From: a virus
Taxonomy: Duplodnaviria > Caudoviricetes
DNA: 50,495 bases
Reading direction: 5' to 3' (one strand)
Virus record (IMG/VR): IMGVR_UViG_3300045284_000404
Location: 1-50,495 of that record
The position numbers and the translations under genes are program-made. The notes beneath the pieces are model-generated. The model had not been told where the DNA came from. It searched no databases and saw only the letters and a list, made by a program, of their open reading frames with translations. How positions within the stretch are numbered: the first letter of the stretch is position 1; each line of letters starts with the position of its first letter. Shown in pieces: positions 1-50,495 of this stretch.

Positions 1-10
1 CCGAAGGGCA

Positions 11-133
11 GACTATCGTGGTTGCAGGCTCTCGTTAGAGCACCCTATCTTGCAGGCTTCCGGACCTGGGGCCGGAACACAACCTGTGGGTTGTGCTCGC
101 GCCACGAGCGGCCTTGGAATGCAACCAGGAGTC
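11..133. ncRNA. Candidate structured RNA or ssDNA element, copy A
   Basis: Nested complementary segments: 19-26/120-127, 11-14/130-133, 28-32/37-41, 54-57/111-114, 58-63/72-77, 78-84/89-95, 96-99/105-108. Confidence 0.45.
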
Positions 134-171
134 CCCATGATTGTACGGTTTCATACCGAGGAAAATAAATA

Positions 172-199
172 TTGACATATTGCCCCATGTCTATAGAGT
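172..199 (+). promoter_or_regulatory. sigma70-type promoter
   Basis: TTGACA (172-177), 16 bp spacer, TAGAGT (194-199), with A-rich upstream sequence GAAAATAAATA. Confidence 0.65.
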
Positions 200-240
200 G
201 ATGTTGTGGCGATTGGCCACGAACAACAAGGAGTAAGGAA

Positions 241-828
241 ATGTCGGTAGTCATTAAGTCGGAAGGCCAGTCCTTCGATCATTCCGCCGGTCACGTTGGT
301 GATGTGTCTTTCGAATTCCGCGTGGAGTCGGCAAGCATGAACGGACAGGTTTTGTCCAATGATGCCATTGAATATATCATCGAGTACGGCATTAAGCAGA
401 ACCTGACTGACGCATATGCCTCGGCGAAAATCACGGCGGAAAAGAAAGGACTCGTCTTGATTGACGTGGCTCGTGATTTGTTCGCGCGTCGACTCAAGGG
501 AATTTTGGATGGCACGCTTTCCATGCGGGACTCGGTATCGCCATTCGAGCGGATTGTGCATGAACTCGCAATGGCCGCATTCCGCAAGCAAGCCAAAATG
601 ACCTTCGCGGCGTTCGTGAAGTCGGTTGATAGCGAGGAAATTGCGCAAGCGGTTTTTGACAAGTTCGTAGCGGCCAATCGAGCCGAGTTCGAACGTGGCG
701 CGAATGAACGGATCGAGTTGAACAAGTCGATCAAAACGACTTCTTCGATTAATGATCTTCTTCAATCCGTCAAGGCCGAGCAGCCCGTGGCAACGACTGT
801 CATAAAGAAGAAAGGAAAGGCTGCATAG
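241..828 (+). CDS. Hypothetical early protein, allele A (195 aa)
   Basis: RBS AAGGAG/AAGGAA and own promoter. Conservation with 49744..50340 includes many synonymous changes, which supports coding. Confidence 0.9.
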   Translation: MSVVIKSEGQSFDHSAGHVGDVSFEFRVESASMNGQVLSNDAIEYIIEYGIKQNLTDAYASAKITAEKKGLVLIDVARDLFARRLKGILDGTLSMRDSVSPFERIVHELAMAAFRKQAKMTFAAFVKSVDSEEIAQAVFDKFVAANRAEFERGANERIELNKSIKTTSSINDLLQSVKAEQPVATTVIKKKGKAA

Positions 829-839
829 TTAGCTAACTA

Positions 840-879
840 ATGATTAGCAGGCTAATGATTTAGTTAGCCTGCTAATCAT
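840..879 (+). terminator. Hairpin, probable terminator
   Basis: 16-bp perfect stem ATGATTAGCAGGCTAA/TTAGCCTGCTAATCAT right after the stop codon. Copy B shows a compensatory change. U-tract is weak. Confidence 0.6.
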
Positions 880-1242
880 CTCCCTCGCATACTACCCAGG
901 GTTGCAGGCTTGGGTAGGGTGGGCGGGGACTTCGACTGACCGGGGCACCCCCCTCGTAGGGGGCCACGCAGCGGCGGCGCTTGCAAAAAGTTCGAAGCGC
1001 ACCAGTTGCTCGAGCCCACTCCCCCACCTGTCCTTCCTTAGGGCACTTGACATCCCCTGCGAATGGGCGCAGACTTCCAATCGGCGAGGACTCTGGGAGG
1101 TTTGTAGCTGGACCGAGCGGGATCTCGTCCTAAGCTGGGATTGAGCGGGAGCGGAGCGGAGCGGAGTAGAGGCCAATCTTTATCCTGCCCTGCTCTCCCA
1201 GTGACTGGGACAGGGAGCGAAAGCTCCAGAGGAACCCAAAGA

Positions 1243-2133
1243 ATGGACCTTGACCTGGATGAACTGGTAGCGCAGATTGGATTGCAGCTTCCTTCCGCGA
1301 GAGGACGACGTCCACGGGAGTCCTCTGTGCCTCTGGAGGTTGGAGAACCACGGCCAATAAGGGCCGAGGACGTGGTGGGGCAGAGCTCGAAGACCCTCCC
1401 AACCTCTACCCCACCATCTCTCCAAAAACTGCGGTCCCGGCACCATCAGCTCGCGCAGCAATTGTCCTCCGGGATGACCGATTTCCAGGTCTCGGTATCC
1501 CTCGGCTACAGTTTGAGCCGAATTTCCATCCTCAAGTCGGATCCAACGTTCCGCGAGCTGCTCTCCTATTACGAGAAACAGCACGAAGCGCTGCATCTGG
1601 ACGTTCAGGAGAGGTTGATCAACCTGGGTCTCGACAGTATTGAGACCCTTCAAAGCCGCCTCGACGACGATCCGGACGAGTTCAGCAATAAGGAACTCCT
1701 GGAGGTAGCGGAAATGGCCCTAGATCGGACAGGCCACGGAAAAAGTTCGACCGTATCTGTGATGCACGGCCTGGACGACGAGACTCACGCGCTTCTGATG
1801 GCCCAGCACGAGGCGCGGAAGCAAGGTCGGGTTCTAAATCTGTCCGATGGGGAGTTTATTGATGTTACAGGAGGCCAGGTTCCAGCTGAAGCTGGGAGCG
1901 AAGCGACCCCAACACATGCAAGTGCAGTCCTCGAACAAGGTCCGGACGATCTCGGCATTGCAGGACGCGAAATTCCTTACCAGCCGACCTCACTTCATCC
2001 CTCTTCCGAGACCCAAGAACGGCTCGACGATCGCGAAGGGGCTGGCGTATCAGAGAAAATGGAGCGATTGGATCAAGGTGCGCAGCTTTTGCTGTTTCCA
2101 ACATCGCCTATTCGCCGGGATCGAGAGGAATGA
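1243..2133 (+). CDS. Probable terminase small subunit
   Basis: HTH-like LRSRHHQLAQQLSSGMTDFQVSVSLGYSLSRISILKSDPTF, then helical segment ending ALDRTGHGK. First gene of the late arm. ATG 1243 with GAGGA RBS preferred to TTG 1141. Confidence 0.65.
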   Translation: MDLDLDELVAQIGLQLPSARGRRPRESSVPLEVGEPRPIRAEDVVGQSSKTLPTSTPPSLQKLRSRHHQLAQQLSSGMTDFQVSVSLGYSLSRISILKSDPTFRELLSYYEKQHEALHLDVQERLINLGLDSIETLQSRLDDDPDEFSNKELLEVAEMALDRTGHGKSSTVSVMHGLDDETHALLMAQHEARKQGRVLNLSDGEFIDVTGGQVPAEAGSEATPTHASAVLEQGPDDLGIAGREIPYQPTSLHPSSETQERLDDREGAGVSEKMERLDQGAQLLLFPTSPIRRDREE

Positions 2134-2485
2134 GATTGAAATCCTGCCAGAGCAGTGGTTCATATATGCGGATGCGAATGGAGTCGGGTATGCGGAGTCG
2201 GATCTGGTGGTGGTCGTTCAACCTCTTCGGTTGGTCATGCTTTTTGAGTGTAAGCGGACGCACACCGATCGAGGTCTGGTGCAGCTGGGTCAACTCTATG
2301 GTCCGCTCTTGGAATACATTTATCCAGGATTTCGAGTTCATGGTCTTCTTGTCTGCAGAAACCTCGAGCCGGGAGTCAACCGGAAGTACCTGCTCGCAGG
2401 AGTCGACGAATGGTGGACTCGAATTGAGGATTCTCTCATTTCAGGAAGGGAAGTTCCCCTTTATTCCATATGTTGGAGAGGCTAG
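1862..2485 (+). CDS. PD-(D/E)XK family nuclease
   Basis: ESDLVVV...LFECKRT...QLGQLY motif pattern; GGAG RBS before ATG 1862 (start uncertain). Confidence 0.7.
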   Translation: MLQEARFQLKLGAKRPQHMQVQSSNKVRTISALQDAKFLTSRPHFIPLPRPKNGSTIAKGLAYQRKWSDWIKVRSFCCFQHRLFAGIERNEIEILPEQWFIYADANGVGYAESDLVVVVQPLRLVMLFECKRTHTDRGLVQLGQLYGPLLEYIYPGFRVHGLLVCRNLEPGVNRKYLLAGVDEWWTRIEDSLISGREVPLYSICWRG

Positions 2486-2515
2486 GGAGGAATCGGAAGG
2501 TGAGGCTGCAGCGAA

Positions 2516-2752
2516 ATGAACCCGTCCGACACAGCACAGATTCTCTCGGCGCTTGGAATCCCGACAGGGCCAGGAATACCCTTACCTGCTGGCGCTGGGA
2601 ACACTTCGATGGCACCCGCGGCGTCGATGGCGGATCCAGCGAGGGCAAATCAGATTCAGCAGCTGATAGCGGGAGCCCTGGGATCGCCGCTGCCGGAAGC
2701 AGCGCAGCTCGGGAAGACCAACAGAGTTCCTCGAGGCGGATTCCCCTCTTAG
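2516..2752 (+). CDS. Hypothetical Ala/Pro/Gly-rich protein
   Basis: Tiles in the operon; GAGG upstream. Confidence 0.6.
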   Translation: MNPSDTAQILSALGIPTGPGIPLPAGAGNTSMAPAASMADPARANQIQQLIAGALGSPLPEAAQLGKTNRVPRGGFPS

Positions 2753-2761
2753 GAGTTCCCA

Positions 2762-3361
2762 ATGCCCAGCAGCAATTGGAAAAGACCCCTAGAGCAGCAG
2801 GAGGAATTAGTCCCCCAGGGTCCTCCGATGTCTGCGGCAGTCAACCCCTTCCGAGACGCCCTGGAGCAATACCCGATCCTGCAAAAACTCGGGCTCAGCA
2901 AGATTACTACACCAAACCCCCAGGACTCAAGAAAATTGGAGTTCTGGCCACCGGGGGAGCCAGGGGATCAGGAATTCCCGAGGCCTCAGGAGTTGCCAGC
3001 GGACCGGCCTGGAGTCCAAATCCTGGACCCGTCGGTGTCCTCGGAGGATGTGGCGGCGGACGTAGTCAGTCACTACTTGGTGCACCAGGATCCCAGGCTG
3101 CAGGGTCTGTACAGCCAGTTCTCTGGAACGTTTCAGGACCCTCAACGTCGCCCTCGCCTGGAGGAAGACTACCAATGGTCACAAATCCACGAGGGGGAGA
3201 AGAGGCCATTCGAGGACTGGCTCCAATCTACGAGGGTTCCGGATTACCTCAGGGGATACCTGTTCCACCAGTGGCCTGAGAAGTCCTACTCGCAGATGTA
3301 CTCGCCGGAGCAAAGGGCGATTCTGGAGCAGATGAGATCGGTTTTACAGACGAAGGAATAA
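2762..3361 (+). CDS. Hypothetical protein (199 aa)
   Basis: AGGAG RBS, operon tiling. Confidence 0.75.
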   Translation: MPSSNWKRPLEQQEELVPQGPPMSAAVNPFRDALEQYPILQKLGLSKITTPNPQDSRKLEFWPPGEPGDQEFPRPQELPADRPGVQILDPSVSSEDVAADVVSHYLVHQDPRLQGLYSQFSGTFQDPQRRPRLEEDYQWSQIHEGEKRPFEDWLQSTRVPDYLRGYLFHQWPEKSYSQMYSPEQRAILEQMRSVLQTKE

Positions 3362-3365
3362 CTCC

Positions 3366-3626
3366 ATGCTACCGCTTCTTGGACTTCTTGGACCACTTCT
3401 TGGAGGCCTTGGCGGTGCAGGAGCTGCAGGAGCAGCAGGAGCAGGAGCAGCAGCCGGTGCAGGTGCAGGTGCTGGAGCTGGACTCCTTGGCGGACTCGCT
3501 CCTGCTATCGGGGCTGTCAAGACTCCCTTGATGCTCGCATCACTTCTTGGGGGTCTTGGTGGCGGAGGCGGAGCTGCCCCAATGGCTCCGCCTGCCCGCC
3601 CAATGCAACAATTTGGTCAATTCTGA
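3366..3626 (+). CDS. Gly/Ala/Leu-rich small protein
   Basis: AAGGA RBS, GAGA low-complexity core, operon tiling. Confidence 0.7.
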   Translation: MLPLLGLLGPLLGGLGGAGAAGAAGAGAAAGAGAGAGAGLLGGLAPAIGAVKTPLMLASLLGGLGGGGGAAPMAPPARPMQQFGQF

Positions 3627-3638
3627 GAGGAGAGAGCA

Positions 3639-4142
3639 ATGGCAGGCGAAAAAGGAGTCCTCATCTACGAAGAGGAAGAGGACATTCGGGAGACTCTAGA
3701 CGAGATCGGCCAGGACGGAGAGGAAGCAGTCCTGACGCCTGGGCCTAACGGCGGCTTCATCCTGACAGGAGAGGACGCCGAGGCCTACGCGAATCACAGA
3801 GGGATTCCCCTCACGGATGTGAGTGACATCGGCACGAAGGGAGGAGAACCGGTTTTGGATTCCATCTCTCCGACCACGGCGGAACTCGGGAGCGCGGATA
3901 TCACTCTGAGCTGCTATGGAACGGGGTTCCGGCCGGAGTCAGTGATCCTGTTCGCCGGGCAACCTGAGCCCATTAACTTCATCTCGAGCCTAGAGATCAC
4001 GACGATTGTGAAACCCTCGCTGGCGTGGGGCGCAGTCACAGTCCCGGTGGCGGTGAAGAACGACGATCTCGTCAGTATGGCGCAGGATTTCACCTTTACG
4101 GAAGCAGCCGCACCGGGCCGGAAGGGATCGAAGCGGAGATAA
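3639..4142 (+). CDS. IPT/TIG (Ig-like) domain protein, possible capsid decoration
   Basis: PVLDSISP...ITLSCYGTGF...FISSLEITTIV...VPVAVKN...FTF is an IPT/TIG pattern; acidic N-terminus. Confidence 0.75.
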   Translation: MAGEKGVLIYEEEEDIRETLDEIGQDGEEAVLTPGPNGGFILTGEDAEAYANHRGIPLTDVSDIGTKGGEPVLDSISPTTAELGSADITLSCYGTGFRPESVILFAGQPEPINFISSLEITTIVKPSLAWGAVTVPVAVKNDDLVSMAQDFTFTEAAAPGRKGSKRR

Positions 4143-4145
4143 CCA

Positions 4146-4715
4146 ATGGCTACGAAGGTCGCAGGAGCAGGCTTGAGAGAGTCCACGAATGTTGTGGATC
4201 TCCAGCTGACTCCGCGACAGCGGGAGCAGATAAGGAATCGGAAAGGCTTCGAAGCACTTAAGAGGCCGAGAATTTTGGCGAAGCCACTTAGTTCTGCACT
4301 CACATATGGGAAGCCGCTGACTAGATTTACTGGGGAAGATCTGGGAGCTCGTAGGGCTCCGGCGTCGTACTGGGCACCAGACTTTGCTCCAGAAGGAGGC
4401 GGCTGGGAGAAGACTTACTCGTATTATCCGAGTACGGCTCAGCGCGTCCGGACGACCTACGGGCAGAACAATCCACCACCAACAAAGTTTGAGCAGCAAA
4501 GTATGGATTTAACTCCATTGTTACAAGTGGATCATCCGGATTTCCAGCCGGTGGTTCAGCCGTTAGGACAAGAGCCGGTGATGCCAGCGTGGGGAGTCGG
4601 ACTGGATCTTTCTCGAGGAGAGCGAACTCGCTGGGGAAACAATCCCATGTCGAGACAGAATCGGCAGATGGAAGAGCTGAAGGCACTTGTGAGAGGACTT
4701 GCTCCTAGTGGCTAA
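4146..4715 (+). CDS. Hypothetical protein (189 aa)
   Basis: GGAG RBS, operon tiling. Confidence 0.7.
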   Translation: MATKVAGAGLRESTNVVDLQLTPRQREQIRNRKGFEALKRPRILAKPLSSALTYGKPLTRFTGEDLGARRAPASYWAPDFAPEGGGWEKTYSYYPSTAQRVRTTYGQNNPPPTKFEQQSMDLTPLLQVDHPDFQPVVQPLGQEPVMPAWGVGLDLSRGERTRWGNNPMSRQNRQMEELKALVRGLAPSG

Positions 4716-5913
4716 CGCGGCGGATCTCAAAGCACGGATCGGAGCGAAGGCTGGCCTCACAGCAAAGCCTACGATCTCTGGTCCTGTGCTTGAGAATTAC
4801 CAGCCGACGTGGGGAGATCGGATAGCCCAGTATATGGGCTCCCTGATGGGGAACTCGAACGCCGGAGTTGCTGACAGCACGAAGTTCTGGCGAGAGAAAA
4901 TCAACCCCATCACTCCCATTATTGGAGAGCAGGAAGCCTTCAAAAGTGCAGCTGGAAAAGCCCACGCTGGAGATCTTCAGGGCGCGATAATGGAGGGAAT
5001 TGGAAGCGTTCCTGGGCCCGGACATGCTGAGGCTATGTTCATCGGGCCAGCGGCCCGAAGTTGGAGCAAATCGGCAGCCAAGGAAGCGAGGCTGATGCTC
5101 AAGGCGAAGGCCGATCCGGAGGAGATCTGGAGAAGGACTCGCACGGCATTTGCCCCGGCGAGTGAAGCACCAGAGGATTGGTTCCCCTTCCAAGAAGTCT
5201 CCTCGAGGAACATGGTGATTGATCCAGACCTCGCGGCGAATATTCCAAAGATCAAAGCTAAGGCAAAGCCAGTCGAGGAGTTCATGGAACACCCGATGTT
5301 CTCGGAATATCCGGGATCGGGGAAGATTCCATTCTGGAGTGATCAGAGGCCGGGAAATGCAGGAGGACTTTACATTGCACCGTTTGGTCCGCCAAGGTCA
5401 CTGAAGTCGATCACCAGTATGGCGATGAATCCGGACGAAGTTGGAGCAAGCACACTCTTCCGAGGGAAACCGACAGGATTGATTGGAGCTGATGTTCACC
5501 CAGATTTGATGTTTCCGGAACAGGTGGCAGAGCACGAGTTCCAGCACGGTGTGACGCATTTAGAGGGTTGGCCAACTGCTCTTTGGTCACATCCAGAGGC
5601 CAATAGGGGAATGATGCAGCCGGGAACTCCAGAGTGGAATCTTTTGGACGCTCTGGAAGGACAGTACGGCAGAGACAGGTATCCAGGGATGCCGAAGCCA
5701 AAGAGGCGGTCTCATGGGTTCTATGAGCACGCAGCAGATGAAACTATGTCGAGGAATTCTGAAAACCGGTTGTTCCTCACAGATGATGAGCGAGGAATGT
5801 ATCCTCCGCACCTGACGCAGGATATTCCCTATAATAAGCAGATCTTGCCGAACCTTGTCCGAGAGCGGCAAGATGCACTGCTGTTGAACGCGCTGGTGGG
5901 ATTGAAGCCATGA
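4708..5913 (+). CDS. LPD23-like domain plus zincin-like metallopeptidase (polyvalent-protein type)
   Basis: MFIGPAARSW...AKEARLML...DPEEIWRRT (LPD23-like), HEFQH zinc motif, YEHAADETMSR...R..LT..ER..YPP tail; GTG 4708 start assumed. Confidence 0.7.
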   Translation: MANAADLKARIGAKAGLTAKPTISGPVLENYQPTWGDRIAQYMGSLMGNSNAGVADSTKFWREKINPITPIIGEQEAFKSAAGKAHAGDLQGAIMEGIGSVPGPGHAEAMFIGPAARSWSKSAAKEARLMLKAKADPEEIWRRTRTAFAPASEAPEDWFPFQEVSSRNMVIDPDLAANIPKIKAKAKPVEEFMEHPMFSEYPGSGKIPFWSDQRPGNAGGLYIAPFGPPRSLKSITSMAMNPDEVGASTLFRGKPTGLIGADVHPDLMFPEQVAEHEFQHGVTHLEGWPTALWSHPEANRGMMQPGTPEWNLLDALEGQYGRDRYPGMPKPKRRSHGFYEHAADETMSRNSENRLFLTDDERGMYPPHLTQDIPYNKQILPNLVRERQDALLLNALVGLKP

Positions 5914-6662
5914 GCGAGGTTTGGGTGGTCGACCTTTCTCATCACAACACCGTGAAGAGCTTCACGAGTGCCGCTGCTGATGGCCTCGTCGGCGTGATCC
6001 ATAAGGCGACCGAGGGGAGCAGCTACGAGGATTCAACTTACAAGTCGCGGGAGTCAGCGGCTCGAGGAGCTGGACTCCTTTGGTCCTCGTACCACTTTAT
6101 GCGGCCCGGCGATCAGAGGCAGCATTTCGGGCATTATCTGCAGTATGCAGAGCCGAGAGAGGGGGAACGAGTTTGCTTGGATTTCGAGGATTCCTCCCTG
6201 ACACTGAATGACCTCTACGTGGCGATGGACTTCCTATCGGAGACTCGGCCAGATGTTCAGCTAACGATTTACTCTGGCAATCTCCTGAAGGAACTCCTCG
6301 GGAGTAAGAACGATGAGCAATTGGCTAAAGCGAGCCTATGGGTGGCTCAGTACACAAGTGCGGCGTCTCCTAGCTGGCCCAAAGGAACCTGGCCCGTCTG
6401 GAGTCTCTGGCAGTACACCGACGGACGCAATGGCGGGACTCCGAGAGACGTTGCGGGACTTACCTCTCCCATCGACTGTAACCGGTTCAATGGAAGTAGG
6501 GAGGCCTGTGAGTCCTGGCTCGGACCCGCCACAACTCCCGAGCCAGCTCCCGAGCCAGAGCCAGAGCCCGAAGTCAAAGTTACCAAGGTCTCGTACGAAG
6601 TCCCGGAAGGGACAAAGCTCGAAATCACCGTGACTGGTGACGGAGAAGTGGAGATAAAGTGA
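5910..6662 (+). CDS. GH25 muramidase (endolysin)
   Basis: VDLSHHN, HKATEG, YHF, LDFE, LWVAQY, LWQYT, DCN motifs; Pro-Glu linker and short C-terminal domain. Confidence 0.92.
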   Translation: MSEVWVVDLSHHNTVKSFTSAAADGLVGVIHKATEGSSYEDSTYKSRESAARGAGLLWSSYHFMRPGDQRQHFGHYLQYAEPREGERVCLDFEDSSLTLNDLYVAMDFLSETRPDVQLTIYSGNLLKELLGSKNDEQLAKASLWVAQYTSAASPSWPKGTWPVWSLWQYTDGRNGGTPRDVAGLTSPIDCNRFNGSREACESWLGPATTPEPAPEPEPEPEVKVTKVSYEVPEGTKLEITVTGDGEVEIK

Positions 6663-7099
6663 TGGGTGAGAATCTAGGATTGCAAAGCACAGCAGGAGCA
6701 CAAGGCAGCCCTGTTCCCCAGAGGACTCCGGCCGACATGGAAGCCCAGCGGAACAAGATGATGATGGCACTAGCGGGAGACCGAGGCAATGCTGCTGCGG
6801 CGGGAGCCCCAGGTGCACCTCCGGCAGCACCAGCTGGTGCTCCGATGCCCGGTGGGATGCCAGCTGTTCCGACAGGGCAGCAAGCACAGGCAGGAGGCCT
6901 GTCGGCTATGGTCGGCCGTATGCCGAGACCGGCCGGAGCCGGAGCCGGAGGAGCTGGAGGCGTTCCTAACTCGAAGGGCATGGGCGGTCCGGGAGGCCGG
7001 ACCACAAACATGCTCATGGGCCTGAAACAAAGGCCAATGGCGAATCCAGCGGCTGGGATCAGTGCTCCGGGAGCAGGACTCATTCCTGGATTAGCGTGA
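6659..7099 (+). CDS. Gly/Ala/Pro/Met-rich disordered protein
   Basis: Start overlaps upstream stop, GGAG RBS. Confidence 0.7.
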   Translation: MMGENLGLQSTAGAQGSPVPQRTPADMEAQRNKMMMALAGDRGNAAAAGAPGAPPAAPAGAPMPGGMPAVPTGQQAQAGGLSAMVGRMPRPAGAGAGGAGGVPNSKGMGGPGGRTTNMLMGLKQRPMANPAAGISAPGAGLIPGLA

Positions 7100-7329
7100 T
7101 GGGACAGGTTAAGGGAAATCCCGGCACGACGAAAGCTGCGATGAATCAGTATCGGCAGAACTATGGGGGGAACAAGAATTCGACTCAGCCGATTGACTTC
7201 CAGGCCTTGGCAAATATGTTTATGAGGCCTGGACCCTCACAAGCAACCCCGGCTCCGGTGGCACCTCCAGCACCAGCGGGTCCACGGTATGAGAATGCAG
7301 CTGGAGTAATGCCCTGGGCGCTAAAATAG
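7096..7329 (+). CDS. Hypothetical small protein
   Basis: Start-stop overlap with upstream gene. Confidence 0.65.
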   Translation: MMGQVKGNPGTTKAAMNQYRQNYGGNKNSTQPIDFQALANMFMRPGPSQATPAPVAPPAPAGPRYENAAGVMPWALK

Positions 7330-7338
7330 GAGAAAGAA

Positions 7339-7881
7339 ATGGCGACGACGATTAGCAAACCTGGAACTGGACTCGGTGGAGCAACGCAAGAGCCGACTGT
7401 GACTGAACCTCAGCCCTCGCCGGGACCCGTCAAGGCCAAGGATAGTCCCCCGCACGATCAAGAAAGAACTCCGAGGACTGGAGTGGTTGGGGATCCGGTT
7501 GGAACCTGGCCCTCGAAGGAGGCAGTCGATCCGCATCCCCTGACACCGGAGGACACAAGACGGGCTGAGAAGCCAGCGGGCCTAGTAGCTCCCAGCCGGG
7601 AGTATGGCGCTGGGTTTTCGAAGGAGGCTCGAGAGAAACTACAGGCAAAAGCGATGGGAAGAGAATACGATCCGAATGAACCTGCGAACGTCGCGAACAT
7701 TCCGACAGGTGCGGTTCCGGTTGAGACTGAGGACACGACTGGAAATCCCACCGGTGAGCAAAATCCGCCGACACCAGTCCCGGGGACCAATCCACCGACT
7801 AAGAATGTCACGGAACCCGAGAAGCCTCCAGTGGAGCCCTTGGTGAAGTCGAGTTCAACGGCAAAGGATTCGACTTCCTGA
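7339..7881 (+). CDS. Pro/Thr/Glu-rich disordered protein
   Basis: AGGAG RBS; stop overlaps TerL start (TGATG). Confidence 0.75.
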   Translation: MATTISKPGTGLGGATQEPTVTEPQPSPGPVKAKDSPPHDQERTPRTGVVGDPVGTWPSKEAVDPHPLTPEDTRRAEKPAGLVAPSREYGAGFSKEAREKLQAKAMGREYDPNEPANVANIPTGAVPVETEDTTGNPTGEQNPPTPVPGTNPPTKNVTEPEKPPVEPLVKSSSTAKDSTS

Positions 7882-9554
7882 TGGCGATCCTGGCTCCCGA
7901 GTTGAAGGAAGAGATCTTTGCGGAAGGACTGGCAGACCCGGTTTACTTCTGCAGAGTGATCTTGGGTGAGTGGTTCCCGAAGGCCATGCCTTGGTTTCAT
8001 CGGGGACTTCTTGCGCTTTTGACTCGGGAGACGGACTTTCTTTTGAGGTTTGGGCGGGAAGAGTGGAAAGCAGAGTCGGGATTTGTCTGGGATCAATCAG
8101 GGCTAGACAAAATAATCAAGCATTTCGTCTGGCGAATGGACCCAAACGACCCAGAGGCACCAGAATTGCCCCTGTTCGTGCAGAAAGAGGGAAAAATCCT
8201 GCTTCAGGTAAGTCAAATTCAGCAGGAGATCATTCCACGCGGCTTCAGCAAGACCACCCTCTGCAATGCCGTGGTCATCCGTGCGGTTGTATACCGGCTA
8301 AAACGGTTTATTGCCTTGATCGCAGAGACTGGACCCCACGCCGCGGCACAGCTTTCCAATGTGAAGACACAACTCGGGGAGAATGAGCTTCTTATTCAGG
8401 TCTATGGGGCATTGGCACCAGACCGGCAGCATCCGAATCCCTGGCGTGAGAACGAGGCTCAGGCACTGAATGGGATCTGGATGATCGCCCGAGGCCGAGG
8501 CGGGCAGATCCGGGGTCTGAATAGGAATGCCAAGCGGCCAGACCTCATCATCGTGGACGACGTTGAGGATGAGGAGTCGGTATTGACTCCAGAACAGCGG
8601 AAGAAGACTGTTAAGTGGATCATGTCGGCTGTTAGACCGGCACTTCCTCGGAATGATCCGAATGCCTTTATCCAGATCCTCGGGACAATGCTGCACCCAG
8701 AGTGTATGTTGGTCACACTGAGCAAGGATCCGACCGTGATCACAGTGAAGTTCGGGGCGATCGACCCAGATAAGGACATGCTCTGGGCTGCGCACATGAG
8801 CCGGAAGGGGTATGATAGTCTGAGGGAATCTTACCGGAGTGTGGGTGCCCTTGCGGACTTCAGCCGGGAATTCGACTCCGCGATTTCTAATGACGAGCAG
8901 CAGATCTTCGATACTTCGAGGATTGTTTACCAGGTAAAGGGAATAAAGCAGTTCGTCGGGCGAGCAATAGCCATTGATCCAGCTATCAGCGAGGAACTCT
9001 CTGCTGACTTCTGTGCCTTCGCCGTGGTGGGGATGGAAGATACCGGGCTCATCCATGTTCTTGACTTCTACATGAAACGAGGAATGAACCCGAGGGAGCA
9101 GATTGACAAGTTCTTCGAGCTGAAGGTAATGTGGGAATGCACAGCTGCAGGAGTGGAGAGTGTTGCCTACCAGAAAGCCCTTGTTCATCTCATTAGAGAG
9201 GAAATGTTCCGGAAGGCACGGCAGTATGGAGATCACTCTTACTTCGAAGTTACGCCAATTACTCACTCGAGGGATGCGGACAAAATCACCCGAGTTCAGG
9301 GCGTCTTGGCTCCTCGGTACTCTGCCGGATACATTACTCATCAGCGTCGGTTCCCAGACCTGGAAGCCCAATTGCAAGATTGGCCGTACGGTAAGGTTGA
9401 TGGACCAGATGCTGTTGCGATGGCCATCACTTTGCTTGACCCGTATGCCGGTACTGCACTCGGCTCGGACGTTCTTGGTAAGAAAATTGGAGAAGATAGC
9501 TGGAACTCAGACGAAGAATTGATCGGTGGGGACTGGAGAGTTAGAGGGATCTGA
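7881..9554 (+). CDS. terL: Terminase large subunit
   Basis: Walker A IPRGFSKTT, Walker B LIIVDDVE, LGT coupling motif, RNase H-like AIDPA...D...DGPDA. Confidence 0.95.
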   Translation: MAILAPELKEEIFAEGLADPVYFCRVILGEWFPKAMPWFHRGLLALLTRETDFLLRFGREEWKAESGFVWDQSGLDKIIKHFVWRMDPNDPEAPELPLFVQKEGKILLQVSQIQQEIIPRGFSKTTLCNAVVIRAVVYRLKRFIALIAETGPHAAAQLSNVKTQLGENELLIQVYGALAPDRQHPNPWRENEAQALNGIWMIARGRGGQIRGLNRNAKRPDLIIVDDVEDEESVLTPEQRKKTVKWIMSAVRPALPRNDPNAFIQILGTMLHPECMLVTLSKDPTVITVKFGAIDPDKDMLWAAHMSRKGYDSLRESYRSVGALADFSREFDSAISNDEQQIFDTSRIVYQVKGIKQFVGRAIAIDPAISEELSADFCAFAVVGMEDTGLIHVLDFYMKRGMNPREQIDKFFELKVMWECTAAGVESVAYQKALVHLIREEMFRKARQYGDHSYFEVTPITHSRDADKITRVQGVLAPRYSAGYITHQRRFPDLEAQLQDWPYGKVDGPDAVAMAITLLDPYAGTALGSDVLGKKIGEDSWNSDEELIGGDWRVRGI

Positions 9555-11590
9555 TGGTAGCGAAATTTGGCGTACCTGAGAGCGAGAAGCAGCCTAAGTT
9601 CCGAGAGCCGGATAAGGGCAAGCTTCCCATCGATCTGCTGGCTCCGAACTCTCCAAGACACTCTGCCGTAAAGGATTACTTGATCCAGAGGCTCGAAGCG
9701 TCTGAACGGGCGATGGGGAAGAGGTATTCGAGATGGCGACTCAACGAACTGCAATTCCAGGCGTACATCTCTCTCGCGGAACACGAGAAGATTCTCAAGA
9801 GCGCAAAACTCTCACGGTCTATGCCGGAGATTTCAAGCCTGGTGATCCCTTACTCGTACTCGACTATCATGGCAATTGTCACGTATCTATTGCAGGTCTT
9901 TGCTGGATCAGATCCCATCTTCAAGGTGAACGCAACGAAGTCTTCCTCGATGATGGCCCAAGAGTACATGGAGCTTGCCCTCAAGCACAATACCACGCAT
10001 ACTCGGATGGTCCTGAAAATCTTTCAGTTCCTGTTGGACAGTCAGATCTACAATCTGGGAGTGATGCGGAACCTCTGGAGTGTGGAGGAGCGCTTTACTA
10101 CAGTGCTGAAACCAGCGATGATGCCGGGGCCGATGGGAATGATGCCGGATTTCAGCCAGCCGAGAACAAGGCAGCGGGAGATGGCAGTGGTGTTCGAGGG
10201 GACAAACGTCACGAACGTTGATCCCTTTATGTTCTTCCCGGATCCTCGAGTGGCACCAGTGGAAGTGAGCCGGAAGGGGGAATTTGTCTTCTGGCGGGAC
10301 TTCACCGGGAGGCACATTCTCGAGGAGCAGCAGTCAAAAGGCATGATCAAGTTCCTGGATGACGTTGGAGACCGGCCGAAGGCCTCGATGTACACCGGGG
10401 ACTCAGACGTGCCGAACAGCAATCGGAACTCGGCGGTCAAGGAAGATTCCTCCAATCCGAACCGGCGACCAGACGGAGCACTGGAGGATTTCATCCAGCT
10501 AGATCAGGGATCGATCGCGATCATTCCGAGCAAACTGGGCTTGGCCGACTCTGACGTTCCTGAAAAGTGGCTCTTTACCATTGCGAACAAAAACCAGATC
10601 ATTCAGGCGGAGCCCCTCGACCTCGATCATGGGAACCATCCGGTCTGTGTCACAGAGCCATATTCCATGGGCTACAGTCCGGGTGGAATGTCGATGGTGG
10701 AGATGCTGGAGCCGATTCAGGAAGGCATGTCGTGGCTGCTGAATAGCCACATCCACAATATCAGAGGCATTATCAACAATTCCTTCATCCTCGATCCCAA
10801 CGCCGTGGATATGACGAGTTTCAAAGATGGAAGACCTGGAAAGCTCATTAAGCTCAAGCCATCTGCAGTGGGTCGTGATGTGCGGACAGTCATCCAGCAG
10901 CTGCAAATGTACGATGCGACCGCGCAGCACGTTACGGATATTGAAGTCCTCAGAAGGCTCGGAGATACAATTTCGGCTGTCAATGATAATCTGCGAGGAG
11001 TGCAACAAGCGGGGGGACGTAAGACTGCAACTGAGGTCAGGACGGCAACAGAAAACGGTGCTTCAAGACTGGTTATGCAGGCTCGGCTTATTTCGTCCCA
11101 GGCCATGGTGGACCAAGCGGAGCAGATGTGCATAAACATGCAGCAGCTGACGACAGAGCCATTCTTTATGAAGGTCGTGGGGCCGGAGGGAATGGACAAG
11201 CTGATGCAGATCGGGCCAGAGAACCTGATCGGGGACTTCAACTTCCCGGTTACAGATGGCACGCTGCCACTGGATAAGATCGCGATTCTTGATGTCTGGA
11301 AAGAGATCTTCCAGATCGTGGCGACGAACCCGATGCTCCAACAGCAATACGATCTGAGCCAGATTTTCGACTTCGTGGCGGAATTGAGCGGAGCACGGAA
11401 CTTGGATAAATTCAAAATGGCACCTCCGATGGGGATGCCAGGGATGCCGCCAGGAATGCCTGGGGATCCGAATGCGATGCAGGGACAAGCGGAGGCTGGA
11501 AATGTCGTACCTATCTTTGGTGGGCCTGGACCCAATGGAGGAAGAGGCATTCCTGACTTTGCAGCAGGTGGAGGCGGACCTCCATCGTGA
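9554..11590 (+). CDS. Portal protein
   Basis: Follows TerL, 678 aa, VDPFMFFPDP, KTATEV motifs, Pro/Gly-rich tail. Confidence 0.9.
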   Translation: MVAKFGVPESEKQPKFREPDKGKLPIDLLAPNSPRHSAVKDYLIQRLEASERAMGKRYSRWRLNELQFQAYISLAEHEKILKSAKLSRSMPEISSLVIPYSYSTIMAIVTYLLQVFAGSDPIFKVNATKSSSMMAQEYMELALKHNTTHTRMVLKIFQFLLDSQIYNLGVMRNLWSVEERFTTVLKPAMMPGPMGMMPDFSQPRTRQREMAVVFEGTNVTNVDPFMFFPDPRVAPVEVSRKGEFVFWRDFTGRHILEEQQSKGMIKFLDDVGDRPKASMYTGDSDVPNSNRNSAVKEDSSNPNRRPDGALEDFIQLDQGSIAIIPSKLGLADSDVPEKWLFTIANKNQIIQAEPLDLDHGNHPVCVTEPYSMGYSPGGMSMVEMLEPIQEGMSWLLNSHIHNIRGIINNSFILDPNAVDMTSFKDGRPGKLIKLKPSAVGRDVRTVIQQLQMYDATAQHVTDIEVLRRLGDTISAVNDNLRGVQQAGGRKTATEVRTATENGASRLVMQARLISSQAMVDQAEQMCINMQQLTTEPFFMKVVGPEGMDKLMQIGPENLIGDFNFPVTDGTLPLDKIAILDVWKEIFQIVATNPMLQQQYDLSQIFDFVAELSGARNLDKFKMAPPMGMPGMPPGMPGDPNAMQGQAEAGNVVPIFGGPGPNGGRGIPDFAAGGGGPPS

Positions 11591-11786
11591 GACGGCATTT
11601 GTGTGGATTTTGCGGTGGCTGGACAAGGTGGACGGTGACCTGAAGGGTCAGATCCTGCACGGAAATTCGATGGAACAGCCTGTGGAGATCGTAAAGTGGC
11701 AGGCAAAACGGGAGCTGATCGAGTCCCTCTTCGGCGAGATCGAGAACATAAGGAACTTGGAAAATGGCAATCAAGGGATTCAGTGA
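11502..11786 (+). CDS. Small helical head-module protein
   Basis: GGAGG RBS before ATG 11502; sits between portal and scaffold as in many podoviruses. Confidence 0.7.
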   Translation: MSYLSLVGLDPMEEEAFLTLQQVEADLHRETAFVWILRWLDKVDGDLKGQILHGNSMEQPVEIVKWQAKRELIESLFGEIENIRNLENGNQGIQ

Positions 11787-12765
11787 AGAAATCGTACAAG
11801 CGATGGACTTTGACCCATTTGCAGAGCTTGGCTCCGATGGCGGAACCGAGAACAGAGCACCTCGGGCACCAGTCCCAGGAGCGCGGGACGGAACCGGAGG
11901 AGGGCAGCAGCCCCAACAAGTTGCGGTCCCTACCAAAGATCCAGTAACTGGGAGATTCCTGCCTGCAGGAGGGACTCCTACACAAAGGGCGAAAGCCCAA
12001 ACCCTAGGGCGAGATGTCAGCCCTGACGGCGCAAGACAAGGACAGCCGAGGGAAGCCCAACGGGTACCCACTGCCCCGCCTGTGAGGCCGGACGAACCAG
12101 TAGATCCGCAAGGAGGAACTCCTCCGGCTGGGAACTCTGTGCAGGAACTGATGGAGAGGGTGAAACAGGCTGGTCCTGTTATGCCGACTACACCAGTTCA
12201 GCAAGAGCCTGGACCTGGACAGAGACCTCAACCACAATTCCCACGGTATGACTACTCGAAGCCTTGGACTGATCAGAAAGTGCAGTTGCCAGCAGAATTG
12301 CTGGATGCGATCTTTCACGAAGACCGCTCTGTGGCTGCACAGGGGATGGATGTACTCGTGAATACGATGTACAACTCTCTCGCGAATGAGATCCATACCC
12401 GGATCGCTGCCATCGTGCATCAGGTGCCTCAGGTTCTGGAAAATATGACGGACATGAGGATGGGACAGAGGCAACTGAGGGACAAGTTCTATGGGCAGTT
12501 TCCAGAACTTGCCAACCCTCAGGGGATGCAGACGGTCTACAGCATCGCGCAAAATGTGGCGGCGCTGTATCAGAACATGGGCCAGGAAGTAGATCCGATG
12601 TCTGACGACTTTGTGAACTACGTTGGAGAACAGGCCAGGCAAGTGCTTGGGATTGCTCCAGCGCCACAGAGGCAGCCTCGGAGACAGTTCCAGCCGGGTG
12701 GTGGTACTCGGAATGGTGGAGGATCGAACGGGAACCCCTTTATGGAGGCCATAGGTTTGGCCTAA
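11764..12765 (+). CDS. Capsid scaffolding protein
   Basis: Position before the capsid gene, disordered N-half with RDPVTGRF-like motif (KDPVTGRF), helical C-half. Confidence 0.75.
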   Translation: MAIKGFSEEIVQAMDFDPFAELGSDGGTENRAPRAPVPGARDGTGGGQQPQQVAVPTKDPVTGRFLPAGGTPTQRAKAQTLGRDVSPDGARQGQPREAQRVPTAPPVRPDEPVDPQGGTPPAGNSVQELMERVKQAGPVMPTTPVQQEPGPGQRPQPQFPRYDYSKPWTDQKVQLPAELLDAIFHEDRSVAAQGMDVLVNTMYNSLANEIHTRIAAIVHQVPQVLENMTDMRMGQRQLRDKFYGQFPELANPQGMQTVYSIAQNVAALYQNMGQEVDPMSDDFVNYVGEQARQVLGIAPAPQRQPRRQFQPGGGTRNGGGSNGNPFMEAIGLA

Positions 12766-12777
12766 GGCGAAGCGACA

Positions 12778-14043
12778 ATGGCTATTATTGGACTGAGAGA
12801 CACCTCGGGGTTCACTACAAATGGTGAACGTCCGCAGAACTGGCGGGAGACCTTGCTGCTGCTGTATCCGAACAGCGCCGAAGCGGCGAAGGCTCCTCTC
12901 ACCGCCCTGACATCTCTAATGAAGGAGAAAAGCACAGACGATCCGCACTTTCACTGGTTCACAAAAACGCTCGATGATCGACGGCTTAAAGTCTCAGCCG
13001 CACTCACCGCGGGAACGCCGGGAGCAGCTGCGACTCTTACGATAGACTCGACTTACAAGCCAGCGATTATCACGTATGAGAACACTGTGCTTCTAGTGGA
13101 GCAAACCGGGGAAATGCTGTTGGTGGTTGCAGATCCGACCACGAATACAGCGATTTCCGTGACTCGTGGGTTTGCTGGGTCGACGGCAGCGGCGTGGGAT
13201 CCGGCAGTTGCCGGGACTAACCCCTACGTGCTGATTATTGGTTCAAGCATGGAGGAAGGCTCAATGCCTCCGACGGGCGTGAACTTCGATCCGGCGGAAT
13301 TGTACAACTATACTCAGATCTTCCGGCGGACCCTCGAAATTACCCGTACCGCAGCCAAGACTCGGCTCCGGACTGGCGATGCTGTGAAGGAAGCCAGAAG
13401 GGAGTGCCTGGAATACACCTCGGTGGACATGGAGCGGGCCTTCATTCTGGGCCGCAGATCTTTGAACACCTACAAGGGCAAGCCACAGAGGACGACTGGT
13501 GGTGTGGTCTGGCAGATCCAGCAGGCAGCACCGCAGAACATCTGGACCGTGCCGACGACTGGCCAGATCGACATGAACACCATTGAGACGAAGCTGGAGA
13601 CCTTGTTCCGGTACGGCTCGTATGAAAAGATGGCGTTCGCAGGAAATGGTGCCCTGTTGGCGATCCAGCAGGTCGTGAGGAAGAACACGAACTACCAGAT
13701 CTACGCGAATGAAAAAGAGTACGGGATGAAGATCACTCGACTGACCACTCCCTTTGGGGAACTGGCCATCAAGGTTCATCCCTTGTTCACGCAGAACGCC
13801 GGTGGAACGACTGCGGGTACTGCGTTTACTGCCATGAGCAACTGGATGCTCATTCTGGACATGGAGAGGGTCCGGTATCGGTATCTCACTGACTCGGACC
13901 TTGACTACCAGACCAAGCTTGAGCCGAATGGGCTGGATGGAATGCAATCTGGATACCTGGCGGAATGCGGGATCGAGATTGAGTTCGCTGAAACTTGTCA
14001 CCTGTGGAAGAATCTGGTGGCAGGTATTAAGGACACACCGTAA
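12778..14043 (+). CDS. Major capsid protein (SU10/DUF5309-like)
   Basis: EEGS..P, YNYTQIFR, DMERAFILG, RTTGG, TPFGEL..HPLF, ECGIE motifs. Confidence 0.9.
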   Translation: MAIIGLRDTSGFTTNGERPQNWRETLLLLYPNSAEAAKAPLTALTSLMKEKSTDDPHFHWFTKTLDDRRLKVSAALTAGTPGAAATLTIDSTYKPAIITYENTVLLVEQTGEMLLVVADPTTNTAISVTRGFAGSTAAAWDPAVAGTNPYVLIIGSSMEEGSMPPTGVNFDPAELYNYTQIFRRTLEITRTAAKTRLRTGDAVKEARRECLEYTSVDMERAFILGRRSLNTYKGKPQRTTGGVVWQIQQAAPQNIWTVPTTGQIDMNTIETKLETLFRYGSYEKMAFAGNGALLAIQQVVRKNTNYQIYANEKEYGMKITRLTTPFGELAIKVHPLFTQNAGGTTAGTAFTAMSNWMLILDMERVRYRYLTDSDLDYQTKLEPNGLDGMQSGYLAECGIEIEFAETCHLWKNLVAGIKDTP

Positions 14044-14087
14044 GTTAGCGTGGGACCGTTCACATAATGTGAATGAGCCCACTTAAC
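14044..14087 (+). promoter_or_regulatory. Dispersed motif copy 1, folded as a hairpin after the capsid gene
   Basis: GTGGGACCGTTCACATAATGTGAATGAGCCCAC. Confidence 0.6.
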
Positions 14088-14109
14088 CTGGACTTCTGGG
14101 AGTACCCCG

Positions 14110-14739
14110 ATGAAGTTGGAAGATTTCCACTCGATGGTTAGCTTCGAGCTGAAGCGGGGTACTTCGCAGGACGCGATGATACCAGCATACGTGAAGCAGG
14201 CGGTCAGTTTTTTAGAGCGAAATGCTCCCCTGAAGTATATGGAAGAGATGGTAATGGTGCAGCTGGAGCCTGGGGACCAGCTGGTGGACTTCGTTTGGAG
14301 CTTTAGGAACTGGAGATACCTACGGTATGATGCGGACGGAGAGTGGTGCTATCTGCAGAAGAGAGATCCGCGGGAGGAATTGACTCCGGCGGGACCAGAG
14401 GCACCGACAAGATATTCCCAGATCGGGATGAGGTATATTCGGTTTAATGCACCCTGGAGGGGAACGGTGAACCTCCCCTTGGAGGGAATTGTTTATAAAT
14501 TTACTGATTGGCAAACGACGAGACCAGATTTCCGGCACTTTTTGCTGGAATTCGGTAGTGATCTGCTCCTCTACCAGACCATGTTAAGGATCGGGGTTGC
14601 GATTAAAGACCCTAGGTTGGACGCACTGTATCGGCCCGTCAGGGACGAGGCACTGAAGACATTCATGAGCATGGATACAGATGCGGAGTTTGATGGATCG
14701 ACAGATGACACAATGGTCTACGGGGGCATCTACGAGTAA
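14110..14739 (+). CDS. Head-tail adaptor / tail tubular protein A-like
   Basis: ~200 aa after the capsid gene, P..YSQIG...IRF..P and LLEFGSDLLLY patterns. Confidence 0.7.
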   Translation: MKLEDFHSMVSFELKRGTSQDAMIPAYVKQAVSFLERNAPLKYMEEMVMVQLEPGDQLVDFVWSFRNWRYLRYDADGEWCYLQKRDPREELTPAGPEAPTRYSQIGMRYIRFNAPWRGTVNLPLEGIVYKFTDWQTTRPDFRHFLLEFGSDLLLYQTMLRIGVAIKDPRLDALYRPVRDEALKTFMSMDTDAEFDGSTDDTMVYGGIYE

Positions 14740-14923
14740 GCCAGGGATCTGGTATCCAGGGTACTCTTTGGATCGGAAGATGCAAGGAGTGAAATCTCAT
14801 ACCCATATGGTCCCTTTGGGGTTTTGTGCGCTGGCGGTTATGCAGAGAAACCGGTATTTTTCTCTCGCGATAGCGGGTCGAGAGCGGAGCTTGCAATCCG
14901 ATGGTCTTTCAGCTTCTGAATAA
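14681..14923 (+). CDS. Possible small hypothetical protein
   Basis: Fills a 160-bp gap and overlaps both neighbours; no recognisable motif. Confidence 0.35.
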   Translation: MRSLMDRQMTQWSTGASTSKPGIWYPGYSLDRKMQGVKSHTHMVPLGFCALAVMQRNRYFSLAIAGRERSLQSDGLSASE

Positions 14924-17129
14924 TATCAAGTTCTCACTAGCGGTCCCGATGGACCCAGGTGATCTCGAACTCGTCGTGATGGACGATGACCTTTCGGACG
15001 CAGAAAGGTACGATCCGACGAAGGTCTTGAGTCTCACCCTTGTGGGTGATGAAGAGTTGAATGACTACGAGATCGTCTATGCCGTCTCGAGGACCGGCAC
15101 TACCTTCGAGGTAACCCGAGGCGAGGAGACCACAACGGCTGGGAGCTGGCCAGCAGGGACGCAGGTAATTGCGGCGCTCACGAAAGGCGTCCTCGAGGGG
15201 ACGATCTCCGCGCCAACAGCGGCGGATCAGATCACCTATGAGGGAGGGAATTTCGGCACGGCTGGAACGGTCGAAGATACCCTGGATGACATGGGTGATG
15301 CCATTATCACTATGTCAGCGGATACGGACTACTACGACAGTGTGCAACAGAGAGTTGGTGGAGGCTTGTTCTCCGGCGGTGTCATCGATACTGTGAACCT
15401 CCGTTGGCAAGGTTCTGCTAAGAAATTCACCACGGCAGGGCTTGGCGTAGTTGTGAGCACCGAAGCGTCGATTGCTAAACCGACGGTCCCTCCGGACGTT
15501 GTAATCGCGCTTCGGTGCGCTGACATTACGAACTTCGGTTCGATTGTAGTGACGGCGTATAACACGGCTGTTCCGACGAGCACTATGGTCTGGAACATCG
15601 GTGCTGGAGCGATACCACAGAACAATGCGTGGCTGCTGGCCTACGGTGGAGCTGCGGATGCAGCCCTCAGTGGGAACCCTTCCGTCGATCTGCCCGATAA
15701 GATCAAGATCGACTTTAAGGACAATGGGACTGGGGTTCTCGCGGTCTCCATAAACCATGTGGACATTGTGCCGGTCAGGCAATCGTATTTGGGTAGCTTT
15801 ATCCGAGTGCTCTCGGACGCGGACTTTGACAAGGTAAATACCATTGCGAAGTACGGCTTCCAAGTCTCAGCTGTTATCACGGTTGAAGCGTTGGTGGCAG
15901 GTACTCTGAATGTCGGGAAGATCTCCGACGCTAGGCTCGATGGACACCGGTTTTATCTGACGAGCCCGGCGAACTTTAAGGCCCAGGCAGCGAACCAAGT
16001 GACAGTTAAGTTGTTCCAAGGCGTTCGGGAGTCCTTCAATAAGGGATTTGAGCCTTATGGCTGGGTCTACAATAATGCCTATAACGGACCCTTGGACCTT
16101 GATGCAAACACCACGGTTAGGGAGCTAGTGAGTCTGGCGTATCCAAGTGCTGTCGGAGTGGGGAAATTCCGGAGTGCAGTCGAAGTATACCGGTTCACAG
16201 ATCCCCTGTATGTGGCAGCGAATCTTGCCGATGCTACAGCGGTCCTCACGGGCGCAGATAAGAGGGCGATCAATATCGACCTTAGCGCACTCACTGTGGC
16301 GAACCTTGATACTCTCTATGCGGCGATCTTGACCTCGAGGAATTTCTACGTCACGACGCTGGATTACCAGAACGCGGACAACCTCAAGTCAGGTACTGTG
16401 GATCCGGCTCGACTCCCGATTGTCCCTGTGAATAAGGGCGGCACAGGAACCTCTGACCCTGTAGCTGCTGAGGCGTTCTTTGGGGTGGTTCCGATCGGTG
16501 TGCCACTGCCATTTGCCGGGGCGACAGCTCCAGCAGGATGGGTGCTCTGTGACGGACGGTTGCTCATCAGGACAACCTATCCTCGGCTCTTTGCGGTGAT
16601 CGGGACGGTTTTCGGGAGTTCTGGGGCGACGGACTTCAGGGTGCCTGACCTGCGGGGCTTCGTAGTGGCTGGCCGGGACAACATGGGGACCGGAGCGGCA
16701 GGAAGGCTCACGGTTATTGGGAGCGCGCTTGGCACCGTGGGTGGCGAGCAGAGCCACACTTTGAGTGTAGCTGAGATGCCGTCGCACAGTCATGGAGGCG
16801 TTACCGGAAACAACAATACTGATCACGTGCATGGGATCAACCTAAACACTGGCGGAGAGAGTGCTGCCCATGCGCACCTTACACCAATGTACGGTCGCTC
16901 CGATAGTGGCAGTCCTGTTGCTGGGTCATGGGCGCAGGGTGGTAGTGCCAACTCGTACGGAAATCAGGCTACCAGTGGACAGGACACAGGGCACGTTCAC
17001 AATGTCTCGGGAAACACCGGGAACAATACCACGGATCACACTCACAACATCACCGCTCAAGGCAGTGGAACGACGCACAACAATACGCAGCTGACAATGG
17101 TTCTGAACTGGATTATTAGAGCAGTATGA
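14901..17129 (+). CDS. Tail fibre with collar domain and His-rich tip
   Basis: PIGVPLPFAGATAPAGWVLCDG...YPRLFAVIG...FRVPDLRG collar domain; EMPSHSH and HxH repeats; LNWIIR end. Confidence 0.9.
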   Translation: MVFQLLNNIKFSLAVPMDPGDLELVVMDDDLSDAERYDPTKVLSLTLVGDEELNDYEIVYAVSRTGTTFEVTRGEETTTAGSWPAGTQVIAALTKGVLEGTISAPTAADQITYEGGNFGTAGTVEDTLDDMGDAIITMSADTDYYDSVQQRVGGGLFSGGVIDTVNLRWQGSAKKFTTAGLGVVVSTEASIAKPTVPPDVVIALRCADITNFGSIVVTAYNTAVPTSTMVWNIGAGAIPQNNAWLLAYGGAADAALSGNPSVDLPDKIKIDFKDNGTGVLAVSINHVDIVPVRQSYLGSFIRVLSDADFDKVNTIAKYGFQVSAVITVEALVAGTLNVGKISDARLDGHRFYLTSPANFKAQAANQVTVKLFQGVRESFNKGFEPYGWVYNNAYNGPLDLDANTTVRELVSLAYPSAVGVGKFRSAVEVYRFTDPLYVAANLADATAVLTGADKRAINIDLSALTVANLDTLYAAILTSRNFYVTTLDYQNADNLKSGTVDPARLPIVPVNKGGTGTSDPVAAEAFFGVVPIGVPLPFAGATAPAGWVLCDGRLLIRTTYPRLFAVIGTVFGSSGATDFRVPDLRGFVVAGRDNMGTGAAGRLTVIGSALGTVGGEQSHTLSVAEMPSHSHGGVTGNNNTDHVHGINLNTGGESAAHAHLTPMYGRSDSGSPVAGSWAQGGSANSYGNQATSGQDTGHVHNVSGNTGNNTTDHTHNITAQGSGTTHNNTQLTMVLNWIIRAV

Positions 17130-18505
17130 AACCGCTGATTGACATACAACCCGGCGAGGTGATGGGGTCTGGTGTTCTGCCAGATGCCATGAACGAAGAG
17201 ACTGTAGTATGGTCCGAGCTGAACAACGTAGTGATCGAGGCAGCAGGGATTGGGAGGCCTCTGGGAGCAGTTCGGATAGAGGATGTGACGGAGGACATAA
17301 CTCACATCGTTACACAGTCTATCACTGGCGTTGGCCCGCGAGCTACGGTTTCTGGAACCACCGCAGTGTGGGAGTGGACTGGAGGGGCTTCGCTGGCGTT
17401 GATAAATGTTCCCTGGACGACTGGAGGATACCCGGTACTGGAGACCTGGGGCGATTGGACCGTAGGAACCAACAACAAAGAGAAGCCACAGATCCGGAAA
17501 AAGACTGGGACTTTTGGAGATCTGGCCGGGATCAACTTCGCTCGGTGTAAGCAACTTATCAGGAAGTCTCCATATATGCTGGCGCTAAACACGGACATTG
17601 GGGTGACTGAAGTAAAGTGGTGTACAGCTAGCGATGTGGAAACCTGGCTTCCGAAGCCGGAGAACTCGGCTGGGGACTTCGTGATCCGGGATGTTGCAGG
17701 GGAGATCAAAGGTGGGTGTCCCCTAGGGGATGCGATTGCTATCTACTCGGATGAAGCGCTCACTATGGCGACATACGTTGGACTTCCGTATGTCTTCAGC
17801 CTCGTGACTACGCTCTATGGGATCGGTATCTACGGGCCTAAGAGTGTCTGTGCCTTCGCACGGAAGAACTACGGGATTGGACCACAGGGAATCTTTGTCA
17901 CGGACGGTTATACGTTCGAACTCCTCGGTGATGACAACTTCAGAAAGTGGCTCAAGCGGAGTGTCGATGACTCCCTGTGGGACCAGATCACAGTGTTCCA
18001 TAATGAGTTCACAGACACCGTGGAGTTTCACTTTCCAGACAAGGCAAATCCTGGCCTCTACATCACCTTGTACTGGAAGATCGACGCAAACAAGTTCACT
18101 ACTGGAGATCTCCGGATAAACGCTGCCATGGAGCGGGAGGCATTCAAGTTTCCCCTCGTAGCCGTGGGCAAGAGCCTGTGCTATATGACTCGAGATGTTC
18201 CGACGTGGAACGGGATTTTGTTCAAGAGCCGAGCCCAGACGAAGTGGATGGACTGCGGGACAGTGGATAATGACAAATTCCTGGATCATGTGTTCCTGAA
18301 TGGACAGATTGAGAACCTGGACCTTCAGGTAGAGATGGAAGACATGGACCAGGTTCAACGGGAAGTCTTTGCGATGCAGGACGCAGAAAGGAGGAACTTT
18401 ATTCTTCAGGAGGATCACAAGATCCGGGTAACTCTGGAGGCTGATGGGGACTTCCACCTTAGTCGCCTCCGCCTTTTTGGTGACGTTGGTGCCTCTACGA
18501 CATGA
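17126..18505 (+). CDS. Tail tubular/nozzle (P22 gp10-like stabilisation) protein
   Basis: Beta-rich 459 aa, VKWC...W.P..ENSAGDF, YVGLPYVF patterns. Confidence 0.75.
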   Translation: MKPLIDIQPGEVMGSGVLPDAMNEETVVWSELNNVVIEAAGIGRPLGAVRIEDVTEDITHIVTQSITGVGPRATVSGTTAVWEWTGGASLALINVPWTTGGYPVLETWGDWTVGTNNKEKPQIRKKTGTFGDLAGINFARCKQLIRKSPYMLALNTDIGVTEVKWCTASDVETWLPKPENSAGDFVIRDVAGEIKGGCPLGDAIAIYSDEALTMATYVGLPYVFSLVTTLYGIGIYGPKSVCAFARKNYGIGPQGIFVTDGYTFELLGDDNFRKWLKRSVDDSLWDQITVFHNEFTDTVEFHFPDKANPGLYITLYWKIDANKFTTGDLRINAAMEREAFKFPLVAVGKSLCYMTRDVPTWNGILFKSRAQTKWMDCGTVDNDKFLDHVFLNGQIENLDLQVEMEDMDQVQREVFAMQDAERRNFILQEDHKIRVTLEADGDFHLSRLRLFGDVGASTT

Positions 18506-18840
18506 CGACAAGGCTTCCAACACCACCAGTAGCGAATGGTTGGGCAGTTCAGCTAACGCAGGCCCTTGGATCTTGGTTCACTCATCTGACGGAGCGGTTG
18601 GGAACCTTGGAGAATAGGACGACGGATGCAGGAAGAATTCAGCTATGCCCTGTACTTAAACCGAAGATTGGAGAACTTACTTGCGATGGTCAACTTGTCA
18701 GTAGAACGGGACAACCCCAGCTCTTCAGAGCCATTGGAACGACGTTTAACACGGGAGGAGAAGCAGCAACTCAATTCAGGGTCCCAGTCCTTGCTAGCCC
18801 TAAAGCCGGATTGGAGTACAGAATTAGTACCGGTTCCTGA
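18502..18840 (+). CDS. Small tail protein with collar-like domain
   Basis: CDGQLVSRT..PQLFRAIGTTF...FRVP after a short coiled coil. Confidence 0.75.
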   Translation: MTTRLPTPPVANGWAVQLTQALGSWFTHLTERLGTLENRTTDAGRIQLCPVLKPKIGELTCDGQLVSRTGQPQLFRAIGTTFNTGGEAATQFRVPVLASPKAGLEYRISTGS

Positions 18841-19285
18841 GCCAGTGTGGGTTCTGACAGAGGTGAATGATCTTGCCCTTGAAGATTTCGAGATCATCGA
18901 TAAGGCAAGAAAGTCCGCTTGGTACGTGTTGACTCCGGAGGAGTTTGCGGACGACATACTGGCAGGGAAGTACGACATCTGGAGGATAGAGGGAATTCCT
19001 GGGTGTCACTGCATCATTATGACGAACTTCGATAACATGCCGAGGACCAGGTTTATCAATGTGCATTTCATGGCTGGGAAGACTGTGGTCCGGCATAAGA
19101 GGCAACTCCTCGAGGCGCTTGGAAGACTGATGGACAAGTGGGAATGTTCTGGAGCTATCTTCACGGCGGCGAATGAGGCATACGGGAAGAGGTTGGGTGG
19201 CCGAAGGTTGACCACTCTCTATATGTTTGAAAGGGAAGATCTCGATGGGCAGCCCGAAGGAAGTCACGAGCACTACCAAGAGTGA
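18626..19285 (+). CDS. Hypothetical virion-module protein, possible GNAT-like fold (true start probably near 18845)
   Basis: Position before ejection genes, where podoviruses often have an acetyltransferase-like gene; INVHFMAG motif. Confidence 0.55.
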   Translation: MQEEFSYALYLNRRLENLLAMVNLSVERDNPSSSEPLERRLTREEKQQLNSGSQSLLALKPDWSTELVPVPEPVWVLTEVNDLALEDFEIIDKARKSAWYVLTPEEFADDILAGKYDIWRIEGIPGCHCIIMTNFDNMPRTRFINVHFMAGKTVVRHKRQLLEALGRLMDKWECSGAIFTAANEAYGKRLGGRRLTTLYMFEREDLDGQPEGSHEHYQE

Positions 19286-20156
19286 ACCTTGGTCAGGGTC
19301 TAAGCCCTTCTTCACTGACCTCTACAAGAAGGCGGCAGACGCACTCGGCGCGACGAATAAGAGTGTCTATACAGGGGACCTCTGGGCACAGCCGACGGCT
19401 ACGCAGGTCCAGGCGAACCAGCAGCTGAAGGATGCGTCAGGAGGCTGGGGAAAGACAGCGGGTGGGTGGGACTACGGGGCAGGAACCCTGCGTGGGTATG
19501 GAGACACCCTTGTCAAGAACGCCTCGGATACCAGCTGGCTGAATCCTGATACCAATCCCTTCGTGAAGCAGATGACGGATCAGGCCCTCGGAGAGTCCAC
19601 GAGGAACTTCCAAAGGAATGTGCTCCCACAGATGGGAGACGCTGCGATCAAGGGAGGGGCCTACGGAGGTTCCAGACAAGGCATCATGGAGGGCCTTGCG
19701 GCTGGAGAGTTCGGCAGGGAAACGTCCGATGCTGCCACTCGGATCTATGCGGACAACTATCAGAAAGAGCGGGATCGGATGGGGCAGGCACAGCAGTTGG
19801 CAGCGACGAGTGCACCGGGGCTCTACTCCGGTGCAAACTCTCTGGAGCAGCAGAAGATCGCAGGGCAGCAATATGCCATTGATGCGCTTGGAAAAGCCGG
19901 AGCACAGGAGCAGACGTGGAACCAGCAGCAGAACCAAGAGAACCTGGATCGGTACAAGATGCAGCAAAGTTCCGTATGGGCTGGAATCCCAGAGATGCTC
20001 TCGGTCCTTACGGGTGGTGGGTTCCAGTCCAGCACCTCGACTCAGCCAAACCCAAATTACACGAGCCCGATGCAGGGAGCGATGGGTGTCGGGAGTCTGC
20101 TGACAGGGTTGGCTGATGTGTTCCAGCCTAAGGGCGGCTACAAACTCTTTGCTTAG
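19245..20156 (+). CDS. Internal virion / DNA ejection protein (small)
   Basis: TSTTKSEPW, NPFVKQM, GGAYGGSRQGIMEG motifs; Gln-rich; hydrophobic C-terminus. Confidence 0.8.
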   Translation: MGSPKEVTSTTKSEPWSGSKPFFTDLYKKAADALGATNKSVYTGDLWAQPTATQVQANQQLKDASGGWGKTAGGWDYGAGTLRGYGDTLVKNASDTSWLNPDTNPFVKQMTDQALGESTRNFQRNVLPQMGDAAIKGGAYGGSRQGIMEGLAAGEFGRETSDAATRIYADNYQKERDRMGQAQQLAATSAPGLYSGANSLEQQKIAGQQYAIDALGKAGAQEQTWNQQQNQENLDRYKMQQSSVWAGIPEMLSVLTGGGFQSSTSTQPNPNYTSPMQGAMGVGSLLTGLADVFQPKGGYKLFA

Positions 20157-22472
20157 GTGATTATGATGGCCAGTTGGGCTGAGCACCAGAAAAGAATTTT
20201 CGGCGGCGAGAGTGGCGGAGACTACGACGCACTCTTTAGGTACTCGAATAGGCCGGGAGGTCGGTTCGCTGGGACGAAGCTGACCGACATGACCGTGAAC
20301 GAGGCGATTGCATTTGCCAATCCTCGAGGAGAGTATGCTCGGTACGTGGCGGCCAACAACAAGGGGACTGTTGCCTCGCCGATGGGTGCCTATCAAATCG
20401 TCGGGAGCACGCTGGCGAAGGCCAAGGACTGGGCTGGACTCACTGGCGAAGAGAGGATGACGCCAGACATTCAAGACCGGCTTGGGAAGGCAGTTCTAGC
20501 GAACCAGGGAACCGGTGCCTGGAAGGGCTACGGCAAGGGTGGAGGTGGCAAATCAGCCATCTCGAAATCCTCTGATGATGGCTCCGTTCAGGTGGCCTCG
20601 CTTGACTCTGACCCCCTGATGGCGGAAATTGCGCTTCGGGGACAGGAGCTGAATCGGCATGGAGAGCCTAAGAGCAAGCTCGCGAAGACCTCGGAGCTGC
20701 TCGCAGATGATGCCGCACTTATGGGACACTCTGGAAGGCCGATGCCCACAGCACCAAGACTGCAGATCCCGATGCCGACAACGCAGATAGATACTCCGCT
20801 CTTCCATAAGCCTGAACCGGCGTCAATGCAGGTGTCGAGTATATTGCCCTTTGCAGATGCGATGGATCGCTGGGGACAGGAACATCTACCAACTCTTTTC
20901 GGAAAGCCTCAGCAAGGTCCGCCTATTGAGGCTAGGCCACCGCTTCCGAAGCCAGTTATCGTGGACGATCAGGGAGAATATCCGGACGTTCCTGCGCAGG
21001 ACTGGTCTACAGTAAAAGACCCCAGACAGAATTTCTTTGTTCCGGACAAGAATGAACATAATTTTAGCTGGAATGCAATTCTCAATGCCTGGAATCAGGC
21101 AAGCATGGGAGCAGCTCCGCCTATGGAGCTAGGGCAAAAAGCAGGGCAATGGGTAGCGGATAAGTTTCTTAACTACTTCTGGCTGCCAGAAAATGAAGGG
21201 GCGAAGCGAGAAGCAGCTGCCGGTGGAGGCACGGTTCAGGACCAGACGAAAGCTCCAATCCTGACCGATGAACAGCTCTTTGGCGGAGTCAAGGAGAAGC
21301 CAGGATCTGGAGGAAGTGCAACGAGCACCTTCTCGAGCATTGACGCTGGGACTACGTTCATTCCGAAGGAGCCGCCGAAGTTCGATCCGCAGCCGTATCC
21401 GACACCGCCGGAGCCTGGAGACGTTCCGGATAAGCCAATGGTAGCGGATCTGGATTGGGGACCCTATCTGAAGAAGATGGAGGAGTACAGGCCAGAGGAC
21501 CTCGATCGACAGTCGTATATGAAAGAACGACTGCTGGGGAACCTGTCCCGTGCCTTGGCTGCTGGCGCTGGTGGATCTGGCTGGAGCGGTTGGGGTGGAG
21601 CTGTCGCTCGAGCTGGTGGTGGCTTTGGCACCGCGCAGGCGGACACGACGGATCAATGGCTCACGGATGAGCAGCAGAGAGAGGAAGCACAGCGGCAGTG
21701 GGGTCTTGGTCAGATCGACCTCGAGATGAAGCTGGCACAGCGGAGTCAAGACATAAAGAACCAGAATGCTGGCATCGGCTACGAGAACCAGCTGGCAGAC
21801 TACACCCAGCAAGAACAGTACAAGAAGGATGTCTACAACGTAGACGCCAAGAACATCGAGGCCATTAATGCCGCGAATCAGCAGAACGCCAAGGATTACT
21901 ACGACTGGCAGAACACTGTTGGGCAGTTGACGCAGACCACGGTGCAGAATGTCACTGACAAAGAGATCGTCCTGAAGAAGGTGAACCCGGAAGGGAAGAC
22001 CACCTTCGAGGTGCATCGGTTCGATTCTCCATACCAAGACATGCTCTCCAAAGATTATCTCGAGACCCTAAAGAGGGTCGAGGAACAGTTCCCGAACTCA
22101 CCGACGGCCTACCAGCTGAAGTATGCCCCATTTATACAGCAGAAGAACACCTGGGGCATACAGGCAGTGATGGCGGAGGAGATGATCAGGAATGGAGCTG
22201 CAGCACAGCTGTTGCCGAACTTCGAGGATCTGCAAAAGCAAGCGACAGACATCATGACGAAACAGGGGTTCGATGCGTCGATGACAGGATACGCGGACAA
22301 GTTCAGCCAGACCTTGGCCACACTGCTTGCACCGAATCTGAACATCCACGATCCGAACTTCCTCCAGCAGGCGGCAGGGATGAATACAGTTGGAGCGGCC
22401 TTGTTGCTGGGTGGGATAGCACCGCCAGCAGGGGCTCCAGCTGCTCCCTCTCCCAATGCGGGACACCAGTAA
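20157..22472 (+). CDS. Internal virion protein with N-terminal lysozyme-like (lambda R/GH104-like) domain
   Basis: ESGGDYDAL...LTDMTVNE...GAYQIVGSTL...TPDIQDRLG. Confidence 0.8.
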   Translation: MIMMASWAEHQKRIFGGESGGDYDALFRYSNRPGGRFAGTKLTDMTVNEAIAFANPRGEYARYVAANNKGTVASPMGAYQIVGSTLAKAKDWAGLTGEERMTPDIQDRLGKAVLANQGTGAWKGYGKGGGGKSAISKSSDDGSVQVASLDSDPLMAEIALRGQELNRHGEPKSKLAKTSELLADDAALMGHSGRPMPTAPRLQIPMPTTQIDTPLFHKPEPASMQVSSILPFADAMDRWGQEHLPTLFGKPQQGPPIEARPPLPKPVIVDDQGEYPDVPAQDWSTVKDPRQNFFVPDKNEHNFSWNAILNAWNQASMGAAPPMELGQKAGQWVADKFLNYFWLPENEGAKREAAAGGGTVQDQTKAPILTDEQLFGGVKEKPGSGGSATSTFSSIDAGTTFIPKEPPKFDPQPYPTPPEPGDVPDKPMVADLDWGPYLKKMEEYRPEDLDRQSYMKERLLGNLSRALAAGAGGSGWSGWGGAVARAGGGFGTAQADTTDQWLTDEQQREEAQRQWGLGQIDLEMKLAQRSQDIKNQNAGIGYENQLADYTQQEQYKKDVYNVDAKNIEAINAANQQNAKDYYDWQNTVGQLTQTTVQNVTDKEIVLKKVNPEGKTTFEVHRFDSPYQDMLSKDYLETLKRVEEQFPNSPTAYQLKYAPFIQQKNTWGIQAVMAEEMIRNGAAAQLLPNFEDLQKQATDIMTKQGFDASMTGYADKFSQTLATLLAPNLNIHDPNFLQQAAGMNTVGAALLLGGIAPPAGAPAAPSPNAGHQ

Positions 22473-25400
22473 ATGGCGACGACATCTGACAACTATGTCA
22501 ATTACCTAGCCCAGAGTGCAGCTTGGGCCATACCGGAGCTCTTCGGTATTGACGCTCCATCTGCGGTGCAAGAGTGGCGAGCGGACAATCCGGTTGGAGG
22601 CTTCGCGAGTAGCTTTGCCGGGAGTACCGTTCCCTATATCGGGTGGTACAAGTGGGGCAGCCGAGCCCTTAAGATGGAGAAGATACTCGCTGGGCTGGCA
22701 GAGAGCAAGAAGCTTGGCACTGTTGGAGGTATGGCCGCGGCTGAGGCAGTCCGGTTCATGCCCTTGGAGGCAGGACGGATCTTCGGGAACCAGGCATTCG
22801 GATCCCATGGCCTAGGGGAAATGGTCTCGAGTGCTGCTATCAATACGGCGCTGGCTGGTGCAGCAGGCGGTCTTGGTGGCATTGTCAAGACGATGGGGAC
22901 GAGGAAGAAGCTCCCAGAGGAGATCATCCCAGGAGTCAATAGTGTCGATCCTCCGCAGCTGCAACTCCGGGGTATCCAGACAGACTTTGCCACTATTCCA
23001 CCTGCGGACCAACCTGCTGCCTACGGCCGGATGGACAACCTTCGAGTGGCAGTCCGGAGTGAGGATGCTCCCTACGAACACATTGGGGTGATGTCAGGCA
23101 GGGATGGGAATATGCTTCCAGAGCGGAAGCGGGCGGAGCTGAACCGGATCTTCGATACCAGGCGATTGAACAAGGGAGATGTTCGGGCGAGGAAGTTCCT
23201 GGCAGATCCGAAGCACTTCAAAGATGATGTCAGCTGGATGAACAAGCTGGGTGAGTTCGGAGTTGCACCGGGAGGAAAGTTCGAGGATGCAGTGCAGTTT
23301 CCGAGGTTCGTGCAGGGTGTCAATCCGGCAGGACAGCTACGAGCGAGGACTCTGTTCGATGACTATCTGCAGCGGATAGACACAGACACCTACATGGGAA
23401 GAGAGGCTGACGATGGACTCTTCGTGATAGCGAAGAGGAGTCAGAAAGAGCCAGACGATTGGCTCCTCTTTAAGACAGACCAGCCGGACCTCTTCAACCA
23501 AGGAAGTGCTCAGTTCGGAAGCGTGGTAGTAAATGAGAACGCTTGGGCTAGACAGGATCCGAATCTCTACCGGTCTGGCGGAGCCATCGACGATGCCTTC
23601 AATGACCTGCGGCAGAGGATGCCACTGCAGAACTACCGGTTCGGCCTGAAGACCAGCGCGGATGGAATGTCCCTCTCGAAGGCTGGAAGCTGGACCTTCG
23701 ACAAGGCATCAGACCTCATGGGATTCTCGGGGGTCAGGAAGACCCTGGCAGACAGTGAGGCAGTTGCCTCCGTAAAGCGCTTCTTTAACCAGCACTTCAC
23801 ACCGGGGATGTACCAGTTCAAGGGTCGAGTCAGGGCGAACTACATCGATGGGATGATGAGGGCAGGAGTGGACATGGGTAAGGCCCATGCCAATAAGTTG
23901 CTCTACGGAGAGGCCAAGCTCGATCCTGGAAAGGGACTTATCTGGCAGACTCAGACCTATGCCAATAAGAAGGCTGGCGGGGTCATGGACAAGATCCTCT
24001 ACGACTTGAAGGACGAGGAGGTCAAGCAGATCTGGGACGCATGGAGGAACGAGGTCTCGCAGAAGAATCTACCATTGCTGAAGACCCAGGGCAAGCTGAC
24101 CGACAAGGCCTTCGAGGTGGCGAATGAGATGCACACCATTGCGAGGCAGCTGGATCTGGACTCAGTAGCCCAGAAGCACAAGTACGGTGGTGGGGCATTC
24201 CGGCCTCGAGACGATCACATGATGATCGCGAAGCAGTGGAACGGGGATCAGCTCCTGGAGATCCGAGACAAGCGGAACGCTCTAGTGGGTCTGGCATCAG
24301 GAGACTCGGCGAAGCAGGTCGAGAACGAGGCAGCAAGGATTATCAAAGAGGGACCACCAGGAGACGGCTGGCGGACCGGAGCATCATTTCGGTACAGCAG
24401 TGGAGCGAACCTCCCGCCTGACGTGAAAGCGGTTCGGGATCAGGGTATTCCAGGGCACTTCCTCGGTGGAACTCGGGTAAGAGGACACCGGTGGAGCACG
24501 GACGATCAGCCCTGGACACGGAAGGAGATGGCCGAGGAATTTGCCTCAGCTGTCCATGCTCGGGCACAGCAGCAGGTCTCGATGACCCTGGACAATACAA
24601 TGGCCTCGGACATGGACAAGCTCTCCATGGACGACATCGACGCCTTCGGAAACATCGCGACGAGGATGGCGGATCTTCGAGGTGAGCAACGGCCAATGGC
24701 CAAGTGGCTCAATCAGCAAGCGGATACCATTCTTGCGCCGCTGCTGGGTCGGAACTCGGCGAACAAGATCGTCGAGGTCACGAACAAAGCGATGTGGCAC
24801 TTGGAGTTGGGAGGCCTCCGGATAGGGTACACCCTCCTGAATGCGATCACTCCGATCCAGACGGTGCTCCCGCATGTGGCCATGTTGCTGAATGCAGATC
24901 AGGCCATGCTTGGGGACTACTACACTCACTTCGCAGCAATGGGAACCAAGGGTCCAGTGGGGACCGTTGGGTTCCTGAGCCCATGGAAGGTGATGAAAGA
25001 AACCCTCAAGGCGATGAGGAGTCCAGACCAGCAGGAGTTCGAGCTCTACAACTGGGCTATGAACAATGGTGTCATCAGTCCGAGAATTGTGGAGGAGTTC
25101 ATCGGTGGAAATGCCACAGCCATACAGCGCTTGGGCGCAAGTCTCAAGAGTCCTGGAAGTTTCGGAGAGAAGTTCATTCCATTCTTGGGGCAGCTTTCGG
25201 AATTTCTTCCATCTTCCTCTGAAAAGTTCTCCCGTGGGTTCAGTTTTATGGCTGGAATCAAGACGGGACGGCTTATGGGTATCACTGACACCGGAGACCT
25301 TGCACAGTTCGCCAAGCGGTTTACCGAGCGGACGAATTACCTCTACGGGCAGGCAGACAGGGCTGGGATAATGACGGGACCAGTTGGTGGAACCCTGGGC

Positions 25401-26282
25401 CTCTTCAAGAACTGGATGATGCACTACATCGGGAACATGGCGGAGTACGCTGGGGAGGGAATGTACAGGAACAACTGGACTCCGCTCTTGTGGCAGACGG
25501 CGACGACATTCGGGATCGGTGGCTTCGCAGCGACTCCCCTCTATCCGATTGCTCAGACGTTCAATGACTGGGCCTCGGACAAGCCACTCATGGAGAACAT
25601 GTACGAGGCGATGGGCACGGAGGCAGCGGATGACTTCCTCTATGGGCTACCGGCAACCGTGGGATACTCCCTCACCTCCCAAGCGTCCTCCCCGTTCTCG
25701 AACCCGACTCGTGACGCCACGATGTTCTTCTCGATTGTCCACGCTGACCGGATGAAGTACTTCGCGCAGGCTGCTGGAGCTGCGTGGGACAATTGGCAGC
25801 TGACAGGGCAGCATCCAGGAGAGTCAGAGGAAGTCACAAGGGCTCTCAGCAGGGCAGTGCTCCCAAAGGCAATCTACAAGACCATCGACGCGATGATGAA
25901 TGACACAGTGGAGTCGTGGAGCACAGGGTATCCAGTGACGGGGAAGAAAGAGTCTCTGCTGGATCGGAGCATGATGGCGATTGGATTCACCCCTGTGGAT
26001 ATCGAGCGAACCTACGCGGCGACAGACATCCTCTACAAGGACGCCCAATACCGGAGGGCGATGGTAGCAGCAGCTGGGAAAGCATACCTAGAGGCACAAA
26101 AGGCCGGAGACTCTAGGGCGATGTTCGAGGTCATTCAGGGAGCCAAGAACGCAGGGTTGAGTCTGAGCTCGGTCTTCAAGAGTGCCGCTACGAGGAACCG
26201 CTCCGGACGGCAGGACATGATCGATCGGACCTTCTCGCCAATGGCGAAGCAACGGGTCAAGGCGATGCTGTTGGGGGATTGA
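22473..26282 (+). CDS. Large internal virion / ejection protein (1269 aa)
   Basis: Size, position, helical content, TNYLYG...LGLFKNW motif. Confidence 0.8.
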   Translation: MATTSDNYVNYLAQSAAWAIPELFGIDAPSAVQEWRADNPVGGFASSFAGSTVPYIGWYKWGSRALKMEKILAGLAESKKLGTVGGMAAAEAVRFMPLEAGRIFGNQAFGSHGLGEMVSSAAINTALAGAAGGLGGIVKTMGTRKKLPEEIIPGVNSVDPPQLQLRGIQTDFATIPPADQPAAYGRMDNLRVAVRSEDAPYEHIGVMSGRDGNMLPERKRAELNRIFDTRRLNKGDVRARKFLADPKHFKDDVSWMNKLGEFGVAPGGKFEDAVQFPRFVQGVNPAGQLRARTLFDDYLQRIDTDTYMGREADDGLFVIAKRSQKEPDDWLLFKTDQPDLFNQGSAQFGSVVVNENAWARQDPNLYRSGGAIDDAFNDLRQRMPLQNYRFGLKTSADGMSLSKAGSWTFDKASDLMGFSGVRKTLADSEAVASVKRFFNQHFTPGMYQFKGRVRANYIDGMMRAGVDMGKAHANKLLYGEAKLDPGKGLIWQTQTYANKKAGGVMDKILYDLKDEEVKQIWDAWRNEVSQKNLPLLKTQGKLTDKAFEVANEMHTIARQLDLDSVAQKHKYGGGAFRPRDDHMMIAKQWNGDQLLEIRDKRNALVGLASGDSAKQVENEAARIIKEGPPGDGWRTGASFRYSSGANLPPDVKAVRDQGIPGHFLGGTRVRGHRWSTDDQPWTRKEMAEEFASAVHARAQQQVSMTLDNTMASDMDKLSMDDIDAFGNIATRMADLRGEQRPMAKWLNQQADTILAPLLGRNSANKIVEVTNKAMWHLELGGLRIGYTLLNAITPIQTVLPHVAMLLNADQAMLGDYYTHFAAMGTKGPVGTVGFLSPWKVMKETLKAMRSPDQQEFELYNWAMNNGVISPRIVEEFIGGNATAIQRLGASLKSPGSFGEKFIPFLGQLSEFLPSSSEKFSRGFSFMAGIKTGRLMGITDTGDLAQFAKRFTERTNYLYGQADRAGIMTGPVGGTLGLFKNWMMHYIGNMAEYAGEGMYRNNWTPLLWQTATTFGIGGFAATPLYPIAQTFNDWASDKPLMENMYEAMGTEAADDFLYGLPATVGYSLTSQASSPFSNPTRDATMFFSIVHADRMKYFAQAAGAAWDNWQLTGQHPGESEEVTRALSRAVLPKAIYKTIDAMMNDTVESWSTGYPVTGKKESLLDRSMMAIGFTPVDIERTYAATDILYKDAQYRRAMVAAAGKAYLEAQKAGDSRAMFEVIQGAKNAGLSLSSVFKSAATRNRSGRQDMIDRTFSPMAKQRVKAMLLGD

Positions 26283-26288
26283 GTGGGA

Positions 26289-26320
26289 GTGGGACTATTC
26301 ACATAATGTGACCGTGGGAT
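26289..26320 (+). promoter_or_regulatory. Dispersed motif copy 2
   Basis: GTGGGACTATTCACATAATGTGACCGTGGGAT in an intergenic gap. Confidence 0.65.
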
Positions 26321-26347
26321 TTCATTCTGTGATTATGGGAGACGAGG

Positions 26348-26521
26348 ATGCCAAGCAAAACCCTGAAACAGCGCCGGTTCATGTCGGCAGCAGCTCACAA
26401 CCCGGAGTTCGCAGCCAAGGCAGGGATCCCTCAGGAGGTAGCCAAGGAGTTCCACAACAAGGACAAGGGCAAGTATGGCCACAAAGGGAAGCCAGCCCTC
26501 AGCAAGAAGAAGGCGCGTTGA
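26348..26521 (+). CDS. Small basic phage protein (57 aa, not in ORF track)
   Basis: MPSKTLKQRRFMSAAAHNPEFAAKAGIPQEVAKEF... resembles a recurrent phage family (from memory); GGAG RBS. Confidence 0.8.
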   Translation: MPSKTLKQRRFMSAAAHNPEFAAKAGIPQEVAKEFHNKDKGKYGHKGKPALSKKKAR

Positions 26522-26958
26522 AATGGCTCGGTGCGGTCAAAGGGCTTTCTCTAGGCAATGTTTTAGTCATTGCCTTGCTTGCTGTGATCGCCGTTCCTGT
26601 GTATGTCATCTACCGGGCACTTGGCGACGAGAAGATTATGAATCGGCTACTGAGCAGGTATGAGGAACTAGATGCTCGTAAGACTGGTTGTACGCTTCGT
26701 CACGTACAGGAACGTGGGGGACCTGATCTATGGGGTGTCAGTGCTGGCTTTTCTTTTACTGGTACTGACCGTTGGTTCATTAATGTAGTGATGGATCACA
26801 ATCCAAGCGAAGAGGAGATGATAAGTTATTGCGAAGCTCTCAAGCTCATTGCGGATCGGATGCTTGATCGTGGCAATGGTCATCCCGACACAGGCAGAGA
26901 CACCGAAATTCAGCGCGGACCAATGCCGGGTACTGAAACAGACGGGCGTGGATACTAG
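26518..26958 (+). CDS. Single-pass membrane protein, i-spanin-like candidate
   Basis: TTG start overlapping the upstream TGA, N-terminal TM (LGNVLVIALLAVIAVPVYVIY), 2 Cys in the soluble domain. Confidence 0.6.
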   Translation: MKWLGAVKGLSLGNVLVIALLAVIAVPVYVIYRALGDEKIMNRLLSRYEELDARKTGCTLRHVQERGGPDLWGVSAGFSFTGTDRWFINVVMDHNPSEEEMISYCEALKLIADRMLDRGNGHPDTGRDTEIQRGPMPGTETDGRGY

Positions 26959-26989
26959 AGGTATTTGTCCGCAGGCGAAGAAGAAATGA
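26849..26989 (+). CDS. Overlapping secreted Cys-pair peptide (46 aa, not in ORF track)
   Basis: MRIGCLIVAMVIPTQA-ETPKFSADQCRVLKQTGVDTRGICPQAKKK; ATGA overlap with the next gene, whose Cys motif it shares; start uncertain. Confidence 0.6.
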   Translation: MRIGCLIVAMVIPTQAETPKFSADQCRVLKQTGVDTRGICPQAKKK

Positions 26990-27447
26990 GGTCAAGTTGG
27001 ATCCTAGTGGCGATTATACTTACCGGCTGCAAGACCAGCACAGCGACGGTGGAGTTCGATGAATATCAGTGTAGATATCTGCGGCAGCGCGATGTCAACA
27101 CGTCGCAGCTCTGCAAGCGCTCACCTAACAGCAGTGCTGCAAGCAATGAGGGAGCCAGCGGTGTCGATCAGGGATCGAATGCGCCGAGCAAAGCAAGCTC
27201 GCCGGGACCGGCTGGTCCAGCAGGCAATCCAGGTCGGCCAGGCACTCCAACGCCTCCGGGAGGCCCAGGGAGCGGATCGGGTTCGGGCGGTGGTAGACCT
27301 CCTGGCAGCGGAGGCAGCTCTGGCGGAGGCGGTGGCAGTCCTGGAGGCGGAGGCGAAGAAGTGAACGTGGATCCGCCAGATCGTATGGGAGACCACACGA
27401 ACTATCCGAATAGACCCTCGGACTGTTGCGAGCCGAAGAACCCATAA
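26986..27447 (+). CDS. Lipoprotein with Gly/Pro-rich tail, o-spanin-like candidate
   Basis: MRSSWILVAIILTG-C lipobox; additional Cys residues. Confidence 0.7.
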   Translation: MRSSWILVAIILTGCKTSTATVEFDEYQCRYLRQRDVNTSQLCKRSPNSSAASNEGASGVDQGSNAPSKASSPGPAGPAGNPGRPGTPTPPGGPGSGSGSGGGRPPGSGGSSGGGGGSPGGGGEEVNVDPPDRMGDHTNYPNRPSDCCEPKNP

Positions 27448-27459
27448 AGGAGAAAGGAA

Positions 27460-27675
27460 ATGATACTCGCTCTGATTAATCTCATCATCTACCTCATTGT
27501 ACTCGGCCTCCTGTATTGGCTTGTCCTGTATGTAGTCGATGCCATTCCGATCCCTGACCCACCGAACAGGATCATCAAGATCCTCCTGATGGTGATAATG
27601 GTGATCATCGTCATTGTACTGTTGCTTAATCTGCTGGGGAGCGGCACTGGTATCAACCTGCCGAAGCTTGGATGA
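27460..27675 (+). CDS. Two-TM small membrane protein, holin candidate
   Basis: Two hydrophobic segments separated by [12 protein letters not shown]; strong AAGGAG/AAGGA RBS. Confidence 0.7.
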
Positions 27676-29126
27676 GTGAAGTCCTCTTTGGGACTGCGTC
27701 TATTGAGAAGGTGGCTGTGGTTACAGCCCCTCTCATGCAGGTCTCTGTGGCCGAGGCGACAGTTCAGCAGGTAGTGTCCTTTGCGTTCGAGAACCAGAGG
27801 ATAATGCTTGGTGACATCGGGGTTCCAGGACCAAGGGGTCCGACAGGACTTCCCGGTCAAGATGGACTCACAGGCCCAAAGGGAGACAAAGGCGACAAGG
27901 GAGATAAGGGCGACACTGGAGCACAAGGTCCGAAGGGTGACGTTGGACCGCAGGGCTCCATCGGTCTTACTGGGCCACAAGGTCCACAGGGACCAAAGGG
28001 TGATAAGGGTGACGAAGGCGATCAGGGTCCAGTAGGTGCTGACTCTACCGTGCCGGGGCCGCAGGGACCACAAGGCGTTCAGGGACCACAAGGTGATCCA
28101 GGAGTACAGGGTGCACAGGGACCCAAGGGTGATCCGGGAGCACTGGGACCACAGGGTCCAAAGGGCGATCAGGGAGACACTGGACCACAGGGTCCACAAG
28201 GTATCAAGGGTGACACCGGAGCGCAAGGTCCACAGGGAACTATAGGACCACAGGGTCCACAGGGACCGCAGGGACCAATCGGTCCGACTGGACCCACTGG
28301 GACTGCCAGCATGATCGTCTCGGATACGCCACCTGCTAGCCCGCTTCCAGGGCAGCAGTGGTTCGAGTCCGACACCGGCAATACTTTCCTCTGGTACACG
28401 GACGCAGACAGCAGTCAGTGGGTGCAACAGTCTAATGCCGGTACACCTGGCTCCAGTGGCGATGCAGGTGTCGTGCAGATGTTCGCCTGTGCAGCGCCAC
28501 CAGCGGGCTGGCTCAAGGCCAATGGTGCATTGGTGAGTCGCACGACGTACTCTAACCTGTTCGCAGCCATTGGTGTTGTCTGGGGCGCAGGAGACGGCTC
28601 TACGACCTTCGCTCTGCCCGATCTCCGTGGTGAGTTCATCCGTGTCTGGGACGACTCCAGAGGCATCGATGCTGGTCGTACCTTCGGCTCAGCACAGGTT
28701 GGGGATCTAGCTCCGCACACTCACACGTTCACCGGCACAGCTCTGGGCACGCACGATCACACTGTGGGCAACAACAGCGCCAACCACACGCACAGCTTCT
28801 CCGATGCGTCGTCGGCGACCGGCACCGCCAGTGCCAACCACAATCACACTATCCCGGTCTACGGCGGACAGAACGCCAACACTGGCCACGTCAATGCTTC
28901 GGGTGATAGCACTCTGATTCATGGTGGTGTCCCAGACGAAGCACAGAGTGGTGCTGCACACACGCACACTGTCGCCGTCTCCGGCACGACAGGAGCGAAC
29001 TCTGTAGCTCACACCCACGACGTTGTTGCGAACAGCGCTGGAACACCGGCAGGTACAATTGGTTCCTTTGGTGGCACGGAGACACGGCCGAGAAACGTGG
29101 CTCTACTTGCCTGCGTTAAATATTGA
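27672..29126 (+). CDS. Collagen-like tail fibre with collar domain and His-rich tip
   Basis: Long Gly-X-Y run, [22 protein letters not shown]...[13 protein letters not shown] repeats, [15 protein letters not shown]. Confidence 0.92.
27822..28302 (+). repeat. Collagen-coding 9-bp periodic repeats
   Basis: GGACCACAG/GGTCCACAA/GGCGACAAG units encoding GPQ, GPK, GDK. Confidence 0.85.
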
Positions 29127-29134
29127 GGCTCACC

Positions 29135-29425
29135 ATGATCGTATATCATTTCCATCCAGAGACCGGTGCGTTCTTGAATACCTCGTCCGAAGCGGATCCG
29201 AGTCCGCTCGAGCCAGGAGTGTTCCTAATCCCAGCTAACGCCACGGCGAAGTTACCTCCGTCACCGGCGAACCCAAAGAAGCAGCAGGCAGTGTTCCGGG
29301 ATGACACATGGAGCATCGAAGATATCCCAGTGCCACCGGCACTTAAGACAAACATGGAAGGGGCTCCCGTGGGTATGTGGCCTCGCCTTGGTATTAAAGA
29401 AGCTTTGAAAGGTGGTGTGACATGA
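29135..29425 (+). CDS. Tail fibre assembly (Tfa-like) protein
   Basis: YHFHPETGAFL...ADPSPLEPGVFLIPANAT..PP, directly after the fibre gene. Confidence 0.8.
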   Translation: MIVYHFHPETGAFLNTSSEADPSPLEPGVFLIPANATAKLPPSPANPKKQQAVFRDDTWSIEDIPVPPALKTNMEGAPVGMWPRLGIKEALKGGVT

Positions 29426-29757
29426 GCCTGAACGTTGTAACTGCAGCGAGTGATCCGGCCTTCTACACAAGGGTCAGCTATCTCGCATTGAAGGTGGCGC
29501 AGATGATTGCCTCGGAGGAGGATACTCATCCCAACCATGCTAACCGCGTGAGCTACTCTAATCGGGTCTTCCGAGGCGATGACAACGCCATCCTTCTGGC
29601 CCAGCACGTCGCCACAAATGCAGCCATCTCAGCTGCCCTCGAGAGTGGTGGACCCGAGGCACCGACAGACGCTGACATCGAGTTCACCTTGACATCGATC
29701 TGGGACGCACGGGCTAATGCCTTTGCGCCCCTGCCAGCAGGTTCGGTTGCAATCTAA
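29422..29757 (+). CDS. Hypothetical tail-module protein
   Basis: ATGA overlap, intact ORF. Confidence 0.75.
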   Translation: MSLNVVTAASDPAFYTRVSYLALKVAQMIASEEDTHPNHANRVSYSNRVFRGDDNAILLAQHVATNAAISAALESGGPEAPTDADIEFTLTSIWDARANAFAPLPAGSVAI

Positions 29758-29768
29758 GAGGTTCTGCC

Positions 29769-30683
29769 GTGGCCTTCAACTTCCCTAATGCACCAACTGA
29801 TGGCACCACCTTCACTCCTGCTGGTGGGCCAACCTATACATTCTCCAATGGCGTCTGGAAGCTAACAGGCGGTAGTTCCGCTTCCTTTATTGTGATCTCG
29901 GACACGCCTCCGACAGTACCATTCCCGGGCCAGATGTGGTTCAAGAGTGATACTGGAGGTTTGTTCTTCTGGTACGTGGATTTGAACTCGAGCCAATGGG
30001 TGCAGATTAACTTCACGCCTACTCCTGTACTGCCGATGCTAAGCAATATCGTTCAGACAGTTATCACTACGTCAGGGCCCTACACCAAGCCGCTGGGATT
30101 GAAGTTCATTCAGATTATCTGCTACGGCGGTGGAGGAGCAGGCGGTGGCTCACCTGCCACTGCAGCAGGGCAAGGCTCTGTTGGCGGTACTGGAACCAGC
30201 GGCTCCAAGGCGTCGTCGATACTGGCGGCATCAGCGCTCGGGGCTTCCGAGACGATGACGATCGGTGCCGGTGGCGCTGGCGTTTCAGGGGCTGCAGGCA
30301 ACGCCGGACAGCCAACATCATTTGGAAGCCTTGTTGTAGCGGTAGGTGGCAACCCTGGAGGTTCTCTGGGCGCCAACGCAGCTGCACGCTCAGCGGGGTC
30401 AGGTTCTACGGCGCAGGCAACCGCTGGGCAGATACTTGGCTGGACCATGCGTGGACAGACATCATTTCAGGTTGCGGCGGGAGCAGCAGCTGGCAGCATG
30501 GCTGGTAACGGTGGTGAAACCGATCTGGGAGGGGGAGGCCAGGGTTCAGCGGCTGGAGCCGGAGGAGCCGGAGCACCCAACACAGGAGGTGGCGGTGGAG
30601 GCACTGTCAATGCAGCCTCGTTGGCAGCAGTTACCGGTGGCGCTGGTGGTTCTGGGGTCATCATTTTGAGGGAGTATTTCTGA
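29769..30683 (+). CDS. Glycine-rich fibre/adhesin protein 1
   Basis: YTKP.GLKFIQIICYGGGGAGG...GGAGGSGVIILREYF glycine-rich domain. Confidence 0.85.
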   Translation: MAFNFPNAPTDGTTFTPAGGPTYTFSNGVWKLTGGSSASFIVISDTPPTVPFPGQMWFKSDTGGLFFWYVDLNSSQWVQINFTPTPVLPMLSNIVQTVITTSGPYTKPLGLKFIQIICYGGGGAGGGSPATAAGQGSVGGTGTSGSKASSILAASALGASETMTIGAGGAGVSGAAGNAGQPTSFGSLVVAVGGNPGGSLGANAAARSAGSGSTAQATAGQILGWTMRGQTSFQVAAGAAAGSMAGNGGETDLGGGGQGSAAGAGGAGAPNTGGGGGGTVNAASLAAVTGGAGGSGVIILREYF

Positions 30684-31519
30684 TGGCCTATGATTTTCCC
30701 AATGCGCCCTCTGTCGGCACCATCTTTGCTCCTCCCGGCGGGCCGATATGGCAGTGGACCGGCACTGTATGGGCCATTTCGTCACCAGCTGGGATCCCAG
30801 AAGCACCTACCGATGGGCTCCTCTACGGTCGGCAGAATGGGCTGTGGGCGAACATCCTCAACAACATTGTCCAGACGATCATTAGCACGCCGGGAGCTGG
30901 GGTCTATTCGAAGCCTGCAGGGCTGAAGTTCCTCGATGTCATTCTTATTGGTGGTGGTGGAGGTTCCTCTCGGGGTGGCATCTCGGCCGCGGGCACGGCA
31001 TCAGCTGGAGGCGGCGGCGGAGGAGCCGGTGTCTGCTTCAAGCTCTACAAGGCATCCGATCTTGCAGCGACAGAAGCCTACGTGATCGGCGCTGGCGGTA
31101 CGTCACCGGGCGGTACCGGAGGGGATGGCGGTGCCAGCACATTCAAAGGGCTGACAGCGGGAGGTGGCGGAGGCGGTGGCGCACTGATGACGGCGACGGC
31201 AGCGCTTGGTACAGGTTCGACGCGCGGTGCAGGAGCTTCTGCCACTGGTGGCGACCTCAATTTGGATGGCCAGCATGGTGGACAAGGCTGGGCTAATCCA
31301 CATGGGCGAGTTGCCACAGCGATCGGTGGCTTTGGTGGTAGCAATTGCCTTGCCCAGGGTCTTACACCTGGCCTTACAGCAACACTGCTCAGTGGTGGAG
31401 ATGGCAGGTTCCCCGGAGCTGGAGCTTATGGCGGAGCCGGAGCTGGCACGGGCGGTGCTACTGCTGGTACTGGCGGTATCGGCGGCAATGGCGGCCTCAT
31501 TCTCAAGGAGTACTATTGA
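30683..31519 (+). CDS. Glycine-rich fibre/adhesin protein 2 with foldon-like motif
   Basis: Paralog of the previous gene; GIPEAPTDGLLYGRQNGLW resembles the T4 fibritin foldon. Confidence 0.85.
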   Translation: MAYDFPNAPSVGTIFAPPGGPIWQWTGTVWAISSPAGIPEAPTDGLLYGRQNGLWANILNNIVQTIISTPGAGVYSKPAGLKFLDVILIGGGGGSSRGGISAAGTASAGGGGGGAGVCFKLYKASDLAATEAYVIGAGGTSPGGTGGDGGASTFKGLTAGGGGGGGALMTATAALGTGSTRGAGASATGGDLNLDGQHGGQGWANPHGRVATAIGGFGGSNCLAQGLTPGLTATLLSGGDGRFPGAGAYGGAGAGTGGATAGTGGIGGNGGLILKEYY

Positions 31520-31833
31520 TGGCAACAGATACCATCCTCTACCGCAAGGGCTCAACTTTCGAATATCAAGGAGTCCTACAGGATGCCTCTGGAGCCCCAA
31601 TGCCCATCGAGGCCTCTCTGGTGCTCAAGATCTACGAGACCTTCGGAGCCGGGATGCAGGATTTAGCTATATCGGTGATCGACGGACCTTCAGGGACATT
31701 CAAGGTCTCCCTAAGTGAGGAAGAATCGAAGAAGCTCCCTGAGGGGAGATCTTCCTGGTTCAAGATCCTCTTCGACTACGAGGACACCACGAAGAAGGTG
31801 GTCTTTCCTCCGCTGTGGATCAATGTACAGTAG
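31519..31833 (+). CDS. Small beta-sandwich (BppU N-terminal-like) protein
   Basis: AAGGAG RBS, TGATG overlap, G.F...LS.EES..LP.G...F.I pattern. Confidence 0.65.
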   Translation: MATDTILYRKGSTFEYQGVLQDASGAPMPIEASLVLKIYETFGAGMQDLAISVIDGPSGTFKVSLSEEESKKLPEGRSSWFKILFDYEDTTKKVVFPPLWINVQ

Positions 31834-33192
31834 TCATTGTAGGAAGCTGGAGATCTTGGGCAGGGGCGTGAAGGCAGATCCTTCAGCACCGTCCATGTCC
31901 TCCGAGCGGAGGTACTTCGACTTCACCGCCGTGTTTAGAATATGGACGATCCTGTCTGAGGGAACTCTGGTTGAGAGGTACCTCCAAAGCATGTCCCTGG
32001 GAATGGGCTTCTTGTACTTCGTGTGCAGCTGGTAGGCAAAGGTATGAAGTTCATCAAGCAGGTCCGAGTCAGACCTCCCAACCATCGCAGCAAAAACATC
32101 CGGCATCGTCGACTCGGCCTCATGCATCCACTCCACTGCGCGCTGAATGTCCCGCACGGTCATGCGGAGAGAGTTTCCATAGGAAGCACTCGAGATCAGG
32201 CAAAGCTTCAGCAGGATCTGCCTTCGTCTTCTGTTGTAATGCTGCAGTTTCGTGTGACTGGGTATTGGCCTGATCCCTGCAAGGTTGTGTTCCTCGATCA
32301 GAACCTCGGCTTCCGGGGTGAACTCCATCACACCAGCGAGTTCCGTGAGACGGGTCATATCTGCAGAGAGCCCATCACGGAGGTGAGCCATATGCCGTTC
32401 AGCGTTCTTATCCACTATGCTCTTTGACGCGATCCTCCGGACATCAGGCATCACCTCAGAGTAAATCAGGATAAAGCGAGCCATGAAACCCTGGTCCCAC
32501 GCCGTCGGGGGCAACGTGGCGACCAGGGTTCCCGGCTGGGCACCGGCAAGAAGGGTTACTACCGGGCCAACTATGATTTCAGTTTTTCCCCGAGATCTCT
32601 TACTCTCCTTGAACTCTGGAGGACCATCCCAGAGCTTAGTGAGCGATGCCATAAAGCCTTGGTCCATCTGAGAGAGCAGCGTCGAGAACTCGCCAGCAGC
32701 AATGAGAATCGACCTGTATTCATCCATTCGCTCGGGACTTCGCTGGGCAAACTTCTTCGGCGAGTTCTCGAACTCATCGAGCAAGCCCGCCTTAGTCATG
32801 TCATCTCCGGAGACCTTGAGTGCCCTGTTGGGATCCCCTGGATTCACGGATCGCCAGAGCTCTCTGACGGGGTCAATTGCCTGACTTTTCCCGACGCCTG
32901 GCGGAGCCACAAGCATGACGTAGAGGTTCGGATATACCTCACCAAGGTCATTCTCCATCAGAACCCGCCGTTCAAGTGCCCCACCCACGGCAGTTATTGC
33001 AGCCCATTTTCTGAAAACTCTCGGGCTCCCCTTTTGATCGGTGTATTCAAGAAATGACTCTATCCAGTCCGGTAGCATCCGGTTTTGAGTTCCGGACTCT
33101 GCCATCAGTTCCAATGCCTTTCCATGGGATAAGTCCATCAGCATTTTTCTTATCCACTTTCTGAGGACACCAGTTCCAGCCGCATTCGACAT
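31834..33192 (-). CDS. DUF3987/YfjI-like P-loop helicase (start probably near 33105)
   Basis: DWIESFLEYT...SP..F..WAAI, YPNLYVMLVAPPGVGKS, L..LWD, GFMARFI. Confidence 0.8.
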   Translation of the reverse strand: MSNAAGTGVLRKWIRKMLMDLSHGKALELMAESGTQNRMLPDWIESFLEYTDQKGSPRVFRKWAAITAVGGALERRVLMENDLGEVYPNLYVMLVAPPGVGKSQAIDPVRELWRSVNPGDPNRALKVSGDDMTKAGLLDEFENSPKKFAQRSPERMDEYRSILIAAGEFSTLLSQMDQGFMASLTKLWDGPPEFKESKRSRGKTEIIVGPVVTLLAGAQPGTLVATLPPTAWDQGFMARFILIYSEVMPDVRRIASKSIVDKNAERHMAHLRDGLSADMTRLTELAGVMEFTPEAEVLIEEHNLAGIRPIPSHTKLQHYNRRRRQILLKLCLISSASYGNSLRMTVRDIQRAVEWMHEAESTMPDVFAAMVGRSDSDLLDELHTFAYQLHTKYKKPIPRDMLWRYLSTRVPSDRIVHILNTAVKSKYLRSEDMDGAEGSAFTPLPKISSFLQ

Positions 33193-34663
33193 CCGCAGGA
33201 ATTTCTACGGTCTCATCGCTGTAATGTAGAGGTATCTTCAGAAGTTCTAGTACCCGAAGGACAATCTTCTCCGATTTCTCCGAGTCTGGATCATCTGGTA
33301 GCTGAAAGACAATGTTGTCATGGACCTGTAGCAGGAGTTCCAGGGGACCCTTAGAAGGTCCCCAGGCATCCAATTCATACCAGACTCTCCATAGGCCCAA
33401 GTTCAGGAGGTCTCCCACAGTCGATTGTGGGTCAAAAGCAATAGCCTTCCTTAGAGTGGAATCATCGTCCGGCCGACCGAAGAAGTGCCGCTGACGACCG
33501 AGGGCAGTGGTCACATAGTAGTCCATCTGCAGCCGGTTCGCCTGCATCATATGATAGGATTTGATCCCCTTGAAGCGACGGAAGTATTTTAGCTGAAACG
33601 TCGCTACAGACTCCTTGTCGATCTTGGTCTGCTTGGCCATGTGAGGAGGCTTACCGAAATAGTTCGATCCATGGCCAAGGCGCTTCGAGGTGTCACGGTA
33701 GGAGAGGGCATGGTAGAATGGACTCTCCGCTAGGGCTTTGTCTGCCTCTTTGTCTCCTGTCCATCCGAGGTCTGGCCAAATTTCTCTGGTGACTCCGGTA
33801 TGTAGATCTCCACTTCGACACGCATCAAGGTACGCACGATCTCGGCCGTCCCTGTAGGCAAGACCTCCAGTGACGAACGACTCTGCCTGGGCCAGGTCAA
33901 CGGACCAAAGCTTCTTCCCTGAATCTGCGACAACACAACGTCGCATTTTCTTAGTCCAGTTTTGGAGGTTATCTCCAGATCCAAAGGGATCTTGACTGGA
34001 CGACCATCGACCAGTTTCAGTTCCAGCCACATTGTAGCTGCAACGCATTCTTCCATCAGCAGATAATGCTTTTGAGAGGACATCAATCTTCTTCTTCAGG
34101 TCTCGCATGGAGATAATGAACCGGGCAAAGGGAGCGGCCCAGTAGTAGGACTGCAGACTCTCCAGTGCCTCCCGGTTCACGGTGATCTTGGCGTTGCCTT
34201 TCTCATAGGTATAGATCGGCTCAACGCCTAGGCTTTCGTAGAAAAACTCTTTCAGCTGTTGAGGAGAGTTGTAATTCAGCGCGAAGGCCCGCTTGGACTC
34301 CGCGTACACATTCAGGGGCTTCTTCCCGCTGTAGGGGATCCCCCAGACCGCCTCAGCAAGGCGTTGGAATTTCGCATCCAAGGCAGCGAGCTGGTTCGAG
34401 AGCTCTGACCGGACAATCCCTCGCCACATCTTATCAACGAGAACACCCCGCCGAGACATCACGAAGCTCGGGGCCTGCATCGCGCGTTCGAACCCGTACA
34501 CCAGCGAGGCATTCTCGGAGTGCTCCACTGTCAGAAGATCCCGCCAGAGACTCTCCCAGACCTCGAACGTAACCGCGCAGTCCAGGCCATTGTAGACTTG
34601 GAGCGCAATCATTTCATCCAGGGATTTTCCTCTGGAGATGGTGGCACTATCGATCCAGGGCAC
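33047..34663 (-). CDS. DNA polymerase family A, C-terminal part (ExoIII plus polymerase domain)
   Basis: YNGLD (ExoIII), TETGRWSS, DLAQAES (motif A), RDTSKRLGHGSNY (B), QVHD (C); GTG 34663 with GGAG RBS. Confidence 0.92.
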   Translation of the reverse strand: MPWIDSATISRGKSLDEMIALQVYNGLDCAVTFEVWESLWRDLLTVEHSENASLVYGFERAMQAPSFVMSRRGVLVDKMWRGIVRSELSNQLAALDAKFQRLAEAVWGIPYSGKKPLNVYAESKRAFALNYNSPQQLKEFFYESLGVEPIYTYEKGNAKITVNREALESLQSYYWAAPFARFIISMRDLKKKIDVLSKALSADGRMRCSYNVAGTETGRWSSSQDPFGSGDNLQNWTKKMRRCVVADSGKKLWSVDLAQAESFVTGGLAYRDGRDRAYLDACRSGDLHTGVTREIWPDLGWTGDKEADKALAESPFYHALSYRDTSKRLGHGSNYFGKPPHMAKQTKIDKESVATFQLKYFRRFKGIKSYHMMQANRLQMDYYVTTALGRQRHFFGRPDDDSTLRKAIAFDPQSTVGDLLNLGLWRVWYELDAWGPSKGPLELLLQVHDNIVFQLPDDPDSEKSEKIVLRVLELLKIPLHYSDETVEIPADVECGWNWCPQKVDKKNADGLIPWKGIGTDGRVRNSKPDATGLDRVIS

Positions 34664-35039
34664 GATGCTCGCTCCAGAACTCCTCACAGCGTGCCGGATA
34701 GCCAGAGCCAAAGTCAATGGGCTCGAAGATCGTCACGGGAATGCCCTGATCTTGACAGAAGGCCCTCTCCACAGCGACTCCCTTAGATTCCTCCCAGCCC
34801 TCGAGGCCGAGGACAATCATCTCCTCGGAGCGGTCGATGAAGTGGAGATTGTAGTCTTGCCAAAACTCAAAGTCAACCGGCATCTTTTGCTGGATCGCCA
34901 TGACGTGACAGTGAGCAATAGGGGAGAAGAGCATCTTCCCAGCCTTTATCCCAATGGCGACAAATTCACACACCTTATAGTAGCGGTAATTCATTAGGCT
35001 CTTATCAGTGCTGCTGTAGGGGCTGGCAACGTAGATCAT
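34647..35039 (-). CDS. DUF1937 / nucleoside deoxyribosyltransferase-like fold protein
   Basis: MIYVASPYS...FSPIAHCH...W..SKGV..E. Confidence 0.8.
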   Translation of the reverse strand: MIYVASPYSSTDKSLMNYRYYKVCEFVAIGIKAGKMLFSPIAHCHVMAIQQKMPVDFEFWQDYNLHFIDRSEEMIVLGLEGWEESKGVAVERAFCQDQGIPVTIFEPIDFGSGYPARCEEFWSEHRALDR

Positions 35040-36110
35040 TCATTCCTCCCTCTTGAAATCATCTCTATTCCTGAAACGCATCATCTTCCATGAGGCCTCG
35101 TCAGTGTGTAGGGAGGCCAGAGTTCCGAGGTCCTTTTTGAGTTCTGGCCAAAGGGCGTGCTGGAGCAGCATGGTATCCTCCGAGCAGTTCCTCAGCGGTG
35201 CTCTCCAATTCTCCCAGAAGTAGGCCATGTCGTACATACCATTCTGGAAAATCTTAGTGACAGAGGAATTCCCTAAGAGTCTCCGGAACTCTCGGACAAT
35301 TCGGCACTCTTCCTCGTGGCTCCAGTAACTGCCGTTCTCCCTTCGGAGATCCATAAACGGAATAACAGCTGCCTCTGTAGGAGAGAGGCCAATACCGCAG
35401 ACGGTGATCTGCCCGGCTTTTGTCTCCACATCGAGAGTAATTTCGTTGGCCCACTGAGCCCGATCAAGAACGTCCAGAGCCTCTCGTAGGGTGGGGTCCA
35501 CCAGAATCTGACGGTGGGGAATTCTGACATCAGGATATAATGACTCTCTTTTGAGCTTGCCGAAGTCAGCGATTGTAATGACTCTATCCTTCCAGTTTCG
35601 CAGTACGTAAGCTGGATGGTAGGCGGGGAGGACCTTGTATTGAACCCCCCTGATTGTACAAATATGGACTCGTCCGCGTAGTGCTGTAATCTTAGGTGTC
35701 TGTTTGAAGACGGCCCAGCAGCTGGAGTTCCCAAGACAGCACAATATGTTTGGACGACAAGCGGAGATCTCGTCGTAGAGGCGTTCGATCTCAAAGGCGA
35801 AGTCTTTAATGACGTACCGCCCTGGGAATAGCGCAGGGAATCCTGAGATTCCATTCTTCATCTCCTGTCGCTGGGTAAAGTTCTCGATCTTATTGTCGGG
35901 AGGCCGAGAGAAGAAGACATTGGTCATGAAGCATTCAGTGGGTTCGATCCCTGCCTGTCTGAGCATCCTCCGCAGCTCCCTCCCGGAGGCCCCCACAAAG
36001 GGAGCCCCCTGCATCATCTCCTCAACACCGGGAGCCTCCCCGATGATGAAGATCCGTGCATCCTTCGGCCCAGAGGGCCGCATGGTGGGATAGACTACAT
36101 TCACAGCCAC
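35040..36110 (-). CDS. Uracil-DNA glycosylase (family 4, SPO1-like) fused to N-terminal part of the 3'-5' exonuclease
   Basis: IIGEAPG, PFVGASG, RPP.N, YHPAY; then LDVET (ExoI), QNGMYD (ExoII), EDTMLLQH. Confidence 0.9.
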   Translation of the reverse strand: MAVNVVYPTMRPSGPKDARIFIIGEAPGVEEMMQGAPFVGASGRELRRMLRQAGIEPTECFMTNVFFSRPPDNKIENFTQRQEMKNGISGFPALFPGRYVIKDFAFEIERLYDEISACRPNILCCLGNSSCWAVFKQTPKITALRGRVHICTIRGVQYKVLPAYHPAYVLRNWKDRVITIADFGKLKRESLYPDVRIPHRQILVDPTLREALDVLDRAQWANEITLDVETKAGQITVCGIGLSPTEAAVIPFMDLRRENGSYWSHEEECRIVREFRRLLGNSSVTKIFQNGMYDMAYFWENWRAPLRNCSEDTMLLQHALWPELKKDLGTLASLHTDEASWKMMRFRNRDDFKREE

Positions 36111-36262
36111 TCCTCATCACCGCATACTACACAGCGATAGATCGTGAATACACTGCCTACAATAACAATAGAGCAGATGCACTCAGCTGGAGGACACTTC
36201 TTTAACAGCACTTTCGATTTGATTGGCTGCGGCTTCTTCAAAGTCTTCATCGGTTTGCTCAT
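36101..36262 (-). CDS. Small putative zinc-ribbon protein
   Basis: C-terminal part of track ORF 36101..36430: CPPAECIC...YRCVVCG; fills the gap between neighbours. Confidence 0.45.
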   Translation of the reverse strand: MSKPMKTLKKPQPIKSKVLLKKCPPAECICSIVIVGSVFTIYRCVVCGDEEWL

Positions 36263-36605
36263 GATCAAAGACACTCCTTGCCTCTGGTGTTCCCTCCAAG
36301 GCACACTCTCCGGCGATGGCCATATAGGTAGCCCCATCAACGTAGGTGTCCTCATGAGCGACCGTGCCAGTGGCAATACGGCTGATCTTGGTGAGGACAA
36401 GATCGATCGCCTCGTGTTCGCCGGGGCCAATCCTTCTGGAGGATTTCACGGCATACTTCAGAAAGACCCTCTTCAATTCGCCTGCGCAGGCCATGTTTAC
36501 TTTGGGATCTCCGTAGAGGCTATCACGGGTTCCAGAGGTCAGGCGTACTCCCTGGACGAGTATCCTGGCTCTCGGCGTCATCTTAGGCTTCGGCTGATCG
36601 TTCAT
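36183..36605 (-). CDS. DUF6378 protein (all-alpha, nucleotide-hydrolase-associated)
   Basis: IL......GTRDSLYGDP...KISRIATG..HEDTYVDGATY. Confidence 0.8.
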   Translation of the reverse strand: MNDQPKPKMTPRARILVQGVRLTSGTRDSLYGDPKVNMACAGELKRVFLKYAVKSSRRIGPGEHEAIDLVLTKISRIATGTVAHEDTYVDGATYMAIAGECALEGTPEARSVFDHEQTDEDFEEAAANQIESAVKEVSSS

Positions 36606-38010
36606 CTCGTATTCCTTCTTTGATTATGAGCTGGTTTAAAGCACGCTTACGCCTGAATCGGTCCAGCTCTGCTACCGCTTCAGAATGGAATTTCTCGTCC
36701 CTTTCAATGCCGAATACCGTCTCTGCTCCGAGGGCCTCGGCAGCCCGAAGCGAGGTACCTGATCCGGCAGTTGGGTCAAGCATCCTGGTTCCACCAGAGA
36801 CAAACATTCGGAAAAAGTGCTCCAGCATGGGTTGGGGTTTCTCGGCTGGATGAATTCCTCTGGATATGGGAGCCGAATATACATCGGAGACGCTTTGAAC
36901 AATCTTTCGATCCCCTCGAGAAATGACAAATGCCGTCTCGTAAATGTGTCTTGCTCGTCGACTTGCATCAGACATCACTCCACTGTTGTCGCTCTTATGC
37001 CAGATAAGGGGTATCCGGAAGATCCGGAAGTCCAAGGGAGCTGCAAAATCTGCAAAGAAGTCATAGGTGCTGTAGATGTTCTCGGTCTGGAACCACAGGA
37101 GTATGTGGGCCGAGGGAGAGACTACATTACTGAAGCAATCAAGGAGGCCTTGGCATAGGTTCCAGTAGATCTCGGGAGAGTCTTCGTACTTGCCGAGATC
37201 ACCTCCAGCATTGATCTGACTGTCACTCCTTCCTGCTCCGGCTCCATACGGGAAGTCACAGTGGATGAAGTTGAACTTCGGCCCGGAGTACGAGGCAGAC
37301 CAAGAGAGGAAGTCGCCAAGCAGAAGGGACTCTTTCCCGGGAAGAATGACTGGAGACTCTGCCAGAGGGGGGACAGTGACAGAGCCTCCAGCGAGAGCAG
37401 GCGAGATAGGGGACCTGCTCTCTGTCGGTGCAGTAGTTGCGAGCTGCACCGATTCCTGTATTCCAACGATCATGTCGTCGAACTTCCGATCCTGTTGTCG
37501 TTGGAGTATAGCGAACGCAGTAGATAGTGACGAAGCCTCCGAGAGGAAAGGGTCTCTTTCCATAGCCTCGGATAGAGCGAGGTATCTAGATACTGATTGG
37601 GTCGTAACACCAAGACGCTCAGCTGTCTTGCTCTGGTTCCATTCCGGGTACTTATCATCCAGTCTACGATGTATGTCGGCTGCTGCATTACAGCGCTCCT
37701 GCCAAGAAAGGTCGCTTCGCTTTACGTTCTCTTCTAGCTCTATGATCTTCGCGTCGTCCTCGGAGAGATCCTCCACATCGAGGGCTGCGATTTCATTCCG
37801 CCCGAGAAAGCGGTGAGCAGTCAGGCGACGTTCGCCTGCCACTAGCACGTTCCCTCCGCGGAGGACAATGGGATTGATGAGGCCTTTCGTGTCAGGAAGC
37901 ACTTCTAGGTTCTGACTAATGGAGGCCATCAGATCAGCTACAGATTCCTGTGTGATCTTCTTGCGCTGACGTTCGTTAACAATGATTTCAGACAAAGGGA
38001 CGAGCCGCAT
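36583..38010 (-). CDS. ParB-like nuclease/HTH fused to N6/N4 DNA methyltransferase
   Basis: GLINPIV...LVAGERRL.A, ELEENVKR.DL.W.E, HTH; DFPY, HPAEKP, LDPTAGSGT (beta-class order). Confidence 0.88.
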   Translation of the reverse strand: MRLVPLSEIIVNERQRKKITQESVADLMASISQNLEVLPDTKGLINPIVLRGGNVLVAGERRLTAHRFLGRNEIAALDVEDLSEDDAKIIELEENVKRSDLSWQERCNAAADIHRRLDDKYPEWNQSKTAERLGVTTQSVSRYLALSEAMERDPFLSEASSLSTAFAILQRQQDRKFDDMIVGIQESVQLATTAPTESRSPISPALAGGSVTVPPLAESPVILPGKESLLLGDFLSWSASYSGPKFNFIHCDFPYGAGAGRSDSQINAGGDLGKYEDSPEIYWNLCQGLLDCFSNVVSPSAHILLWFQTENIYSTYDFFADFAAPLDFRIFRIPLIWHKSDNSGVMSDASRRARHIYETAFVISRGDRKIVQSVSDVYSAPISRGIHPAEKPQPMLEHFFRMFVSGGTRMLDPTAGSGTSLRAAEALGAETVFGIERDEKFHSEAVAELDRFRRKRALNQLIIKEGIRDERSAEA

Positions 38011-38020
38011 TTTCCTCTCC

Positions 38021-38062
38021 AATAAAAAGGGGAGCCTAAGGACCGATCTCCCTTAGGCTCCC
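38021..38062 (-). terminator. Rho-independent terminator
   Basis: 12-bp stem GGGAGCCTAAGG/CCTTAGGCTCCC followed on the - strand by CTTTTTATT. Confidence 0.85.
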
Positions 38063-38070
38063 AATGGGAG

Positions 38071-38496
38071 CTACTCAGCCTTCACATAGCTCCGAATGTT
38101 TGCAAAGACCCTCGAGGGATCATTGGTAGAGGTTTCGTGGCCGATTGTAGCCACAACTTGACACCCAATAGAGGCGTCGATGGACTCGCGGGTGGTCTCC
38201 TGCAGACAGCCGACGATCTCGAAGAACTCCCTCAGCCGGTACATCGCGTCCTCGGTCAAGTAGAACTGGTCTCGGAACTTGACCTTGGTGAGGTCAATGT
38301 TTTCAAGAGCTTCTTCTGGAACCGAAGGCATTGCTGATATGACACCGTAGCCGAATTCGACGAAGGGAGTCTTCTTCTGGCTGGACTGTCCATAGGTTTT
38401 ACTCTTAATGACAAGCAGGTATTCTCCTTCCGGTGCCGTCGGGGGACGTTCAAAGGACGTTGGGTCTTTGTCGAGCAGAGCGTTAAAGTCGGGCAT
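38071..38496 (-). CDS. Putative ssDNA-binding protein (DUF669-like OB fold)
   Basis: PEGEYLLVI, SSQKKTPFV, RLREFF..VG, IG.QV.A.I.H; downstream of the Sak4-like ATPase. Confidence 0.7.
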   Translation of the reverse strand: MPDFNALLDKDPTSFERPPTAPEGEYLLVIKSKTYGQSSQKKTPFVEFGYGVISAMPSVPEEALENIDLTKVKFRDQFYLTEDAMYRLREFFEIVGCLQETTRESIDASIGCQVVATIGHETSTNDPSRVFANIRSYVKAE

Positions 38497-38547
38497 TTTG
38501 CTGTTCCTTTGCCGTTAGCGTTGACGTTGAGGGAAGCTCCCTCGGGC

Positions 38548-39339
38548 CTACTTCGATCCGGGACGAACTCCCCGAACATCGAAGAAGTACTTGGCGAGAC
38601 CATCACTCAAAGGATATTTGTCCTTGGCGTTGAGGGTCTCGGTCTTAAGGTCTACGTAGTCGACTGGCTTGGTCCAGATTTCTCTTTTTCCCGCCGCTCC
38701 AGTTCCCGTGTTGCGGACCAAGAGGCAGCTATTAAAGAACCTAGGTACCTTAGGAGAGAAGCTTCGTCCAACTGCTGTAGCTGGGTATCCAATTTTGATA
38801 TCACTATCTCCAGATCCGTGATAGAGAATGTGGCTGGTGCAGATAACATGGCACTTGGTCTCCTCACCGTAGAGTTTAAAGAGAAAGCTTTCGACTAGAT
38901 CCTGAGCTGCGCCCCAGTCTTGGATCTCCTTCGGGGCTGCCAGACGGTTGGCCACGGAGAGAATCCAGTTGAAGGCGGCACGGGTGGCGAAGTTGAGACT
39001 GTCGACCACGATGATATGGTCTAGGCTCTGGTATTCATTGGTCCACTTGGTCAGGGCATCCAGACTCTGTGCCCACGCCTTCACCTTGCTGGGATAGATC
39101 TTCGCTCCGACATTCTTATAGGTGTCGGTGAAGCTGTCCACCTCGATCCGGGACAGGGACTCTTTGTCATCTCGGAGTAGGTTCCGCAGGATAGCGGTTC
39201 CCCGGTCGAAGTCAGCGATGTGGAGTTTGTATCCGGCTTGAGCAAGCGAAGCTAAAGCTCCAGTCTTCCCAGAGCCAGAGTTTCCGACAAGGAGTACCTT
39301 CATCGGGCCTTCGGTTTCAGGACTGTCAAGTGTTGGCAT
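38548..39339 (-). CDS. AAA_24 / Sak4-like ATPase
   Basis: LLVGNSGSGKT, IADFDRG, IVVDSL, QDWG, HVICTSH. Confidence 0.82.
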   Translation of the reverse strand: MPTLDSPETEGPMKVLLVGNSGSGKTGALASLAQAGYKLHIADFDRGTAILRNLLRDDKESLSRIEVDSFTDTYKNVGAKIYPSKVKAWAQSLDALTKWTNEYQSLDHIIVVDSLNFATRAAFNWILSVANRLAAPKEIQDWGAAQDLVESFLFKLYGEETKCHVICTSHILYHGSGDSDIKIGYPATAVGRSFSPKVPRFFNSCLLVRNTGTGAAGKREIWTKPVDYVDLKTETLNAKDKYPLSDGLAKYFFDVRGVRPGSK

Positions 39340-39637
39340 TGCGGATTGCTCCCAATTTTGCGTGAATGTAGCCGTACGCATGATGGTATTCTGCAGTTCG
39401 TCGGAGGGCATGTTTTCGTCGACGAACTTGTGTAACATACGAGGGGTCCATATTCAGGAAGAGCGATACAGCAAGGTGAGGAACTCCAGCATCCGTCGAG
39501 GACAGCGCGAAGATCTGCCGAGCCTTAGATACCCTACCACGGTTGTAGCTGGAGAAGATTGGCGCGGGTGTGATCGAGAAGTCATCACAGATGAGTTCAA
39601 GGAGTTCCTCCAACGGAGCTTTGTACTGCATGTTCAT
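39326..39637 (-). CDS. DnaA C-terminal-like HTH protein
   Basis: ICDDFSITP..IFS..NR..VSKARQI...V...L..DPSYV. Confidence 0.6.
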   Translation of the reverse strand: MNMQYKAPLEELLELICDDFSITPAPIFSSYNRGRVSKARQIFALSSTDAGVPHLAVSLFLNMDPSYVTQVRRRKHALRRTAEYHHAYGYIHAKLGAIRNANT

Positions 39638-40551
39638 GTGGATTCAGATCGCTCTCTGGTTTTGAGTGGTTCCCAACGATCCACTACGAAATCACTCTTT
39701 ATGACAAGATCCCGGACCGAGGGATCTCGCCCACAGATACCACGGAACTGACAGCCACTGTATACGTGGCAAGCCTCGAAGTTCTGTGGATAGACATCGG
39801 AGTCCCGGTACTGCTCCGCCATCTTGATGTAGAAGTGGGTGTTCTTCAGCCATTCATCAAGTTGTGCTTTGGTATACGAGGCTTTGAACCGGGAGAACGT
39901 GTCCAGGTTCGTGGCAAGATACACTGCATCGATGATGACGCCCTCAATGTGAGGGTAGAACACAATCTTCCCTCCAGAGGTGTACTGCATCATCTGGCCA
40001 CTGGGCTTATAGGACTCCATATAGTCGTAGGCAAAGCTCTTGGAGGTGGTCTTCCGGTCGAGGACGTAGACCTTCTCATCGAACTCCGCGATCCGATCGA
40101 GGTGGCCAGACAGTATGTAGGGATCCCCGAAGGGATTTTGAAGATTGATCTCGAAGCGGAAAGACAGCTCGACTGCAGGCTGCCCATTGTCGAGGATCAC
40201 CGTCTTGGCTGGGTCGATCCGGAAGTGATCCAGGTATCCAGCCACAGCCCGCACGAGCACTCGTCGGTTCTTTATCTTGTGGTCGCTTTCGAAGTCCGCA
40301 GAGATCGTCGCCGCGTACCGGACTGTCTCTCTGACTGCCTCCGGGTACTCCATCCCCTTCGACCGGAGCTGGTCATAGTGTTCAAGGGCCTGGTGGTAGA
40401 GGATGCCAAAGGTCAGGTGAGGGTTCTGCGCCTTGGGCCTGAGCCCGAGGATGTTCTGGTAGTAGTACTTCCGGGCGCAGGTACGGAGAGTGCCGAGGGA
40501 TGTGTTATCCCAGGCAAGCTGGTAGTTGTCTCTGTAGCTAGAGTCAGACAT
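39634..40551 (-). CDS. Cas4-like PD-(D/E)XK exonuclease
   Basis: CARKYYY, FGILYH, GHLDRI, VLDRKT, Q...Y, C....GC.FR.IC Fe-S cysteines. Confidence 0.88.
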   Translation of the reverse strand: MSDSSYRDNYQLAWDNTSLGTLRTCARKYYYQNILGLRPKAQNPHLTFGILYHQALEHYDQLRSKGMEYPEAVRETVRYAATISADFESDHKIKNRRVLVRAVAGYLDHFRIDPAKTVILDNGQPAVELSFRFEINLQNPFGDPYILSGHLDRIAEFDEKVYVLDRKTTSKSFAYDYMESYKPSGQMMQYTSGGKIVFYPHIEGVIIDAVYLATNLDTFSRFKASYTKAQLDEWLKNTHFYIKMAEQYRDSDVYPQNFEACHVYSGCQFRGICGRDPSVRDLVIKSDFVVDRWEPLKTRERSEST

Positions 40552-40645
40552 GTGAACACCATGTTAAGTAGAGGATACAGTAAAAGACTGCCACGAGAAC
40601 AATGCCATTGAGGCAGCCTTTGGCGAATTTTGGATCAGGAGTCAT
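40544..40645 (-). CDS. 33-aa single-TM peptide (not in ORF track)
   Basis: MTPDPKFAKGCLNGIVLVAVFYCILYLTWCSHV; ATGA overlap with the upstream gene. Confidence 0.55.
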   Translation of the reverse strand: MTPDPKFAKGCLNGIVLVAVFYCILYLTWCSHV

Positions 40646-40839
40646 GTCCGCTTCCCGACCTCCCAGAGGCGAGACGCCACAAGAAGGTTTACCACTTGCA
40701 TCAGATTGAAGGGGTCATATTGGGCATTGTCGAGACCCCTAAGGTTGGCCAGAAGTTCCGCAGCAAGCTCAACGTTGTCTTTGGACATCTGCATCATCTC
40801 AAGCCACTGATGGACTGGAATTACCTTTGGCTCGCTCAT
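40642..40839 (-). CDS. Hypothetical protein
   Basis: ATGA overlaps at both ends. Confidence 0.65.
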   Translation of the reverse strand: MSEPKVIPVHQWLEMMQMSKDNVELAAELLANLRGLDNAQYDPFNLMQVVNLLVASRLWEVGKRT

Positions 40840-41084
40840 GCCGATGGCTCCTTCTTCAGGCCGAGCATCCCGAGGAGTTCATCCACGGTGCCGGTTGGGA
40901 TCTTGGCAGGGCCTTTCGCTTTGGTTGCCTTGGCGAGTTTGAAGTGCGAGCGTTCCGCTCGCAGCCGCGCTACCATCTCGTCGATGTCTGCGTCGGACAG
41001 GGACTCTGGATCTGCCTCAAAGAGGTCATCCAGGCTCCGGGGTTTCGGTTGGGAGAGAGGCGAGAATTCGTTGGAGTTCGTCAT
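40836..41084 (-). CDS. Hypothetical protein
   Basis: GGAG RBS, operon tiling. Confidence 0.7.
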   Translation of the reverse strand: MTNSNEFSPLSQPKPRSLDDLFEADPESLSDADIDEMVARLRAERSHFKLAKATKAKGPAKIPTGTVDELLGMLGLKKEPSA

Positions 41085-41280
41085 CTGGTATCTCCAGGTT
41101 GATCGGTTTCACTGAAGCAATATGTCGCTCATTTTTCTCGATGAGCGCCCGGACCAATTCACGCACTATAGTGCTTGGGCTGTGATCCGGGTAGTACATT
41201 CTGAGCCGATCGAGGTCACCAGCGTAGAGGATAACATGGTGACGCTCGGTCTTTTCAGAGGTTCTCTTTCTGCGGATCAT
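41026..41280 (-). CDS. Hypothetical protein, possible ribbon-helix-helix
   Basis: ERHHVILY.GD.DRL...PSTIVRELVRALI. Confidence 0.6.
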   Translation of the reverse strand: MIRRKRTSEKTERHHVILYAGDLDRLRMYYPDHSPSTIVRELVRALIEKNERHIASVKPINLEIPDDELQRILASLPTETPEPG

Positions 41281-41483
41281 GGCTTTGCTTTTGCCTTGTG
41301 AGTGATCCAAAGTTCATTCTCTGGGTCTCGAGGAGAGAGTCTGAACTCAAGACCGCTAAGTTCCTCAATTCCCTCCCGTTCCCTGTAGAGGAGCGTGCGA
41401 AGGCGCTGAGGATCCGAACAGGGAACTACAATCCCAATCTGGTGCCTCAGCGCTTCATACGCCAGATACAGGTAGGAGGTCAC
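41277..41483 (-). CDS. Hypothetical protein
   Basis: GTGA and ATGA overlaps with neighbours. Confidence 0.6.
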   Translation of the reverse strand: MTSYLYLAYEALRHQIGIVVPCSDPQRLRTLLYREREGIEELSGLEFRLSPRDPENELWITHKAKAKP

Positions 41484-41707
41484 TCTGTCCCTCGTCCCTT
41501 CTTCGTCGCAGCCTTTACTGCCCACATCGCACCGTCTTCGATGTGTGTCATTGCAAGTGCCTTGAGACGCTCTACCTCGCCATCGCCTTCAATTGTTTCC
41601 ACGAGGTCAATGAGATCAGCAGATGCGCGTTTGATGTCTTCCACCATCGCGTTGCCTGATGGATTAAAGCTGATACCAACACGGTATTCACCTAATGACT
41701 CTGGCAT
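41480..41707 (-). CDS. Acb2/Tad1-like helical hairpin protein (candidate anti-defence nucleotide sponge)
   Basis: RLKALAMTHIEDGAMWAVKA resembles the Tad1 R..A.ALTH.EEA.MW segment; AGGAGAG RBS. Confidence 0.6.
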   Translation of the reverse strand: MPESLGEYRVGISFNPSGNAMVEDIKRASADLIDLVETIEGDGEVERLKALAMTHIEDGAMWAVKAATKKGRGTE

Positions 41708-41788
41708 AATGCTCTCCTATGGGCAAAGGGAATCAGTACCATACTCTGATCTCTAGAGTATGGCACTGATCTTTAAACGCCGTGACAC

Positions 41789-42418
41789 TTATTCGGCCGC
41801 AGCCTCAACAGGCGGAGCGATTTCCTCCGCTTGCTTCGCAGCCTCTGCCTTCACGTCGAAGCCCTTGATGGACAGGCCAGCAAGAGAGTCGAGACGAGCC
41901 TTTGCAGCGGCCTCGACCTCTTCCTTGTTCGCGTCCAGAACGCGGGTGTACAGTGCGTCGTACTTTGCCCGCTCTTCCTTCTGCATCTTCGACGGCGAGA
42001 AGCCGTTGGCCTTGAGCGCCTTGTCCAGCATCTCGGTAACGATGTCCTCGACCGCCTTCTCGAAGGGGGACCGAGCACGGCCTGTGCGGATACCGAACTC
42101 ATAACTAGAAACGTACTCGTCGATTTGTTCCTGGAGTTCGGCGATCTGATCTTCCGACAGGGTGGTTGAGTCAGCTACTGGAGTCATCTGCTCGACCTTG
42201 GCCTCTTTGATCTGCTGATCAGTCCAGCCAGCCGCACGAAGCTTTGCCGCACGGACGACGGAGGCAAGGTTATTCCTGACGTTCTCCGCCAGTAGCTGGT
42301 TCATCGCGGAGGCTTCATTACTCTTGAGGGTGTAGCCCTCAGCATACGGCGAGTCGATGTTGAAGTCCACGCCTTGAATCATCAACCGCTGTCTTTTTCC
42401 ATTCAGTTCGTTAGCCAT
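41789..42418 (-). CDS. Hypothetical protein, distant paralog of 241..828 and 49744..50340
   Basis: AAAGGA RBS, own promoter, shared FNIDS...G..L.SNEA and SPFE motifs. Confidence 0.85.
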   Translation of the reverse strand: MANELNGKRQRLMIQGVDFNIDSPYAEGYTLKSNEASAMNQLLAENVRNNLASVVRAAKLRAAGWTDQQIKEAKVEQMTPVADSTTLSEDQIAELQEQIDEYVSSYEFGIRTGRARSPFEKAVEDIVTEMLDKALKANGFSPSKMQKEERAKYDALYTRVLDANKEEVEAAAKARLDSLAGLSIKGFDVKAEAAKQAEEIAPPVEAAAE

Positions 42419-42458
42419 TTTCAGTTCCTTTCTAGAGGGAAAATCCCCCAACGGATCG

Positions 42459-42487
42459 AATATATGGCAATCCGCCGGGGTTGTCAA
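42459..42487 (-). promoter_or_regulatory. Near-consensus sigma70 promoter
   Basis: TTGACA, 17 bp, TATATT on the - strand. Confidence 0.85.
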
Positions 42488-42523
42488 TCGTTTTCTCGGT
42501 GTCTCCGGCGAATTGTAGCCAAC

Positions 42524-42555
42524 GTGGGCCGGATCACATCATGTTACCGTGGGAC
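42524..42555 (+). promoter_or_regulatory. Dispersed motif copy 3
   Basis: GTGGGCCGGATCACATCATGTTACCGTGGGAC. Confidence 0.65.
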
Positions 42556-42561
42556 TTTATG

Positions 42562-42807
42562 CTAGGCTACATCCTCCAGTCTTATCCTAACCCGCAGAGC
42601 CTTCATCAGCGGGAACAGTGTTGTAGGTCGGGGCCACCGAGTCTTGCCAGAGGCAATATTTCCGATGGTGGCCTGAGCAACGCCCACGGCTAGCGCGATC
42701 TGCCCCTGGGTCCGCCCATCCATGTGTATCCGCTCTCGGATCTCCTCGAGGACTGCCTCGGCACTAGTAAAGGTCCGAGGCTTTCGCATCTTAATGACGT
42801 TGTTCAT
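42562..42807 (-). CDS. XRE/Cro-type HTH regulator
   Basis: TQGQIALAVGVAQATIGNIASGKTRWPRPTTL. Confidence 0.88.
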   Translation of the reverse strand: MNNVIKMRKPRTFTSAEAVLEEIRERIHMDGRTQGQIALAVGVAQATIGNIASGKTRWPRPTTLFPLMKALRVRIRLEDVA

Positions 42808-43175
42808 GAGGCCTCCTTACGAGCCTGAGCCAGCCGATAGAGCCGGGTGTCCTCGTCCCAGGTAATCACTCCCTGATCCTTCATCTCCTTCAGGGCCTTC
42901 CAGACAGTAGAGTCACTTGTGACAAGCCCTCTGGTCCGGAGTTCCTTGATGATGTCTCGGCTCATGAGCGGGGGCCTCTCAGAGAGGATCGTCGGGATCA
43001 TGAGCTTTGCTTCGCGAAGCGTTGATCGAGACTGAGGCTTCCGGTTTCCCTTCCGCTTCACTACGGGCATCAGAGTAGGCTGCAGACTCAGGAAGACCCT
43101 TCGTGCAACCTGAAGATCCATCAGCTCTTTTCGAAGCTCCTCGAGCTTCCTGTCGATTTCTACTAGGTAATTCAT
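42804..43175 (-). CDS. Coiled coil plus winged-helix protein
   Basis: SRDIIKEL...SDSTVWKALKEMKDQGVI...YRL. Confidence 0.72.
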   Translation of the reverse strand: MNYLVEIDRKLEELRKELMDLQVARRVFLSLQPTLMPVVKRKGNRKPQSRSTLREAKLMIPTILSERPPLMSRDIIKELRTRGLVTSDSTVWKALKEMKDQGVITWDEDTRLYRLAQARKEAS

Positions 43176-43501
43176 TTCGGTAATGCTCCTATGATTGCGA
43201 GGATTTCGTCTACGGTCTTGTCAGTGTACCGAGGGACCGGATCAGAGTTCCGGGCGCGGGAGACGTTTCGAGCGGGACGATGAAGATAATCCCTGACGGA
43301 AATGTCTCTTTGTTGAAGCGCGTCCTCGATTGCAGCGGGAAGAGAGTCCCCGTGTCCGGTTGCATGAAGCCATCCAGAGAAATCGTCGGATGCACCTTGA
43401 GGACTTGGAATGATCCCAAGTCTCCATCGTCCGAGGCTAGAGACGGAGAGATTGCTAAAGCAAACGCCGTCAGGAAGGTTAATTTCGAATACATACTTCA
43501 T
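43172..43501 (-). CDS. Hypothetical protein
   Basis: ATGA overlaps. Confidence 0.65.
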   Translation of the reverse strand: MKYVFEINLPDGVCFSNLSVSSLGRWRLGIIPSPQGASDDFSGWLHATGHGDSLPAAIEDALQQRDISVRDYLHRPARNVSRARNSDPVPRYTDKTVDEILAIIGALPK

Positions 43502-43704
43502 TCCCTTCTTCTCTCAATGTCCGTCCGGCTCAATTGTGAAGCTCGACAGGTCCGGAACACGCCTGTCATGTACTCCACCACGTAGAGGGTCTTGCCTCGT
43601 CGGCTGGTGAAGATTGCTCGGACTTCCCCAGGGATATCATCACGGAGGACTTTGTCCCCAATAGTGAAGATTGGGTCAGTCTGATTCTGGAGTCTCTGCG
43701 CCAT
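43498..43704 (-). CDS. Small SH3-like beta protein
   Basis: FTIGDKV....GEVRAIF...G...YVVE. Confidence 0.65.
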   Translation of the reverse strand: MAQRLQNQTDPIFTIGDKVLRDDIPGEVRAIFTSRRGKTLYVVEYMTGVFRTCRASQLSRTDIERRRE

Positions 43705-45268
43705 CTATGTTTCCTTCCAAGGTTATCATGAAAAGGGAGTGCTTAGTTCGTGTTTCGATGACGTAGAGGAGATTTCGTTCCTGCAGCAATTGCCCAGGGT
43801 ATCCCGCTTGGGCTTGGGCCAGAGCATACTTCGAGGGCAGCCGGAAGGGATCGAGGTGGTATACAGTCTTCCACTCGAACCCCTTACTGCGGTGCCCGGA
43901 GGTCAGGACCAATCCCGGCTCAGTCGAGTCGAAGATGGTATCGCAAAGATCCATCGCCTCGCCGAGATTTTCCACCTCCTGCAGGATCATCCGAGCACAT
44001 TCCCGGCGGTCTTTCACTGAGGACAGGAGTTCTCCCTTGCCAGCAGTATTGAGCCGAGAGACCTCCCGTTCATACCACAGAGACAGCTGGGTCAGCAGCT
44101 GGTCCCGGGGGATTGCTTTGTCTGCTACTCGGAGATCCTTCCCGGTAAGGCCAGCGACTTTCTTTACGAGGCCCTTCAGGTTCTTGGCCATGTCTACACC
44201 GAAGTAGGTGAACCCGCGCTTGGAGCGCAAGAGGAGGAAGGCAAGGGACACGAGCGGAGCGTTGTTCCTGCAGATGATGGCAGAGTCGGGAACAATGTCT
44301 GAGACACTCCATGAAGGCAGGGTATCTACGATACCGTCGGGATTGCTCTCGAAGGCCGTAAATTCAGGGTAATGCCTGAGCTGACGCTCCACAACGAGCT
44401 TCGGACAGCGGAAGCTAGTAGCGAGGGGATAGGTATACATCGTAAGTCCGAGCTTGCGCTCGGCTAGCTCTTGCAGATTTCTCATGGAGTTCTGGTCTGC
44501 CCCTCTGAACCCGTAAATCGCCTGCTTTGGATCCCCCACGGCAATGAGCTGCTTAGGGTTACAAAGCATCAGCTGCATATGGTTGGCAGGACTGAGATCC
44601 TGTGCCTCATCCACCAAGACCGTCTCGAACTGATCGTATGGCGCGAAGAAGCTCGTGGTCATGTAGATCTGATCATCGAAGTCGATCAGCTTGTTGTATG
44701 CTTGAGCGATGCTCCAAAGGAGACACTGGTCAGCAAGGCCGAGCAGGCGATCCAGAGGCATCAGGCCTTGGTCCCAATCCTCGAGGATGGAGAACTCGTC
44801 GATGTATTCCTCAGGATTTGGCCCGACGAACCGGGGGCCACGAGAGAGGGCTGCCTTGGGTACCCAGTTATTTCGCCGAAGTAGCTGCACGAAGCGCTTC
44901 AATACCATGAAGCAGCTTCCGTCCTCGTCCCCGCGCTGGATCTCGGGAGCTTGCTCCGAGAGCACGCTCTTGAGAATGGGATTCAGCTTTCCGGGATCAA
45001 CCTCGAGTCGACCTCCTCGTTGCTTGGACCACGCGGCATGGCCGAGACCATTCAGGGTCTTCACGATGACGTGAGGTGGCACGGCTTCCTGAAGATCCTT
45101 GGTGATCCGCTTGTTAAAGGCGACAGCGAGAATTTTCGAGTGAGGCAGCAAAGGAGACAGGAGTTTCAAAGTGGTGGTCTTGGCACTGCCTGCACCCGCG
45201 TATATTGCTAGCGAGTCCCCGCTTGCTGCGGCGGCCTTGATTGCTTCTTGCTCAGGTGTTGGGGTCAT
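43676..45268 (-). CDS. UvrD/Rep-family (SF1A) helicase
   Basis: TPEQ, AGAGSAKTTT, AFNK, VDEAQD, GDPKQAIYGFRG, SFRCP, HRSKGFEW, YVIETR. Confidence 0.92.
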   Translation of the reverse strand: MTPTPEQEAIKAAAASGDSLAIYAGAGSAKTTTLKLLSPLLPHSKILAVAFNKRITKDLQEAVPPHVIVKTLNGLGHAAWSKQRGGRLEVDPGKLNPILKSVLSEQAPEIQRGDEDGSCFMVLKRFVQLLRRNNWVPKAALSRGPRFVGPNPEEYIDEFSILEDWDQGLMPLDRLLGLADQCLLWSIAQAYNKLIDFDDQIYMTTSFFAPYDQFETVLVDEAQDLSPANHMQLMLCNPKQLIAVGDPKQAIYGFRGADQNSMRNLQELAERKLGLTMYTYPLATSFRCPKLVVERQLRHYPEFTAFESNPDGIVDTLPSWSVSDIVPDSAIICRNNAPLVSLAFLLLRSKRGFTYFGVDMAKNLKGLVKKVAGLTGKDLRVADKAIPRDQLLTQLSLWYEREVSRLNTAGKGELLSSVKDRRECARMILQEVENLGEAMDLCDTIFDSTEPGLVLTSGHRSKGFEWKTVYHLDPFRLPSKYALAQAQAGYPGQLLQERNLLYVIETRTKHSLFMITLEGNIDGAETPESD

Positions 45269-45600
45269 GCGGATTCCTCCGGAATTGGTGTTTCACTGTC
45301 GATCGCCGGATCTTCCTTCTTCCTACGATCTCGCTTCAGGCCGAGGAAGATCCTCAGCTCCTCGATCATCTCCATGTCATTCAGGGCTCTATAGGAGGCA
45401 GTGACCCCACTCTGCGGGATGTCCATGTAGATCGCCTGGCAGTGAACTTCCAGCGCTCCAGCCACAAGGAGCCCTGTGGTGAACGCCCGTAGCAGGGCCG
45501 CAGCGTCGTCAATGTCCGTGCCCTGGACTCGAAGGCGAGTGGTCCAATAATGTGAGTCCTGCTTCCGGTAGATGCGAATATCGAGAAAGAACTGTCTCAT
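45265..45600 (-). CDS. Hypothetical protein
   Basis: AAGGAG RBS, ATGA overlaps. Confidence 0.7.
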   Translation of the reverse strand: MRQFFLDIRIYRKQDSHYWTTRLRVQGTDIDDAAALLRAFTTGLLVAGALEVHCQAIYMDIPQSGVTASYRALNDMEMIEELRIFLGLKRDRRKKEDPAIDSETPIPEESA

Positions 45601-45683
45601 GAGTGTCTCCTTATATGTAAGTAGAGGACAATGGCAAGGACAAGCAGAGCAAGCGATTGAATGAAATCCACTGTCTCGCTCAT
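45597..45683 (-). CDS. 28-aa single-TM peptide (not in ORF track)
   Basis: MSETVDFIQSLALLVLAIVLYLHIRRHS; GGGAG RBS, ATGA overlaps on both sides. Confidence 0.6.
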   Translation of the reverse strand: MSETVDFIQSLALLVLAIVLYLHIRRHS

Positions 45684-45868
45684 CCGACGACTCCCTTCAG
45701 GGCATTCCAGATTGCATCTGTGGAAGCCCGCGCCTTCGGCGCCACTCTGAGGTCCTTGATCTTCTGCGCGAGTGCTACGAAGTCCTCTTGCGCGTAGGGC
45801 TCTCTAGAGTCGATGAAGAGAGCAATGAGAGCAGAGAACTCCCCATCTGTGAGCTTAAGCGTTGGCAT
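45680..45868 (-). CDS. Hypothetical protein
   Basis: GGGGAG RBS before MPTLKL. Confidence 0.65.
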   Translation of the reverse strand: MPTLKLTDGEFSALIALFIDSREPYAQEDFVALAQKIKDLRVAPKARASTDAIWNALKGVVG

Positions 45869-46283
45869 CTGGAAGCTCCCCTTCAAGCTTTGCGAGGAAG
45901 TTGTTGTACATATTGTTGTACTTGGTCCACTGGGTATCCGCCCAGGGCTTCAGCAAGAGGGCAGCTACTCCCCAGTGCATAGAGGATTCTCGCTCTAGAA
46001 GAACAGCCGCCGGGAACTCCTCGTCCACCGGGAATTGCTTATAATAGTGTTTGACTCGGATTTCTTTCTCGTCCTCAGTGATGCTCTTTGCTCCGAGATA
46101 GATCGTGGGGATGGGGCCAGAGAAATGGATCTGGATCACTGTTGAATAGGGGTCCACGAGGAGAGCGACCCGAAGCTCAATGTCCTCGCATGTTTCATCT
46201 GCCCGGGTGAGGCGGATAGTTCGAGAGGACTTTCCTGTCCAAATGACCAAGCGCCAAGGGTCAAGTTCGCCTAGAGTGTTCAT
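45855..46283 (-). CDS. Hypothetical protein
   Basis: GAGGA RBS before MNTLGE. Confidence 0.65.
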   Translation of the reverse strand: MNTLGELDPWRLVIWTGKSSRTIRLTRADETCEDIELRVALLVDPYSTVIQIHFSGPIPTIYLGAKSITEDEKEIRVKHYYKQFPVDEEFPAAVLLERESSMHWGVAALLLKPWADTQWTKYNNMYNNFLAKLEGELPDANA

Positions 46284-46417
46284 CGTCCGTTCCTCATCTC
46301 TGCCCACTCGAGGGCATCTTGAGCCACGGAGACATGTTTGAAGGCATTGCCACTGCCAATGGCAAATGCTGTCAGCCATATGGCAAAGGCGATGAATACA
46401 ACGTTTTCAGGTTTCAT
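46280..46417 (-). CDS. 45-aa membrane or secreted peptide (not in ORF track)
   Basis: MKPENVVFIAFAIWLTAFAIGSGNAF...; AAAGGA RBS, ATGA overlap. Confidence 0.6.
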   Translation of the reverse strand: MKPENVVFIAFAIWLTAFAIGSGNAFKHVSVAQDALEWAEMRNGR

Positions 46418-46439
46418 TGGGTTTTCCTTTCTTGATTGG

Positions 46440-46477
46440 AGGGAGGGGAGAGGGATTGCTCCCTTGCTCCCCTCCCT
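46440..46477. terminator. GC-rich intergenic hairpin
   Basis: AGGGAGGGGAG...CTCCCCTCCCT; no clear U-tract. Confidence 0.45.
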
Positions 46478-46486
46478 GATGTTAGG

Positions 46487-46714
46487 TTAGTCTGTGGCGT
46501 CCTCTTCGTCTTCCTCGTCTTCCTCGAGGTCGTCTTTGCTAATGACGGCGAGGACTGGGACGATCATAGCCCATTCGTAGCTGTCCTCTGTAATGATTTC
46601 GTTTGCACGTTCCCTCATTTCCTCTTCGGTCCCCGGCCCTCCAATATATTGCGTGGTCGGATCGTTTGTAGACTCGGCCGCGAGGAGTATGTACTTCTGG
46701 CCTTCGATCGGCAT
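46487..46714 (-). CDS. Small acidic protein
   Basis: GGAGAGG RBS, C-terminal D/E run. Confidence 0.7.
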   Translation of the reverse strand: MPIEGQKYILLAAESTNDPTTQYIGGPGTEEEMRERANEIITEDSYEWAMIVPVLAVISKDDLEEDEEDEEDATD

Positions 46715-46778
46715 TGATGCCTCTCCGTTGTTTGGCAGACTCTTCAGTAGGGGAATGCCAATCCCCTAGAGGGAGGGG

Positions 46779-47054
46779 CTAACGCCCCTCCCTTTCGTCG
46801 GTCTCGGTGTTCTTGATCTCGGCCCAGGCTTTGTCCCAAGATCCCTGGCCTTGGTACAACTCGTACCACGCTTTAACCGGGAATCCTTTGACGCCGCCGA
46901 ACTCCGCGTAGAAGCAGAATTGCTGCACATCCTTCACCACAGCCATTACAGGAGAGATGGTCTCCCAACGCTCCGGTCCGAACCAGTTCTTGACGTCTTC
47001 TACTGCATCGAAGGCAGGAGTGAGTCGGTTCTTGTAGCTGACATCCGTGTGCAT
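46779..47054 (-). CDS. Hypothetical protein
   Basis: AAAGGA RBS, TAATG overlap. Confidence 0.7.
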   Translation of the reverse strand: MHTDVSYKNRLTPAFDAVEDVKNWFGPERWETISPVMAVVKDVQQFCFYAEFGGVKGFPVKAWYELYQGQGSWDKAWAEIKNTETDEREGR

Positions 47055-47314
47055 TAGGAATTCCTTTCCTCGTCTTTGTCATAGTCTGCGATTGCCTCTT
47101 GCAAGTCTTTGGTACTCTCGTTGAACTCGGCGATGATTTCGGCTAGCTCTGCTAGGGCTGCCTCCTTGGTTGGTCCCCAACCGTAGAGATTGGCACTCTC
47201 TACATCGTTGTCGTAGTAGGCGCACCAATCATTGCTGCGGTCTGGGATCGGAGGATACACGTGGGTCACTATGAGCTTCCCGAGGCCTGCTTTCCATTGA
47301 ATCCTGGCGATCAT
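47054..47314 (-). CDS. Hypothetical protein
   Basis: YPPIPDRSNDW.A..D......YGWGPT.EAA..L pattern. Confidence 0.7.
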   Translation of the reverse strand: MIARIQWKAGLGKLIVTHVYPPIPDRSNDWCAYYDNDVESANLYGWGPTKEAALAELAEIIAEFNESTKDLQEAIADYDKDEERNS

Positions 47315-47493
47315 TGGGATTTCTCCTCATCTTGAGCGATACTGTAGAGAGTGTTCATGTATTTTAGCACGTAGGCCTCTCGACTCCCTCTGTAGAAGCG
47401 ATGTAGAATGAGAGAGTCTGCTATACTATCCCATCCTGGTTTCTTTTCATTAAGAAGCTGATGTAGCCGCTTGGCTACCTCGAGATTGGTCAT
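47311..47493 (-). CDS. Hypothetical protein
   Basis: ATGA overlaps. Confidence 0.6.
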   Translation of the reverse strand: MTNLEVAKRLHQLLNEKKPGWDSIADSLILHRFYRGSREAYVLKYMNTLYSIAQDEEKSQ

Positions 47494-47729
47494 TTGACTA
47501 TCCTCAATTTGGGCACGGAGTAGAAGATCCGCGCGTTGATTACTGCGAACGGGGAGAACTCGTCCTCCCGTTCATGAATGTCCACTGTATCGATCTCGAA
47601 GAGATCATCGACTCCGGGGCCATTCGGGTCGAAGTGGCATGTGGATGGATCTGCTGGCCAACAGTTCAAGACCACCTGGGCGTCGCCCGGTAGAGACTTA
47701 AGCATTGCTAATAGCTGGAACTTGGTCAT
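47490..47729 (-). CDS. Hypothetical protein
   Basis: MTKFQLLAMLKSLPGDAQVV, a common phage N-terminal pattern. Confidence 0.65.
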   Translation of the reverse strand: MTKFQLLAMLKSLPGDAQVVLNCWPADPSTCHFDPNGPGVDDLFEIDTVDIHEREDEFSPFAVINARIFYSVPKLRIVK

Positions 47730-47866
47730 CGGAGTGAGACCCTCTTGAGGAATAGTGGCACGCACTGTGGGTGGAGGTAGTAGAGGTTGAATTTGTACAC
47801 GCCGATCTTGCGGTTGCAGTACTCGCATGGGCGTTTGTTGTAGGCAGGGATTACTGGTTGCTTCAT
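47726..47866 (-). CDS. Small zinc-finger-like protein
   Basis: CEYC...HPQC; ATGA overlaps. Confidence 0.55.
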   Translation of the reverse strand: MKQPVIPAYNKRPCEYCNRKIGVYKFNLYYLHPQCVPLFLKRVSLR

Positions 47867-48033
47867 TGAGTCCATCCATAGTAGTTCGGGCTGAGGTCTT
47901 TCTTTTCGATCTGGAGCACGATTGGCACTTGCCCGTGGATGCAGACGATTGCCCACATCTTCTCATCGTGCCAGAAGACTGCAATCGGCACGGACTCCCG
48001 TTCCTCTCCCTCGTGTATCCATGAGACGGTCAT
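47863..48033 (-). CDS. Hypothetical 56-aa protein (not in ORF track)
   Basis: MTVSWIHEGEERESVPIAVFW...; AAGGA RBS, ATGA overlaps on both sides. Confidence 0.6.
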   Translation of the reverse strand: MTVSWIHEGEERESVPIAVFWHDEKMWAIVCIHGQVPIVLQIEKKDLSPNYYGWTQ

Positions 48034-48263
48034 AGGTGAGTCCTTTCCTCGAGCACTGGCATCCGGGTAACTGTGCCAGTCTGGACTAAGGTGTCGTCGA
48101 GGCGAAGTTCACAGATCCGAGCAAAGCGATCAGTGTCCCATTCAATGATTGGCTTTACCGATGTGTTGGAGTAGGTGAGCTTCAGAGAAGCCTCAACTAG
48201 CTCCCAATCCTCGAAGAGGTAGTTTTCGTCTGCAATGTGGACTAGATAGAATGCCCTGGTCAT
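48030..48263 (-). CDS. Hypothetical protein
   Basis: ATGA overlaps. Confidence 0.65.
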   Translation of the reverse strand: MTRAFYLVHIADENYLFEDWELVEASLKLTYSNTSVKPIIEWDTDRFARICELRLDDTLVQTGTVTRMPVLEERTHL

Positions 48264-48661
48264 GCCCTTTTTCCTTTCTTGTCCAGCTCCGCGAGGATTT
48301 CTGCCATGTTTGGCTTGACGTTTAGGCCAAGCCTCGCGTACATTTTATCCACAGGAAGGAATTGCAATTCCTGCACTTCCTTCTTCCGTTTAGCTGCAAG
48401 TAATTCAGGTGATGTTGGGGGAATCCGAGTCACCGCGAATGCGCCACTGGCGAGTAGGGCCTTGACATCGATGCTGCTGGCGTAGAAGTTGGCTGCCTCG
48501 CCCTTGCCCTCGGCGATCCGCTTATGGTACTCTGCTCGGCCGATGCTGGCCATTTCCTCGTGGTCCATTGGCCTGGACCACCGGTCTGGTTTGCCCTCTG
48601 TCTTAATGAGGAATTGCCATTTGTTCGATGCTGGATCGAACCTGCTAGTGAAGTAGATCAT
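48260..48661 (-). CDS. Hypothetical early protein
   Basis: AAGGAG RBS, downstream of a promoter. Confidence 0.75.
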   Translation of the reverse strand: MIYFTSRFDPASNKWQFLIKTEGKPDRWSRPMDHEEMASIGRAEYHKRIAEGKGEAANFYASSIDVKALLASGAFAVTRIPPTSPELLAAKRKKEVQELQFLPVDKMYARLGLNVKPNMAEILAELDKKGKRA

Positions 48662-48734
48662 GATGCACTCCTTGTTGTTCCGCTATTCGGGTAGATGTGC
48701 TGGCCCCTTCGGCCCAGTCCGAATAACTAACGTT

Positions 48735-48763
48735 ATCGTAACATATTTTCGATGAAATGTCAA
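48735..48763 (-). promoter_or_regulatory. sigma70 promoter for the early operon
   Basis: TTGACA, 17 bp, TACGAT on the - strand. Confidence 0.8.
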
Positions 48764-48788
48764 TCCCCCACAGCCGAGTGTTTTGGGA

Positions 48789-49211
48789 TTATTTTTGTTC
48801 ACTGGTCCATTGTTTGATCATCTCTGCTAGTGCTGGGTCACTCTCTATTTCCGCATCCAAGGCTGTTGTATCTGCCTTTTGTTTCAGGCTTGGATCTTTG
48901 ACCTCGGCAAGGAATGCTTCAAGCTCTGGGTGGACTATGTAGTCCTGTGTCTTTGTGTATGTCCTCGCTTGGCCACCGCTCAGTGCTTGTCTGTGCGCGA
49001 CGATTGCATCTTGAGCACGCTTAAGTTTCTCGTAGAGTAGGATGATGACGTGCCTGGGCTGTGATCGTGCGCGTGCGTGTTCGATAGCTGCCTCGAGTTC
49101 CATTTCCTCCTTTGTGGCAAGGGTGAGACGACGCATGTGGTAATGGAGGAATTGACTCTTTCGAGCGTATTCTCTTCGGCGCGCCTTGGCTTCGGGGGAT
49201 ACTGCAGACAT
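48789..49211 (-). CDS. Hypothetical early protein
   Basis: AAGGAG RBS before MSAVSPE. Confidence 0.72.
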   Translation of the reverse strand: MSAVSPEAKARRREYARKSQFLHYHMRRLTLATKEEMELEAAIEHARARSQPRHVIILLYEKLKRAQDAIVAHRQALSGGQARTYTKTQDYIVHPELEAFLAEVKDPSLKQKADTTALDAEIESDPALAEMIKQWTSEQK

Positions 49212-49247
49212 GGTGAGTCTCCTTGGTGCTTGTGTGGTGATCATCTT

Positions 49248-49276
49248 ATAATAATCCTAATTCATGTACACCTCAA
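49248..49276 (-). promoter_or_regulatory. Leftward promoter of a divergent pair
   Basis: TTGAGG, 17 bp, TATTAT. Confidence 0.6.
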
Positions 49277-49337
49277 GTGCAGCTGGGTAGGGCTGACCGG
49301 GAAGTGGGCTCTAAGGCTGTGCCCGCCATAGTAGTAG

Positions 49338-49355
49338 AAAAAAAAAAAAAAAAAA
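49338..49355. repeat. 18-nt poly(A) tract
   Basis: Direct reading. Confidence 0.9.
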
Positions 49356-49415
49356 TAAACTCTCACTGATCGCCGCTAACACTCGTCGCCGCACGCCAGA
49401 GTCCGTGGGACTGTC

Positions 49416-49444
49416 TTTAGGTGTACATGAATAAGCTTTAGGAT
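49416..49444 (+). promoter_or_regulatory. Rightward promoter of a divergent pair
   Basis: TTTAGG, 17 bp, TAGGAT; shares AGGTGTACATGAAT with the leftward promoter. Confidence 0.5.
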
Positions 49445-49477
49445 GATAGAAGCACCCTGTGCGCACCTGCAGGCTAA

Positions 49478-49509
49478 GTGGGACCATTCACATTATGTTA
49501 CCGTGGGAC
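49478..49509 (+). promoter_or_regulatory. Dispersed motif copy 4
   Basis: GTGGGACCATTCACATTATGTTACCGTGGGAC. Confidence 0.65.
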
Positions 49510-49512
49510 ATT

Positions 49513-50495
49513 AGACTATCGTGGTTGCAGGCTTTCGCTAGAGCACCCTACCTTGCAGGCTTCCGGACCTGGGGCCGGAACACAACCTGTGGGTTGTGCT
49601 CGTGCCACGAGCGGCCTTGGAATGCAACCAGGAGTCCCCATGATTGTACGGTTTCATACCGAGGAAAATAAATATTGACATATTGCCCCATGTCTATAGA
49701 GTGATGTTGTGGCGATTGGCCATGAACAAGAAAGGGAAATGAAATGACTACAGTTGTTAAGTCTGATGGTTGGTCTTTTGATCACGCGACAGGCCACGTT
49801 GGCGATGTCACGTTTGAATTCAACGTTGACTCGGCCGTGTTGAACGGACAGGTTCTGTCCAACGAGGCAATCGAGTACATTGTGGAATATGGCATCAAGC
49901 AGAACCTAACGGACTGCTATGCCTCGGCGAAAGTCACGGCGGAAAAGAAAGACCTAGTCCTTATCGATGTGGCCCGTGATTTGTTCGCACGGCGGCTCCG
50001 TGGCATTCTTGATGGTACGCTTTCCATGCGAGACTCGTTGTCGCCAAAGAAGCGGATTGTGAATGAAATTGCAATGGTAGCATTCCGCAAACTCATCAAG
50101 ATGACGTGGAAGAAATTTGTGGAGTCGCTTGATAGCGAGGAAATTGCACAAGCCGTCTTTGACAAGTTCATCGCGGAAAACATCACCGAGTTCGAGCGTG
50201 CCGCAGATGAGCGGATTGAGATGAGCAAGTCCATCAAGACGAAGACTTCTTCGATCAGTGACTTGCTTCAATCCGTCAAGGCCGAGCAGCCCGTGGCAAC
50301 GACTGTCATCAAAGGAGGTAAGGGCAAAAAGGTTGCCTAACTAATAGTTAGGAGGCTAATCATTAGGTTAGCCTCCTAATCATTTCCCTGCCCTATGCTA
50401 CCCAGGGTTGCAGGCTTGGGTAGGGTGGGCGGGGACTTCGACTGACCGGGGCACCCCCCTCGTAGGGGGCCACGCAGCGGCGGCGCTTGCAAAAA
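49513..50495 (+). repeat. Imperfect ~1 kb direct repeat, copy B (includes structured element 49514..49636, promoter 49675..49702, hairpin 50348..50379)
   Basis: Alignment to 10..989. Confidence 0.95.
49744..50340 (+). CDS. Hypothetical early protein, allele B (198 aa)
   Basis: About 78% amino-acid identity to 241..828 by manual count. Confidence 0.9.
   Translation: MTTVVKSDGWSFDHATGHVGDVTFEFNVDSAVLNGQVLSNEAIEYIVEYGIKQNLTDCYASAKVTAEKKDLVLIDVARDLFARRLRGILDGTLSMRDSLSPKKRIVNEIAMVAFRKLIKMTWKKFVESLDSEEIAQAVFDKFIAENITEFERAADERIEMSKSIKTKTSSISDLLQSVKAEQPVATTVIKGGKGKKVA

Follow-up and report, generated by a model that had tools for sequence, protein, structure and literature searches.

The diverged end repeat of a soil phage record is very probably an assembly overlap that shows one gene in the versions of two strains

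The direct repeat at the two ends of a 50,495-nt viral record from IMG/VR is, in the reading that we consider very probable, an overlap of the assembly, in which one single-copy gene is shown twice, in the two versions carried by co-occurring strains. The record does contain the repeat, but most likely no single genome does. The whole record (all 50,495 nt, referred to as the window) is classed as linear with no end repeats detected, is rated 100% complete by CheckV and has a G+C content of 54.9%. The phage is uncultured, podovirus-like and from soil. Based on scans of 36 ORFs against the PHROGs and of 48 ORFs against Pfam, its genes are arranged in two arms, with the following content.

241 to about 31519, rightward arm (lysis and structural genes)
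5910-6662, rightward arm, GH25 endolysin
7881-9554, rightward arm, large terminase
9554-11590, rightward arm, portal
12778-14043, rightward arm, major head protein
Further genes of the rightward arm: tail and tail-fibre proteins and a DNA-ejection protein
31834-49244, leftward arm: primase, split family-A DNA polymerase, ParB-methyltransferase fusion, Sak4-like annealing protein, exonuclease and helicase

The gene of the end repeat is the first one of the rightward arm and adjoins the divergent region at 49245-49743. When one of the end copies is removed, the gene order is still complete, with the rightward arm at 241-31519 and the leftward arm at 31834-49244. A tRNA search of the record found none, and an Rfam scan of the whole window gave 0 matches at the gathering score. 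The parts of the two end copies, in the order in which they occur in the window, are given below.

1-9, + strand, nine bases left of the repeat, with no match upstream of the right-hand copy in the alignment
10-219, + strand, upstream block of copy A, in which TTGCAGGCT is present twice, at 22-30 and 50-58
172-199, + strand, sigma-70-like promoter site TTGACA-16-TAGAGT
241-828, + strand, allele A (P0001), an ORF of 195 aa
840-879, + strand, hairpin after allele A (17 bp, no T-run), found as an inverted self-match
892-989, + strand, tail block of copy A, comprising a hairpin whose loop contains TTGCAGGCT (902-910) and, after it, a G-rich run
49468-49518, + strand, one of four copies of a motif of about 45 nt, abutting the right-hand upstream block (repeat families D7 and D8, and alignment)
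49513-49722, + strand, upstream block of copy B, defined by repeat search and alignment
49675-49702, + strand, the same promoter site in copy B
49744-50340, + strand, allele B (P0002), an ORF of 198 aa
50348-50379, + strand, hairpin after allele B (12 pairs), listed on the - strand as the same palindrome
50398-50495, + strand, tail block of copy B, identical to 892-989

Positions 10-989 aligned to 49513-50495 with 83% identity (E 2.2e-300), and the same pair of blocks was recovered by a separate repeat search. The upstream blocks have mismatches at 4 of their 210 positions (31, 35, 48 and 100), while the tail blocks show 0 differences in 98 nt, the final mismatch being at 891/50397. In bins of 70 nt, identity is 96, 99 and 100% along the upstream block, then 66, 77, 76, 79, 80, 73, 76, 82, 76 and 86% from 220 to 919, and 100% in the last bin (920-989), with sharp steps at 219/220 and 891/892. 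The motif TTGCAGGCT occurs six times in the window (at 22, 50, 902, 49525, 49553 and 50408), all of them inside the end copies and, per copy, two upstream of the gene and one downstream; 0.44 would be expected, and six was reached in 0 of 100 shuffles. Given these bin identities and motif counts, the arrangement of a diverged core between conserved flanks is genuine and far exceeds what chance would give.

Between the flanks, the A and B proteins share 152 of 195 residues (78%), with 43 of the 195 aligned codons changed, and their coding DNA differs at 135 of 585 nt (23%, or 77% nucleotide identity). Over the 195 codons, dS is 0.91 and dN is 0.16, and the resulting dN/dS of 0.175 indicates that both alleles are functional and under purifying selection. 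The alleles are old relative to flanks that are 98-100% identical. An earlier sequence-only reading of the window had reported 4 differences in the 210 nt of the upstream flank, an identical final 98 bp, changes at roughly 40-45 of about 195 residues along with many synonymous sites, and RBS regions that differ, as well as a short motif on both sides of the gene; all of these observations were borne out by the alignment and the motif search, and the difference of the RBS regions lies in a variable stretch between promoter and ATG (46 of 70 positions identical in the bin 220-289).

In a search of 5.8 billion proteins, only two further homologues were found, P0003 (91% to A, on a 1346-nt contig) and P0004 (84%, on a 2296-nt contig); short contigs are what a variable stretch yields in mixed populations. 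At the 45 alignment columns at which A and B differ, P0003 is A-like in 31, B-like in 11 and neither in 3, and P0004 is B-like in 22, A-like in 18 and neither in 5. Both are thus mosaics of A and B, and in P0004 the B-like part is towards the N-terminus and the A-like part at the C-terminus. This pattern is characteristic of homologous exchange, inside the gene and in its flanks alike. The exact A protein was found on 3 contigs from three sources in the public collections, and the exact B protein in the window only. Close relatives were found neither with P0001 in viral contigs nor by tblastn in the phage GenBank collection, the four-allele alignment had no relatives in metagenome contigs, exact words of the tail block and leader had no matches in viral, metagenome and genome contigs, and the family pattern had none in genome contigs, all in collections that may omit records of or near the window's genome, so that these blanks do not show rarity. 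Of the collection of alleles for dN/dS and breakpoints that had been proposed earlier, both measures are given here for the pair of A and B.

To place the two alleles in their populations, four public soil runs (X1 to X4), available as Logan contigs, were compared with positions 1-3000 of the window at 80% likeness. Such contigs show presence, not absence, and can miss rare variants. X1, in which 0.92 of the words sampled from 1-6000 occur, is possibly the source of the window, in which case it gives no independent support. In this run, a 6253-nt contig with a depth of 14.2 leads out of the replication arm, crosses the upstream block and enters a B-type gene; the sequence of its loose end, to the left of position 10, is that of window 49483-49512. 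An exact allele-A contig covers 326-789 with 0 differences at a depth of 3.6, and a backbone contig covers 1666-3000 at 11.6, each depth being one mean figure per contig, unsuited to ranking genes or gene parts. For the tail bin 901-1000 the figure is 17, close to the sum of A and B rather than to double the backbone (contig means), so the unequal depths of the alleles add up, roughly, to the depth of the flank. A variant of 989-1119, with 16 differences and 4 gaps, has a depth of 3.6, equal to that of allele A.

In X4, which comes from another study, one 1304-nt contig with a depth of 8.81 covers window 1-1105 with allele A in single copy and extends about 199 nt to the left of window position 1. 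All of its listed differences from the window are within 1019-1064, and it shares with the minor variant of X1 the differences at 1024, 1025, 1029, 1039, 1053, 1054 and 1056. No B-like piece was present among all 6 matched pieces of X4, a weak negative given the nature of the contigs. X2 gave a single 38-nt, chance-like piece, and in X3 positions 516-1963 are covered only in pieces. Across the four runs, the joints listed number four, all of them skips from diverged B contigs of X1, and none is a back-joint from about 989 to about 1-10, which is again a weak negative. Thus, the major allele is B, which is physically linked to the replication arm, and the minor allele is A, linked to a downstream version of its own. 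Since A shares its depth in X1 with this version of 989-1119, and its contig in X4 with a similar one, the window joins A to a foreign downstream version. Among the pieces listed for X1 to X4, none has B running into window 990 onwards, and that link is drawn from matching depths. The earlier reading had offered, as one of two options, that strain variants were joined at an assembly bubble, and this option is favoured by the unequal depths in X1, by the presence of A without B in X4 and by the lack of a back-joint among the joints listed. The depth comparison that it had proposed for reads was made with Logan contigs in their place, and there A (3.6) is fractional next to B (14.2) and the backbone (11.6).

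The surroundings of the gene are diverged to a lesser degree. Over 1105-2992, 61 of 1499 nt, or about 4%, are mismatched between the window and the X4 strain that bears A (hand sum over four X4 pieces), and two minor variants of X1 are about 12% diverged (16 of 131 and 30 of 259 positions). As the gene itself differs by 23%, the locus is a divergence hot spot, one patch in a patchwork. The gene is also more diverged than the 2 kb that follow it in the A-bearing strain of X4, which speaks in part for a swapped cassette.

From these observations, a path of the assembly can be proposed that would account for the overlap. The genome would have one promoter-gene-hairpin unit at the head of the rightward arm, and the sample would hold at least two strains with old, diverged alleles between nearly identical flanks. 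The assembler would have started in A of the minor strain and crossed to the backbone of the major strain inside the identical tail block, the chimeric switch between strains falling somewhere within the identical stretch 892-1018. It would then have rounded the genome once and continued through B of the major strain, which it could do because the words of B had not yet been used, and it would have halted where B rejoins the shared tail block. A genome that closes on itself in the assembly would be circular, circularly permuted or terminally redundant, and the circular closure is presumed here. Following this path, the biological genome would be about 49.5 kb long, roughly 990..50495, and would carry B, whereas A (1-989) would belong to the other strain. 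The alleles would persist in the population, and ordinary homologous recombination, acting inside the gene as well as in its conserved flanks, would reshuffle them. As with the overlapping ends that circular or permuted viral genomes leave in metagenome assemblies, both record ends cover the same locus; the overlap differs in being 83% identical and not exact. Because the overlap is inexact, with ends from different strains, the repeat-based detection of ends called the record linear.

The right end of the record lies exactly 98 nt past the last B-specific base, and would thus be the last 99-letter word with a B-specific base, at which a word-graph assembler with k = 99 would break. The last k of MetaHipMer is probably 99. 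The assembly passages of two published descriptions give metaSPAdes as run at JGI with -k 33,55,77,99,127 (PMC10434106), and MetaHipMer v1 at default parameters and MEGAHIT from 23 to 123 (bioRxiv 10.1101/2023.03.06.531389). The same stop at the right end is expected if two units stand in tandem, and it shows only an end of the assembly, not a physical end. The left end, at position 1, is left without explanation by the comparison of A and B. Bases 1-9 are probably a leftover of strain A's own upstream region; they are real in an A-bearing strain, as the X4 contig matches from window position 1 and continues to the left. By hand count, they match 49501-49509, the end of the motif that abuts the right-hand copy, at 6 of 9 positions, and 992-1000 at 7 of 9 (8 of 11 for 1-11 against 992-1002).

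The latter match is what the junction of a duplication might leave, and it leads to the other option of the earlier reading, in which each genome would carry B and then A as tandem paralogous units, both complete from leader to tail block (promoter, gene and hairpin included), and the break of the contig would fall between them. Nine bases are too few to choose between this arrangement and that of two strains. It would agree with two intact copies that are both under purifying selection, and also with a second, very distant family member at 41789-42487, which indicates that the gene has been duplicated before. However, the contigs of the soil runs lend it no support, and we consider it improbable. 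In X1, A and B would both be expected at the depth of the backbone, and they are found at 3.6 and 14.2 against 11.6, with a tail block that is not doubled (contig means); X4 has A and no B-like piece, none of the joints listed in the four runs is a back-joint, and two units would not fit on the 1346-nt contig of P0003. Moreover, the tail block and three shared bases amount to about 101 nt, so that in an assembly with longer words the junction would probably be unbranched, with no cause to break.

It could also be considered that the phage has a genuine direct terminal repeat, about 980 bp long, with the gene inside, its physical ends near 10 and 989, and that the record took its two ends from two strains. 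Terminal repeats occur in some tailed phages with their own DNA polymerase, the two record ends carry the repeat in direct orientation, as do linear phages of this kind, and the similarity begins and ends near the record ends. Nevertheless, copies within one genome would be identical, and here they are 83% identical over 980 nt, with 135 of 585 coding positions different, in agreement with the earlier statement that this is not an ordinary direct terminal repeat. A repeated unit would have about twice the depth of the backbone, and in X1 the unit reads 14.2-17 against 11.6-14.2 for the backbone, without doubling (contig means only), with contigs that run through both boundaries. As the B-type contig of X1 passes from the replication arm into the upstream block without a stop, and the X4 contig continues 199 nt beyond position 1, positions 1-10 are no end in those contigs, and a terminal repeat appears highly improbable.

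Equally hard to sustain is a site-specific cassette, in which the TTGCAGGCT copies on both sides of the gene would be recombination sites for the swap of alleles: the fact that all 6 window matches of the motif lie in the unit's flanks (0.44 being expected) and the sharp steps of identity at 219/220 and 891/892 would fit it, but the scans revealed no integrase or recombinase among the 36 PHROG- or 48 Pfam-scanned ORFs, the steps are at 220 and 891 and not at the motifs (22, 50 and 902), so that no exchange is fixed at the repeats as it is in integron-like systems, and the mosaic alleles switch inside the gene, which points to homologous exchange. The earlier suggestion that the gene is swapped as a cassette between conserved flanks is therefore retained only in part. 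The core of 77% identity against flanks of 98-100% and the mosaic alleles speak for it, whereas the patches of about 12% nearby and the lack of a recombinase in the scanned ORFs do not; given these nearby patches, ordinary phage mosaicism is indicated, with no special cassette mechanism. The modules of phage genomes are mosaic and are exchanged by recombination at conserved boundaries. The locus resembles such modules in having a strongly diverged gene (dS about 0.9) between flanks of 98-100% and mosaic alleles, and it departs from them in that one soil phage population, one locus and a few nearby patches are concerned, with no donor lineage found.

The unit itself has several conserved parts. 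The sigma-70-like site has 10 of 12 consensus matches and is identical in both copies, the assignment being a consensus match only. The RNA fold of the region after the gene (826-1000) has a z of -4.61, and one pair of the stem has changed in a compensatory way, from C-G in copy A to G-C in copy B or the reverse, which suggests that the hairpin stem is in use. The hairpin at 840-879 is possibly a terminator or an RNA-stabilising stem; no terminator was called on the + strand in either copy, and among Rfam rows for 1-1300 the hairpin gave two chance-level microRNA rows only (E 0.5 and 0.98). The leader (10-240), which had been described earlier as structured, has a fold that is not unusual (z = -1.59), and that description is not upheld. 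Morons are self-contained promoter-gene-terminator units in phage genomes, and the unit may resemble them in its sigma-70-like site and its conserved hairpin with a compensatory change, but it is unlike them in that the hairpin has no T-run.

For A and B alike, no Pfam or PHROG match reached the threshold. When the four alleles were combined into a profile, 37 representatives were retrieved at E <= 0.001 among 1.84 billion proteins, all of them 136-229 aa long. Of the 41 family members, one matched a PHROG of unknown function and one a low-complexity Pfam family. The family has a motif near residues 44-62 (EY..YG..Q.L.DSYA) as well as G91, and several members have, after an acidic or proline-rich linker, a short basic tail that closes with two small residues. 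The AlphaFold2 model is confident, with a mean pLDDT of 86.3, and consists of an N-terminal beta hairpin followed by helices. Foldseek gave no match at E <= 0.001 in PDB and BFVD, the ESM Atlas only unnamed viral clusters, at 0.87, and from VIA-align, with a best Z of 5.6, no assignment was drawn. An assignment as HMG box, with a VIA-align Z of 4.2-4.8 over residues 98-170, was rejected, being inside the noise range.

A distant paralogue (P0042; 41789-42487, - strand, in the replication arm) was identified by hmmsearch with the family profile (E 6.4e-11) and by hhalign against the family alignment (probability 95.6%, E 1.2e-8, 17% identity). P0042 adjoins an Acb2/Tad1-like gene. Beyond the window, loci were scanned with a narrower family alignment, the one of the whole family being too diverse, and six distant IMG/VR loci have one family gene each in the stretch examined. 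In three of them (L005, L006 and L008), the family gene precedes a phrog_1967 helicase of the same strand by 3-4 kb, and in L004, L007 and L008 the large terminase is on the opposite strand, on the other side of the family gene. This layout suggests that the family tends to sit at the boundary of packaging and replication arms, and, as it does so in other phages, the gene gives the impression of an ordinary phage gene rather than an addition.

On the function of the protein, only guesses can be made. From its position and promoter, it might be an early-expressed protein that is host-interacting or associated with nucleic acids, a tentative assignment that is rather unlikely to be right. A further-reaching reading, more doubtful still, would be that at least four alleles are kept as an old balanced polymorphism and are reshuffled among near-identical flanks carrying the private TTGCAGGCT, because the protein meets a variable host factor, for example a defence system. 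In that case, the family would be a new early host-interaction or anti-defence class, a speculation that draws on the gene next to the paralogue.

For the record, the outcome is that it is catalogued as linear and complete, yet it is probably about 1 kb too long and contains the gene of another strain. Imperfect overlaps of this kind evade repeat-based checks of circularity and inflate gene counts. For the biology of the phage, the gain is modest and consists of a divergence hot spot at the place where the two gene arms meet. In addition, the locus draws attention to a so far unnamed family of proteins, about 140-230 aa long, that could merit a functional test.

A repeat search and an alignment of the copies revealed a motif of ~45 nt that occurs four times in the window, always in the same orientation and always in an intergenic gap:

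14043-14090, copy 1, just 5' of the + strand gene at 14110
26279-26329, copy 2, just 5' of the + strand gene at 26308
42514-42564, copy 3, directly 5' of a gene at 41789-42487 (-)
49468-49518, copy 4, just 5' of the right-hand copy (+) of the ~1-kb promoter-gene-hairpin unit found at both window ends

Three of the four copies have a + strand gene just 3' of them. The motif consists of GTGGGAC, followed by a palindrome-like core (TTCACAT.ATGT.A) and then by CCGTGGGA. In this arrangement, 17 nt separate TTCACA from a hexamer rich in T/A, so that the copies could serve as promoters or regulator sites specific to the phage.

The gene behind copy 3, in the replication arm, is a distant paralogue of the gene enclosed in the terminal unit (hmmsearch E 6.4e-11; hhalign against the gene family, probability 95.6% with 17% identity). 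Directly 3' of it, on the same strand, lies a short ORF:

41480-41707 (-), Acb2/Tad1-like ORF, 75 aa

It matches the Acb2/Tad1 hairpin domain (Pfam PF24729; E 2.6e-14, 53.6 bits versus a cut-off of 27), a family of sponges for anti-phage defence signals.

Elsewhere in the replication arm, the family-A DNA polymerase is encoded in two ORFs, both matching phrog_17, each over a successive part, with another ORF between them:

33047-34717 (-), DNA polymerase ORF
34647-35039, DUF1937 ORF
35040-36110 (-), DNA polymerase ORF

In the rightward arm, a tail-fibre protein ORF (27672-29126) contains collagen-like Gly-X-Y repeats at 27900-28270, visible at the DNA level as direct repeat families of 9, 18 and 36 nt.

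Among the non-coding stretches, the divergent intergenic region separating the two gene arms holds 18 consecutive A (49340-49357). The untranslated gap 3' of the block that ends the left-hand copy of the terminal unit carries a short GAGCGGA-type tandem stretch (1146-1170 and 1211-1241). Since one contig from X1, a public soil run, lacks 23 nt (5+1+1+16) around 1211-1226, the length of this gap varies between strains.

Finally, three of the six distant IMG/VR loci checked (L004, L005 and L007) have a contig end no more than ~500 nt from the family gene; anecdotal as this is, the family locus may often break assemblies or sit near genome ends.
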